DNA of 59,945 nucleotides, counting the filler, from Asterionella formosa (taxonomy: Eukaryota): NCBI GenBank assembly GCA_002256025.1. It is 13 parts of 13 records of this genome, joined end to end, with 100 filler letters (N's around TTAATTAATTAA, not from the genome) between each part and the next. Parts side by side here need not be neighbours in the genome. Positions count along the whole stretch, not along the records: positions 18,511 to 23,035 come from NKIB01013478.1; 12 more parts are not named here. One strand, given 5' to 3'. The notes below the pieces were generated by a model, which saw nothing but the letters and a program-made list of their open reading frames with translations, was not told the origin of the DNA and made no database searches. Of the stretch, positions 1 through 59,945 are shown in pieces; the first letter of the stretch is position 1, and each line of letters begins with the position of its first letter. Both the position numbers and the translations under genes were made by a program.

Positions 1-742
1 AACTGATTGCTGGTTGATTCAGTTGATGAAGACAAGTTCCTTTTGGTTTGGAAGTGCTAGTGGTAAGTGCCACATATTTGTTGAGTATTCCCAATATCCT
101 CATTGTCAATGTTATCAGTGCCCCTATCAATCATCAATGGGCATCAATGATGTTTGTCATTTAAAAAGTGTAGGACAATACATGCAATCACATTTGAACA
201 TATACCTGATACTGATGTTTGGATTTTTTATGAATATGAGATGATGGATACCATGCCATTACTGCCTCTTTGGGTACAAGAAATCCAAACTGGAAACTTG
301 GATCAGCAAAGATGGTTTCATTTAAAAACTAGCTTTGCTATCTCTCCAATTCCCATTTTTTTAACCATTTTCGGCCAGCGTAAACTATTTTTTGAAAAAA
401 AATTAATTATCCAAACTTAAGCTCTTCACTGAAGTTGAAATTGATTGGGCTGATGCGAAGCAAACTGTTGTAAATTTCAATGTAGAATTTCTTGACCAAT
501 CCGAGGAGTTGGATTTAGTGCCTGTGTTGCACCCATCTAAGCTTCAGCAAATCGCTATGCTGGCCATCAACAAATGAAGAGCTCTATCATGATCCTGTTA
601 GCTGATTGATCTATATGGATTACACATGACAGAAATTTTGTTGCACATACACTATTGCCATTTGTCCAAACAAAAAATCATGGACTGTGTTGATATGACC
701 ATAGACTGCAGTGTTCTTGATTCTGAACAAGAACATAATTTG

Positions 743-3096
743 TTATTTCGTACCAATGTTACTTGTCATGAGTCTCAAAACATCAACTTTTGGGAGAATT
801 TCTTTCTTACAACTTTTCTTCCTTGGCAGTCGGCGGGATCTGGATGCGAAGTCTGCTCCAATTACAGCATTACGCCACAGGAAGAGCCCCACCCTTCCTT
901 CTGCATCCCTCGTCTGGGAGGGCCCTGAAGCCACTAACTCATGTGGAAATTCAGCTCCAGGAACAGTGGCATCAACTTGAGAATACCGTTTTGCTTCCAC
1001 TCTTTCTACCTCTTCCAAGAATTTGACGTCCCGATCAAATTTTGTCTTCGCCTCCTTCCAAATTTCCTTGGAGCTTTTACGAGAATCTTCCAGAGCTTTT
1101 TGCTTGCCGCCCTTCATCGTGCCACGGCAATTGACTGTACCACACCGGCAAACGAACTTGTCTCCATCTTTCGTATCAAACTGGTAATCATAGCTAAGGA
1201 ACTCTCCGGGAGCAATGTCAAACAAGGCAAATATTCCAACTCTTGCAAATCCATTGACATTCATCTGAGCAAGATGACAATTTGGATCGCACGAGTGATT
1301 GATGAATCGACTCAAGTTGGCTTCCAGTCGGGCGTCAATGTACCAACCGGACTCGAGCTGCATAATGTAGAAGTTAGGATCCGAAGGGTGTTCTTTCGAC
1401 CATTCGACGAGTCGCTTTTCCTTAGTTGCTTCATCAATAACTTCGCCCACATATTCTTGTACAAGCTCTCCCTTTTTGATTCCGTTGATGGACACGAGAC
1501 CCCAACCTTTTCCCTGCTCGCGTTTTGGCTTGCATTTGGAAAAAGTGCGCTGACCAATCTGTCGATTACCACAATTCGGTCCCGCGTCACAATTCCAATA
1601 GCTATTCTTCTCTCCATTTCCCTTATCCTTGTCACCCACACATTCCAACATGACCATTCGATTTAGGCAATTGTCATCGCATATTCTCGCTCCACTCTTG
1701 TGACACTCGCACGATTCCCCAGTTGCAGGCTTTCGTTTCGGCTTTTTTGATGGATGGTAGCGCAATGATTGAATATGCTTGTAATGTGGAGGTTTGGCAC
1801 ATACCTCTTCTTTGAAGTCACATGGTAAGCAAAAGTGTAAGGTCACACAATAGGCCTCGGATGCACTTGTCATCTGTGCATCCAGTTCATCGAGAAGCTT
1901 TCGTTCTTCTGCCGTGATCCCGTCACCTCGCAAACCTGGGAAGAACGGATTGACACTATCATCGTTGAGGTCGTTGGCTCGTGATTTCTTTCCCTTTGTT
2001 ACCGTACTAAGTATTTTCTCGTATTTCTTGTCTATTTCAGCTTCGACCCGACATTGCATAGAAGTTGCCATGTCGAGCTCTGGAAGCTTGTGACTCGATG
2101 AATGATCGTGACATAGCAAGGCGAGTTCATGAAAGCGACATGATGGAGGAATGCACGAGGCATGGTACGCAGTCGGACATTCCAGGCATCGCTGAATAGC
2201 ATAACGAAGAGTGAGAATGCTAGTTTACTATTGCCAACCGCATAATTTTGTATTTTGCTTGCACTTACGAATAAGAGGCCGTCCTTTTTTGAGAGGAAGT
2301 TTCCCTTTGAATTTGCTTGCTTTCTTCGCTTGCCTCGGTTTTTGGTAGATTTTCCTTTGCCGTTTTCTTCGCCATCTTCCGGAATGTAGTCTTCTGTGCA
2401 GGTCCAGCAGCTGTGAGCTGGACAGATAAATACGGGACGAGTTTTTGCATCTGATTCGTCGTCGTTAGTCGGCGTTATCTCCTTCTGTTCTGCAGAGGCA
2501 TTGTCAATGGCAACCAACCGTACATCAATATTTTGCATTCGTAGACAAGATTCATGGAAAAACATGCCGCATCCCTTTTTGTCGCAAAGAAAGACGTCCT
2601 CGTCGTCGGTGCCATATTCTTGACATAATGCACAGCGGTGCTTTTTGTTCATGCAATCTGAACAAACCCACAAGTCCTCTGATTCGGCAGCATTCGCATT
2701 GATACCGCAACAGTGATTGTGAAATGCACGCTTGCAACTTCCGTCGCAAATCATAAGTACAGCATCGGGATCTTCGGTGCATTCCGCTTCACGACACTCT
2801 TCGCAAATCCAGAGCATCTCGTTGTCAGTACTTGTGGGTTTACGGCGCGTCCTGAGCCGTTCGTCCATCATACCTGATTCGTGAGCAATGGATACCTGCC
2901 GTTTTCGGGTGCTACGTGAGGTGCTACCATTTTCATTTATCACGTCAGGGTCGGCTGTGCCTCCACGGATCCGAAGCGTTTCGAAGCTATGATCGCACGT
3001 GCACTTAGCGGCTTGGTATTCATTAGCAATGGTATCAACTTGTATGTCATCATTCCTTCTCTGGATCGTCGGTTGCACTGAGGATATCATGGTCAT
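743..3096 (-). CDS. NSD/ASH1-like histone-lysine N-methyltransferase (PHD fingers, AWS, SET, post-SET); exons 3096-2269 and 2191-743, about 758 aa
   Basis: PHD motifs (CEEC...CDGSCKRAFHNHC...WVCSDC), AWS cysteines, SET motifs GWGL/EYVGE/RFINHSCDPN/LSYDY and post-SET CRCGTVNCRG. A 77-nt GTAAGT...TTCAG intron (2268-2192) joins the two ORFs in frame and restores RCLECPTAYHASC. The true start may lie further upstream. Confidence 0.9.
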
Positions 3097-4192
3097 CTCG
3101 ATACATTTCCTCTTTCACTCCACAGCCCCTGATGATGGGTACCAAAGTCCCTGATTCGAAAATGCGCCTGCTTGTCGTTTCTTCTCTTGGATATGTATTG
3201 CTACATGCTGGTTCGTCATAAAACTCGATTACATCGCTTACCGGTATTCTTGCCGGACTCTTTTGGTTGGATATTGTGGTGATTTCCGGTATCTCATCAT
3301 ACCGGTAGAATATTGCAGGATTATAAGTAGACTATCGTACCGGCACATACAGGTAGACTCTTCATATCCATCATGAAAAACTATATATCTGTGGTCCTCA
3401 TAACAGTGGTGCCCCTTTTATATTAGACCACCAGAGTTAAATGTACAGAGACTACCAGTACCAGTACAACGGTATAAATGTCTTCAAAAACGGAGGAGTT
3501 GCAAATGTATGTACAGTACAAAACAAGGACTTGCATTTTCCATAGATTTGCCTTTCATTTGTTCAATTTTTGCCTTCCTCTCACAGATGAAATCCTTGAT
3601 AGCATAAAGTCCTGCATGATTTAGGATGTGTTTGGGTAGATTCAGTGACGATTCGTCTCCAGCTAGAACTAGGTGTATTGTCGGTTTTGGAAATGCTTGA
3701 GTAGCTCATTCATGTTAATTGATAGTAGCTATGAATCTGAACCATACAGGAGTCCAGACTGTCAATCTCTTTATAGCACGATGTCATTGATTAGGGGTTG
3801 GCTACTTTTTTGAAATTCTTTGAAACCTCACTGACAGCAAGCACTAGTTGCTTCACCAGATCTTGTTTAATTCCTTCTTTCTATCTCATTGAGATTGCTG
3901 GTATGTTCATTTCAGCAGTTCATATGTGAAAGTTTAATGGTATTCATTTAGGGCATTGTTTTAGAAAATTCTACATTTGAGATGTTGAGGTAGTCTTCAT
4001 TCTCTACCAATGCAATAGCGTCTCTACAAATGGATAGTTTGTCTCCCAGAGTTTTGGAGTTTTGGTTGGCTATTGCGGTACACACTTGTTTCTGTTAACT
4101 CCAGTCATGCCTAGTACTATTTGTTCTGGTCAGCAGTGCTGATTGTTGGATTTCATTTGCTTCACTACTTCACTATCTGCCATTTCATTGCA

Positions 4193-4404
<212 letters not shown>

Positions 4405-4532
4405 TGAGTGCATGTATCTGTCCATTGTTGTTATCAATAACAAAGGTGCAATTATTCTGATGAAAAACTTGAATGAATCACATTGACACTTATTATGACA
4501 ACTAGGGGTGTATTGATTGGGACATGATACTT

Positions 4533-4632
4533 NNNNNNNNNNNNNNNNNNNNNNNNNNNNNNNNNNNNNNNNNNNNTTAATTAATTAANNNNNNNNNNNN
4601 NNNNNNNNNNNNNNNNNNNNNNNNNNNNNNNN
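4533..4632. other. Artificial contig linker N44-TTAATTAATTAA-N44. Also at 9161-9260, 13786-13885, 18411-18510, 23036-23135, 27661-27760, 32280-32379, 36896-36995, 41512-41611, 46126-46225, 50738-50837, 55343-55442
   Basis: Twelve identical 100-nt spacers with stops in all six frames; contig lengths never increase along the window. Confidence 0.99.
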
Positions 4633-4634
4633 AC

Positions 4635-7600
4635 CTTTCAGACGAAGACATCGTTTTCTTTCTTCTCTCACGCTACGGAATTGAAGTCACAGTTGAAGAT
4701 GTCAGAACTAAAGTTATTCGGGGATTGGGCGGAGGTGATGAAGTGGCGGACAGTTGCTTGGACCTAATGGAGATTGTTGCTATATTATTGATTCCCACTT
4801 TACTCAAGGCTGCATCCCCAGAAAAGATTCCCGACAACCTTATAAATCCAAAAGAGGGTTTGATTCAATTTGTTTGGAAGATCATGTTGCATGATACTAC
4901 AGGTACCAGCGAGCCGAAGCCCTTGACGAAGAAACTCATCCAACGAATTCTTATCTCTTACGGAGAATCAGAATTAGCTAGCAACGACCAGCTGGTAAAC
5001 GAAATGTTTGATTCAGCCGTCACCGACGATGGAGATCTTACTTTAGAAGCATTCACCAACGCCCTCACTGACGACATTGGCCTTTACGATATAAGAAGCG
5101 AGGCACGCAGAACAACAAACTACGACGACGTCTTCTTGACTCGAAATCATCACGAAAAATGGCATCCAGACGATGAAGAGAGCGGAGATCTTAACATTGC
5201 GACTCGGCAAGAGCGAAAAAGTATGTCTGTCAAGTTAAAACGGCGCTTCACTGCAGCGCCGATTGATTTTGTTGCGGGTACATATCGAAGCAAGACGTTG
5301 ACAGTTACCTTATTGGCAACATTTATTCTCGTATTCTTTGGTCCCCTCCGCTCCTCGAGCTTTGTTAACACTCAACTTTGTAATGATAGTGACCAAACAA
5401 AAAACTTTGTATACGGGGCAAGCTGGCCTGAAAACGCAAACTCCCTGGCTTGCACATCCGCAAATAGCGTTGCAAAATGGCTGGAAATATTCTTTTTGAT
5501 CAGCTTAATTGGGCTCATTGTTGTTGGTTTGGGGAGCATTGGGAATGACATATCGTGCCGGCGCTTTTACCTTCCCTTAATTGGTATGTTCTTTGTTGGT
5601 GTGTTGGCCACACCCCAGTTAAAAGCGAATAATTCCGCAGATAATTACGTAACTGTCATGGCCCTTTGTCTTGGATCAGTTGCCATGCTGATGCACCTGT
5701 CACATGCAGTGATTCTTCTCATTCCAAAACGCTGGTGGAGAGGCAAATTTCCTCGACTTGAAGCTTTCATGGGGTCTGATGGCATGACGAACATAGTCAT
5801 TATGAAACGAGCAGCAGCGTTTAAAGTCAATTTGCTTACCGAAAATGCATTGAGTTTAATTGTGCCAGAAGGTTCTGATGTTGTCTTGGAAAGTTATTAT
5901 GGGCAAGGAATTCTAGCATTCTCAAAATATGGAAAGAGTTACGAAGATATTGGGTTTGTTGGATTGTTGGAGCGAATCTACAACAGAGCCTTTGATAAAG
6001 AAGGCATATTCATATCTGCACGGCTTTTGTCAGCCAATATATCTCAATATATTGTGGCCATATTTATCTTGATAGCTGGGATCCAGTTGACGAAAACTGT
6101 TGTTCAGGAATACAGCAAGAATGAAGGGAAAGCACAAGCAATTGCATACATAGATATGCTATTCAATAATACAGTTGACGAAGATTTGGTGCGCACAGCA
6201 GTTGCCAATTTAAGCCTTGTTTTTAGTGGGTTCCTTGCGCAGCAGTCCAATCAAGCTTTTTTTGCACAGAACTGTCCATCCGCAAACCTTACAGGAAGCC
6301 CTGAAGAAGCTTGTACATTTGTCAACGGCTTCTACCTATGCAACAATGAAACATTGAGCTTAAACAATTCAAGTGCTTTGTGCTCTCTTGTGGGGTACTC
6401 ATCGAATTCATCAAGTGCAGATGGCCTACTGCAACTCGGGTTACTTGATGCATCAGGCTTGAATACAGAAAGCATATTGGGAATTGCGCGTGAGGCGACG
6501 AATGCTGCAGCCCAAGGTGCAATTGACAGTCTTTACCCAGCTGAACAATACATGATAACGATACCTTTAGTCATTGGGACCATTGCAGCATTTTTGACAG
6601 CTTTGTCTCTGGCTGTCACATACTTGCCATCTGCTACTGCAACTACTTTGAAGCTTAGGAGCGGTGTGATCCCAACATTTCGAGCCCCGAAAGACTTTCA
6701 ACTGTATCGATACGCAACCGACGAAGTTACTGCTTTGACTGGAGGAATGTTTTGGGGTTGTTTTATTGCATCGGTGTTGGTAGGGGCCTTGATTGCAGCG
6801 GTTATATTCATGTTCTTGTGGCAAGCGACGGTGGCCCTTGTCCAGAAGTTTGTTGCCATTGCGATTGGATTCCTAGTTGTCCTTATTGTCAAGTTGATCA
6901 TTATATTGTCGTTGCGGTGCACATTTTATCAAGCCTTTTATCGCCGACGCCCCGCAGGTGCCAACATTGCTGCATTGGCATTCGAATGCGCAAATTTCGC
7001 CTTGTCTGTTGGGTTCGTTTTTCTGCGAATGGTCAGATTTTTGGTCATGGGAGCCGTCTTTGTCGGCAGAATTGACACGCCCTTCCTAGCGGCAGACGTA
7101 GGGAGGTTGGGCAATTTTGAGCTTGATAAGTATCCCAGAATTTTCATGAAGGACATTCTTGCCCAAGAAGCTCACCGTCACCCTTACATCAACTTGCTTG
7201 GTGTGATGTACTTGATGAAGCTTCGCTATGGCGAGCACTTTGGTTGCCGCGCGGGGTCAACGTGGCGACTCATTTTTGTGCATGCGCTCATGCCTTGGCT
7301 TAATAAATACAGGGTACTCACTCGAACGACGAATGCTCGCGAAAATTTAAGTTCGAGAGGCATTGTGTTTCAGTCATTGAGGAAAGTGTTGGAAGAAAAA
7401 ACCGATGACAAGGATGATATGGATTCCATTCCCATACCATTAAGTGCCGCCCTCATAAGGCATTCATCAATGAAACAGCAACGTTCTAACAGAGCATCTT
7501 TGTTGGCAAAGGAAATTGGAGAAGAACGTTTAATAGAGGTCGAAGAAGAAAACGCTTCGCTCAAAATGGAACTTAACGATTTGGAGAGCGAGGTGCAGCG

Positions 7601-7640
7601 ACTGACGATGCTATTCAACAGCAAGGGTGAAAGCTCTTGA
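4635..7640 (+). CDS. 5'-partial multi-pass membrane protein, STRA6/RBP-receptor-like, with degenerate calmodulin/EF-hand-like N-terminal region
   Basis: Frame is open from the contig edge for about 1000 codons. It has many TM helices, a Cys- and N-glycosylation-site-rich luminal loop, a C-terminal 'GRIDTPFL...LD...EAHRHPY...RAGSTWRLIFVHALMPWL' resembling the STRA6 C-terminal signature, and a terminal coiled coil. The family call is by eye. Confidence 0.6.
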   Translation, partial: LSDEDIVFFLLSRYGIEVTVEDVRTKVIRGLGGGDEVADSCLDLMEIVAILLIPTLLKAASPEKIPDNLINPKEGLIQFVWKIMLHDTTGTSEPKPLTKKLIQRILISYGESELASNDQLVNEMFDSAVTDDGDLTLEAFTNALTDDIGLYDIRSEARRTTNYDDVFLTRNHHEKWHPDDEESGDLNIATRQERKSMSVKLKRRFTAAPIDFVAGTYRSKTLTVTLLATFILVFFGPLRSSSFVNTQLCNDSDQTKNFVYGASWPENANSLACTSANSVAKWLEIFFLISLIGLIVVGLGSIGNDISCRRFYLPLIGMFFVGVLATPQLKANNSADNYVTVMALCLGSVAMLMHLSHAVILLIPKRWWRGKFPRLEAFMGSDGMTNIVIMKRAAAFKVNLLTENALSLIVPEGSDVVLESYYGQGILAFSKYGKSYEDIGFVGLLERIYNRAFDKEGIFISARLLSANISQYIVAIFILIAGIQLTKTVVQEYSKNEGKAQAIAYIDMLFNNTVDEDLVRTAVANLSLVFSGFLAQQSNQAFFAQNCPSANLTGSPEEACTFVNGFYLCNNETLSLNNSSALCSLVGYSSNSSSADGLLQLGLLDASGLNTESILGIAREATNAAAQGAIDSLYPAEQYMITIPLVIGTIAAFLTALSLAVTYLPSATATTLKLRSGVIPTFRAPKDFQLYRYATDEVTALTGGMFWGCFIASVLVGALIAAVIFMFLWQATVALVQKFVAIAIGFLVVLIVKLIIILSLRCTFYQAFYRRRPAGANIAALAFECANFALSVGFVFLRMVRFLVMGAVFVGRIDTPFLAADVGRLGNFELDKYPRIFMKDILAQEAHRHPYINLLGVMYLMKLRYGEHFGCRAGSTWRLIFVHALMPWLNKYRVLTRTTNARENLSSRGIVFQSLRKVLEEKTDDKDDMDSIPIPLSAALIRHSSMKQQRSNRASLLAKEIGEERLIEVEEENASLKMELNDLESEVQRLTMLFNSKGESS

Positions 7641-8000
7641 AAGTTTACTGTCTTTAGGAGCAGTATTCATCGACCAAGTGGTGGGTTGGTTGAACCATTT
7701 ACAGATGAAATTCCACAAATGTGAATTCCTTCAATAACTTATCATGACGAGGGAGCAATCAAAATAACAAAAAATAAGATTGATGTTGGATCAAGGTTGT
7801 GTGAATGAATGACGATGGACATGACCACCTAGCACATGGTTGCGAAGTCTTTTATATAGATTGGAAACATAGCTCAATTTCTCCACACAAAGCAGTGCGG
7901 CCGGCACGCAGGATTCTTCGTGGTAAAAAAAGAAAGCTCGAATTTTCAGACATGATTTCATACTTGATATTTACAGCATTTTAAATATTACACCCAGACC

Positions 8001-9160
8001 ATGGCGACGATAGCAGAGGCACCGCTCCAGGTGCCCAAGACTATGGCTGATGCCCTTGATATGGAAAATCCTCTTGAAGCGCTGCTCGCGTTGTCTGAGA
8101 GCTCATCTCAAAAGGCACAAGCGCTTGCGAACGAACTCGCGCACGAGCTCGAGGCATTTTCCATCGAGCTGCCAGACAAGTTCCGCAAAGATTCCGATGA
8201 GGTCGCAACTACAATGGCCAGTGTAGACTCGATTCTCAACTCACTGACAAAAATAGCAACTGGGGGAACGCAGGCGTCGAAAGAGATCAGAACGCTTGAG
8301 CAGGAGAAGAGAGATCTGGAATTGCACGCCCAGGACGTTGAGACTGCTCTCGCTCTGCGAATGAACTCTGATGGAGCGGCGGACGCTCTTAGCAGCCAGA
8401 AGTACGCAATCGCTGCGCAGTGTGTTCATGATTACCTTTTGAACCAAAAGCAAGAACGCCATACGCAGCGAGCTCTGGCATATGCTGGGGAGTACACCGT
8501 GTCTCAAATGGAGACTACTCAACGGGTATTAAAGGATACGCTCTTGCAAAAGTATGAGATCGGGGTTCAGCAAAGAAGCTTGCAGGCCCTGAGCGAATTA
8601 ACTCCCCTTTTGAGTCAGATACAGCTGGAAAAAGAAGCGGTCTCGATGTATCTGCGCTTCTTGCAGTCGTCGTTGGCGAACGAGCTGGATTCGGAATTGA
8701 AGAAACCGATGGCAGACAACCAACTTCCTCCGGACATGCCCTTATCTCGTGCTGCGAAACGACGTCAGGAAGCTGTGCAAGCATCTAGCGCAGCTCCTCC
8801 ATACGTTCAAATGGCCCGTGTATACAACGCGGCTGTTACAGCGCTTCGACACCATTTGCCAATGGTCTCGCACTTTTTGCACAAAGCCGACGGTGATGCT
8901 GCAGTTGTTCAACTTGTGCACATTCAGGTGGAACAGGCTGTCGTTCCTCTCTTTCAGTTTTATGTTTCAGATCGTCAACTCAATGTTGTGGCCCGGACGT
9001 CACAACGCATTTATCAGTTGTTGGAAGAAAAATACGTCGGACGCCTAGACGCAATGAATCAAGAAGTGTCGCTGACACAGGAAATGGACGACTGTGGATT
9101 CCAGGTAGAGATTGGGTCGCTCGCAGATGTGGACGGAGCCATGGAAGAGGCGGCTCTATG
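8001..9160 (+). CDS. COG4: Conserved oligomeric Golgi complex subunit 4, N-terminal part (3'-truncated)
   Basis: N-terminal coiled coil, then 'ALSSQKYAIAAQCVHDYL' and 'LQKYEIGVQQRSLQALSELTPLLSQIQLEKEAVSMYLRFL', matching the COG4 pattern; runs into the linker. Confidence 0.7.
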
Positions 9161-9289
9161 NNNNNNNNNNNNNNNNNNNNNNNNNNNNNNNNNNNNNNNN
9201 NNNNTTAATTAATTAANNNNNNNNNNNNNNNNNNNNNNNNNNNNNNNNNNNNNNNNNNNNTTCTACGATTCTATCATATCTTAAGTGGC

Positions 9290-9475
9290 TACAGAATGTT
9301 CTACAATGCTCTCATCGCAATGATTGTTGGTGCCACTTTCACTTCCACCTCCCCCTCCCCCAATCCAATTCTGAAGGTTGTTGTACTGGTTGCCTTGCCG
9401 TTGTTCCCCTGCTTGATTTGTTCCATTTACTCCTGACAGATCTGAGTTTGCATTCACGTATTTTCCTATTACTAT
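9290..9475. repeat. Dispersed repeat; second diverged copy at about 41338-41511
   Basis: Shared 'acagaatgttctacaatgctctcatcgcaatgattg...caatccaattctgaaggttgttg...gagtttgcattcacg' on two unrelated contigs. Confidence 0.85.
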
Positions 9476-12400
9476 TTAATCCGTTTCGTTGTCCCAATCA
9501 TACTAACAAAGAGAAGCAATTCATTGTTAGATGTTCATAATTTGCTTACACAACAACATTCATTTCGCTTCTATCTTGCTTCACTTACCACAAATTGAGG
9601 AAGTAACTAGGTTCTTCTTGGTAAAGCACCTTGGGGAGAGGCAGGTCTGCACCACCAGTGGCTTAATTCTGAGTCCAAGAGGTGAGAAGGACCAATACCA
9701 GTTGTGACAGACGTAGTGGGTCGGCTAACTTTTGAATCTTTTGTGAATCAAATATATGATGGGATCAAGTGTATCGGGGACAGATTAGTAAAAACTGGAA
9801 TTTGGCCATGATGTACTTTCATAAAGCAAAAGATATGGGCAATTCGATAGACACGGGCAATGGCTGGAGGGTCAATTGGAGCGTACAAGCAATAAGTGGA
9901 TTGTGGCAGATTGTCATTGACAGCTGGTGGATAATCAAAACGGAGCAAGCACTATATGGAAAAATGGAGGAAGAGCAACTGGCAAAGATGACAAAAAAGG
10001 TTGGCGATCAGATTGTACAAGATATCAACAAGATCAAGGGAAAGTGCAAGACGAAGAATAATCTTTCTTCCTCCTTCCAATAGATGTACGCACATGATGC
10101 CACGACCCCATTTATCAAAAATGACAGTGGGTTGAATCAGTAGACTTCTTGGCGTTGAATGCTTGGTATCGCACCACCCGTGATGCAGGATTTATTGATG
10201 GAGCAAGGCGGAGCCAAGCTCCATTATGGAAACATAATCAAGGTCCTCGACGCCATACTAGCTAGGGGTCGAAATAAACAGACGTGAAAGGCAGCGACCA
10301 GCGTTAGAGTCATGTCTACCCAGGCACTAACTAGTGAAACAAATATGACATTGGTCAACAAGTAGCTACTAGCTAGATGAAGAAAATACCAGCGAACTAG
10401 TGGTACAGGATGAAACAAATACTATACAAGTCCTGAACACCACACAGGGATTAAGTTTTCTTCTGCGTAGTAACTGCTGGGATACCCTTCTAAGAAGTTG
10501 GTGATGTTATGAAGTCTCATCTTCTTAGTCTCTTGCTTGGCACTCGTTCTCCTCTTATGCTGTGTATGATCAAATATTGAATACCAGAAGCACCACAACT
10601 GGTGTTCCGAAAGAATTTTCAAAACCCATTTGATATGAATCACTTAACTTCTTGTCCCCGGGTGAAACAAGCCATATTGCATGATGGGAAGTCAATTGAT
10701 GTTGTATGTTTTGATTTTCTTGACGAATCCAACTCTAAGGTCACCACAGAATGTGTCATCTGATTTCGTCAATTTGTGTAAAACACCACAACCAGCCAGT
10801 TTCAGATCCGAATTTCACACTGGCTGGTTGGCAGCTGGTGGATTGATGCCCATTGATACTTATTCACCCAGCCCAATGACTTCCTGCTTGGTTTTCCACT
10901 CATGTTCTTTATTGATAAGACACACACGGTCGAAAAAGGAAAGTACACAATGGCGCCTGTCCTAACAATGTCACTTGGTATATTTAGTACTATCAATGTT
11001 AGAAATAATGTAAATGCATGGCGGCTTTTTCCCCCATTTATGGCATTCATGCTCCTGCTGTTGTTGTTCCTAGTCTAGGAGCCACGCCTTTTAAGGTGAT
11101 TCAAATCAAGCCGCAGTCTGCCTGTCGATGATCCATTTCATTTTGATTGTTTGCTTTCTGATAGTACTACTATGTGATACAGCAAATGATGAACGAAATT
11201 TTTATCAAAGACAGGACGAGTACTAGGATCATGTGGAGACGATCAACATTAATGCAAAACAAACAAAAGGGGAAGGAACATACATCGTCTACAACGCCGA
11301 TTATTGGTACAGCCACCGCAAAAAATCACTTTGGACTGCACCTCCTCATCCAACATCATGGAATCCAATTTATCACCAGTAGATTTTTCACAACTACTAG
11401 TTGAGGACGAGACAGCAGAAGACGAGGTTTCAGATGACGACGCAGTTTTAGATTGGGGATTTAAAAGATTCTAGCCATCAGGGACAGCATGGACAAGAAC
11501 ATTTTCTGGGATGACGGAAACATTCTCGTCAGAGAGTATTGATCTTTCTGAATGCCTTTTTTGGCATTTTATCATCTTTCCCTTCTTGAGCAACAACAAC
11601 CTCACTTGCTACGACAGGTGGGACAACAGGTTGGATTTGCGTGTTTGGAAGATTTCTCAACAGACTTGAGATAAACCAAAGGAGGACCATCCTCCTATCA
11701 TGAGGCAATAGAACTATCTTCGTGCGTATTTGCCGTTCGGATTCGTCACCCTGGTGGTTTTTTTGGAGGCACAGGTTCGATACCAGGTTTGACTGGATGC
11801 CACCGATGAGCCGCAACCAGCACGCACAGTGACATTGCCACTCCTGTTTTCCTTACAGGCAGATTTCTTGGGTTGAACTGCTAATTCAAAAATGAATCAT
11901 CAGTATTTTAATCCTATTTCTTGGTGGTCAAGTCGAATCTCAAGTTGACAGACTTTTTGAATGGACTAGCTAGGAACAGCCAGTGTATAGTAGCAAATGT
12001 GGTGGAGTTGGGGACCACAGCCTCAAGTGCCTTTACAAAGTTCTTTTTCTTGTTGATCAAGGTCTCTTTGTCGTCGATGGTACTATTTATCTCAATGTTG
12101 GGTAATGGTGGCTGGTGTAGGTAATACTGGAACATTAGCTTTTCAATCCTGGGTCCATTACCAGGAGGCCATCCTTCCCCGGACCAACCCGCTATGCAAA
12201 TAAAAACACTTATGTGCAAGGATGGTATTTTCTCACAAATCCTGTTTAAAAAATATTTGTTTCATCTACTCACACATTGTACTTTGCAACAGAAGGTGAA
12301 ATGATGCAGAAATTGAGATCCGCAAAGATGGATGCTTTTATTTTGTTAAATTGCCTACTAGTTGAGGAAGCATCACTGATCTTACTTTTAAGATCTCTAA

Positions 12401-12699
12401 AGCTGAAATCGTATTTTCACTTTTCACTTTGTAATATTGTGAGCTATATGTTAATAGTCTATCTAGTAGTAGGTAGCTAGTCTTGTTCTTTCCTAATTTT
12501 GTCAATAAGTGTCGCATGTCTTTGATTCTCGACTCGTTGGATTCCACATATTTTATCATAATTTGTCATTGTTTTTTATCATATCAGCAATGCGAGAAAT
12601 AAATCACATTGACCTACTATTGTTCTCTACATTCATTTAACATTTCGCTCATCATGCTTTTGAGTACAGCATGAGTGTTCATATGAAAGCAGGCGGAGT

Positions 12700-13780
12700 C
12701 AGTTGTGATAATGTTGACTGGCTGATAGTAGTACTGTGTTGCTCTGCGAAAAAATTGAATGGTGCATGGCTGCTTGTGTGCTGCTTTTCTGCTGTAGCTA
12801 GCTATATTAAATGAATTACTGACACACTGTTGCTATCTAAGATTTTGCAGGTCAATGAAGAACCCACTTCGAGGACAAGAAGGGGGGGGAGGGGGTGGTG
12901 CATTTTCCCACAATGCCTGGCTGTTCAAGAGTGAAGATTCCATTCTGAAAAAAGCCTTATTGCATGTCGAAATTTGTTTCTCCTGTTGTTTGGTGAAATA
13001 GTGGAAATAGTCAAATAAATTATTTGATAGAACTTTTTAAATTGGTTGAATGACCTTCAGAAAAACACATAAACGAAAATTATAGAAGTACGTGGTGAAT
13101 ATAATTAAATGGTTATGAGGGAATGGCTTAGTGGTTAAGAACAATGTTGCCTTTGATCTGAGGTTGTGAGGTTCGATTCCCGCAATTTTTTTGAGAAGCA
13201 ATTGTTGAGTTCGACTCCCACACTCCTTACCGTCCCGCACGGTCTTGCCTGGTGTGCAAGAAATAGAGAGTTGCCCCCCCCCTACAAGCAGCTTGTGCCG
13301 CCTTCCTAGGCGGTCGGAGTTTCCCCTAACGCTGCGGCTAAGACGATCACCTTTCGCGAAAGGTGGTTGGGGACTCACCTACGCTAACAAAACTAGGGAA
13401 GCATGGGTCTTGTCGGCAGCAGGTAGCAGAATGAAATATTTGCCTTGAAAGAGATGAGTACGAATGGGCTATAAAACACACTAACTTTTATAATTAAATG
13501 CCGCCCTGGTTATGTGAATAGATTTCTAGAGTTAGCTATATGGAGGAAATTTAAAGTAGTTACTACCTATGTTAAAGAAATGAAATGGTGGTAACATGAC
13601 CTAAATTACAGAATTACGGGAACAAGAAGTTCAAAGAATTACATAAAGGTTTTCTCGAAATATAGTGATGATCAGTACTGCATGGTGCATGATATTTTGA
13701 TTAAGTAATGAAGGTGATGTATTGTTCAGAAAACACCACGTTGCTGTATTCAAGTGCGCATTTTGATGAAGCTACTAGCT
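12700..13780. mobile_element. Diverged partial copy of the long-TIR element at 42780-44219, carrying a SINE insertion
   Basis: Shares 'aattactgacacactgtt...ttgcaggtcaatgaagaa', 'tatttgatag', 'taaattacagaatta' and 'atatagtgatgatcag' in the same order as 43150-44130. Confidence 0.7.
13112..13488 (+). mobile_element. tRNA-derived SINE-like element with 12-bp target-site duplication
   Basis: Pol III A box TGGCTTAGTGG (13124-13134), B box GGTTCGATTCC (13170-13180), GC-rich structured body; flanked by the direct repeat TATAATTAAATG at 13100-13111 and 13489-13500. Confidence 0.75.
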
Positions 13781-13885
13781 AGCTANNNNNNNNNNNNNNN
13801 NNNNNNNNNNNNNNNNNNNNNNNNNNNNNTTAATTAATTAANNNNNNNNNNNNNNNNNNNNNNNNNNNNNNNNNNNNNNNNNNNN

Positions 13886-14507
13886 AGATGATGTCGGCAA
13901 GATGGTTTGTCGCGCGATTTTGTGTGATATCTTTGCGCTCCTGAAAGAAGCGAATGTCTTGGATGCGTAGCAGTTTGGTGCGTCGTTCACCGTGGATGGT
14001 CAAGTATTCACATGAGCGCATCGCGAAGAAAAATGCTAAGATAATGAGTGGGCCCATGCAAGTGTCGACCGGTGTTGCGTGTTGAAAGTATAATTTTAAA
14101 ATAAATTCGATTGTTAATGCTCGTTGATGTTTAACGGCTGGATCGGTATGTCGATAAGCGGAGAACTGGAGGCGTAGAATTCGGTGAGTCTTGCCGTGTA
14201 TGTTTGTTGCGGGGTCAGGTCTGTCGTTCTCCACAAAGGTCGCCGATAGAGATGCGATGGTGTCCCGGACTGTCGCTGATGCCAGAGGAGTGTCTCGATG
14301 TGTACTGAACTCGGCCTGCCGGACGGCATGCGCGAATGCTCCGATGAGTCGAATGCGTTGTTCTGGTGAGAGGTTGGCGAGGAATGGATCGGTGACATCA
14401 CAAAATCCAATGGACGCAAGGAATTCGGTCCAGATTCGGAAGACGCGATTGAGCTTCGCCGTGGTGTTAGCTTGAAGTCCTTGGGAGCGCGCCCGATCTG
14501 CATCCAT
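13886..14507 (-). CDS. Tyrosine recombinase, N-terminal part (3'-truncated), copy 1
   Basis: Core-binding region 'SATVRDTIASLSATF...RPDP' and box I 'AFFFAMRSCEY' with the catalytic Arg; overlaps the pol 3' end in another frame. Confidence 0.88.
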
Positions 14508-16813
14508 AAGGTAAGCTTGGAGGCGATGTCGGTGGGGAGCGGCGAGATGGAGAAATTCGGGGGCATCTGGTGGGTGGCCGAGTGATGGATGAGGTGTGTT
14601 AGTTGTGCATTTGATAGATGATGGTCACGAGAGAGGGCATCGGCTATCACGTTGTCATCTCCTGGGATCCATTGGCTGTAGCTACACGCCTGGGTTTGCT
14701 CGAGGATCGCGGCTAGCCAGCGAGAGATTGCTAAATGGGTCGATTTTTCTTGACCTTGAAACCGTGCGCCACCGCGGTGAAGCCAATAATCCGCCGTCGA
14801 GCTGTCCAGTTGGGAGAGAATGCAGTCGTCGGGTCTGATGTTACCGACTGCGGCTTCAGTTGCAATGGTGGTGATGGATGCAAGGTACTCCAGTAGGTTC
14901 AGCGACAGATGTCCCCGACATTCTGTTGGAATTTCGAATCGCCAGGCTCGGCCCGATGTGAGCGAGAACCCTCCGATTCCGTGTTGGCAGGCGTCGGCAC
15001 GCAGGAGGATGGTGGGAACACGTAGTGTTAGTCGGTTTAGGCTGATTCCTTGGCTTGCGGTACGTAAGAAGGTGAGCCATTGCCGCAATTCTTCCTTTTG
15101 TAATTCCGATAATGGAATTCTTTTTCCGCTGACCCTTGCTCGCCGTTCGGCACGTCGGAGATGGCATAGAAAGGCACGAGCGGTTGGGATCACATACGAG
15201 GCATGGTTCAGTCGACCGATCGTGGTCGCTAATACTTCACAATCAACCGTGGGCAACTGTAGTATGCGGTCAATTTCCGCATTCCAGGACGTGAGTTTAT
15301 CGTGGGGGAGGCGTAGTCGAAGGGTGCGTGTGTTCACCTCCCATCCTAAGATTATCTTGGATTCTTCTGGGGAGCCTTCTGCTGTCATTTTTTCGAACGC
15401 GAGTAGATCTTCACGTTGTAGGGGTTCGGATTCAGCTATAGGTCTGCCCAACAGATGTAGCATAAGCAGTGTAATTCGTGAACCTTTCCATATAGCTGTC
15501 GGATTATCCAAGAAACACGTAAATAGATCGTCTAGATAACATTCAGTAAACGGTGCTAGGTCAGCGTCGATCGCTACTGTCGTGGGTTGTGCTGGTTCAC
15601 AAGTTGACCTAGTGTTGAGGTACTTTGGCATGGTGACGTATTTTTGTTGGTGCGGGGATTCCAGTGTGGGCGTGGACTCCGAGTTCCATCGGTCGCAACG
15701 TGATAACAAATTGCACGTGTCGCATGCTAGTTCAGAGACATCGCTCCACATGCTTGGGTTTGGTGCCCCCCCGAAAGTCATCCGTAAAGCGAGAAGCGCT
15801 ATGTCATCGATAATGACTACGGCCTGTGACGCTGTGAGACTCGATGTATGTAGGCGGCGATACGCGGCTTTAAAATCTAATTTAGTCATTAGAATTCGAG
15901 TGTCCGGATAGATTCTTCTTAGATCCACTATGTAGTGAATAAATCGTCTCAGTGCGGTGCCGTATCTACACGGTGTCAGCGAGTCAAATATGACACGTGC
16001 ATTGACTGAAGTCCCTGGGGAGAACTCGAATGATTGGTCGTGGGTCAGCCGGTCTTTGGGTATTATTTCCCCGTGTGCGTTGATCGTGGCTTGCGTCACT
16101 AGACCTATCGGCGCTACAACAGCGTGTGGTAGTAGGCGGATATTTTCCGGTGGGAGTGGGAGTTGCCAGCCTCTGTCGACTTCTTTGATTAGAAGTTTCG
16201 TAACTATTTCATGTTTAAGTTTCGCCGATGTGTGGTTGCCTCGCGCGACGGCGAGCTTCAAGTCGTGTAGCCTCTGCTCGTCCAGTAGAGGTTTGAGCGG
16301 GAATTCTACACCAGTCGTGATGAGAGTGACGAAACGTCCCCACAGCGGATGGTAGGATAGTAGAGGACGCAGTAGGTGTAATGCTCGGAATTCCGAACCT
16401 ATACTGAGCGGGGAGTTGGCCTGGCTCGCAATTGCCTTGGTAATGTCTAGGTTGAACTGTACTAGTATCGCCCAGTTGTGGTTTGCCGCCTCCGTACTCC
16501 ATTCGAAACGAAATGTCGGTGTGTTCATATGCGGTGATGGGGTATCTAGAATGCAATTGATGTGTCGGAGCAACTCGTTTTCCAAAGTATGGCGTGATGT
16601 GTGTTGTTCGATGGTGGGGCTGGCGGGGAGTGGGGCTATTCGTGCAAATTGCCGCGGAGTGTCGTGGTGGCGGTCGGGCGAGTTTGTGTCTGTGCTGTCT
16701 GGTACGCAAACATCTGTAGCTAGTATTGTGTCGTGATCTGTACAGTCGGAATCGCTACCACCGGTATGGTAGCTTGACTTACCCAGGATAGTTTCATTGT
16801 TAGGTTGCGGCAT
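14114..16813 (-). CDS. Pol: reverse transcriptase + RNase H, copy 1 (frame open upstream to the gag stop at 17144-17146)
   Basis: RT motifs KDRLTHDQS, KLDFKAAYR, LRMTFGG and YLDD; RNase H motifs DAC..GIGG, LNLLEYLA, DSSTA and IPGDDNVIADALSR. Confidence 0.93.
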   Translation of the reverse strand: MPQPNNETILGKSSYHTGGSDSDCTDHDTILATDVCVPDSTDTNSPDRHHDTPRQFARIAPLPASPTIEQHTSRHTLENELLRHINCILDTPSPHMNTPTFRFEWSTEAANHNWAILVQFNLDITKAIASQANSPLSIGSEFRALHLLRPLLSYHPLWGRFVTLITTGVEFPLKPLLDEQRLHDLKLAVARGNHTSAKLKHEIVTKLLIKEVDRGWQLPLPPENIRLLPHAVVAPIGLVTQATINAHGEIIPKDRLTHDQSFEFSPGTSVNARVIFDSLTPCRYGTALRRFIHYIVDLRRIYPDTRILMTKLDFKAAYRRLHTSSLTASQAVVIIDDIALLALRMTFGGAPNPSMWSDVSELACDTCNLLSRCDRWNSESTPTLESPHQQKYVTMPKYLNTRSTCEPAQPTTVAIDADLAPFTECYLDDLFTCFLDNPTAIWKGSRITLLMLHLLGRPIAESEPLQREDLLAFEKMTAEGSPEESKIILGWEVNTRTLRLRLPHDKLTSWNAEIDRILQLPTVDCEVLATTIGRLNHASYVIPTARAFLCHLRRAERRARVSGKRIPLSELQKEELRQWLTFLRTASQGISLNRLTLRVPTILLRADACQHGIGGFSLTSGRAWRFEIPTECRGHLSLNLLEYLASITTIATEAAVGNIRPDDCILSQLDSSTADYWLHRGGARFQGQEKSTHLAISRWLAAILEQTQACSYSQWIPGDDNVIADALSRDHHLSNAQLTHLIHHSATHQMPPNFSISPLPTDIASKLTLWMQIGRAPKDFKLTPRRSSIASSESGPNSLRPLDFVMSPIHSSPTSHQNNAFDSSEHSRMPSGRPSSVHIETLLWHQRQSGTPSHLYRRPLWRTTDLTPQQTYTARLTEFYASSSPLIDIPIQPLNINEH

Positions 16814-17143
16814 CCGTGTGCTGGAGTGTAGCAGATGTGTGGGTCGTGCCAGGTACGGTGGTGGGTGCGGTAGTGGTGATATCGGTAGTGGCGGTAAGGC
16901 CGTTATCCTGATACAACGTGCTGAGTCCGTATTCTGATCTCGTATACGTGCGAAAAACTTCGTGCGTGATGTGGTTAATAATTTTGAGATATCGGATGGA
17001 CGAATCTTTCCCGACTCGGTGATGGTAAGTTTTGGAATTGTCGTCGTCTCGATCTTGTGCGCTACTATTGACGATGAACCGCGATAGACTGTTAAATGCC
17101 TCGTTACTGAATGCGTTACAGGGACTACCCGGGTGTGCCCTAG

Positions 17144-18410
17144 TCAATTTGATGTGTTCGAACTGCGTGGTGTGGTCGATGTCACATCGCGAATGGCCTC
17201 GGTGAAAAATGTTGCAAATGCTTTTTTGTTGTCGCCTGTTAACTGAACGTGTGCGTCTTTTCTATCACAGTTGTCTATGCAGATCCCTGATATCTGCCAA
17301 CGGCAACAATTTGTTGCCCCATTTACTCTGGGTGCCTTTCGCAGAACTGAGGGCGGAAAAGCGTCGCGATAGAAGATGCCTGTCGGAAGTCGAAAAAGGA
17401 TGTCGGCTCGCGGGTTGGTGACTGCTCTGCCTCGGATGAAATTTGTTGTGTTTTGTTGGTGGTTGTTTTCCTGCTGTTGATGTCTGTTTCCTTGTTGCTG
17501 GTGTCTGCGATTGTTTTCGTCGAATTGGTCGTCCCGAGTACGTTTGGAATGTAGAAAAAGTGCGGCAACCCGTGGGTGAAGTGGTGAGGTCATGGGGTTT
17601 CCGACAGCGATCTGGCGTTGTTGTTGCGAGAAATCGAGGAGTTGAAAATCCATTTCTTGGACTGATCTTGCATACCTTGAGTTGCGCCAGAACGCCTGTA
17701 TCATGTTGTCCATGATTGTAAGTTGGTGCGCGAAAAAGCGAAAATCGAGATCGGAGCAATGCCGATAGGTGGCGCGATTTGCCTCGATATGGGTTAGCCA
17801 CGTGCACAATCGGTCAGCAGTGAAGCAATTTCCTAGAACGAAAAGGACAATTGCGATCATGTTCTTAATGGTTGTTTCAAAATCTGCAACCGTCTTTGCA
17901 ACAATCAACAGTTTCTTGTCGCTCAAACGTTTCATGATCTGATTGTAGCGGTCGCTGTCTCCTGCTGCGTCAATGGTGGCATTAGATATGATCTCTATAT
18001 CTTACGAAGACACCATGTTATTCGACTCCGATAGCAGTTTGAAAAGGCTGATGCGTGAAGGTCCTTCGGTCGGGTCGTAGTTGAACTGTAATTGGCTAAT
18101 ACACAGAGTTGTAAATGGATCTAAACGTAGATCTTGACAGTTTAGAATGGATTGTAGATACTCTGCCATAAATTGCTGTGCTGCGGATGTATTCGAGCTG
18201 AGCGAGAGGAATGTAGCAAGGGATTGAATGGGCTCCGTAATGATGTCGTCATCATGAGCTGCCATTAAACGAAGGATCTGATCTTGGAGGAATTTAGGTT
18301 GTTTTTCCCAGGCCCTAGAAGAAGATGGAGTGTTAGAAGACCTAGCTTCCACTAACCTGTCTGTGTTTGTAGCTAGGTTCGAAGCAGCGCTCACTAGTGC
18401 TGCGGCTACC
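17144..18410 (-). pseudogene. Gag-like ORF, copy 1, 5'-partial, interrupted by premature TAA at 18002-18004
   Basis: Nearly identical to copy 2, but the Ser codon TCA is changed to TAA; C-terminal Cys/His knuckle CCRWQISGICIDNCDRKDAH. Confidence 0.85.
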
Positions 18411-18510
18411 NNNNNNNNNNNNNNNNNNNNNNNNNNNNNNNNNNNNNNNNNNNNTTAATTAATTAANNNNNNNNNNNNNNNNNNNNNNNNNNNNNNNNNN
18501 NNNNNNNNNN

Positions 18511-19132
18511 AGATGATGTCGGCAAGATGGTTTGTCGCGCGATTTTGTGTGATATCTTTGCGCTCCTGAAAGAAGCGAATGTCTTGGATGCGTAGCAGTT
18601 TGGTGCGTCGTTCACCGTGGATGGTCAAGTATTCACATGAGCGCATCGCGAAGAAAAATGCTAAGATAATGAGTGGGCCCATGCAAGTGTCGACCGGTGT
18701 TGCGTGTTGAAAGTATAATTTTAAAATAAATTCGATTGTTAATGCTCGTTGATGTTTAACGGCTGGATCGGTATGTCGATAAGCGGAGAACTGGAGGCGT
18801 AGAATTCGGTGAGTCTTGCCGTGTATGTTTGTTGCGGGGTCAGGTCTGTCGTTCTCCACAAAGGTCGCCGATAGAGATGCGATGGTGTCCCGGACTGTCG
18901 CTGATGCCAGAGGAGTGTCTCGATGTGTACTGAACTCGGCCTGCCGGACGGCATGCGCGAATGCTCCGATGAGTCGAATGCGTTGTTCTGGTGAGAGGTT
19001 GGCGAGGAATGGATCGGTGACATCACAAAATCCAATGGACGCAAGGAATTCGGTCCAGATTCGGAAGACGCGATTGAGCTTCGCCGTGGTGTTAGCTTGA
19101 AGTCCTTGGGAGCGCGCCCGATCTGCATCCAT
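18511..19132 (-). CDS. Tyrosine recombinase, N-terminal part (3'-truncated), copy 2
   Basis: AFFFAMRSCEY box I motif; overlaps pol over 18739-19132; its frame is open upstream to 19249. Confidence 0.88.
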
Positions 19133-21438
19133 AAGGTAAGCTTGGAGGCGATGTCGGTGGGGAGCGGCGAGATGGAGAAATTCGGGGGCATCTGGTGGGT
19201 GGCCGAGTGATGGATGAGGTGTGTTAGTTGTGCATTTGATAGATGATGGTCACGAGAGAGGGCATCGGCTATCACGTTGTCATCTCCTGGGATCCATTGG
19301 CTGTAGCTACACGCCTGGGTTTGCTCGAGGATCGCGGCTAGCCAGCGAGAGATTGCTAAATGGGTCGATTTTTCTTGACCTTGAAACCGTGCGCCACCGC
19401 GGTGAAGCCAATAATCCGCCGTCGAGCTGTCCAGTTGGGAGAGAATGCAGTCGTCGGGTCTGATGTTACCGACTGCGGCTTCAGTTGCAATGGTGGTGAT
19501 GGATGCAAGGTACTCCAGTAGGTTCAGCGACAGATGTCCCCGACATTCTGTTGGAATTTCGAATCGCCAGGCTCGGCCCGATGTGAGCGAGAACCCTCCG
19601 ATTCCGTGTTGGCAGGCGTCGGCACGCAGGAGGATGGTGGGAACACGTAGTGTTAGTCGGTTTAGGCTGATTCCTTGGCTTGCGGTACGTAAGAAGGTGA
19701 GCCATTGCCGCAATTCTTCCTTTTGTAATTCCGATAATGGAATTCTTTTTCCGCTGACCCTTGCTCGCCGTTCGGCACGTCGGAGATGGCATAGAAAGGC
19801 ACGAGCGGTTGGGATCACATACGAGGCATGGTTCAGTCGACCGATCGTGGTCGCTAATACTTCACAATCAACCGTGGGCAACTGTAGTATGCGGTCAATT
19901 TCCGCATTCCAGGACGTGAGTTTATCGTGGGGGAGGCGTAGTCGAAGGGTGCGTGTGTTCACCTCCCATCCTAAGATTATCTTGGATTCTTCTGGGGAGC
20001 CTTCTGCTGTCATTTTTTCGAACGCGAGTAGATCTTCACGTTGTAGGGGTTCGGATTCAGCTATAGGTCTGCCCAACAGATGTAGCATAAGCAGTGTAAT
20101 TCGTGAACCTTTCCATATAGCTGTCGGATTATCCAAGAAACACGTAAATAGATCGTCTAGATAACATTCAGTAAACGGTGCTAGGTCAGCGTCGATCGCT
20201 ACTGTCGTGGGTTGTGCTGGTTCACAAGTTGACCTAGTGTTGAGGTACTTTGGCATGGTGACGTATTTTTGTTGGTGCGGGGATTCCAGTGTGGGCGTGG
20301 ACTCCGAGTTCCATCGGTCGCAACGTGATAACAAATTGCACGTGTCGCATGCTAGTTCAGAGACATCGCTCCACATGCTTGGGTTTGGTGCCCCCCCGAA
20401 AGTCATCCGTAAAGCGAGAAGCGCTATGTCATCGATAATGACTACGGCCTGTGACGCTGTGAGACTCGATGTATGTAGGCGGCGATACGCGGCTTTAAAA
20501 TCTAATTTAGTCATTAGAATTCGAGTGTCCGGATAGATTCTTCTTAGATCCACTATGTAGTGAATAAATCGTCTCAGTGCGGTGCCGTATCTACACGGTG
20601 TCAGCGAGTCAAATATGACACGTGCATTGACTGAAGTCCCTGGGGAGAACTCGAATGATTGGTCGTGGGTCAGCCGGTCTTTGGGTATTATTTCCCCGTG
20701 TGCGTTGATCGTGGCTTGCGTCACTAGACCTATCGGCGCTACAACAGCGTGTGGTAGTAGGCGGATATTTTCCGGTGGGAGTGGGAGTTGCCAGCCTCTG
20801 TCGACTTCTTTGATTAGAAGTTTCGTAACTATTTCATGTTTAAGTTTCGCCGATGTGTGGTTGCCTCGCGCGACGGCGAGCTCCAAGTCGTGTAGCCTCT
20901 GCTCGTCCGGTAGAGGTTTGAGCGGGAATTCTACACCAGTCGTGATGAGAGTGACGAAACGTCCCCACAGCGGATGGTAGGATAGTAGAGGACGCAGTAG
21001 GTGTAATGCTCGGAATTCCGAACCTATACTGAGCGGGGAGTTGGCCTGGCTCGCAATTGCCTTGGTAATGTCTAGGTTGAACTGTACTAGTATCGCCCAG
21101 TTGTGGTTTGCCGCCTCCGTACTCCATTCGAAACGAAATGTCGGTGTGTTCATATGCGGTGATGGAGTATCTAGAATGCAATTGATGTGTCGGAGCAACT
21201 CGTTTTCCAAAGTATGGCGTGATGTGTGTTGTTCGATGGTGGGGCTGGCGGGGAGTGGGGCTATTCGTGCAAATTGCCGCGGAGTGTCGTGGTGGCGGTC
21301 GGGCGAGTTTGTGTCTGTGCTGTCTGGTACGCAAACATCTGTAGCTAGTATTGTGTCGTGATCTGTACAGTCGGAATCGCTACCACCGGTATGGTAGCTT
21401 GACTTACCAAGGATAGTTTCATTGTTAGGTTGTGGCAT
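18739..21438 (-). CDS. Pol: reverse transcriptase + RNase H, copy 2 (frame open upstream to 21768)
   Basis: Same RT (YLDD) and RNase H motifs as copy 1; no DAM-methyltransferase motif seen after RNase H. Confidence 0.93.
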   Translation of the reverse strand: MPQPNNETILGKSSYHTGGSDSDCTDHDTILATDVCVPDSTDTNSPDRHHDTPRQFARIAPLPASPTIEQHTSRHTLENELLRHINCILDTPSPHMNTPTFRFEWSTEAANHNWAILVQFNLDITKAIASQANSPLSIGSEFRALHLLRPLLSYHPLWGRFVTLITTGVEFPLKPLPDEQRLHDLELAVARGNHTSAKLKHEIVTKLLIKEVDRGWQLPLPPENIRLLPHAVVAPIGLVTQATINAHGEIIPKDRLTHDQSFEFSPGTSVNARVIFDSLTPCRYGTALRRFIHYIVDLRRIYPDTRILMTKLDFKAAYRRLHTSSLTASQAVVIIDDIALLALRMTFGGAPNPSMWSDVSELACDTCNLLSRCDRWNSESTPTLESPHQQKYVTMPKYLNTRSTCEPAQPTTVAIDADLAPFTECYLDDLFTCFLDNPTAIWKGSRITLLMLHLLGRPIAESEPLQREDLLAFEKMTAEGSPEESKIILGWEVNTRTLRLRLPHDKLTSWNAEIDRILQLPTVDCEVLATTIGRLNHASYVIPTARAFLCHLRRAERRARVSGKRIPLSELQKEELRQWLTFLRTASQGISLNRLTLRVPTILLRADACQHGIGGFSLTSGRAWRFEIPTECRGHLSLNLLEYLASITTIATEAAVGNIRPDDCILSQLDSSTADYWLHRGGARFQGQEKSTHLAISRWLAAILEQTQACSYSQWIPGDDNVIADALSRDHHLSNAQLTHLIHHSATHQMPPNFSISPLPTDIASKLTLWMQIGRAPKDFKLTPRRSSIASSESGPNSLRPLDFVMSPIHSSPTSHQNNAFDSSEHSRMPSGRPSSVHIETLLWHQRQSGTPSHLYRRPLWRTTDLTPQQTYTARLTEFYASSSPLIDIPIQPLNINEH

Positions 21439-21739
21439 CCGTGTGCTGGAGTGTAGCAGATGTGTGGGTCGTGCCAGGTACGGTGGTGGGTGCGGTAGTG
21501 GTGATATCGGTAGTGGCGGTAAGGCCGTTATCCTGATACAACGTGCTGAGTCCGTATTCTGATCTCGTATACGTGCGAAAAACTTCGTGCGTGATGTGGT
21601 TAATAATTTTGAGATATCGGATGGACGAATCTTTCCCGACTCGGTGATGGTAAGTTTTGGAATTGTCGTCGTCTCGATCTTGTGCCCTACTATTGACGAT
21701 GAACCGCGATAGACTGTTAAATGCCTCGTTACTGAATGC

Positions 21740-21771
21740 GTTACAGGGACTACCCGGGTGTGCCCTAGTCA
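21740..21771 (-). promoter_or_regulatory. Candidate programmed stop-codon readthrough signal UGA-CUAG plus 3' stem-loop (copy 1: 17115-17146)
   Basis: Minus strand reads TCA AAT TGA CTA GGG CAC ACC CGG GTA GTC CCT GTA; gag and pol are in the same frame. Confidence 0.7.
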
Positions 21772-23035
21772 ATTTGATGTGTTCGAACTGCGTGGTGTGG
21801 TCGATGTCACATCGCGAATGGCCTCGGTGAAAAATGTTGCAAATGCTTTTTTGTTGTCACCTGTTAACTGAACGTGTGCGTCTTTTCTATCACAGTTGTC
21901 TATGCAGATCCCTGATATCTGCCAACGGCAACAATTTGTTGCCCCATTTACTCTGGGTGCCTTTCGCAGAACTGAGGGCGGAAAAGCGTCGCGATAGAAG
22001 ATGCCTGTCGGAAGTCGAAAAAGGATGTCGGCTCGCGGGTTAGTGACTGCTCTGCCTCGGATGAAATTTGTTGTGTTTTGTTGGTGGTTGTTTTCCTGCT
22101 GTTGATGTCTGTTTCCTTGTTGCTGGTGTCTGCGATTGTTTTCGTCGAATTGGTCGTCCCGAGTACGTTTGGAATGTAGAAAAAGTGCGGCAACCCGTGG
22201 GTGAAGTGGTGAGGTCATGGGGTTTCCGACAGCGATCTGGCGTTGTTGTTGCGAGAAATCGAGGAGTTGAAAATCCATTTCTTGGACTGATCTTGCATAC
22301 CTTGAGTTGCGCCAGAACGCCTGTATCATGTTGTCCATGATTGTAAGTTGGTGCGCGAAAAAGCGAAAATCGAGATCGGAGCAATGCCGATAGGTGGCGC
22401 GATTTGCCTCGATATGGGTTAGCCACGTGCACAATCGGTCAGCAGTGAAGCAATTTCCTAGAACGAAAAGGACAATTGCGATCATGTTCTTAATGGTTGT
22501 TTCAAAATCTGCAACCGTCTTTGCAACAATCAACAGTTTCTTGTCGCTCAAACGTTTCATGATCTGATTGTAGCGGTCGCTGTCTCCTGCTGCATCAATG
22601 GTGGCATTGGATATGATCTCTATATCTGACGAAGACACCATGTTATTCGACTCCGATAGCAGTTTGAAAAGGCTGATGCGCGAAGGTCCCTCGGTCGGGT
22701 CGTAGTTAAACTGTAATTGGCTAATGCACAGAGTTGTAAATGGATCTAAACGTAGATCTTGACAGTTTAGAATGGATTGTAGATACTCTGCCATAAATTG
22801 CTGTGCTGCGGATGTATTCGAGCTGAGCGAGAGGAATGTAGCAAGGGATTGAATGGGCTCCGTAATGATGTCGTCATCATGAGCTGCCATTAAACGAAGG
22901 ATCTGATCTTGGAGGAATTTAGGTTGTTTTTCCCAGGCCCTAGAAGAAGATGGAGTGTTAGAAGACCTAGCTTCCACTAACCTGTCTGTGTTTGTAGCTA
23001 GGTTCGAAGCAGCGCTCACTAGTGCTGCGGCTACC
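21769..23035 (-). CDS. Gag-like protein with C-terminal CCCH-type knuckle, copy 2, 5'-partial
   Basis: More than 416 open codons upstream of pol; Q/N-rich linker, then CCRWQISGICIDNCDRKDAH. Confidence 0.85.
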
Positions 23036-23135
23036 NNNNNNNNNNNNNNNNNNNNNNNNNNNNNNNNNNNNNNNNNNNNTTAATTAATTAANNNNNNNNN
23101 NNNNNNNNNNNNNNNNNNNNNNNNNNNNNNNNNNN

Positions 23136-24482
23136 ATGACTTTGTGCTTGATAGTGAAAGGACAAAGGTGACTTTCATCAAAAATGTTGCAATGAAGCAG
23201 ATCTCGGTCAAGGTTCTCCGAAAAATTTGCGTCAGATACAAAGTTTCTGGATACAAAAAGGCGAAGAAGGCTTTCACTGTTGCTTTGATTGCTCGACTTT
23301 TGAAGAGAGAAAGCTTGTCACAGAGGATATACCCTAGATCTTTCATTGTCAATGAATCAGACATTGAATTGGATAGTGATAATGATAATCACGAAAATTC
23401 ATCAATTAATGATGAGGAATTCAAAGTCGATGAAGATTGCGAAGATGATAATGATGAAAGGAACGAAAAAGTTCAAGAGGCAACAGCAGTGCAGCCACAT
23501 GAGTCTTTCGTCGATCCTCAGTTTGATCAAGAGGAAGTGAACCCTCCAGTAAAAAAGGCGAAAAAGAATAAGGCACAGGCAAAGTCAACCACTCCAGATG
23601 CTGTGACCTGCATCAACACATACTTCCGTGTCATTAATGTCTACATGTGCAACAAGCATCGCAGTGATGTTTTGCGTCTAGGTCAGCCACCAACTCTGGC
23701 TGAACTTGATGCAAAAAGATTTCGACACAAGTTCATTTTCGATCGACTTGTTGTCACATATAATGATAATGAGGATGACGACTGCATCATTCTAGCATTT
23801 CCCGGAGATGAATACTGGGACCAAGTTGGAATTGATGCTGACTACGCCAAAAAAATGATATCCTCACTTCCAAAGACTTCATTGGTAATGGGATACATTA
23901 ATCATCATTATCAAGTTGCCTATCGAAAAAACAAACAATCAGGCAATCATGATGATTTTGTCAAATTTGTTGGGTCACGTCATTTCCTATATTACTACCA
24001 TCTTTGGTTGTGTCAAATTCCACATCTATTGAATTTTGCTGTACCACTGTTACCAAAATATGCCTTCCATGAGAGTATAGACATTGACGATACTGCCACC
24101 ACATTGTCATCAAAATCAAAATCTTCAAGCAATTTCAGTGTTAGAAAGAAGGGAAGACATGCAATCTTGACGCAAAAACCTACATCATCTTCTCAAAATC
24201 TTGCAATTGCATTGGAATCATTTGAGAAGTCAAATGTTGCAAAACTCAGACTGCTAGAGTCTACAACTAAACCACGCAGAGAAAATGATCTACTGGATGT
24301 CTTTGATAAGTATAAGGTCGGTCCGACTAAGAGTTGCGCGGGAGGAACTGGAAGAACTCGAAAAAAAAGATTATGACTCTTCAAGTTCTGACATTGTCCA
24401 AGCTCATTTAGAAATTGCATTGTGTAAAAGAAAGCGTGATCAGGTCTTTAATCTCTTGTCTCAAGGTGACACATTGAAATGA
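23136..24482 (+). pseudogene. Unknown protein, 5'-partial, probable frameshift near 24320; possibly a transposon accessory protein
   Basis: 410-codon ORF with a basic helical N-terminus, an acidic tract and 'FRVINV...TLAELD...SGNHDDFVKF...YYYHLW'. A coiled-coil-like C-terminus (RLRVAREELEELEKK) continues in another frame to 24482. Confidence 0.45.
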
Positions 24483-25647
24483 ATATTTTGTTTCAACAAT
24501 CAATTATAATCTACATTAAATTTAATTACAACACAGTCCACTTCTACATATTGATATCAAAAGACAAACAACCGGTACTAACAAATTCATTCTCATACCA
24601 GTTTCCATCTATAGGATTAGTCATACTGTGTGCTACAGTTACATGCCCAGCCCTAGAAGGGCTGGATGCTCTATAGGGATGACGCCTAGAGGCGTCGTCC
24701 TTTTGCCCTAACCCTTAAGTCACAGATTAAGTTCTCGAAAATTCACAGTCAGCTTATACTAGTTATGATTTCTAGAACTGATAATTTACAACACTAGTTT
24801 AATTCATCTACACTAGCAATTCGCAATCCTTGCGGGCTTACTACAATCCAACGACTGTACTAGCCTCTCAGCAACCGAATAAGCTCACAAAGTCCTGTTT
24901 CTTTGAAGGATACTGGCTGATGAGCTACCGGTAGCTTTTGACACTGACACTGACACTGAAGCACAAGATGACTCTTCGCAGTGACGGATGAGCGATTCCG
25001 GCTATTGAGACAGGAAAGTGAACCATCTGTCTTGGCTCGACCCACCAGAAGCAGAAACGAAAAGGAGGCATCATTCATGATACAACTCCTGCTGATGCTG
25101 CAATAAGGAGAAAAGAAGGAGCAAAAGTACTCCATAATCGACATGGTTCATGGTCACGTTCATTGTCATGATGAACAAAAGGATACTACTAGATGAGAAC
25201 TGACATTGGAACATGCCTGAAGAGGGAATGCTGTTGATAATACAACAACAACAACAACTATTAATATCAATGAGACTCACCAAAAGTCGTTGCACAGGAA
25301 AATGGAGAAAATAAGATACAAGCATCAAGTAATCATTAGGGAGGACCGTGCACCACCACCACCACATCGTCACCTTTTTCTGTCAACACCTGAGAAAGTG
25401 TGGATCACGTTTGATCATGAGTATCCAGCACCAAGACATAGCTAAGGTCACATGTACAACTACCAGGGATCAGAAACATATTTTGGAGGCACCACAGCAG
25501 CACCAAGCAATCTTTTCTAATGACAACAATTTGGTAGAGCATTCGTTGGAAAAAGAAAAAGAGAATCGAACTAGGAGAAATTCACTAGTATGTAGTTATA
25601 TCTTAATCATTTTTTATCATGACTTCATCAAGAAAACAGATAACATA

Positions 25648-27660
25648 TCACTTAATGTTATTCCTCCGAAGTGTTGAGCGTTTTGGCTGTTTTTCCATCT
25701 TCATGCTGTCAAGTTCTTCCTGCAGCTTTGCTATCACATCACTTAAAGCTGTAATTTGTTCTAAAGCTTTCCTTTCTCTTTCCATTACCTCCTTAATGTC
25801 CTGAGTATTCCTGCAAACTTCATCCTTGTAAGCTTCACGATGATCTGCATACATTTGGCCGCCATCACTTTGTGGAGGGGACTTCATCTTGGCCACATTT
25901 TGTTTAACCGCATCTAATTCGAGCTCAACTTTGGCTCTATCTGCAAGTGCATCATTCAGCCTCTGGGAGTATTGCTTTTGAGAATCTTTCAACCGCTTCA
26001 CATCTGTGGCAAGATAATCAACATCAACTTCACTGGATCCTTGGATGACCAAAGCTTCTTTATCACTAACCACTTTCGTTTTTTCAGTTACGCAGGGTTT
26101 GATGTCTTGATTCAGAAACGAACCATTATTTGCATTCATGGTAGTGACTGTATTCGGTAGTTGAATCTTTGGTAGTTTCTTAACTTCATCAATTGACATG
26201 TTCAAGGTATTTGCAGCAAGACATTCATGCAGGTTTATCTCGAAATCGAAACTATGAAAAAAAAGTAGAGAGGAGTATCTACTCCTGGCTTCATTATGTG
26301 AGCAAGAGCACAGTCAGCAACTGCACATCCTTTTTCCCTTGCCGGTGTGTTTGCTTTCTCAGCATGCATGTCTTGAAATTCCCAAACTTGTCATCAATGG
26401 TGCCAAATGTTTTGTCAGCATGCAGTGCCCGTACCATTATTCTAGCAAAGCACTCTACATCATACTTGTATGATACATAATTGTTTCTCTTCAGGGAAGC
26501 TAGAGTGGCAAAATCTGCAACATTAGCAACACCCAGCCACTGATCTCGACTCTCTTTGAGTTGAACAATCATCTGAAAGAAGGAACCAATTGTATGCGCA
26601 CCAGGTAATTGTATTTCATTCTTAACAACCCCGATGGCATTAGCAACAAGTGCACCAATTTTGGTATTCTTGATCTGCTCAACTTTATTATTTCTAAAAA
26701 GTTGGATGATAAAAGAACGTACAGAACCATTGCTACCAGCTGCCAGCATGTTTGAGGAAAGACCCTCACAAGCTCCAATCATACAGTTTAGTTTGCCAAA
26801 AAGTTCTAGATAGAACTCACTGTATTTCTTACAAGAAAGGATTGCCTTTTGTTCCTCCTGATCGTCAGAATCCTGGCTTGTTTTTTCAAGAAATATTTTC
26901 AATATTTCCTGATGCTTGGTTGTGAGTTCAAAACTAGATGCTTGATTTGACTTCTTGTCATCAAAAGATTCAATGAGAATCTTAATACGTTCATTGTCTT
27001 CTTGCGTCTTTGACATAAGCTTGACAAGATTCTCATGTACAATGCGCTCATTGTCTCCTTTTGTATTGGTGCCTTCCTGTTGCTGATTAATTTAAAACCT
27101 ATCTTTGACAATGTGATCAGTGGGGTTATTTCTGCTTGGTGTTGAAGTTGTTGGGGAAGGAGGATATGCTGCATTTTTTGTTGTTGTTGATGATGTTGGC
27201 TGAGTTGTGTTGGCTACTGTTGGTTTGCGGTTCTTGTTTGCATCAATGAGTTTGTTTATATCTTTTAGTAGACCAATTGAATTCTTCCAGAGAGAAAGTG
27301 TGGTCAAGACAGTATTGACTTTGAGAGCCTCTGCAATGGCCTTGGCTCCATGATCACCAATTGAATTATTATAGAGATCAAGTCTAGTCAAGACAGTATT
27401 GACCTTGAGAGCCACTGCAATGGCCTTGGCTCCGTCAACACCAATTGAATTACTTCCGAGATCCAGTGTAGTCAATCCAGTATTGACCTTGAGAGCCTCT
27501 GCAATGGCCTTGGCTCCGTCAAAACCAATTGAATTATTACAGAGATAAAGTGTTGTCAATACAGTATTGACCTTGAGAGCCTCTACAATGGCCTTGGATC
27601 CGTCAAAACCAATTGAATTCCAACTGAGATCAAGTTTAGTCAAGACAGCATTGTCCTTGA
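25648..27660 (-). pseudogene. Disrupted gene for an RI-type (NLRC3-like, 28-aa) leucine-rich-repeat protein with a C-terminal coiled coil; 5'-partial
   Basis: LTTLDLGSNSIGVDGAKAIAVALKVNTV-type repeats. The TAA at 27092-27094 is in frame with ORF 27016-26294 (25 open codons between), and further frameshifts near 26230-26380 lead into ORF 26205-25648. Confidence 0.65.
27270..27660. repeat. 84-bp coding tandem repeat (LRR units), about 4.5 copies
   Basis: Recurring 'cagtattgaccttgagagcctctgcaatggccttggctcc...ccaattgaatt' at 84-nt period. Confidence 0.9.
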
Positions 27661-27760
27661 NNNNNNNNNNNNNNNNNNNNNNNNNNNNNNNNNNNNNNNN
27701 NNNNTTAATTAATTAANNNNNNNNNNNNNNNNNNNNNNNNNNNNNNNNNNNNNNNNNNNN

Positions 27761-29689
27761 CTGCGGCTACTTCTGCTGCAGCGGCTGCCATGTTTCAAGC
27801 GGCCCTTGCTCAGAATCCTGTCATGGCAAAAACTGGCGGAGCTGAGACCTATAACGCTATGCAGCACCTTGCATACTATCAATTCATCCAATCTCAAGCA
27901 GTCGCTCAGATCGCCCAAATGGGAAGCCCCCAGAATTTTTTCGACCAAAATGCTGCCTTAGCATTTGCTGGACAACAAGCAGTCTCTCAACTGCAAGGTG
28001 AGTTATGCAAGTTATGCAGCATCGACCATGATCTATTTTGTTTCTCTGTTGGAGTCATCGTCGTTTTCTTCTGTTTTCCTTTCCTTCGCTGTTTCAATCG
28101 GAAACGTACACAATACCGATCGCCTGATGATGCCATTGATTCAAGTAACCTGGTACCATGCCTGGGTTCCCATCAACATCTGTTTTTTGAGTGGAAGAAT
28201 GCATCCAGAACGAGCAGCTTGCGCATCTAAACGAGCACGTGTCACGGTTCTGACATCGATGACCTCACATTTTCAAACGTTTTGATTGGCTGTCCCAAAA
28301 TGTCGAAACAAGCTGTTCCCGCTGCTTTTCGCGTCTGCTTCGTTCCAGATGGCCCTACGCCATTTGGTTTTTAATACTGGCACGCACTTTGCACAGACAC
28401 GCTGACTTCGAAACCATGCATCACATGGCATCATCACGGTGTCTACCTGCCAGATGACTCCAGAATATGACAAATCTTGGGATTATTCTTGAGCTTGGTT
28501 TCGCCATATCCACTTTTTGTCTAACATCTCCTTTCCCTTCCGCAATCCAGCTCCTTCTCCATCCATGATGGCGGCCCATCCCTCGCATGCACAGCATATC
28601 AATGCGCTTGGGGCTACCATGTCAAACTTACAGCAGGTCATTCCAGGTCCATCGCCGGTAACGGCTTCATCAAAGCCATTGCCGACCGGAAATATGTTAC
28701 CACCACCTCCACCTTCTCAGGTTCCTCCAATCCCTAGTATCTCAAGCTCCCAGCAGCTTCCCATTGCTCCCAATAAACCTGTACTTGCGAGTCCAACGCA
28801 AACTAACATAGCTTTACGTCCAGTTTCGAGTTGCAACGCGGATAATAGTGGAAGTGATGATGACATCAGTCCTTACGGGGAGGGTCACGGCGACAAGAAA
28901 CATCTAAAGCGCGCTGCCAATCGTCGATCGGCTCAACTAAGTCGGAAAAGAAAGAAGCAGTTCATTGAAGAGCTTAAGGAAGAAAATGACGAACTTCGTC
29001 GGAAAGAAGCCATCCTTCGCTCAATTCCAGATCTCATTGTTGTCTTTGACTCTGCTGGCAAACTTTGGTTTGTATCTCACTCTGTGAACCGCTTTTTGGA
29101 CTTTTCTCCTTCGGAACTGCAGGGATCTTCCTTTTGGGAGAGACTATGCCCAGAGAGCGTCCGTCTCCTCAAGGCTGCCTTCATGGACGCCCTTGCTGCT
29201 CGAAAGCCTGACATGGACACTGCTGCACTTGGTGCTGGGGTTTGGGAACTAAGGCTTGTGGACAAGGACGGCTCGCACAAGGTCATTACTCTCAATGGTG
29301 TGGTTCACTTTAGCGGTGAGACTCCAGAGTGTGTCTGCTCCATTCGCCCTCGCGACGAGCTTTCTGAAGGAGGTGGTGCTGCTGCCCCGCTGGTCGCAGC
29401 TTTGTCGGACTCCACCACAGTCAGTCTTTCTGAATCATCTCATGTGGTTGCATCCGTTTCGGCGTCTTCTGGAAGTGGCCATCATCATGGACGAAAGCAA
29501 AGTACTGTCTTCACTGACATCAAGCCTGGGCAGTCTGTTATAAGCACTTCCTGCGGAAGCGAATCCTCCGTTCGCATCGTACAGGGAAAACATGGCGCGA
29601 ACGACGCCCCTGATGCAGACCGTCAAGCTGTTCGTATCAGTGATGCCGACAGCGGAAGTGTCGTGAGTGAAAGCGGAAGTGATGAATGA
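27761..29689 (+). CDS. bZIP-PAS transcription factor (stramenopile type), 5'-partial; exons <27761-27997 and 28551-29689
   Basis: bZIP basic region KRAANRRSAQLSRKRKKQFIEELKEENDEL followed by a PAS domain (SIPDLIVVFDSAGKLWFVSHSV...). Phase-1 intron G|GTGAGT (27998) ... CTAAC ... CCAG| (28550) keeps the frame. Confidence 0.9.
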
Positions 29690-32600
29690 AGATGTCGATG
29701 GGAAATGCCGACTTTTACAAATATCAGGTCCATTTAATTTATGCCATATACTATGTATGGATAATTAAGTTTATTAAAGATTGTTTTCTAGCATCAATCT
29801 TCTTCCATTGCCAGGCGAATAGTGGTTGCCTTTCCTGGGTACTTTCGAACTTTCCTAAAATGAGTCAAGAAAAGTATTTAGTATACACAATAGTGCATGA
29901 GCGAGGTGAATCATTAGGTTTAGATCATAAATTGGAACCATGGCGCCTATTTTTCAATTGAAGGAGATGTAACATTTGGCTCTAAACATTTAACTGGGTG
30001 AAAATCGGCATCTACCGAAAGCTACGAAAAAGTACTAGCATCACATGATTGTAGAGAAAATATCTCCTTTGATTCAAAATGGTTTATTCGCTTTTTCCAT
30101 TCAGCTAGCGTCACGGCTTTTGCAATGTAAATGGTACACTGAATGAGCACTGGCATCAAAAACCACCATCCTAGCATCCCTGGAAATGTCCATAGAAGCC
30201 ACAACGAAAATGTTGAACGAGTCAGTGTCCAGAGCGTCGAATTACAGGCAATCTATTGTCCCATACACTTCCTCAAATTGAAATATTATTCCTGCCATTT
30301 CTCAATTCAATGTCCATACCATCAAAGTAGGAAGAAATTTCTTCGTCCATCCATTCATTCATTTTTTTCATAATGTTTGTTTCATTAGCTCGCTTGATGG
30401 GAGGAATAATAGTTTCGGTTCAATTGCTTTGTTGAATGTGTATACTTTTGCCCTAAAGGTTGAGTATCATCCTGTGACTGCCAATATGTTGCCATCGAAG
30501 GACAGGGCAATACGGATATTCTCGCCATTTGTGTCATATTGAATGGACTGGTTTGAGCGACGAAGTCCTCTCCTTTGGATTTCATTTGCGATTTACAATT
30601 CTCCATGAAGCGGAGAAAGCTTGCTGTATGACCTGATTTGTTTATCGCTGGGATAGACCTATGAATGGCAACTGTACCACCATCCGTGCTAATTTGTACT
30701 TCTCTAGCAACATCTTCAATCGGGGCCTTCAAATTTGACAAACATTTCCAAATGATGCAATGAGAAGAAGCAGCAGCAACAACAACAACAAGCGCAACTC
30801 ATAAATGTAGCAATATTGAAGTAAAAAAAATATGTACACAAGTACTCATTATAAGTTGAAACATACAGAGATTCCTGATTCCAGATCAGGTTATGAGAGT
30901 GTCAAAGTGTTTTCGTCTCTATTTTCGTCTCTAGTGACCTGATTAGGAACATGTACCACAATCCACTACCGGTAGATGATTAAGTCAAGGACACATGGTA
31001 AAATATCGCATGTGAAATACCACAGTTGAGAGAGGAACTTTCAGGAGAAGTTCTCTCTAACTTATTAATTGGATTCTAGGAGACGATCAGACCTAGAGGC
31101 CAAATCAATAAATGATTGACTAGGCAATTACAGATATGTCTGCAAAATCAAGGAACATTAAAGAATCAAACTAGATATGATCTAGTTATGATTAACAGGA
31201 TCATACTGTAAGCAGTCTTCGATCAAACAGCATCTGGCCTAAGTTGAGACAGGCCAAGATTAAGACAAGCAAATGTGTATTTAGGAACAAGAGGATGTAG
31301 TTTATTTTCAGTTCAAGTTGGGAACACAAATGAACCTCACCTCCGAAGATCACCTCTATTTTGAAACATGCATGAGCTTGGAAGTTTCAAGATTGCACAT
31401 TCAAATTTACATTTACATTAAGCTCACTCTTTTATAAAAACAATTATAAGCAAAGAAAGTAAAACAAACAAATTGTGTAGAAACATTTTTCAAGCAACTT
31501 TTACTGCGTGAGAGCTACAGATACGTAACATCTACAACATAATCATGCTTTTCGTTGTTGTTGCCGTTAGAGATGAAAATGGTTTCTTTGTTGATTATGG
31601 TTCCTAGTACATTTCAACTCGAGTTTAGAGGTAGGGTTAAAAATATAATATTGAGTCAGAAATCTCAAACACACTTAGTACGACTAAAACATAAATGTGT
31701 ATCTCTAAACGGAGCTTTCACCAAAATACACCCTTTCCGTATGCTTAGATACAGTCATTGACCAAAGTAGGGTTAAGCATATAGGTCAACGCTATATATC
31801 GTCAGGATGTACTAGGATCTGGTGAGAAACTGTAGAAAGGAACTTACGACTGGAAATTTCGGGGGAAATCCCTTTATTTGGCATAGTAAAAAAACTAAAG
31901 TTTCTTTCTGCAGTTTTTCGCCAGAAGTTATATACTGATGCTATTTGAAGGTTACCTATGTATCTAAATCGGCTTCAGACCCAGCAAACGTTGAGCTATT
32001 GTCATCCAAAAATTCGACAAAATCGGCCTTTTCTGCCGTCTCCAAAATATCGGAATCAGAACCATTTAGCGCCGAAACGTCATCATCTGAATCAGAGTCT
32101 TGTGATGCAATATTTAGTCGTAAAATTTCCTGTACCAAAAATTCCATTGTAAAGTGCGCGAAGTAATTTACAGGTACTGATTGGCTATTGCGAAATACTT
32201 ACTTCCTTTTGATTGTGCGAGGAATTACAAATCCATACCGGCCACATTGGATACACAAGTAACCCATTTCCTTGGGTTTNNNNNNNNNNNNNNNNNNNNN
32301 NNNNNNNNNNNNNNNNNNNNNNNTTAATTAATTAANNNNNNNNNNNNNNNNNNNNNNNNNNNNNNNNNNNNNNNNNNNNAAGGGCAGTAGACAGAGTGAC
32401 AGCGATTCCTGCTCCAGCTTTCGTCTTGCCATTCGGGTACTTCTAAGTAACTTTTAGGCTCTAAGTAATTTCTTAAGTTATTTTTATTTAAGGGCAATAT
32501 GGGGCACATCGAATTTTTCAACCAGAATTATGGTAATGTGCATAGAGATCATACAACAAGCATAAAACACATGAGAATGATTGTAACATGCAACATCAAT

Positions 32601-32758
32601 GAAAATTGAACATGATGTTTGGAGCAACCGAAGTATGAAATGCGATGTAATAAGTAGTGTCAAATGAGAAATGGAAAAAATTGTTTTGAGTTAGAAATGA
32701 AGTAAATTTCAATGGAGATGTATGCATTGTGACATTTGTCTGTGAATAGATTTTCCAT

Positions 32759-33850
32759 TAGATCTAACGTTTTACTCAGCATACGTTAAAAAACTGATTG
32801 ATTATTCAAATATTTTGACATGTTGATGATAATTTTGATATATTAACGGCTGTGTCTGTATGATCAATCAAATTTGTATGTTAGGTTACTAGCATACTAC
32901 CGTATACTTCATTGTCCTGGACCCCCCTATGGTTGCTGGACCCCCTTGTACATTTTTCTCGACGTGGAAGCAAACACCCAATTATTTTCTTGTCATAGAC
33001 AAAGTAACATACTATAATTCTTTTTGTCCTCGTAGGCACTAGTATATAATTATTTAGCTCCCATTTTGCGATTCTTTTGTACATACAAAACACAAGAGAC
33101 GACAGGTAGTGGCTGCAAGCAGGTGGAATCCTTCATTATGTTGTCGCAACCTTGACCATGACAAATATACGAATTATCTGAATTATCTCCACGAAAATAG
33201 AGAACGACGCTTTGCTACTTGCTACCTGTATTAAGAACGACATGGAAAATACAATGGTAAAAGAAGTAAAGTAATAACACTAATAATGACAACGAAAATT
33301 GAGATCGCCGATAACAACATGAAGTCGAGTTTTTCTTGCGAAGTGAAGAACTCTCGCATTTTTCACAAGACGGAAATAATTTTCATATTAATACATCTTA
33401 GAAAAATGCGCGCTATCCTGTAGAACTAAAGAAATTAACTTAGGTCCATTATAAGGGAAATCTCTTCATTGTCCTGGGCCCCCCTACAGTAAATCAGTCA
33501 AATTCAGTCATGGCAGTGTACATTGGGGGGTCCAGGACAATGAAGTATACGGTACACATGTTAAGTTATGCGTATATGAGAACTCGTATATATTAGTTAC
33601 CAAATCTAATTGGTTAATCCAAATTCTTGATATATTGATCAAATATTGTGTTATGTTGATGATAATTTTGATATATCAATGACTGTGTTGGTGTGGTCAA
33701 TCAAATTTGTTTGTCAGATTATCTTCTTACACATGTCAGGTTACGCATAGATAGAAGTCACATATATTAGTTATCAAATTTAATATTCTTACCAAATGTT
33801 TTGATATATTGATACATTGTTTGATTGATCAATAGCTTTTGCTCTTTGAT
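32759..33850. repeat. AT-rich dispersed repeat, reverse complement of 42359-42779, split by a MITE
   Basis: 32759-32897 plus 33555-33850 align colinearly to the reverse complement of 42359-42779. Confidence 0.85.
32900..33552. mobile_element. 653-bp Tc1/mariner(pogo)-type MITE
   Basis: Perfect 28-bp TIRs CCGTATACTTCATTGTCCTGGACCCCCC / GGGGGGTCCAGGACAATGAAGTATACGG, TA on both sides, and an extra internal TIR copy near 33465. Confidence 0.9.
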
Positions 33851-35149
33851 CAATTATTGTTTTAGCGAAGGTTTTGACTTTACACAGATCACCTTACTTG
33901 TATGTAATCCTTGTACCTGACAATGCTATCAGAATGAATTCCGTGCAACAACGGTGCATTTCTTGTTGCCATTCCGATTTGAATGCTCTACCGGTACATG
34001 CTTTGATCCAATTCTTGTACAGGTAGTATTCGTCATTATCTCTCCATTCGCATATCATTAATCGAATTTCTTACAAGCCATGTGCATTTGTTGAATCCCT
34101 TACGAGCTACCTTCTTGCGGGGACGACGATGATCTCAGTCGCCGTATGACAAATGATATGGTCTCGATATTGATGGGGAATTATGCTGGCGAATTTTGAA
34201 TTGTTTGTCTGTTACTCGAAATCAAAAGCTTTGGTCAATTTATATGACAGAATTGGAGAACGATGCAATGAAAGCCATACCCGATTCCAATTCCCACCGA
34301 AATCAAGAAGATAATGCCTTTTGATCATAATTCGCCCATTGCAAACATCGATCCATATTTCGAATCTCTTCTTCAAGATGAGATGTGGATCAAAGTGAAG
34401 ATGGGCCAGATGGCGGCGCAGTTTAATGCTCATGGCCTTAATTAGCCATGTGTCTTCCATTCTCATTGACTAGCTATTGGCAAGCATGTTTGTATGCTGC
34501 AGAATTAGAGCCACAACATCACTAATCAGGAAGTAGCTTCATTTCATTCAGGAAATAGTAGCATCACATGAACCTTGAATAACAGGGGGTTCGAAATAAC
34601 AATCGTAACTTTGCTTAATAACATTGTACTATCCCATTGTTTAAAGAAATCTCTTTATCGGCAACATCAGAGGCACTATATAGGACAGCCTAACCCCATT
34701 TGTTGAAATTGCGTCCCGAAGCACTATATGCTTTCTTGTATCCTGTAAGGACACGTCAGGGACCAAATAGGCTGTAGATATAACAACGATGTCTCCGTGA
34801 TCGATTATAATCGTTCCTAAGAGTTTTAATAGAACTATGGGTTTTTACTGTTGGCGTAGATTGTTTTCGAATTCTCTGGTACCATATTCTTTCTTGATTC
34901 ATTCGATTCAATATGTAGAAGGTAATTTATACCGGGATTTTCTTTCCTAAAATATTTTCTCCAACACCATTGCCACAAACATAGTTTCCACAAAGTGATC
35001 ACTATATTTATATAGCTTTTATTTACGTAGTGTAGCTTGTCCCACACATATGTTCTCGCCACTCCGAAGAAGTGTAAAATATTGATGAGGGTAGTACCAG
35101 AACCATTATTCAATCAATAGCTGATTCCAATGTCGTAGAGCAACAATGG

Positions 35150-36737
35150 TTGTCGAAATGAGTCCAATGATACTGATAAACTTCTCCGTTTTGGGGGCGT
35201 TTCAAATGTTCCCTGTATTTTTATTAATATTGTTGGTGCTTGTATTGATACAGAAGAAAAGAGGAACAAGCTTCTGTGCACCATTACGGCTACATTTGAG
35301 AAGCATCGCCAAAATTGAGAAACTTTTTTCCCTGACAAGCCGATGGAATTAGTCATACCTGTTATTCCAAATAAAGATCACCGACGTCATGCATTCTCCG
35401 TTTTTGCATTGACAGAGGCAAGTGAAAACGAAATAGTTGATGCCTGTTCATCTTCTCCCAATACCATTCCAAAAAGTAAAGATCGTGTTGCTTGTATGCC
35501 CGTGGTGGATCTTGTTTCTACTTCCTCAGAGCGTCTAATTGAGTCTGTCGAACATGATAGACTTGATATAAAATCTCCCCCTTCCAAAGAAAAAGCAAAA
35601 TGTAAATCAAAGGCAACTCCAGACATGGTTGCCAATCTGGAAGAGGCAGTCCATGACTTGTCACCAAAGAGTTCCGAAATTGTAGGAGTGATTGGGAAAG
35701 TAAATAAAGAACAGGTCGAAGAGGAAAGTGATTTGTCCCATTTATCCAGTAAGGAGTTGGAAATATTCAAGCAGGACATGGTCGCCAGTCTGGATGTAAT
35801 TCATGACTACTTACCAAAGATTTCCGAAACTGTTGCAGTCACTGGGACAGTAATTGAGCAGCTTCAAGGAGATACGTGATTTATCCTGTAATGATAAATC
35901 ATTATTGAAATTATTTGATGAAGGAATTCATAAATATTTATGCGAAAGAGCGAGGAGAAGTGAAGAAACACATCAATTTCTTGTATCGAAAAAATCGATA
36001 AAGGGAAAGTTTGCAGCTGCTGTTTCGGGATATGGCGACAAATTGGAATGGGGATCCTCAATTTAAGGTGGGCGGTGGGGAAAGGCCCTCTGAAAAATTT
36101 TATAGCAAAACATTCAGATTCAAAGATTTCCAACCAACCAAGGATGGTGGATGGTCTTGTGTTCCCTTTACAATTGTGAAGTTTATGGAATTACTACTAC
36201 AACTACGATACAGTGGAGAAACTAATTTTATGGAGAAACAAAGTGAGTCATGTTTAACAAAGGATGGTTGGGATACATTTATGAAAATGAAATTTAAGGG
36301 TGAAAATCAAAATTGATGGTCATTTCCTGGTAATCCAGAAAATGACGTTGAAGATGCAGTTATGGTATATGTTCTCAACACCATTGTGGGTTCATGTTGT
36401 GACAAAGTTGCAGCAATGGAGTTCATTCCTGAATTCGAGTTATCTCCGATGTTAACTACAACTGAACTGACGTAGCTATCTTAGTAAAATGGTTCATCAT
36501 CCCGTAGAATCTTACCATTGGCACGGTAATAAAGAAACCTTGAAATTTGAAAAAGAATACGAACGTGCTTTCGTTGTTGCTGAGGGCATGCAGAAAGTGA
36601 GCAGGTATGCTGTTCTCCTGAATGACAGCCAGCATGATATACTATACAAATCTTTCAAGAGTTTCTTGAAATCTTCGGAAGAATCAGTGGATGATGACAG
36701 TTTATTTTCATCGTCAGTTTCTCAAAAAAAATCATAA
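35150..36737 (+). pseudogene. Decayed coding region of unknown function
   Basis: Chain of same-strand protein-like ORF fragments (35343-35879, 35854-36066, 36011-36316, 36489-36737) broken by stops and frameshifts; no motif recognised. Confidence 0.4.
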
Positions 36738-37110
36738 AGATAAGTAAACTATGAATTCGGAGGCAGTTGTTACCCCGTAAAAGTAATTTTGCTGGTACAC
36801 TGTAATTTTTCCCATTTCGACTTTCCCAATTCACTTCAACCCAATCAAACCAAGAATTTGATTGATGAAGACTCTTGCCCTGTTTTTTCCATTTTNNNNN
36901 NNNNNNNNNNNNNNNNNNNNNNNNNNNNNNNNNNNNNNNTTAATTAATTAANNNNNNNNNNNNNNNNNNNNNNNNNNNNNNNNNNNNNNNNNNNNAGAAA
37001 CTCGGCTTGGGTTGGGAGTCCTTCTGCGTTGTGTGTACCTGAAGAAGGTGATGAATAACAATTCGTAAATTGCAAGGGATGGGAGTTCAATGTAGGGAAG
37101 GATGGTTGGC

Positions 37111-38490
37111 TCATTCCGGAGCAAACCGAATTCCACCAGCCTTTGAACTACTATCTATTAGGCCAAGCTCTCTAGCACTTGTAACCCAATACTGTGTCTT
37201 CCCTCTACTTTTGTCGTTGTTCTTGAGTTCCGAGAAGGTGTCACGAACCGTTGGAGGTAGATTGCGACACTTGCGCAGGTGCACGCGTTGCCACGAAGTC
37301 ACAAGGCGGTAGAGTTCCGATATAGATTTGGGGTAAAAGACGGCCATTGGAGCCTCGCCATCAGACCCATGTAGCTTACGAGCTTGAGCACAGTGGATAC
37401 ATCGGAGACCCACGCGTCCACAAGAAGAACCAACAACGTAGTCCTTGACCTTGGGTCGTTCGGCTTTTGTGCTCATTGCTTTGGGTTCCACAACAAAGAG
37501 CTCCAGTAATTCTGACCGAAGAAAACAATGCATGGAGTTCAACTTGTTCTCGTCATCAGGGAGTGCGAGTCTGGTTGGCATAATACCATCTCGTATCATT
37601 TCAGCTTCGCGCTGAGGAGAATCGTCTCTCTTCTCGGTTTCAAGAGAAGGAGTTGGACTTCCCGTTGTCCGTAAGCCAAGTAAAATAGAAGCAGCATCAA
37701 GAGTAGCTTCTGTTTGTGGAACCGGAACAGGTTCTGCAGGAAGTAATTTGACATTCACCTCGGATTCTTGAGGCTTCTGGTTCATCGACAATGTTTGAAC
37801 TTGCACATTGTGAGCTCTGGATTCACGGAGCGGTCCTGGACCAGGATGCTGGCCCATGTGAGCTGACATGGTCATATTCGCTCCATGTGCTCGAGACCGC
37901 ATCGGACCGTGTAGCATAGACGGTATAGATCTCATTTGCATCTGTCGATTCATCATGGGTGGTCCCGCAGGTCGAGACTGAGGTCCTGACATGAGCCCGG
38001 GCATTGTACCGTGGTGAGGCGGCATCGAAGCGCCAGGATGTCTCATTTGGGGATGCATTCCTTGAGGATGCGGATGCATTTGGCGGTGCATGGGAGGAAA
38101 AGGAGTTCTTCGCATCATGTTGGCTGGATGAGGGAGTCCTTCAGGAGGAAAATGTGCTCCAATCGAAGGAGGAAAACGCTGCTTATTGTACGTCTGCATC
38201 TGCTGAGGCATATTTGAAGGCATCTGGTGAGGAGGCACTCGACCTTGGCCTGGAGCAGGGGCCATGGGCCGAGCTGGAGGAGGCATTACTGAAGGAAACT
38301 GTCGTCCTTGAACACTGGGAGGGCCATTTCTTAGGAAGCCTGAATGAGGGTGCGGAGGTCGATGGCTTGGCGCTGGGCCACGTGCTTGCCCTGACGAAGG
38401 CATTGTTGATATTTGAGGCCTTGCAGACTGGCGCATATCTGCGTTGCTCATTTTAGCACGAGAAGGGGGAACGAACCAGAGGGGAACCAT
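37111..38490 (-). CDS. Diatom-expanded family protein of unknown function (P/M/H-rich low-complexity N-terminus, C-terminal Cys/His domain)
   Basis: 459-aa ORF with LALPDDENKLNSMHCFLR...RVGLRCIHC...FYPKSISELY...WQRVHLRKC...YWVTSARELGL, a pattern I recognise from many diatom hypothetical proteins. Confidence 0.8.
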   Translation of the reverse strand: MVPLWFVPPSRAKMSNADMRQSARPQISTMPSSGQARGPAPSHRPPHPHSGFLRNGPPSVQGRQFPSVMPPPARPMAPAPGQGRVPPHQMPSNMPQQMQTYNKQRFPPSIGAHFPPEGLPHPANMMRRTPFPPMHRQMHPHPQGMHPQMRHPGASMPPHHGTMPGLMSGPQSRPAGPPMMNRQMQMRSIPSMLHGPMRSRAHGANMTMSAHMGQHPGPGPLRESRAHNVQVQTLSMNQKPQESEVNVKLLPAEPVPVPQTEATLDAASILLGLRTTGSPTPSLETEKRDDSPQREAEMIRDGIMPTRLALPDDENKLNSMHCFLRSELLELFVVEPKAMSTKAERPKVKDYVVGSSCGRVGLRCIHCAQARKLHGSDGEAPMAVFYPKSISELYRLVTSWQRVHLRKCRNLPPTVRDTFSELKNNDKSRGKTQYWVTSARELGLIDSSSKAGGIRFAPE

Positions 38491-39254
38491 AGCGAAGAGA
38501 TGAATGAGTCAATTGGTTTCAAAATAACTACCTTGGCAATCGTGAAAGGATTGATTTCAATGATATACCGGTGTACGGCTTGATTTTTATTGAAACCTTT
38601 GATCGTTGAGTGTTTGGAGTGCAAGCTTTGCTCGTCCTCGCCAGTTTTTACGCAAATGTACAGTATGGATATGCACGGCCAGCGTGACCTTGCCCTTAAG
38701 TAACTTCAATAGGTACATACAATGTTGTATAGTACATATCGCTTCGGTTGATACTTCTTAAGTAATCATACTGCTGACAGGCGTAATACTACCATTATCT
38801 AGAGTCATTTTCTTCAAACGGATGGAAGTTAGCCATAAAATTAGATAGCGATTACAATTTGAAGCCAGACAGGGGGGGATATCGTTTCAAGAAACACTGT
38901 ATCACCTTATGCGACGCTTGAAACCGACGAGGACGCAGCTATTTCGAGTTTCGCCACCTTGATAATATTCAAAAAACAGACACATACATATCATAGGTAG
39001 ATGCATACAGATAGGGCTTTTAATTAACTGGTACATATTTTACCTAGGTAGGGCTCGTGTAGACCTCGGCCAGAGCGAGGACGTACCGGTACCAACAACT
39101 TTTGAATCATGCTGCCTCGACTGCTTGAAATTATAGTGGCTGTTTAACATGTATGTACAAACCGACCACATTTTAATTAACGATGGAATCATCCATGCCG
39201 AGGGTGGAAATGTATTGTTAGTATGAACAAGACACAAAATCTGCTTGTGTTTAC

Positions 39255-39620
39255 CGGTAGTACAGTACCAGGTACCTGGTACCAGGTTCTACCAGTACCT
39301 GGTAACGGTATTGTACGTTGTACATGTGGTGTACGACTTGGATACCACTGGAACCAGGTACCAGCATATAAATAAACGGTACCTGGTATACTACAAGGTA
39401 CTGGTACGATTGTACCTGGTACCAGGCCTGTTCGAGCATACAGTATGCAACTGCCCCTGCAGTACCAGGTCCCGTGCATAAATCCGCACGCACATGCTTT
39501 AACAAGCCAACGGGCACCTACCTGGTACCAGGTACCGGTAATCAGAAGCGATGAGGATGGAAAAGTTCATTCTTTGGGTGCCTAAAGAAACACGGTACCA
39601 GGTACCTGGTACCAGGTACT
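39255..39620. repeat. Palindromic (T)ACCAGGTACCTGGT(A)-rich low-complexity repeat; related patches at about 45655-46125, 51030-51225 and 52525-52805
   Basis: Many interleaved ACCAGGT/ACCTGGT/GGTACC/ACCGGT units. Confidence 0.85.
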
Positions 39621-41089
39621 GGGTCGTTATGATAGTTTAGGAGTAGCTGTTGGAATGGTTATGGTAAAAGATGGTTCCTCATACTTGGGGTATCTGCTGT
39701 ATCCTTTCTCATGCATTCTAGCTTGGGTCTCCCAGTCAATTCCATTTTGCACATCCTAATGTTTGCAAAACTCGTTAATTCATCCAACAAATGTTCCAGT
39801 AAAACCAACCAGTAGTAATGTTTAGCTTATTGGGAGAGAGAGGGGCAGTAGCTGCTATGGGCACATTGATGTTATTTTGTGGTTAGGTTAATTGAATCTC
39901 AGGGTGCAGCGAATCATGACAGTTCAGGGGTATCATCTCTGTTGAAAATTTCTTTCCAACTTGTCACATTATTTGTAAGGGAATCGTTACATGCCATATG
40001 GCTCCTCATCAGTCCAACCACAATGTCAACCTTTTTCATTGTAATCAAGCTCTAGCCTGTGATCTGCTTTATGGTGCATAATTTGCACTATGCTTTTGTG
40101 ATGTTCATTTTAAAAAACAGTTTTGCTCACTACTTGTCTCCAATCTGCTGCCAGTAGCTTCTAGACTATGATAACAATGAACACCAATAAAGACTGTCCA
40201 ATTGTTGTCTGCAAATAAAAACCATCATATTCCTATGATGCATCATAAGATTATGATCATCTGATCATAATTTTTCGTTATATCATCTAATAATTTTGAT
40301 GAATGCCCTGGTAATTTAAATAGTAACCCTTTTGACTATGTGTATTTAATTATTATATGTATTGTTTCTATTAGATTTCTGTATTTGAATTTCTTGGTAG
40401 GATAATATACCAGCTAAAGTTATGTAATTTGGCTCGTCGTTTCCATCCATCATCACTCCGATTTTTGCAACAACAACAACGAAATACTAGCGATGACAAG
40501 TGGAATGATTGTCTGCGATAACGTCTTCAATTGTTGCTTGGTCAAGTGATCATTATATCTTTGAGTAATCGTCATGTGCAGTGAACCTATGTTCACAATC
40601 CTTGAATTAAGAGTGAACAGAGAAGAAATCATTCGAACTTGGAATGGTTTTGCACACAGCACTGTGCAAACAGTAAATCCGTTTTGTCGACCACCAGCAT
40701 TACAATCTCGCCAATCAAGCCGTAAACAAACACATTCTACTTGTTCTTGTTGACAATTTATTTTCAATTCTCACATGATAATACATCTACTAATGAGAAT
40801 CAGCATAGAAGTAGATACGAAAATGTAACAGGCTGCTATCCACATAGCTATAGTTAAAGAATGATTCTGATTACAATTCATTTTTCATATCGCTCGTTTC
40901 TGCATTTCGCAGGCTGTACTTGTTTTTCGTGTGCAAATAAAAACTATCATGAATATAGGATAAAGGGTATCGTACGCTAAGTGGCACAGGATGTTTACAT
41001 ATATGATAGTTTTTGGATCAAAAATATGATCAATGTATCATATAATTATGATCATGCAGTAAACTTGTACTGAGCTTGAAGTACGATCA

Positions 41090-41167
41090 TGATACTATCA
41101 TAGTTATAAAACCATTGATACTATCATAGTTATAAAACCATTGATACTATCATAGTTATAATACCAT
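41090..41167. repeat. Minisatellite, 3 x 26 bp (TGATACTATCATAGTTATAAAACCAT)
   Basis: Three head-to-tail copies, one substitution in the third. Confidence 0.95.
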
Positions 41168-41611
41168 TGCATCATATAATTAGTTAAACATGGGTCTATG
41201 ATGTGTATACTTTTGTCATACATCGATCTTAGCATGATCGTAATTCTCATCGATATCACTGTCTAAAGTAGGTTGAAATGGATCAAAACTAAGAACTGTA
41301 TTTAAGAATGGTAATATGTTTCTTTATCTTGAGTGTCTACAGAATGTTCTACAATGCTCTCATCGCAATGATTGGTGCTTTCACTTCCACCTTCCCCCCA
41401 ATCCAATTCTGAAGGTTGTTGCAGTAGTACTGGTTGCCTTGCCCTTGTTCCCCTGCTTTCTTTTTATTCCTGATGGATGTGAGTTTGCATTCACGCATTT
41501 TCCCAATACTANNNNNNNNNNNNNNNNNNNNNNNNNNNNNNNNNNNNNNNNNNNNTTAATTAATTAANNNNNNNNNNNNNNNNNNNNNNNNNNNNNNNNN
41601 NNNNNNNNNNN

Positions 41612-42013
41612 AATTGCAGAGCTTAGAATACTTAGCCATGAATCGTCAGCGAGAAGGGATCCAACAAAAATTCTCCTCTTGTGACCACCAGCAAGAGGAG
41701 TGGTTCCATAGCGATGGCACCGAAGTTTTACCGCATTCCAATTATCCCCATCAGCTGAAGTAAGGATTCTCTTGAATTGACTAGCAAGCAATCTAGTGGA
41801 GAGTGGCTCATCAGCGAGAACATTCAGAAGTTGAAGAAGGTTCGTTTGGTGTGCATCGCTCGACTTGTTCTGGCTCAAGCGAGTACTGAATTCATGGTCT
41901 GCCTCAATTCCGGCAATGATGGAGTGGGCATTATTTGAATTCAGGAGGAAACTGAGGCGTAAAATAGAAACAATGCAAATGCAAAAAAGGATCGGTTTGC
42001 TGTATTTGCACAT
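41612..42013 (-). CDS. N-terminus of a type II membrane protein, possibly glycosyltransferase family 17-like (3'-truncated)
   Basis: ATG, short signal anchor, stem region, then 'RCHRYG...KRRIFVGSLLADDSW'; runs into the linker. Confidence 0.5.
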
Positions 42014-42358
42014 TTTAGTACTATGTCCCCTTCAATTATGAGCAGGTCCTGCAATCAGGCCTGTAATAATTCTACAGTTTTTGTCATTGCAATATCAAAA
42101 GATGATAAGCAAAATTATAATATTACAAAGGATATTCTTCTACGATAGGAATGTACCGGTAGGCAGATGTAGTGTAGCATATCAAGTACGATGGTACATA
42201 CCGTACTGTAGTACAGTAGTGCATCACTACTAGTACATACATCACAGTACCATGTAGTAGTACAGAAGTACCACGGTTGTACAGCACTATCATCGTCGGG
42301 TACAAGGTTTACATACACATGAGGTGATCTGTGTAAAGTCATAACCTTCGCTGAAACA

Positions 42359-42779
42359 ATAATTGATCAAAGAGCAACAGCTATTGATCAATCAAACAAT
42401 GTATCAATATGTCAAGGCATTTGGTTAGCATATTAGTTTTGATAACTAATATATGTGACTTCTATCTATGCGAATCTGACAAACAAATTTGATTACCCAC
42501 ACCAACACGGTCATTGATACATCAAAATTATCATCAACATAACAAAACATTTGATCAATATATCAACAATTTCGGTTAACTGATTAGATTTGGTAACTAA
42601 TATAAACGAGTTCTTATATATGCATAACCTCCTAACATGTGTATGCTAAAAACCTAACGTACAAATTTTATTGATCATACAGACACTCCAATTGATACAT
42701 CAAAATTATCATCAACATGTCAAAATATTTGAATAATCAATAAGTTTTTAAACGTATGCTGAGTAAAAAGTTAGATCTA
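42359..42779. repeat. AT-rich dispersed repeat, uninterrupted copy
   Basis: Reverse complement of 32759-33850 without the MITE; contains internal sub-repeats (aaaattatcatcaacat twice). Confidence 0.85.
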
Positions 42780-44219
42780 CATCTAAGCCGTGTATTACAT
42801 GAAGTGACAATCGAGTAAATAAGCCTAGTTGATTTTGAATGGATCACATGAATTAGTTGAATGCATCAAAATGCTTACTTGAATATATCTATATATTATC
42901 TGAATATATCACGTTAATTATTTGATCAGAGTATCATGCATGCATTCCTGATCATCACTATATTACGTGATCACCTTCACATGATTATTTGAAATACTTC
43001 ACGTTATTATTTGAAATACTTCAATTAATTCTGTAATTTAGTTCACATTGACTTGTATTTTTGTTCACGTAATTCTATAATATAGTCCATTTCACAACAG
43101 GAGCATTATTTTTAATGCATCAGTGAGTTGCGGTGCTGCCTGATGGCTGGCTAATGCCGGTGTCTTGCTGTCAATTTGACTGCTCCATGAAACAGTTGAA
43201 TAGCACATGTGTGTGTTGCTTTCTGCTGTTGCTAGTTCTATTAAATTAATTACTGACACACTGTTCTTTTGTAAATCTTTGCAGGTCAATGAAGAAGTCA
43301 TTTCAAGGACAAGGAGGAAGCCAGTGTGATACATTCCTGTTGCGATTTCGCACCATGATGCCTGTTCAAGAATGAATAATTTTTTCATTCAGAATGAACG
43401 GTTTCTGTTTGTCTTGCATTGTCCTTGCTTGCTTACAGACGTCTCATAATGACTGCCTTCTCAAGACTGAAGATGCCATTCTGAAAGAACTGCTTTGTTT
43501 GATTGCACATCGAGATTTGTTTCCCATGTAATGTGAAATACCGGCAGTTGAATTAGAAATCGACATATTTGATAGTACTTTTAAATGACGTTAACAAAAC
43601 TACAGAATTACGTAAACAAATTTAATACATTACGTGAACTATACCATAGAATTACATTTTTTCATTCAGAATGAACGGTTTCTGTTTGTCTTGCATTGTC
43701 CTTACAGACGTCTCATAATAACTGCCTTCTCAAGACTGAAGATGCAATTCTGAAAGAACTGCTTTGTTTGATTGCATATCGAGATTTGTTTCCCATGTAA
43801 TGTGAAATACCGGTAGTTGAATTAGAAATCAACATATTTGATTGTACTTTTAAATGACATGAACAAAATTACAGAATTAGTACGTAAACAAATTTTATAC
43901 ATTACGTGAACTATATTATAGAATTAAGTGAACAAAATTATAAGGCAATGAGAACTAAATTACAGAATTAATTGAAGTATTTCAAATAATTACGTGAAGT
44001 ATTTCAAATAATCATGTGAAGGTGATCACGTAATATAGTGATGATCAGGAATGCATGCATGATACTCGTCTGATCAAATAATTAACGTGATATATTCAGA
44101 TAATATATAGTTATTTCCAAGTAAGCATTTTGATGTATTCAACTAATTCATGTGATCCATTCAAAATCAACTAGGCTTATTTAATTGATGGTCACTTCAC
44201 GTAATACGCGGCTTAGATG
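42780..44219. mobile_element. 1440-bp non-autonomous element with about 310-bp terminal inverted repeats and TA flanks
   Basis: TA|CATCTAAGCCG...CGGCTTAGATG|TA; 42780-43090 is the near reverse complement of 43905-44219; internal tandem duplication of about 280 bp (about 43380-43655 and 43656-43925). Confidence 0.88.
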
Positions 44220-46225
44220 TAGGATTTGGATTCCAGGGCAATAGCATCGCAAAAGTTGTTGTACATAACTAGATATGGCTAAATAAATTGTTTCTCTACT
44301 ACATTATCATGCTAATGGAAAATTACCCCAACATTAGCTATAGCCAACCGCACAATTTTGATTTCCTCAAAAATGACATAAACTGATCACCATTCCTAGA
44401 TGTTGCAGTTTGTGTGCATCAGACCTCATATATAAACTGGCTGGTTACCACCCACCAGTTTAAGTCATTATTACGAAAATTAGTAGTACATCTGGTCGAT
44501 TGTTTTGACAACGTCTTCGTCACATACTAGGGGCAATAATTTTTTCTTAAGTAATTTCTTTTTAATATTTTATTAGTTTACATGCAAACCACCTTTATGC
44601 TTAAATTCACTTGCCTGATTGGCCATTTGGATGGGTGAGAAACACCAGCCAACACGTAAATTTCATTGCTGTATCATCAGCATCAAGCAACAAAAACAAA
44701 AATGGTCACTGCATGTAATCCCAACATGCCTACCAGTACTCCATCCAATCTTCTGGTAGAGTTTTGATACTACAAAGCATCTGTTTCGAGGATAGAGCTT
44801 TGGTGGAGGCCTGCCATTAGTCAGAGAAGTAAAGATTGTGGAGGAGAAGGTAAGCCCATTGCGACTGGTGTCAGAGTTATCACAATCCCTGGCACCTTCA
44901 TTGTTGATTGTCAACTGTCATTGTTGCTTGAATTTCCTCTAATGATATGCATGCCTTCTTTCATAAACCTCCTGAAGTAGACACAGTTTGCGATTTAGTG
45001 CAACATGAAGACATACAGAAGGCATGAAGAGGAAAATCTTGGCAATGGAGACTTGGGTGTATCTTTGAACTATTATCATGTTTGGAGGCAGACTGGAGTG
45101 GTGATTTGGGATTGCTGTATAGGAAGAAGGAGGCTGTTAGGTGCAGCAGGTGGATACACTTGGAAGTAAATTTGCCTGCTGTCCCATGAGGTGTCCAGCC
45201 AGCCATATTCAACAATCTTCCAATTTCACCATTCATTGGGAGATGACAAACGATTCACTCTATAGGTTCATAGAAATTGAATTTACAACTTTAGACTTCT
45301 TCAAAGTTTTAAATCAATCAATGGATGTCGTGAAATGTTAAAATATTCGACTATAGAGAAAAGTGAAGAAACAAAAAAATATAAAATTCCCCAAATAACC
45401 ATTGGTTTACATGAAATTCCCGTTGGCGACATAGCGGAACAAAATTTGCATCGTCAGTCACGAGGACTGCTCCATGTGTTGCATATCACAGTGACATCAT
45501 CAGTCGGAGTCTCAAATGAGATTCCAGTGTAAACACAGGTATGCCTATGTACGTACAAGATACCACGTACAGTAGTGCATAGAAGAGGCACGACTACATA
45601 GAGCGCGCTGCCTGCCTATGACATCACCACACGAAAAGTGTGACAGCTTTTGTACTAAGGTACCTGGTGCTGGAATTCAGTAAAACATTCGGTACACTAC
45701 CGGGTATGTTACCAGGTACCGGACCAACAAAATCCTAATCGGTCGTCGGCCGGACCTGACTTGACACCATCTTGACACCAGCGTATTTTCAATAGTGAAG
45801 AGTGTCGTACGTACCTGCATCTTTGTTATGTACCGGTACTGTGCTTGACACCTCGACAATTTATGGTGACATTGTGTACCCGGTATTTATATATCAATGT
45901 ACATGTGGTCATAAAGGGTCTCCTAAATACAATCATACGTAAGAATAATCATCCAAGGGAGCTCTGGGTGTAAACTACTACCCGGTATGTACCTGTGTGC
46001 GTACCCCCGATGACGAAAAGGATGCCAAGATGATCGCCATATTAAAATTACACAATCGCGCACCTGCTTCTCAATTGTCACCTTCAATCGAATAAATACT
46101 GTAGGCGACAAAGTAGGTACCAGGTNNNNNNNNNNNNNNNNNNNNNNNNNNNNNNNNNNNNNNNNNNNNTTAATTAATTAANNNNNNNNNNNNNNNNNNN
46201 NNNNNNNNNNNNNNNNNNNNNNNNN

Positions 46226-47200
46226 TCAATCTTATAAGTTTGTTTAACTATTTGATATCTCATCAGGCATCCAGGTTATTCAAAGCAGCAACCTGATGGA
46301 GTGAATTCAATACAAATGAATAGTAGCTATGGTGGCAAGAATTCCATTATGCACTCCGCCATCATTGAACAGGGATCTGACTTTTTTCCTTGGAAGCTTA
46401 ATACTTCAGGTGAGCGACGGTGGATAACGACTTCAGGTGAGCGACATTCATGCCGGCATGATTGTTCTCCATTCTTAGTGGTTAAAAGCACTACCTTGAA
46501 CTCGATCGGAATTGATTGATGACCTTGAACCAAGAGGAGCTAACACCAAAGTTAAGATCAAGAGCGACCTTGCTTCGGAAACATGATTTTCCAGGCAGTA
46601 TGAAATTGAAACTACAAGAGAAGTAATAAAAATCAAGAAAGGCTGGTGGGAAGGCAAGGCAAAAGGACGAATGCAAGTCTTGTGGTGGGAAAGTGGGCGA
46701 GTTGATTGATGGCAAAAAATACCTTAATACACTCTGTATAGGCGGCAAGATGCATATGAAATTGTCAACCTTGATTCAAGTTGAGACACATCATGTCAAG
46801 AACATGAACTGTCTCCTTGAAAGAGAAAGGAATTATGAACACAATAGGACCAAGCTTGGAGACGAGGTCATCTTGATACGTGTGCCTGTGCCAAATGGGC
46901 CAAAACCTGTCACTGAAGAAGAAAAAAGGGACGAGCAATGGATTTCATGGCTAGTGCTAGATCATGACCATCAGAGGAAGGGATGTCGACTTCGAGATTA
47001 AGAATGATTTTCAAGATGAGCTCGTCAGTTCATATTGGCTTACCATCATGTCATGCTATTGACTCTGGCCAATTCAAGTAAGCGCCACAGCAGCAGTGAT
47101 CTCAACATGGTCCAGTGGCAATCGAAGGCATTGTGAAGAACATGAAAACTCAGGTGCATCGATATACCTTGGACTTCGATTAAAAACTTGTGATGAATGT
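46226..47200 (+). pseudogene. Highly decayed C-terminal fragment of an IS630-Tc1-mariner-like transposase, same family as 56783-59404
   Basis: Frameshifted remnants of 'GWEGKAKG..QVLWE.G.LIDGKKY' (about 46640-46725) and 'KT..HRYTLDFD' (about 47145-47180). Confidence 0.6.
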
Positions 47201-50200
47201 CAATCGATTGAGCGATTGCTTATTATGTTGTAGTGTGATGGTAAACATTACATAATACATACATCTATAGATGTATACCAATAGTGTATTTATACTTACA
47301 ATATTCTCAATGTTAGAAATCTGTCTGTTATCAGACTATCATTGATTTTGCCTTGGCTGTTACAGTTTTGCAATCAGAGCAACAGAAAATGATGAACATA
47401 AAATGCATTAATATTGCTGGTACATCATCCTATGATGAAACTTAACGACATGAACATAATGAAAGTTGCTACATATAATAATTGAATAGGCATAGTCGAA
47501 ACGGTCACTATTTCAATTTATGACTTTAATTATCGTACTTTTTAGAATATATATTAAAATAATATGACCAGATAATCATCAGGCCATCACAGGATGATGC
47601 ATCTTATGAATATGATTTTTTTTATTTTCAGACTTTATTCTAGTGCTTTGGGTGTGAAATCAATGTTTTCGAACGTGATTTAAGTTTCCAAAGAAATTCG
47701 TCTGCGTCCCAAAAATCGACGATGTTTCTGAATGTGACTAGAAATAGTTTTAATTTCGGAAATTCAGAACCTGGAGGACTCAAGTTTACGACATGACAAG
47801 GAATGATTTTTGGTAAAGAGTCACAGGAAATTTTAGTTATGAGTCAGTTTCCGCAGCGGGGAGCAATGATGGCTTTATACTAGACCTCCTAATTAAATTT
47901 TAATAGTTCTACATCGCAAATTTTTCTAATATATATTATTAAAAGGCTATTTATGATATGTAATTGTGCAGGTACAGCTATGTCCTCTTGTAATTGATTG
48001 GTATCATGTCTACTCTCTTCATCTTGTTATAGTTATTGCAATGCAGTCGTTGCATCACCTGGATCCAACAGGGTGCGACCGAACTTTTCATAACAATGAA
48101 ATCATGTTGTTTTGTCATGAATATCTGCTTTTTCATGCGAATGACCACCGCAAAGAGCATGAATGCTATAAACAAATCCAGGGAAGTTATGTGCCGATTA
48201 CCTTTTCTTGTATCTCCTTCACTATGCATCTTTTCTGAGTAGCACAAACTATTTCTTCATTGTCTGACATGATATTTTGATGTGGCGGTGGGTCGCTTCT
48301 ATAGGCAGGTATATTGTTGACTGTTGCTGCTTGTTCTCAATTGATATTCATACTAATTGAGTCGGAACCCCTACTTTTCCTAAATTTCACAAGAAATTGA
48401 CATGAGTTCTCAGGGTATTCACAGCGCTTTATCTTTAATCCTCCTTGCATGCAGCCGGTGGTACTATTCTCACGATATGTATTGGCTTTCTACCGTTGAG
48501 GACGATGCTGTGGCTAGATTGGCTAATTAGGATTTTTTGCTAACAAAGAGTTAACAGCAAAAACTGGAAGTAGCAATTTTAGACGTTTGCACAATGTCTT
48601 CTGTGCCATGTGTGTATTGGAAAGCAAAGTAGGGGAGTTGATATTAATTCATCACTCTTCACAGTTTATCATAAATTTGGAATGTGCTGCCAATGACAAC
48701 CAATACAAATAACTCGTATCATTCCACTATATGGCACACTGTGCACTCAGTCTTTAAATATATATGTAGGTAAAGTTCCTCTTGCTTGAATTGATCATCA
48801 ATGCAGCAGTCCAACCTCATCAAATATATGGAAGCTACTTTGGTACCATTTCTCTGAACAAGCCAACGCCACCAGATTAGATTTGCCAGTGCAGGAGCGA
48901 TGCCAAATAGCACAGAATTCGGTGAATTCACAATGGCCATCAAAGCGGTACAATTCACTTGATGAGTAGTCAAAGAAATGATTATTGAAATATTGTACTG
49001 TATTATTATTGGAACTAAATGTATGGCATCATCAAGACGAAGACATGTTACTAATTTGTCTTCATCAATCCCTAGTTGCACATTCCGGTGATACTTGATG
49101 CAGGAGTGGCAAAAATAATAGAGGCAACAGCTGAGCCAAGAAGGCGAGCAGACTGACTGGTTCTTCTTGATTTTCCAACTTCTGCTGGAAAACTTGAGCT
49201 TCCGTAGCTAAAGCTCAATTTGAATTTGTTCTAAATCAAGGGGCTTCTCCTGAAGATTCAGAAGTTTTTTTTGTCTAAGCAACTCATGCTTCACTCTGCC
49301 ACAATTCAGTTTTTGCTGAGGAAATGTAGATGATCAAATAACTTGAATAGCCTTCCGGTTCGGTTTGCCATATATGGTTGCCTTTGACGATTCTGATTCT
49401 TTGTTGTTTATTGGTAGATGTTTGGACAAGCATTGTTTCAATTGATTTTCAAATTTCTTGCAACCCATTGGACAAATCATAAAAAGCCGTATAAAAACAT
49501 GTATAGGACAATGTATCCCAACTTTCGAACAGAAACAACAATTGTGGTAAGGGCTGCTGACTGCTGTCTTATTCCTTCCCCACCCTGAATGTAAATTCGA
49601 CTAATAGACTTGCTCTCTCCAACCCTGCATGGAGCAAAATGCGCTTGGCAGTGTCGTGAGCAGATAGTCGCCATTCTTGCACCATGTGACCAGTTTTGTT
49701 GGCAATTAAACAAGTTGCAATGATGATAACTGCTGTTGAGGCATCCCTCCTCCAAAATTCGTTTCCGTTGTTGCCATTAGAGATAAAAATGGTGTCGTTG
49801 TTGATTAATTTAATTACATGAGATAAAAATATTTATAAAATTAGTGTTGCTTAACGCTGTATCTGCAGCAATACACACAGATACACATTTCGAAGCAACA
49901 AATAATGTGTTGCCAGAAGCAACCTACCACCTGGATGTTGGAGAAACAAAAAATTGGGCTGAGCACCACTTTTTAAATTTTTGTTTCTCTGTCAAGACCT
50001 GCCCTTTTAGCAGTACTACCATCAGTTACATTATGCATTTGAATCATACGATCGTACAAAATTGAACGCTGTTCATACATCATGTTTTTGGTGAGAAAAG
50101 CAAGCTAGAGAGGGGAATAAACGTCAGCGTGGAAAAAAGGGGAGAATTTCTCCCCCAAAATGTAGGAGAATCTCGTACATTCTCCTTATTTTTCCACGCT

Positions 50201-51774
50201 TGTTCTGTGATGTTCATGTCATGGAGAAGCAACATGAAAATGCGACAAAGTGATTGGCGAATTTAATCGCAATGTCGTTTATGTTCCTGAATATGTATTA
50301 TATGATGTATATAGATAGTTTTATTATTGACAGATCAGCGAGGCGAGCCGTTTCTTTTGCCCCATCGTGTTTTTCCTTCGAGAAAGTAAAACTTCAAACA
50401 TAAAAATCATTCTTCTGTTGTAATCAAATAATGTAAGTCGAAAAGGGAAAGGGAAACGGAAAGGAACGACAAAAGTGTTGGAGGAGTATCGAAAGGAAAC
50501 ATTCAGAAGGGGGACGCTTCCAGGATGCATTCACATGCGTGGTCGCTTGGATTCATTGATGGCGCGCCTTTTTCCAAATCCATTTGTCCTGTGGCCTCTT
50601 TTCAAAATCCTCATTGGCTTCTGAATTATTGTCGCGTATCGCTCATTTCTCACGCAGCTGCCATGTCCACCTTGCCAATCCTTACAGATATATCTTCACA
50701 ATTAATCTACCATGTCAAAGTCAGTTACTGATTTCGANNNNNNNNNNNNNNNNNNNNNNNNNNNNNNNNNNNNNNNNNNNNTTAATTAATTAANNNNNNN
50801 NNNNNNNNNNNNNNNNNNNNNNNNNNNNNNNNNNNNNTGAATGCCGACAGCCCTCGACGGCTTTTCACAACGGCGCTGCAAATGGAATCTAGCGACATTG
50901 GGAGCGAGTTATTCGGGTTGAGCAGTGTAAGCTGAAGGAGCAACAGAACTGAGTCAACAAGTCCGTAGAAATGTTAACAAGGAAAATGTATGTCAGTAGA
51001 GATTGTTTACAGGTTACAAGAGGGAGTACGAGGTATCAGGTACCTGGTACCAGTACCTTGGCCAAGTTGCGATACATTTGCTTGTGCTATTCTGCAACCG
51101 GTAAGTGCACTGGATGTACATAGCATGTCTAAAAAGGATAGTTCGTAGATATCTTCAAACTTATCTAAGCTAACTAAATAGCTTAGCTCGATGCAACTGG
51201 TAAGTACCAGGTACGAGGTACCAGGGTAATTATGGATTCATGTCGCACCATGCCGGCCGGCTACATAACACCTATCGAGTTCTCACAACTTTGCTGGGTA
51301 ACTTGGCATATACCGGTAGGTCAACAACATGGCTGAACTTTTCTGCATGATAATCCCATGAACTTTCTACACGACCACGATAGTATTTAGCTATACATAT
51401 ACAGATGTTCTCTCACTATCGGTGGACCGCCAGCTACGTAGAAACCATTTAGAGTAGTCTAGTCCCAGCAGGAACCTGATACATGGTATGTCTGTCTGGG
51501 AGTACATGGTACATATAGGATTGTGCGCATGTAAACAAATACTAACTTTCTTGGATCAACCGGCGCATGTGCTGGACCATCATAGCCAGTGTACATTTAT
51601 TTCAATAAAAGTGCACCTGTATATAACAGCCGGGCGATGAGAAGGCGGGACGCACGTTAGCCGGCCGGTAAGTCGTACGGTCTTGGTTATTTATTGCAGC
51701 TGGTGCCCCTGGCACCAGTGGTGGTGGAAGATTTGAATTTCAACAGCACTTGCGATGATTCCTATGAAAACCAC

Positions 51775-52072
51775 GCAAATGTTATCATATGCAATTTTGC
51801 TAGTCATAAGCGATCGGCCAATGAGAGACATTTGAAATTGTCATCATTCACAAGGCGGCATGCTAATAATACCTGGATGAATCATGTTGGCAGCATTGGC
51901 CGGTCTGTTGCTTACTACATAGAGGCAAATGTTGTCATGTGCAATTTTGCTTGTCATAAGCGATCGGCCAATGAGACATTTGAAATTGTCATCATTCACA
52001 AAGCGGCATGCTGATAATACCTTGATGAATCATATTGGCAGCATTGGCCGGTCTGTTGCTTACTACATAGAG
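51775..52072. repeat. Tandem duplication of a 150/148-bp unit
   Basis: 51775-51924 and 51925-52072 are near-identical (gcaaatgtt...ttactacatagag). Confidence 0.95.
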
Positions 52073-53201
52073 AAATATAACATACAGACTTTTTATGTAT
52101 GATGCTCAGGTAGCAGTATGCTATGCTGTGTACCGGTCTATGATTTACTCCTTGGTTGCATGAAGGCACTCAAGTACCTGCAAGTTGCGGTAATTGTGTT
52201 ACATAAACCAAAACTTTAGCTATTTGTATACCATATAAAATTGTTTATTAAGGTTGCGGCCCCGGCTTTACCATAGTTTTGAGAAAACGTCGCAAGGGTT
52301 GTATAAACGCGGTGGAACAGGGAGTTTCCTACTATGAATTCCCATGATTCGAGTGTCGATTTGAATATTTGAATAAGACAGGAATCGGCGCCAGATTGAT
52401 AGAGTTCCAATTTAAACAAACAAAAATGATGATATTTAAACGTTACTACTTTATCTAAGTTGCTGGATGTAGATGTGATTTTCTCAAAGCCAAACGCATG
52501 CCGGTTTATAAATAGGGAGCACTCTGGTACCGGTACCGGTATGCCAACATGCACGCTGATGGTTCGTGTTTATGCGTTATATTGAATCTACGCTGCTGGG
52601 TGTAGTTTCAATATTACAAAATGCATAAAGGTATGTAGAAAAATCAGTACCCGGTACCAGGTAACGGAGTACCAGGAAACCGTTATAACGGTACCTGAAA
52701 CCAGGGTACCAGGTAGTACATAATCTTGGTGCAAGCTTGATGATGGAAGACAGGATGAAACGACTGGTACGGTACCAGGTGCCGGTTCCTGGAACCAGGT
52801 AGTATTGATTTTACATACCGTGATACATTTCATCCAATACGTGTGGATCAAGTTTGGCTGGCGTGATTTTACAAGACCGGAATACTTCAGCCAATCTCAA
52901 GCAGGTGAGTAAATTCAATTCAACCAATCAGAATGCGTGAAGCGCCGAGGGAACTTACCCTGGAGTCTTTTCGGACTGAGAATTAAGCAGCAAAACATAC
53001 CTACGCAAGACTCTAAGTTTACAAGAACGTTTTAGCACATACAAATTCCGATTCCAGTATTTTGGCGACTGTTGAAAAAGCCAATCGGATTGACTTTTTC
53101 GAGGAGGGTTGCTCTATATCTGCGGGGTTTCATGAAGATGAAAGTAGATATTCGTGTCCCTATAATGTCAGGAGTTAACTTCTGGAGAGAAACTGCAGTT
53201 A

Positions 53202-54123
53202 GGCCGTTGCTAACCGTTGACCCAAACCAAAACCCAAAAACTTTTTTTGGATTGGTTTTGGTTTTGGTCAACTGACGAAAAAACGATGCTATCGGTTTTT
53301 GGGAAATCCTAAATGCTGTCAACCACCCATCTACTGTGACGTAGGATGACAAAACCATTATAAAAAAAGTAAAATATTTCTATTAGACTACTTTTATAAA
53401 TGAAATATTATGATTCCTATTTGGGAATTAGTTAGTTTTCCCCGCAATTTACTGGTAGTGCCGTATATATATAAATACTCTGACCACACTTCTTCATGAT
53501 GAAATACAACTGACAGCAGTTTCAGCAACCCAGACAGAATTGAATGCCACAAACAAAAACAATGGTGTCTTGGTACAAACGAATTGGCGATGCGCCATTA
53601 CCTGCAACAAAACATCTACTGATTACTTACCAGATATATTGATACAATGAGACATGGCGATGCACCAGTCCCAGTTGCCGGAGCGATACCGCCACCAGCA
53701 GCCTCAGTTGAAGAGGACGACGAAGATGAAGTCGTGGTGATAGAAGATTGATTTATGTGTTCCGCATAATAAATCGAAGTCGATTTGTTGTTGTTGTTAC
53801 CGTATAGCTATTGTTGTATATAGATATGATATACCGGTACCGGCATATGATGCGTCCTATATGTAGTGATTCTGCAACGATATTTATTGGGTTTCTAGTG
53901 ACTACATTCAAAGATCTCGATATGGAATCCTACGTTTAGGTAACTTTGGGAAAATAAAACCTAAACGTAATGCGTTTGGGTAACTTATTGGGATATGGGC
54001 ACGGAATCCCCTAAACGTAATGCGTTTGTTTTGGGTTTTTCACTCCCGTTAGCATCGTTTTTTAGGGTTACCGAAACCAAAACACTGTTTGGTTTGGGTT
54101 TTGGTCCACCTTTAGCAACGGCC
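53202..54123. mobile_element. 922-bp PIF/Harbinger-type non-autonomous element
   Basis: TIRs GGCCGTTGCTAA / TTAGCAACGGCC, TTA duplication (53199-53201 and 54124-54126), subterminal inverted motifs (AAAAAACGATGCTA / TAGCATCGTTTTTT; CCAAAAC/GTTTTGG arrays). Confidence 0.88.
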
Positions 54124-56782
54124 TTATGTATCGTAGATTTTTTGAAAAGCTTCGTAGGCTCTTTTTTGACTATTTTTGCAATAGTTACAATTCCACGATA
54201 CAAAACTGCAGTTTCTTTCCAGAAATGAGGTCTTTACCATATCCGAAGATAGAACATACCCCTAAGTCGACCCATGACAGTATCTAAGCAAGTGCAAAGT
54301 GGTCGTATTGGTGAAAGCTAATTTTACCTTTTATATTTAATGTACTTGTACATTACGTCTGGATTATTGGGAAAAACGGTCCCTGCATGCATTGTCTAAC
54401 TGCAGTGCCCCTTGCTGGTATGGAGTACTGCTCCCTCTGTTCTGGTATAGTTGCAACCAAAATTTAGGTCACTGCCTCTCATGAAGCGCATGCTCCGAAA
54501 ATTCTCCTGCTATTGGTATTAGCCCTTACAATTTAAATTATTCCGAATCTAGTGGTGTCTATAATAGATGATTTAAATGGCTAGTCAAGAATTAGGTGAA
54601 CCTGAACTTGATTTTTTGGCGCATTATTCATGCAATCATGCCCAGATTGGAATCTTTGCTCTGTACCCACAATTTCATTGACCCATTGTTAGTCAACAGA
54701 CATAAGAAGAGGGACATAACACTGAAACAGTGTCAATACATCACTGATTGCTCATTAAGCAACCTCAAAAGGGAGGCTGATGAGACTGTTCACAAACATG
54801 GCCAGCATAAATCTGGGCATGCACAACAGTTTAGCTACATTATTCAGTCAGTAGAACGAATTTTTTGTCCAGAAACGCATGCTTGTTACTTCATTTAGCT
54901 GTATCTCTTTGGTTGTAATTGCCGATATTACAAACACACACATACAGGTCAGTATGGTGGCCAACGAAAATCAATACTGTAGTAGCCCTAAACAATGCAC
55001 ATCAATTGCTATTATTTGGTTGCTAATTAGCATTATACTCACATACATGAATATACTAATCTAACCAATGTACCCATAGCCTGCATGATCTCTCATAGAA
55101 AATATATATTGCTTCTACAGATTGCTTCTTTCAAGGATGTGGATTAAGCCAAGTTAGTCACTGAGCTTGTTGCAACTATACTGGAACAGAGGGAGTACCT
55201 TATAACATATGAACAAATGCAACTACTGGGTAATTGGATATTGGAAAAATGGATTATTGCTGGATTGAAATCAGTCCACCCAAGAACCAGAAGCATTGAG
55301 ATGGGATGCAAGAAACATTTTCACTAGGAACCATATAAACATNNNNNNNNNNNNNNNNNNNNNNNNNNNNNNNNNNNNNNNNNNNNTTAATTAATTAANN
55401 NNNNNNNNNNNNNNNNNNNNNNNNNNNNNNNNNNNNNNNNNNGTTTGTTGTAGTATGTATGATGTGTTCCATGTCGAAAAGCTAAGTACATCTGATACAT
55501 TATGCATCCGATTTCTTGACAAAATGTGCAGTATTACAATTTTTTAAATTATTTTTCGATTATCATGTTACTAAGTAAAAAGAGTTATTGAAAATTTAGT
55601 TAGGAAAAGTTTTCTATCATTGATAGAAATTAATATTGATTTGCTACAAATTTAGTCAAAAAAAGTAATCACGAGTTCCCCCGACTAACTCATTATGCAT
55701 TTTCGGACACTTTTATGCAAAAGTCTAATGGACCCCTGAAAACTGGCAGAAAAAGTGGATTTCCATTGATACAGCTACCAATTTGATTAATTTGCTTGGA
55801 GCTTTGAATAAACTGAATGACTCCCTGCAGGCACAAGTTGATGGGGACAAAATCAAGCCAGAAACCTTGCTCAACATTCTTTTTAGGCCTCCAGTTAAGT
55901 GCAAAATCAAAAAAGTTTCAGAATTTGGGTAGCACTGTGTGCACCAAACCACAGTATGTGTCTTCACGGTAAACGCCAAGATTTCCATCAACGTCAACAA
56001 TACCAAAAAATGGTTGCGAAAGCTATTCCTCTACTTTGATTTCTCCACCAATGTTAAGGTTGTTGAACCATGGCATTCCAGGCATTACAACCATCCCCTA
56101 GGCCTGCTACCATTGGAGCACTTCATGACGTCTTCGCAGTGCTCGCCTCAGTAAACTGAAAAATACATTCTTGCATTTGATAGCAAGAAATATTGACTGA
56201 TTGTCAAAATAAATGGTTCTGAATGAGTGAGTGGCTACGTGTGGCAAATCAAGTTTGTTCGCTTGAGCAACGACGCATATTTCATTTTTCTGGTTCCGAA
56301 TTCCGTTTTGTACTTGGGTGGCTTGGAGATATGGTTGATGACTCCGGCTATATCAAAGTGGAATCCTCAGATGAGCATCATAATTACCATGCTGTAGTGG
56401 CGGTTTGCTCAGCTCTCCCAGCACGATTGGCATAGTCAGATGATGATGGCAAAAAGGTTGCTGAGGATTATCGATATATTTGTGTAAAGTACTATGGGCG
56501 TTCCGCCATCATTCCATGGGAACGACCTCTTGTCTGCTGCAAGACAGCTAGTAATGACTTTTTAAGTGGCAGAAGCTCTGTCGATGAAGCCCATTTAATG
56601 GAAAGCAACTGCTGATATTCATCAGAGGCCGACAAACTCTTTCCGCTGATTGATGGAGAGGAGTCTGCATATGATGCAGAAGTGGCAATTCAAAAGATTC
56701 TGTTAAAGGCTGCAAACAATAGCTAGCTGGGCAATGATGGGTTTGCTGGAAAATTCCGAGATTCATCATTTTAGCAGGCAAC

Positions 56783-59404
56783 ATGAAGGAAATGGTAGTA
56801 GCAGGAGGGGAAACCGCATCAAGGATTCAATGTATGCATCAGGGTCATTCAATCGATTTATTTACCATCTACAAGACCGGGAATTGTATATCTCTTGCGA
56901 AAATAAATGGCGAATGTGAGCAATTGGAATGGGGTAAAAAGTGTAAGCATGCAATTCAGTTGGTAAATGCAGCTGGGAAACAGCTTGTGTCAAAGGATGA
57001 TGCTAGAGGTGGAAGAACAATTCAAGATTGGTTTTTTGACTTCCGATCCAACCGTAAATTTTCCAATCCATTTTCCAACCTATCATGGTCTGATGGCATT
57101 CAATTCTTTGCTAACAACCCTGGTTTGTAGAATGAAATCAAGGAATACTGGAATACTGGAATACAAATCTTGCAACTCTCTCATGTGGTGGCTTCCAGGC
57201 ATATATCGTTGATAAAATTATTCCAAGGCTGGTTGATGAAAGAAATAAAGGACAAAATACACTGGTAGCTAAGGGAGTGGATTGTGATTCTAATATTTGT
57301 GTGGATCAAACTGTTCTTAGTGAATGCGGCTAAAAGACTCTCTGTCTGGCAACTGCCTCAAACTGGCTGCAACATCTTGGATTCAGGTATGTATATATTG
57401 CCAGCCATGTCTACTATGTTGCATCATTAAAATACAACATTTTGTCTTACAAATAAAATCATTCTCTTTCTTCCATGTGATTTGCTGCTATTTTTTGTAT
57501 TGTTCCAGTTATTCAAGACACCAGAAAGGCTTCTATGTTGATGGGCATGAGCGTAAGGATGTGGTAGAATATAGAGCTTGGTTTTGCTATGAGTACCTTG
57601 TCAATATTGAAATTAGGGCCCCAGTTTGGATCCAAGTCCCTAAGGTGATGGCAATAGAGATGCATCAAAACTCTAAGTTGACAAAAGGCTATTTTGGATA
57701 TGAATATTTGGATCCTCATGATACAGAAATGTGTGAATTTCACCTTGACGATGCGGAAATGTTCCCAGGTATGATACAAATGACTGAATTTGGTTCACAA
57801 TTTGGTGGATTACTCAGTAAGAGAATTGGGGGTAGAAAACCAATTATGATTATTGGTCTCAAGATGAGGCCGTAACACCACATGAAAAGTCCCTTAACCC
57901 TTTCTGTTGGGGTGGTTCAGGTGGACAGAAGGTGATGCGTCCTAAGAATCTTGGAATGAGCTATCACTTCTCAGGTTTTACATCCCGGCAGCTTCATGAG
58001 TGGAATCCAAGGCCAACAGCTGATCAACTAGTGGAAATTAATTATAGTAGAAGAGGTGAAAGCTATATTTCTGTTGATGCTGCCAACAAGGTGTATGTAA
58101 AGGCCACTAAAGATGAGCTTAGAATGGGGGACCATGGATTTGTCAGGCATGTTCTGACATTGGTTTTGCTTCGCCTAAAAATAATCTATGAATAACATCA
58201 CTGCTTTAAAAAAACAGGATTTTAAAGCCAGCCAGGGGTCAATCATGAAGGTTATTGGACAGGGAATCATGTGTTGATCCAGACTAAAGACATGATGGAT
58301 TGCACAAGAGTTATGTTCCCACAATTTGAAAAACTTTGCTTGTTTGATCACAGCTCAGGACATTGTCAGAAGAGAGTTGATTGTTTGGATGAAAGTGTCT
58401 TGAACAAGGGATTTGGGGGCGGCACTCAACCTATGATCATGAATTGCTCAAATGTGTTTGCATGTGATATTGGAGAATTCGATAATGGGACTCAGACTTT
58501 AAAACCAGGGGATACACAGCAATTTCAATTTCCGGATACCCCAGATTCAGCAAGCATAGGGCCATGGTGGTATGGAACTGATGAAAAAAAATTATGGCAT
58601 ATGCATGATATTGAACTTGATGAATGGAAGACACAGTGTCTCAACAAAAATGAGCTAGTGGAAGCACTCCATGAGCAAGTTTGTTCTGAATTACTACCTT
58701 CTCGATTTAATGATAGGAATCCGGCATTCTTGATAGCGCTCTGCAGGTTGCACGGAATTGAAACAACACGCCGATTCAAACGAGTGAGTCCTGGATGGGC
58801 AGGCAATGCAAAGGGAATAGCTCAAATTTTATGGGAGAGAGGAAAATTGCAAGGATCAACTCAAGCTCACTACAGTGCCTTGAAGGATCGTGAGACAGGA
58901 GAGTACAAAGATTTTAATAGTCTCAGGAAACTGTTAGAGAATTGTCGAGATTTCAAGGAAGAAAATACTATGCTTGCTGAGTGGGTCGGTTCCCAGATTG
59001 GGTTGAAAGTGGTCTTAACTCCAAAGCTGGCAGGAGAGGGCATTGAATACATTTGGGGCAGCATGACAAAGAGCAACTATAGGTCCAAGTCGCTATGTGA
59101 CAAGGGAGGGAAGAAGTTTGAAGTTGCAGTGGAAGCATCACACTCTCGTGACTTCATGACTATTGGGAGAATGAGGGCAGCAGCAAGGAAGGCACACTCA
59201 TTTATCGTGGGGTATATGATCATTCATGCTCAAAGAGTGCAATATGAAGAAGGAAATCCTGTTTCCATTCAAGAAATAATACTTAATAACGACTCTGCTG
59301 ACCTTGCGAAGATTCCTGAAATGAAGACCAGATACAAGTCACATCGCAATGCATTGGGTTTTGCTGGTGGCTTTGTCAAGATTCTTGGGAGCATGAAATC
59401 CTGA
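56783..59404 (+). pseudogene. Decayed IS630-Tc1-mariner-like DDE transposase with a long insertion in the catalytic domain; intron 57387-57508
   Basis: Spliced WLQHLGFSYSRHQKGFYVDGHERKDVVEYR, frameshifted GQDEAV, EGYW, FDHSSGH, KGIAQILWERG, LTPK-LAGEGIEYIWG and YKSHRNALGF; several stops and frameshifts. Confidence 0.75.
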
Positions 59405-59945
59405 AATGTGGAAAGTTCGAGATCAAGAAATCTATTATCTAATATCATGGGAGAATAGCTAACAGAAAAAAGTCTGAGTCACTCCTCTGCTTGTAATTCA
59501 AGTGCAACATTTTTCACATCTTATCTACCTATTGCAATGACAACAGACTCTGTCAACTTTGGTTTGCTTCAATGAACTTATCTCCTGTTGCAAGCAACAT
59601 TCAAGAGATGGAAAAGTCCAATCCAGCGGCACAGGCTTCAGCCAGAACAGTGCTGCTGAAGCATTTTTCTGTTGCAAAGTTGATGGTGCAAGCTCCAACT
59701 AAAGTACAGCAGTTCTTTGCTGTCATGACAATCCTACCTCTTGCCATCAGGTAATCATTTTGCAGATGGCACTTGAGTTATAGCTTCAAGGATGATGAAG
59801 CCTGGCTGGAACACTACTACGGCCACATATACTACTAAGCAGGTATGATACACAGCTTAATCATTTTCACTCCTCCATGTCTGAAGTCTCAAGATTGATT
59901 AGCAATAAATAGTGATGCTGTTTTACTTTCAGAATCAATGCCTTC

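Follow-up and report, generated by a model that had tools for sequence, protein, structure and literature searches.

A conserved in-frame UGA-CUA junction suggests readthrough expression of the polymerase in a tyrosine-recombinase retrotransposon of a diatom-like alga

Readthrough of a stop codon as a means to set the ratio of structural protein to polymerase is textbook knowledge for gammaretroviruses and several RNA viruses. In animals, cellular genes with a UGA-CUAG readthrough context provide C-terminal extensions of cellular proteins. Type II signals, found in alphaviruses, tobraviruses, furoviruses and their relatives, combine UGA-CUA or UGA-CGG with an extended 3' stem-loop (Firth et al. 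2011, PMC3159437, in the parts consulted). Murine leukaemia virus (MuLV) has UAG-G followed by a compact pseudoknot 8 nt downstream (sections of PMC5009743 and PMC3159437). The Ngaro, VIPER and PAT-like elements of the DIRS order are defined in the sections consulted of PMC3266345 and PMC12440569. In the open literature we found no report of readthrough for DIRS-order elements; key older reviews lay outside this search and earlier priority is possible. A description of tyrosine-recombinase retrotransposons in diatoms was likewise not found in the open literature.

We analysed a DNA stretch of 59,945 nt from an Asterionella formosa assembly (GCA_002256025.1), hereafter the window. It is a chain of pieces of about 4.5-4.6 kb, sorted by falling length and connected by linkers of the form N44-TTAATTAATTAA-N44. 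Two of the pieces carry the element considered here. They had been taken for adjacent copies in a preceding sequence-only reading; since the pieces are joined by artificial linkers, copies 1 and 2 are separate contigs of 4525 nt (15 differences, 99.67% identity) and not genome neighbours. Both are truncated inside ORF1 and inside the recombinase ORF. The upstream ORF, called gag in that reading, runs into the N's of the linker. The longer contigs L001 and L002 contain the complete ORF1 (L002 positions 1361-3517), which has 719 codons from stop to stop and 698 from the first Met. The complete unit of 6520 nt comprises ORF1, the TGA, pol (1009 codons) and an overlapping tyrosine-recombinase ORF.

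Near-identical copies were present in 20 runs from 12 studies, 6 of them RNA libraries, covering freshwater, lake and estuary metagenomes and metatranscriptomes. The element is abundant; a freshwater diatom, or else some related photosynthetic stramenopile, is the probable host. Eight contigs (L001, L002, L006, L010, L019, L023, L024 and L072) closed on themselves, and joints that go back 6520 nt were present in DNA as well as RNA runs. Loose ends with varied flanks occurred at unit positions 1082/1083, and in three runs positions 1395-1399 were joined to 817-819, separated by a constant stretch of 16-22 nt. Such contig joints would be compatible with a circular junction and with split direct repeats, which are, besides inverted repeats with an internal complementary region, the terminal forms of the DIRS order.

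Table 1. Positions of the features within the window.
Feature	Position	Strand	Remark
Copy 1	13886..18410	-	second contig of the same element, 99.67% identical to copy 2
Artificial linker	18411..18510	.	N44-TTAATTAATTAA-N44 between contigs
Copy 2	18511..23035		contig with the studied junction
ORF3	18511..19249	-	first 246 codons of the tyrosine recombinase; cut by contig end
Pol core	18742..21207	-	RT fold and RNase H-like part; TAA stop 18741-18739
Open linker	21208..21768	-	187 codons from stop to conserved pol core; Pro-rich, fast-evolving
3' arm CUAUC-G-CGG	21704..21712	-	candidate long-range stem
5' arm CCGGGUAG	21750..21757	-	candidate long-range stem
CTAGGGCA	21761..21768	-	directly 3' of the stop; invariant in L002, L004, L006, L007, L010
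In-frame UGA	21769..21771	-	proposed readthrough site between ORF1 and pol
ORF1	21772..23034	-	C-terminal 421 codons only; contig starts at 23035
Further artificial linker	23036-23135	.	

The layout of the junction was as the sequence-only reading had described it. On the minus strand the upstream ORF ends at TGA (21771-21769), the next four bases are CTAG, and the stop-to-stop ORFs 21769..23079 and 18739..21768 share one frame. In both window copies the 110 codons (330 nt) that follow are free of stops and of in-frame ATG, GTG and TTG codons, while two CTG are present; in copy 2 the next codon is an ATG (21438-21436). Copy 1 has the same arrangement, with its TGA at 17146-17144. Frame +2 is likewise free of stops across these first 110 codons in the window copies. 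Over the whole distance from the TGA to the conserved pol core (185-229 codons), counted frame by frame in L002, L004, L006 and L010, the pol frame had no stop, versus 8-11 and 3-7 in the other two frames, an openness beyond that expected by chance. The linker carries the short conserved peptides LGxxRV and L[TS]xY[RC][GA].

Pol and ORF3 place the element. Invariant in 30 sequences were D236 and D351-D352 (the YxDD motif) in the RT part of pol and D530, E565, D593 and D648 in the RNase H-like part. An AlphaFold model of the pol core (pLDDT 81.6, pTM 0.81) had its best Foldseek matches in the PDB with the RTs of MMLV (E 2.7e-10) and Ty3 (1.3e-9), followed by those of CaMV, foamy virus, XMRV and HIV-1; sequence searches of Pfam and PDB with the pol core gave no match. 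The last approximately 110 residues of pol are predicted to be disordered and to contain no further folded domain. No methyltransferase domain was found after the RNase H-like part (residues 715-774 and 784-822 had pLDDT below 50 and no Pfam match), and Pfam revealed no integrase (rve) or protease family. ORF3, of which the window holds only the N-terminal 246 codons, overlaps the 3' end of pol by about 510 nt in another frame. Its alignment from seven lineages contains an invariant R (AFFFAMRSCEY), QK, HSxRS, GRW and Y (YIR). Pfam Phage_integrase matched 6 of the 7 members, always below the curated cut-off (best E 0.0019), and the best PDB profile matches were Cre/Tre recombinases (E 0.07-0.1). 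An RT/RNase H of the LTR-retroelement type together with a tyrosine recombinase in place of a DDE integrase makes this a DIRS-order tyrosine-recombinase retrotransposon of 6.5 kb, Ngaro/PAT-like in gene order. The class proposed from sequence inspection is thus borne out by the RT fold of pol and the recombinase signature of ORF3.

The name Gag for the upstream protein was not supported. A Pfam search with ORF1 gave no family match, no named Atlas cluster was found, the best Foldseek match, for ORF1 folded without division into domains, had an E of 0.53, and VIA-align returned generic helical matches only (Z <= 5.9). No Pfam, sequence or fold match links ORF1 to a capsid or nucleocapsid protein. 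Because ORF1 has no match to a known fold, Gag can only be a positional label. Near its C-terminus ORF1 has a conserved Cys/His motif, C..C-x3-C..H. Of the 25 ORF1s listed, 24 have a Met within codons 1-39; the remaining one (L016) is a 77-codon fragment that contains no Met.

The stop and its surroundings are conserved far beyond the window. L002, L004/L008, L006, L007 and L010 all read TGA-CTAGGGCA-NNNN-CG(G/A)GTA. L002 shares 38-40% identity in ORF1 and 55-58% in pol with L006, L007 and L010, and dS between the lineages is saturated. The last ORF1 codons differ among these five close lineages, and the ORF1 C-terminus and the remainder of the linker diverged around a constant CTAGGGCA. The invariance of CTAGGGCA extends to the third positions of its Leu and Gly codons; in this close clade the CTA, GGG and GTA codons after the stop are kept at synonymous positions. 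The TGA-CTA(G) junction and an open linker, whose conservation among homologues the sequence-only reading had proposed to test, were kept across lineages with saturated dS. Both ORFs are under purifying selection (dN/dS of 0.064 and 0.076 for L002 versus L004). The linker is weakly constrained, with a dN/dS of 0.42 (0.42-0.61 across comparisons, with dS saturated), and retains short peptide motifs right behind the stop.

These data bear on the idea that the copies are dead and carry the TGA simply as a knock-out mutation. The window copies are similar enough to share one inherited mutation. Against this, the same stop and context recur in lineages with saturated synonymous divergence, selection is strong on both sides of the TGA, and near-identical copies occur across the many DNA and RNA runs listed above. 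We regard this explanation as the least probable of all.

We extended the comparison to 80 related loci, of which 46 could be classified and 34 were too short. Exactly one in-frame stop separates ORF1 and pol in 19 of the 46 (17 identified by script plus L027 and L045 after correction). In two loci (L011 and L012) ORF1 and pol form a fusion, in 9 pol overlaps ORF1 in the -1 frame, and 16 have a gap between the ORFs. Beyond the 19, further single-stop cases are L007, L030, L079 and L070. The single-stop loci represent about 18 non-redundant lineages, with TGA in 17 and TAG in 1; the base after the stop is C in 13. TGA was found in 16/17 single-stop lineages versus 1/7 of the -1 clade (Fisher p = 3.5e-4; L007 not counted). 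The five close lineages and L022 have UGA-CUA, whereas L024/29, L042 and L079 have UGA-CGG, and L047, L052, L055, L056/58 and L059 have UGA-CAA-UUA. UGA-CUA, UGA-CGG and UGA-CAAUUA match published leaky classes (PMC3159437, as far as consulted). Mapped on the pol tree, the junction type required 8 changes compared to a mean of 19.4 after shuffling, and none of 200 shuffles was as low. Sister clades have a fused ORF1-pol or a GGAUUUU -1 frameshift cassette. Since other clades of the family are arranged otherwise, the in-frame stop is not universal.

The same survey allows weighing whether pol is translated independently from the ATG at 21438 or beyond, by leaky scanning, reinitiation, internal entry or from a subgenomic RNA, in which case its position in frame with ORF1 would be incidental. 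Gene callers do choose the ATG 110 codons past the stop as start (P0001, 899 aa), the linker is poorly conserved, and in some clades ORF1 and pol are apart or differently framed. However, ORF2 has no conserved start codon: the ATG at 21438-21436 is not conserved in relatives, the first ATG lies 50, 161 and 47 codons past the stop in L004, L006 and L010, and in the single-stop loci overall it is found at no fixed place 38-238 codons downstream. Moreover, the pol frame is open, and in the frame of ORF1, from the first codon past the stop in about 18 lineages; the LGxxRV motif starts right after the stop, where start codons are absent; and TGA with a following C is much commoner than expected. 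Independent translation is unlikely, though it is the strongest of the competing explanations.

A further question is whether the UGA is fully decoded, by selenocysteine insertion or a variant code of the host, such that ORF1-pol would be one ordinary ORF. A single conserved UGA would agree with this, as would a Trp of the fused L012 that aligns, tentatively, with the stop of L013. In relatives, however, TGA terminates pol or ORF3 (L011, L013, L019 and L052), so TGA is a real stop in this family. There is also only one TGA per ORF1-pol unit, at a domain boundary, an Rfam search of L002, L024 and L053 yielded neither a SECIS element nor any other family (E <= 1), though a divergent SECIS may escape such a search, and the sequences 3' of the stop are of the leaky-termination kind. 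Full decoding appears slightly less probable still than splicing, considered below.

Splicing, which is said to act so in some other retroelements, could remove the stop or join ORF1 to pol in the mRNA. Contigs from RNA libraries of three studies crossed the stop colinearly (X15 at 3183-4921, X16 at 2870-3687 and X17 at 2590-3669 in L002 coordinates, with the TGA at 3518-3520), and none contained a GT..AG joint at the stop; such contigs may include DNA, and transcript ends are not visible in them. The check for splicing that had been suggested returned RNA-library contigs that span the stop unspliced.

In one RNA run we observed an odd joint from 3539 to 4562 with the ends TC..GT, which starts 19 nt past the stop. 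Its side measures 30 nt, and its depth is 13.8 versus 86.8.

Splicing finds a point in its favour in this joint, and another in the L052 group, where 6 of 6 loci apparently contain, within the linker, a GTRAG..YAG intron (87-133 nt) that restores the frame. However, the joint, the only one nearby, has no GT..AG ends and only a short side, and it would delete about 1 kb including part of the pol core; the L052-group intron lies about 110-150 codons past the stop, which is retained. Because ORF2 of the window element is unbroken, it does not require an intron. Together with the colinear contigs this makes splicing very unlikely.

The RNA 3' of the stop was also analysed for structure. A small GC-rich stem, AGGGCAC..GTCCCT, had been proposed by the sequence-only reading. 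It can be drawn, yet it lies outside the minimum-energy fold, and it is absent from the four relatives with the same stop context. Shuffled sequences fold at least as well as the stretches behind the stop (60 nt, z +0.28; 77 nt, z +1.15).

A longer candidate stem between the two arms of Table 1, possibly extended at its 5' arm by GGGC at 21765-21762, has modest support from covariation. In the close clade it has 13 predicted pairs, with 92% of cells paired and both sides changed in 3 of the pairs; a score this high arose in 9 of 500 shuffles, and sliding gave 39-58% paired. This covariation comes from five sequences and reflects about two independent events; the blocks concerned additionally code for conserved peptides. 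The minimum-energy fold is the stem in L006 (z -1.8) and L010 (z -2.4), but a different one in the window element. Clearer stems, located 7 nt past the stop, exist in sister clades. One of these stems has 10 bp, 98.8% paired, with 4 compensatory pairs, and none of 500 shuffles reached its score. In the L052 clade both sides have changed in 5 pairs of a 12-bp helix.

The best explanation, to which we assign a probability of about 0.78, is that this DIRS-order element would make an ORF1-Pol fusion by UGA readthrough in a leaky context, probably aided by a stem. Programmed readthrough is well supported by the comparison of relatives and the unspliced RNA-library contigs. We infer the following course. 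On a genomic RNA with ORF1 and pol in one frame and a single UGA between them, the majority of ribosomes would terminate and release the ORF1 protein. In a minority a near-cognate tRNA would decode the UGA, and translation would proceed through the disordered linker of about 190 residues, yielding an ORF1-Pol (RT-RNase H) fusion at a set low ratio. The signal would consist of the leaky UGA-CUA(G) extended by the conserved bases GGGCA .. CGGGUAG, and the long-range stem, whose 5' arm begins 11 nt past the stop, would probably help. Of the Gag-RT-RNase H readthrough fusion first suggested, the readthrough part is supported by the conserved stop, context and frame, the fused and -1 sister clades and the unspliced RNA-library contigs; the name Gag is not supported.

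There is roughly an even chance that the junction reflects a family-wide ancestral recoding cassette at the ORF1/pol boundary, on which the recoding mode was repeatedly swapped. Such a cassette would consist of the ORF1 stop, 3-7 nt and a GC-rich long-range stem starting GGG(G)C. Its modes would be readthrough of a UGA whose context is of type II (CUA/CGG) or of type I (CAAUUA), a -1 frameshift at a G_GAU_UUU that immediately precedes the stop, complete ORF1/pol fusion and, in one clade, a spliceosomal intron added within the linker. Of this interchangeable cassette the window element would represent the readthrough form.

If confirmed, the readthrough reading would extend the viral recoding class of UGA-CUA/CGG plus 3' stem to a mobile element of ecologically dominant algae. 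It would provide a natural compact readthrough cassette to probe termination fidelity in diatoms. The family would supply a rare series as well, with readthrough, -1 frameshifting and fusion interchanging beside seemingly the same RNA stem.

Compared with animal readthrough genes, the element shares the CUAG after the UGA but differs in that a polymerase of a mobile element would be fused, and in a longer conserved block, CUAGGGCA. With the gammaretroviruses (Moloney murine leukaemia virus) it has in common an upstream ORF in the structural position and pol in frame with one stop between, a proposed fusion at a set ratio, and a modelled RT fold closest to the MMLV and Ty3 RTs. The context is not of type III (gammaretrovirus-type), as the stop is UGA, the next base is C and no Rfam family matched. 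Unlike MuLV, where the first pol domain is a protease, the element has no detectable protease or DDE integrase, and integration would be by tyrosine recombinase. It resembles Ngaro, VIPER and PAT elements in its LTR-retroelement-type RT/RNase H, in the tyrosine recombinase instead of an integrase and in the gene order ORF1, RT-RH, YR, a likeness judged by published descriptions. Like Ngaro and VIPER, as portrayed in the consulted part of PMC3266345, it lacks the methyltransferase domain that follows RNase H in the DIRS1-like and PAT superfamilies; unlike Ngaro and VIPER, which according to the same part usually have no ORF overlaps, its ORF3 overlaps pol, and its ORF1 of about 700 aa is unusually long. 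The closest likeness in signal is to type II, with a single in-frame stop in about 18 lineages and a conserved leaky 3' context: UGA is followed by CUA in the element and by CGG in sister lineages, synonymous-site conservation 3' of the stop resolves into two pairable blocks, a spacer of 7-11 nt precedes the stem, and the polymerase is the proposed readthrough extension. In contrast to type II, the predicted stem of the element is shorter, with a loop of about 40 nt, and not thermodynamically prominent in the window element, and the carrier is an algal retrotransposon rather than an RNA virus.

In the window a TGA codon (21771-21769, minus strand), with CTAG as its next four bases, separates two stop-to-stop open reading frames (21769..23079 and 18739..21768, minus strand) that share one frame. 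In either copy of the element, stops and in-frame ATG, GTG or TTG codons are absent from the first 110 codons past this TGA; the ATG at 21438 follows only thereafter. The layout and the open stretch described by the sequence-only reading were thus correct, as borne out by sequence and codon count. Hereafter the upstream frame is called ORF1, the downstream frame ORF2 or pol, and the frame behind it ORF3.

The two copies (13886-18410 and 18511-23035), each exactly 4525 nt long, were 99.67% identical (15 differences), and both are cut within ORF1 and within ORF3. While they carry the same junction, they are separate spacer-joined contigs and not chromosomal neighbours. The window consists of pieces of about 4.5-4.6 kb strung together in falling size order, with N44-TTAATTAATTAA-N44 spacers in between that carry stops in all six frames. 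It is a pseudo-molecule, such that adjacency of features across spacers is meaningless.

Elsewhere in the window we found eukaryotic genes, for a bZIP + PAS protein (28493-29686, plus strand), whose architecture resembles that of the aureochromes of photosynthetic stramenopiles, for a PHD-PHD-SET histone methyltransferase (746-3114, minus strand) split across two overlapping frames, likely by an intron, and for a COG4 N-terminal domain (7968-9158, plus strand). Repeats comprised a fourfold 84-nt tandem unit within an ORF-rich piece (27272-27691), a short-period repeat of about 210 nt (4193-4404) and an inverted repeat pair of 313 nt (42777-44222).

Relatives of the element were collected by searching metagenome contigs with a pol alignment, and the best 80 of 398 confirmed ones were retained (loci L001-L080). 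Two longer contigs, L001 and L002, shared 99.2-99.4% identity with the window contigs, and each is self-closing with a 6520-nt unit (Table): the ends of L001 overlap exactly over 83 nt, and a window contig bridges the end and the start of L002. Besides L002, seven contigs of the family, L001 among them, are self-closing. End-to-start joins with a period of 6520 nt were found in contigs from DNA as well as RNA runs. In L002 coordinates, unit position 1082/1083 showed loose ends with varied flanks, and joins from 1395-1399 led back to 817-819 across a constant 16-22 nt. These joints would be in line with split direct repeats and a circular junction, 1082/1083 being the break made on integration.

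Table. Coordinates of the element, its junction features and the window spacers.
Feature	Sequence	Position (nt)	Strand	Remark
ORF1	6520-nt unit			719 codons stop-to-stop; first Met is codon 22; followed by TGA
ORF2 (pol)	6520-nt unit			1009 codons; ends with TAA
ORF3	6520-nt unit			different frame; overlaps 3' end of pol
Remainder	6520-nt unit			about 570 nt without long ORF
ORF1 Cys/His motif	window	21880-21940	-	L002 ORF1 residues about 645-665
10-bp hairpin region	L024, L032, L042	2175-2230, 2828-2883, 2120-2175
10-bp hairpin region	L053, L071, L072	2096-2151, 2075-2130, 3268-3323
GGATTTT start	L015, L016, L019, L026, L036	2648, 5668, 2764, 1682, 2168
GGATTTT start	L043, L048, L067, L076	554, 3526, 2335, 574
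ORF1/pol junction region	L052, L055, L056, L059, L047	2441-2930, 275-740, 2101-2535, 462-960, 671-1195		L052 clade
N44-TTAATTAATTAA-N44 spacers	window	4533-4632, 9161-9260, 13786-13885, 18411-18510, 23036-23135, on to 55343-55442

By the definitions in PMC3266345 and PMC12440569, the element belongs to the DIRS order and has a layout of the Ngaro/PAT type. The diatom Fragilaria crotonensis is the source of its named relatives. Pfam returned no match at E <= 0.01 for the window ORF1, pol or ORF3 (at E <= 10 the sole row was a chance-level LAG-3 one), and neither pol alone nor a pol profile found a useful match among PDB sequences. A model of the pol core built from 30 relatives (pLDDT 81.6, pTM 0.81) matched the reverse transcriptases of MMLV (E 2.7e-10), Ty3, CaMV, foamy virus, XMRV and HIV-1. 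The motif A Asp, the YxDD pair and the D-E-D-D set of the RNase H-like part are invariant. Since the model is disordered past the RNase H-like part, pol has no methyltransferase domain. ORF3 keeps the tyrosine-recombinase signature R..K..HxxR..W..Y in seven lineages; Phage_integrase matches stayed below threshold (6 of 7 members), and the best PDB profile matches were Cre/Tre (E 0.07-0.1).

For ORF1 taken as a whole, Foldseek found no match at E <= 0.001, a wide VIA-align search gave generic helical bundles only (Z <= 5.9) and all Atlas clusters matched were unnamed. The identification of ORF1 as gag was therefore not upheld, and 'Gag' is a positional label. A Cys/His motif of the order C, G-x-C, x3, C and H close to the ORF1 C-terminus is conserved in 23 relatives. 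It differs from the CCHC of retroviral nucleocapsids and may be a zinc knuckle.

To classify the ORF1/pol junctions we followed each locus upstream of its pol core and identified ORF1 through homology. This allowed us to type 46 of the 80 loci, the other 34 being too short to show both ORFs. Exactly one in-frame stop lay between ORF1 and pol in 19 of the 46 loci (L027 and L045 included), a gap of 300-770 nt in 16; pol overlapped ORF1 in the -1 frame in nine, and two (L011, L012) had a single fused ORF. In a weak alignment of the L012 and L013 junctions, a Trp of L012 stands opposite the TGA of L013, its sister lineage, which if so would amount to a one-base change. Beyond the 19, further single-stop cases are L007, L030, L079 and L070. 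Once near-identical loci were merged, about 18 single-stop lineages remained (17 with TGA, one with TAG), and in 13 of these the base after the stop was C. TGA terminated ORF1 in 16/17 single-stop lineages versus 1/7 in the -1 clade (p = 3.5e-4). On a quick, midpoint-rooted pol tree of 42 rows with at least 400 pol-core residues, junction type required 8 changes compared to a mean of 19.4 after shuffling (0/200 shuffles as low). The junction types thus track the pol phylogeny. Scanning viral contigs for the conserved junction motif gave two matches, both within one unrelated sequence without ORF1/pol homology and hence due to chance; when the pol alignment was run against viral contigs, no relative turned up.

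The five lineages nearest to the window element, L002, L004/L008, L006, L007 and L010 (the close clade), have TGA-CTAGGGCA-NNNN-CG(G/A)GTA in common. The in-frame TGA-CTA and the open linker up to the pol core are thus shared at saturated dS (1.3-2.0) and an ORF1 identity of only 38-40% between L002 and L006/L007/L010. The final ORF1 codons vary in this clade, and the third bases of Leu, Gly and Val codons past the stop are retained, a sign of selection at the RNA level. Purifying selection is strong on ORF1 and the pol core (dN/dS 0.06-0.14) and weaker on the linker (0.42-0.61). A stop conserved amid such selection rules out that the TGA is a knock-out mutation.

The linker stays open over 185-229 codons, with 3-11 stops in the other frames, and contains short conserved peptide motifs from the first codon past the stop. 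Among single-stop loci the first ATG of ORF2 lies at a variable 38-238 codons past the stop; of the 25 ORF1s listed, 24 have a Met within their first 1-39 codons, the exception being L016, a 77-codon fragment with none. Independent initiation of pol would leave the constant frame, the single stop and the TGA-C bias unexplained, and likewise the peptide motifs upstream of any start codon. We consider it unlikely.

Regarding RNA structure, the small GC-rich stem-loop proposed directly behind the stop found no support: it is outside the minimum-energy fold, its region folds no better than shuffled sequences (z +0.28 and z +1.15) and it is missing from relatives. RNAalifold on the five close lineages instead paired two conserved blocks, CGGGUAG (21757-21750) and CUAYCGCG (21712-21704). 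This long-range stem, with 13 predicted pairs, 92% of cells paired and three pairs changed on both sides, was equalled by 9/500 shuffles, while 39-58% of cells pair with the partners slid. The minimum-energy fold takes this form in L006 (z -1.8) and L010 (z -2.4), though not in the window element, and we regard the stem as a candidate only. Sister clades are clearer in this respect. In one of them (L014, L024, L032, L042, L053, L070, L071, L072) a 10-bp hairpin starts 7 nt past the stop whatever six bases follow it (98.8% paired, 4 compensatory pairs, 0/500 shuffles as high). The L052 clade has a 12-bp long-range helix 7 nt past UGA-CAAUUA with 5 pairs changed on both sides. Rfam searches with L002, L024 and L053 returned no match at E <= 1, and accordingly no SECIS. 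In addition, relatives have TGA as the terminator of pol or ORF3. It is therefore unlikely that UGA is fully read as a sense codon here.

A near-identical element was present in 20 runs of 12 studies, six of the runs being RNA libraries. Contig sets from three RNA libraries and one DNA run were mapped onto L002. In 4/4 runs contigs crossed its TGA (3518-3520) colinearly, and none of these sets contained a GT..AG joint near it. One RNA-library contig (run X15) had an odd joint, 3539 -> 4562, skipping 1022 nt from 19 nt past the TGA. With TC..GT ends, a 30-nt side and a depth about 1/6 that of its colinear counterpart, this contig may represent a deletion derivative or else a chimera. As contigs neither prove transcription nor reveal transcript ends, the colinear crossings are a weak argument against a spliced pol mRNA, which we regard as very unlikely.

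Sister clades have other junction arrangements. In the -1 clade GGATTTT occurs in the ORF1 phase G_GAT_TTT in 11 of 13 loci examined, directly followed by the ORF1 stop in L015, L026, L043, L048 and L076. After a 6-7 nt spacer a stem GGGGCAG..CUGCCCC follows, with a compensated variant in L026. G_GAU_UUU is described as a typical -1 slippery motif in the abstract of PMC11050907, and the combination looks like a classical -1 frameshift cassette. Heptamers of the form X_XXY_YYZ were discarded as the slippery site, only one being found (L016, AAAAAAC). The L052 clade has the tobamovirus-like stop context TGA-CAATTA. Its linker seems to contain a frame-restoring GTRAG..YAG intron of 87-133 nt just upstream of the pol core (6/6 loci); since each locus offers many chance GTRAG..YAG solutions, the case rests on the conserved position. 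A retained intron would be unusual for a retroelement. Clades with different pol frames share the block 'ORF1 stop, NNN, GGG(G)CA', and the L052 and close clades have similar 3' arms, which suggests one ancestral junction cassette whose recoding mode may have been exchanged.

Taken on its conserved context, frame and open linker, the TGA between ORF1 and pol of the window element is probably a site of programmed readthrough (probability about 0.78). The fusion proposed by the sequence-only reading is thereby retained as probable, though not its small stem-loop. Our search of the open literature, with older order reviews and supplements outside its scope, found no readthrough report for DIRS, Ngaro or PAT elements and no relevant description of DIRS-order elements in diatoms. 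Both the recoding mechanism and its context classes are known ones; they would operate here in an element order and host group for which this has apparently gone undescribed.

As classified by Firth et al. 2011 (PMC3159437), Type I readthrough uses stop-CAA-UYA, Type III uses UAG-G and a pseudoknot as in MuLV, and Type II has UGA followed by CUA or CGG, in many cases together with an extended stem 7-8 nt past the stop and with two peaks of synonymous conservation. The element family has the Type II contexts UGA-CUA in the close clade and L022 and UGA-CGG in L024/29, L042 and L079, as well as the Type I context UGA-CAA-UUA in L047, L052, L055, L056/58 and L059.
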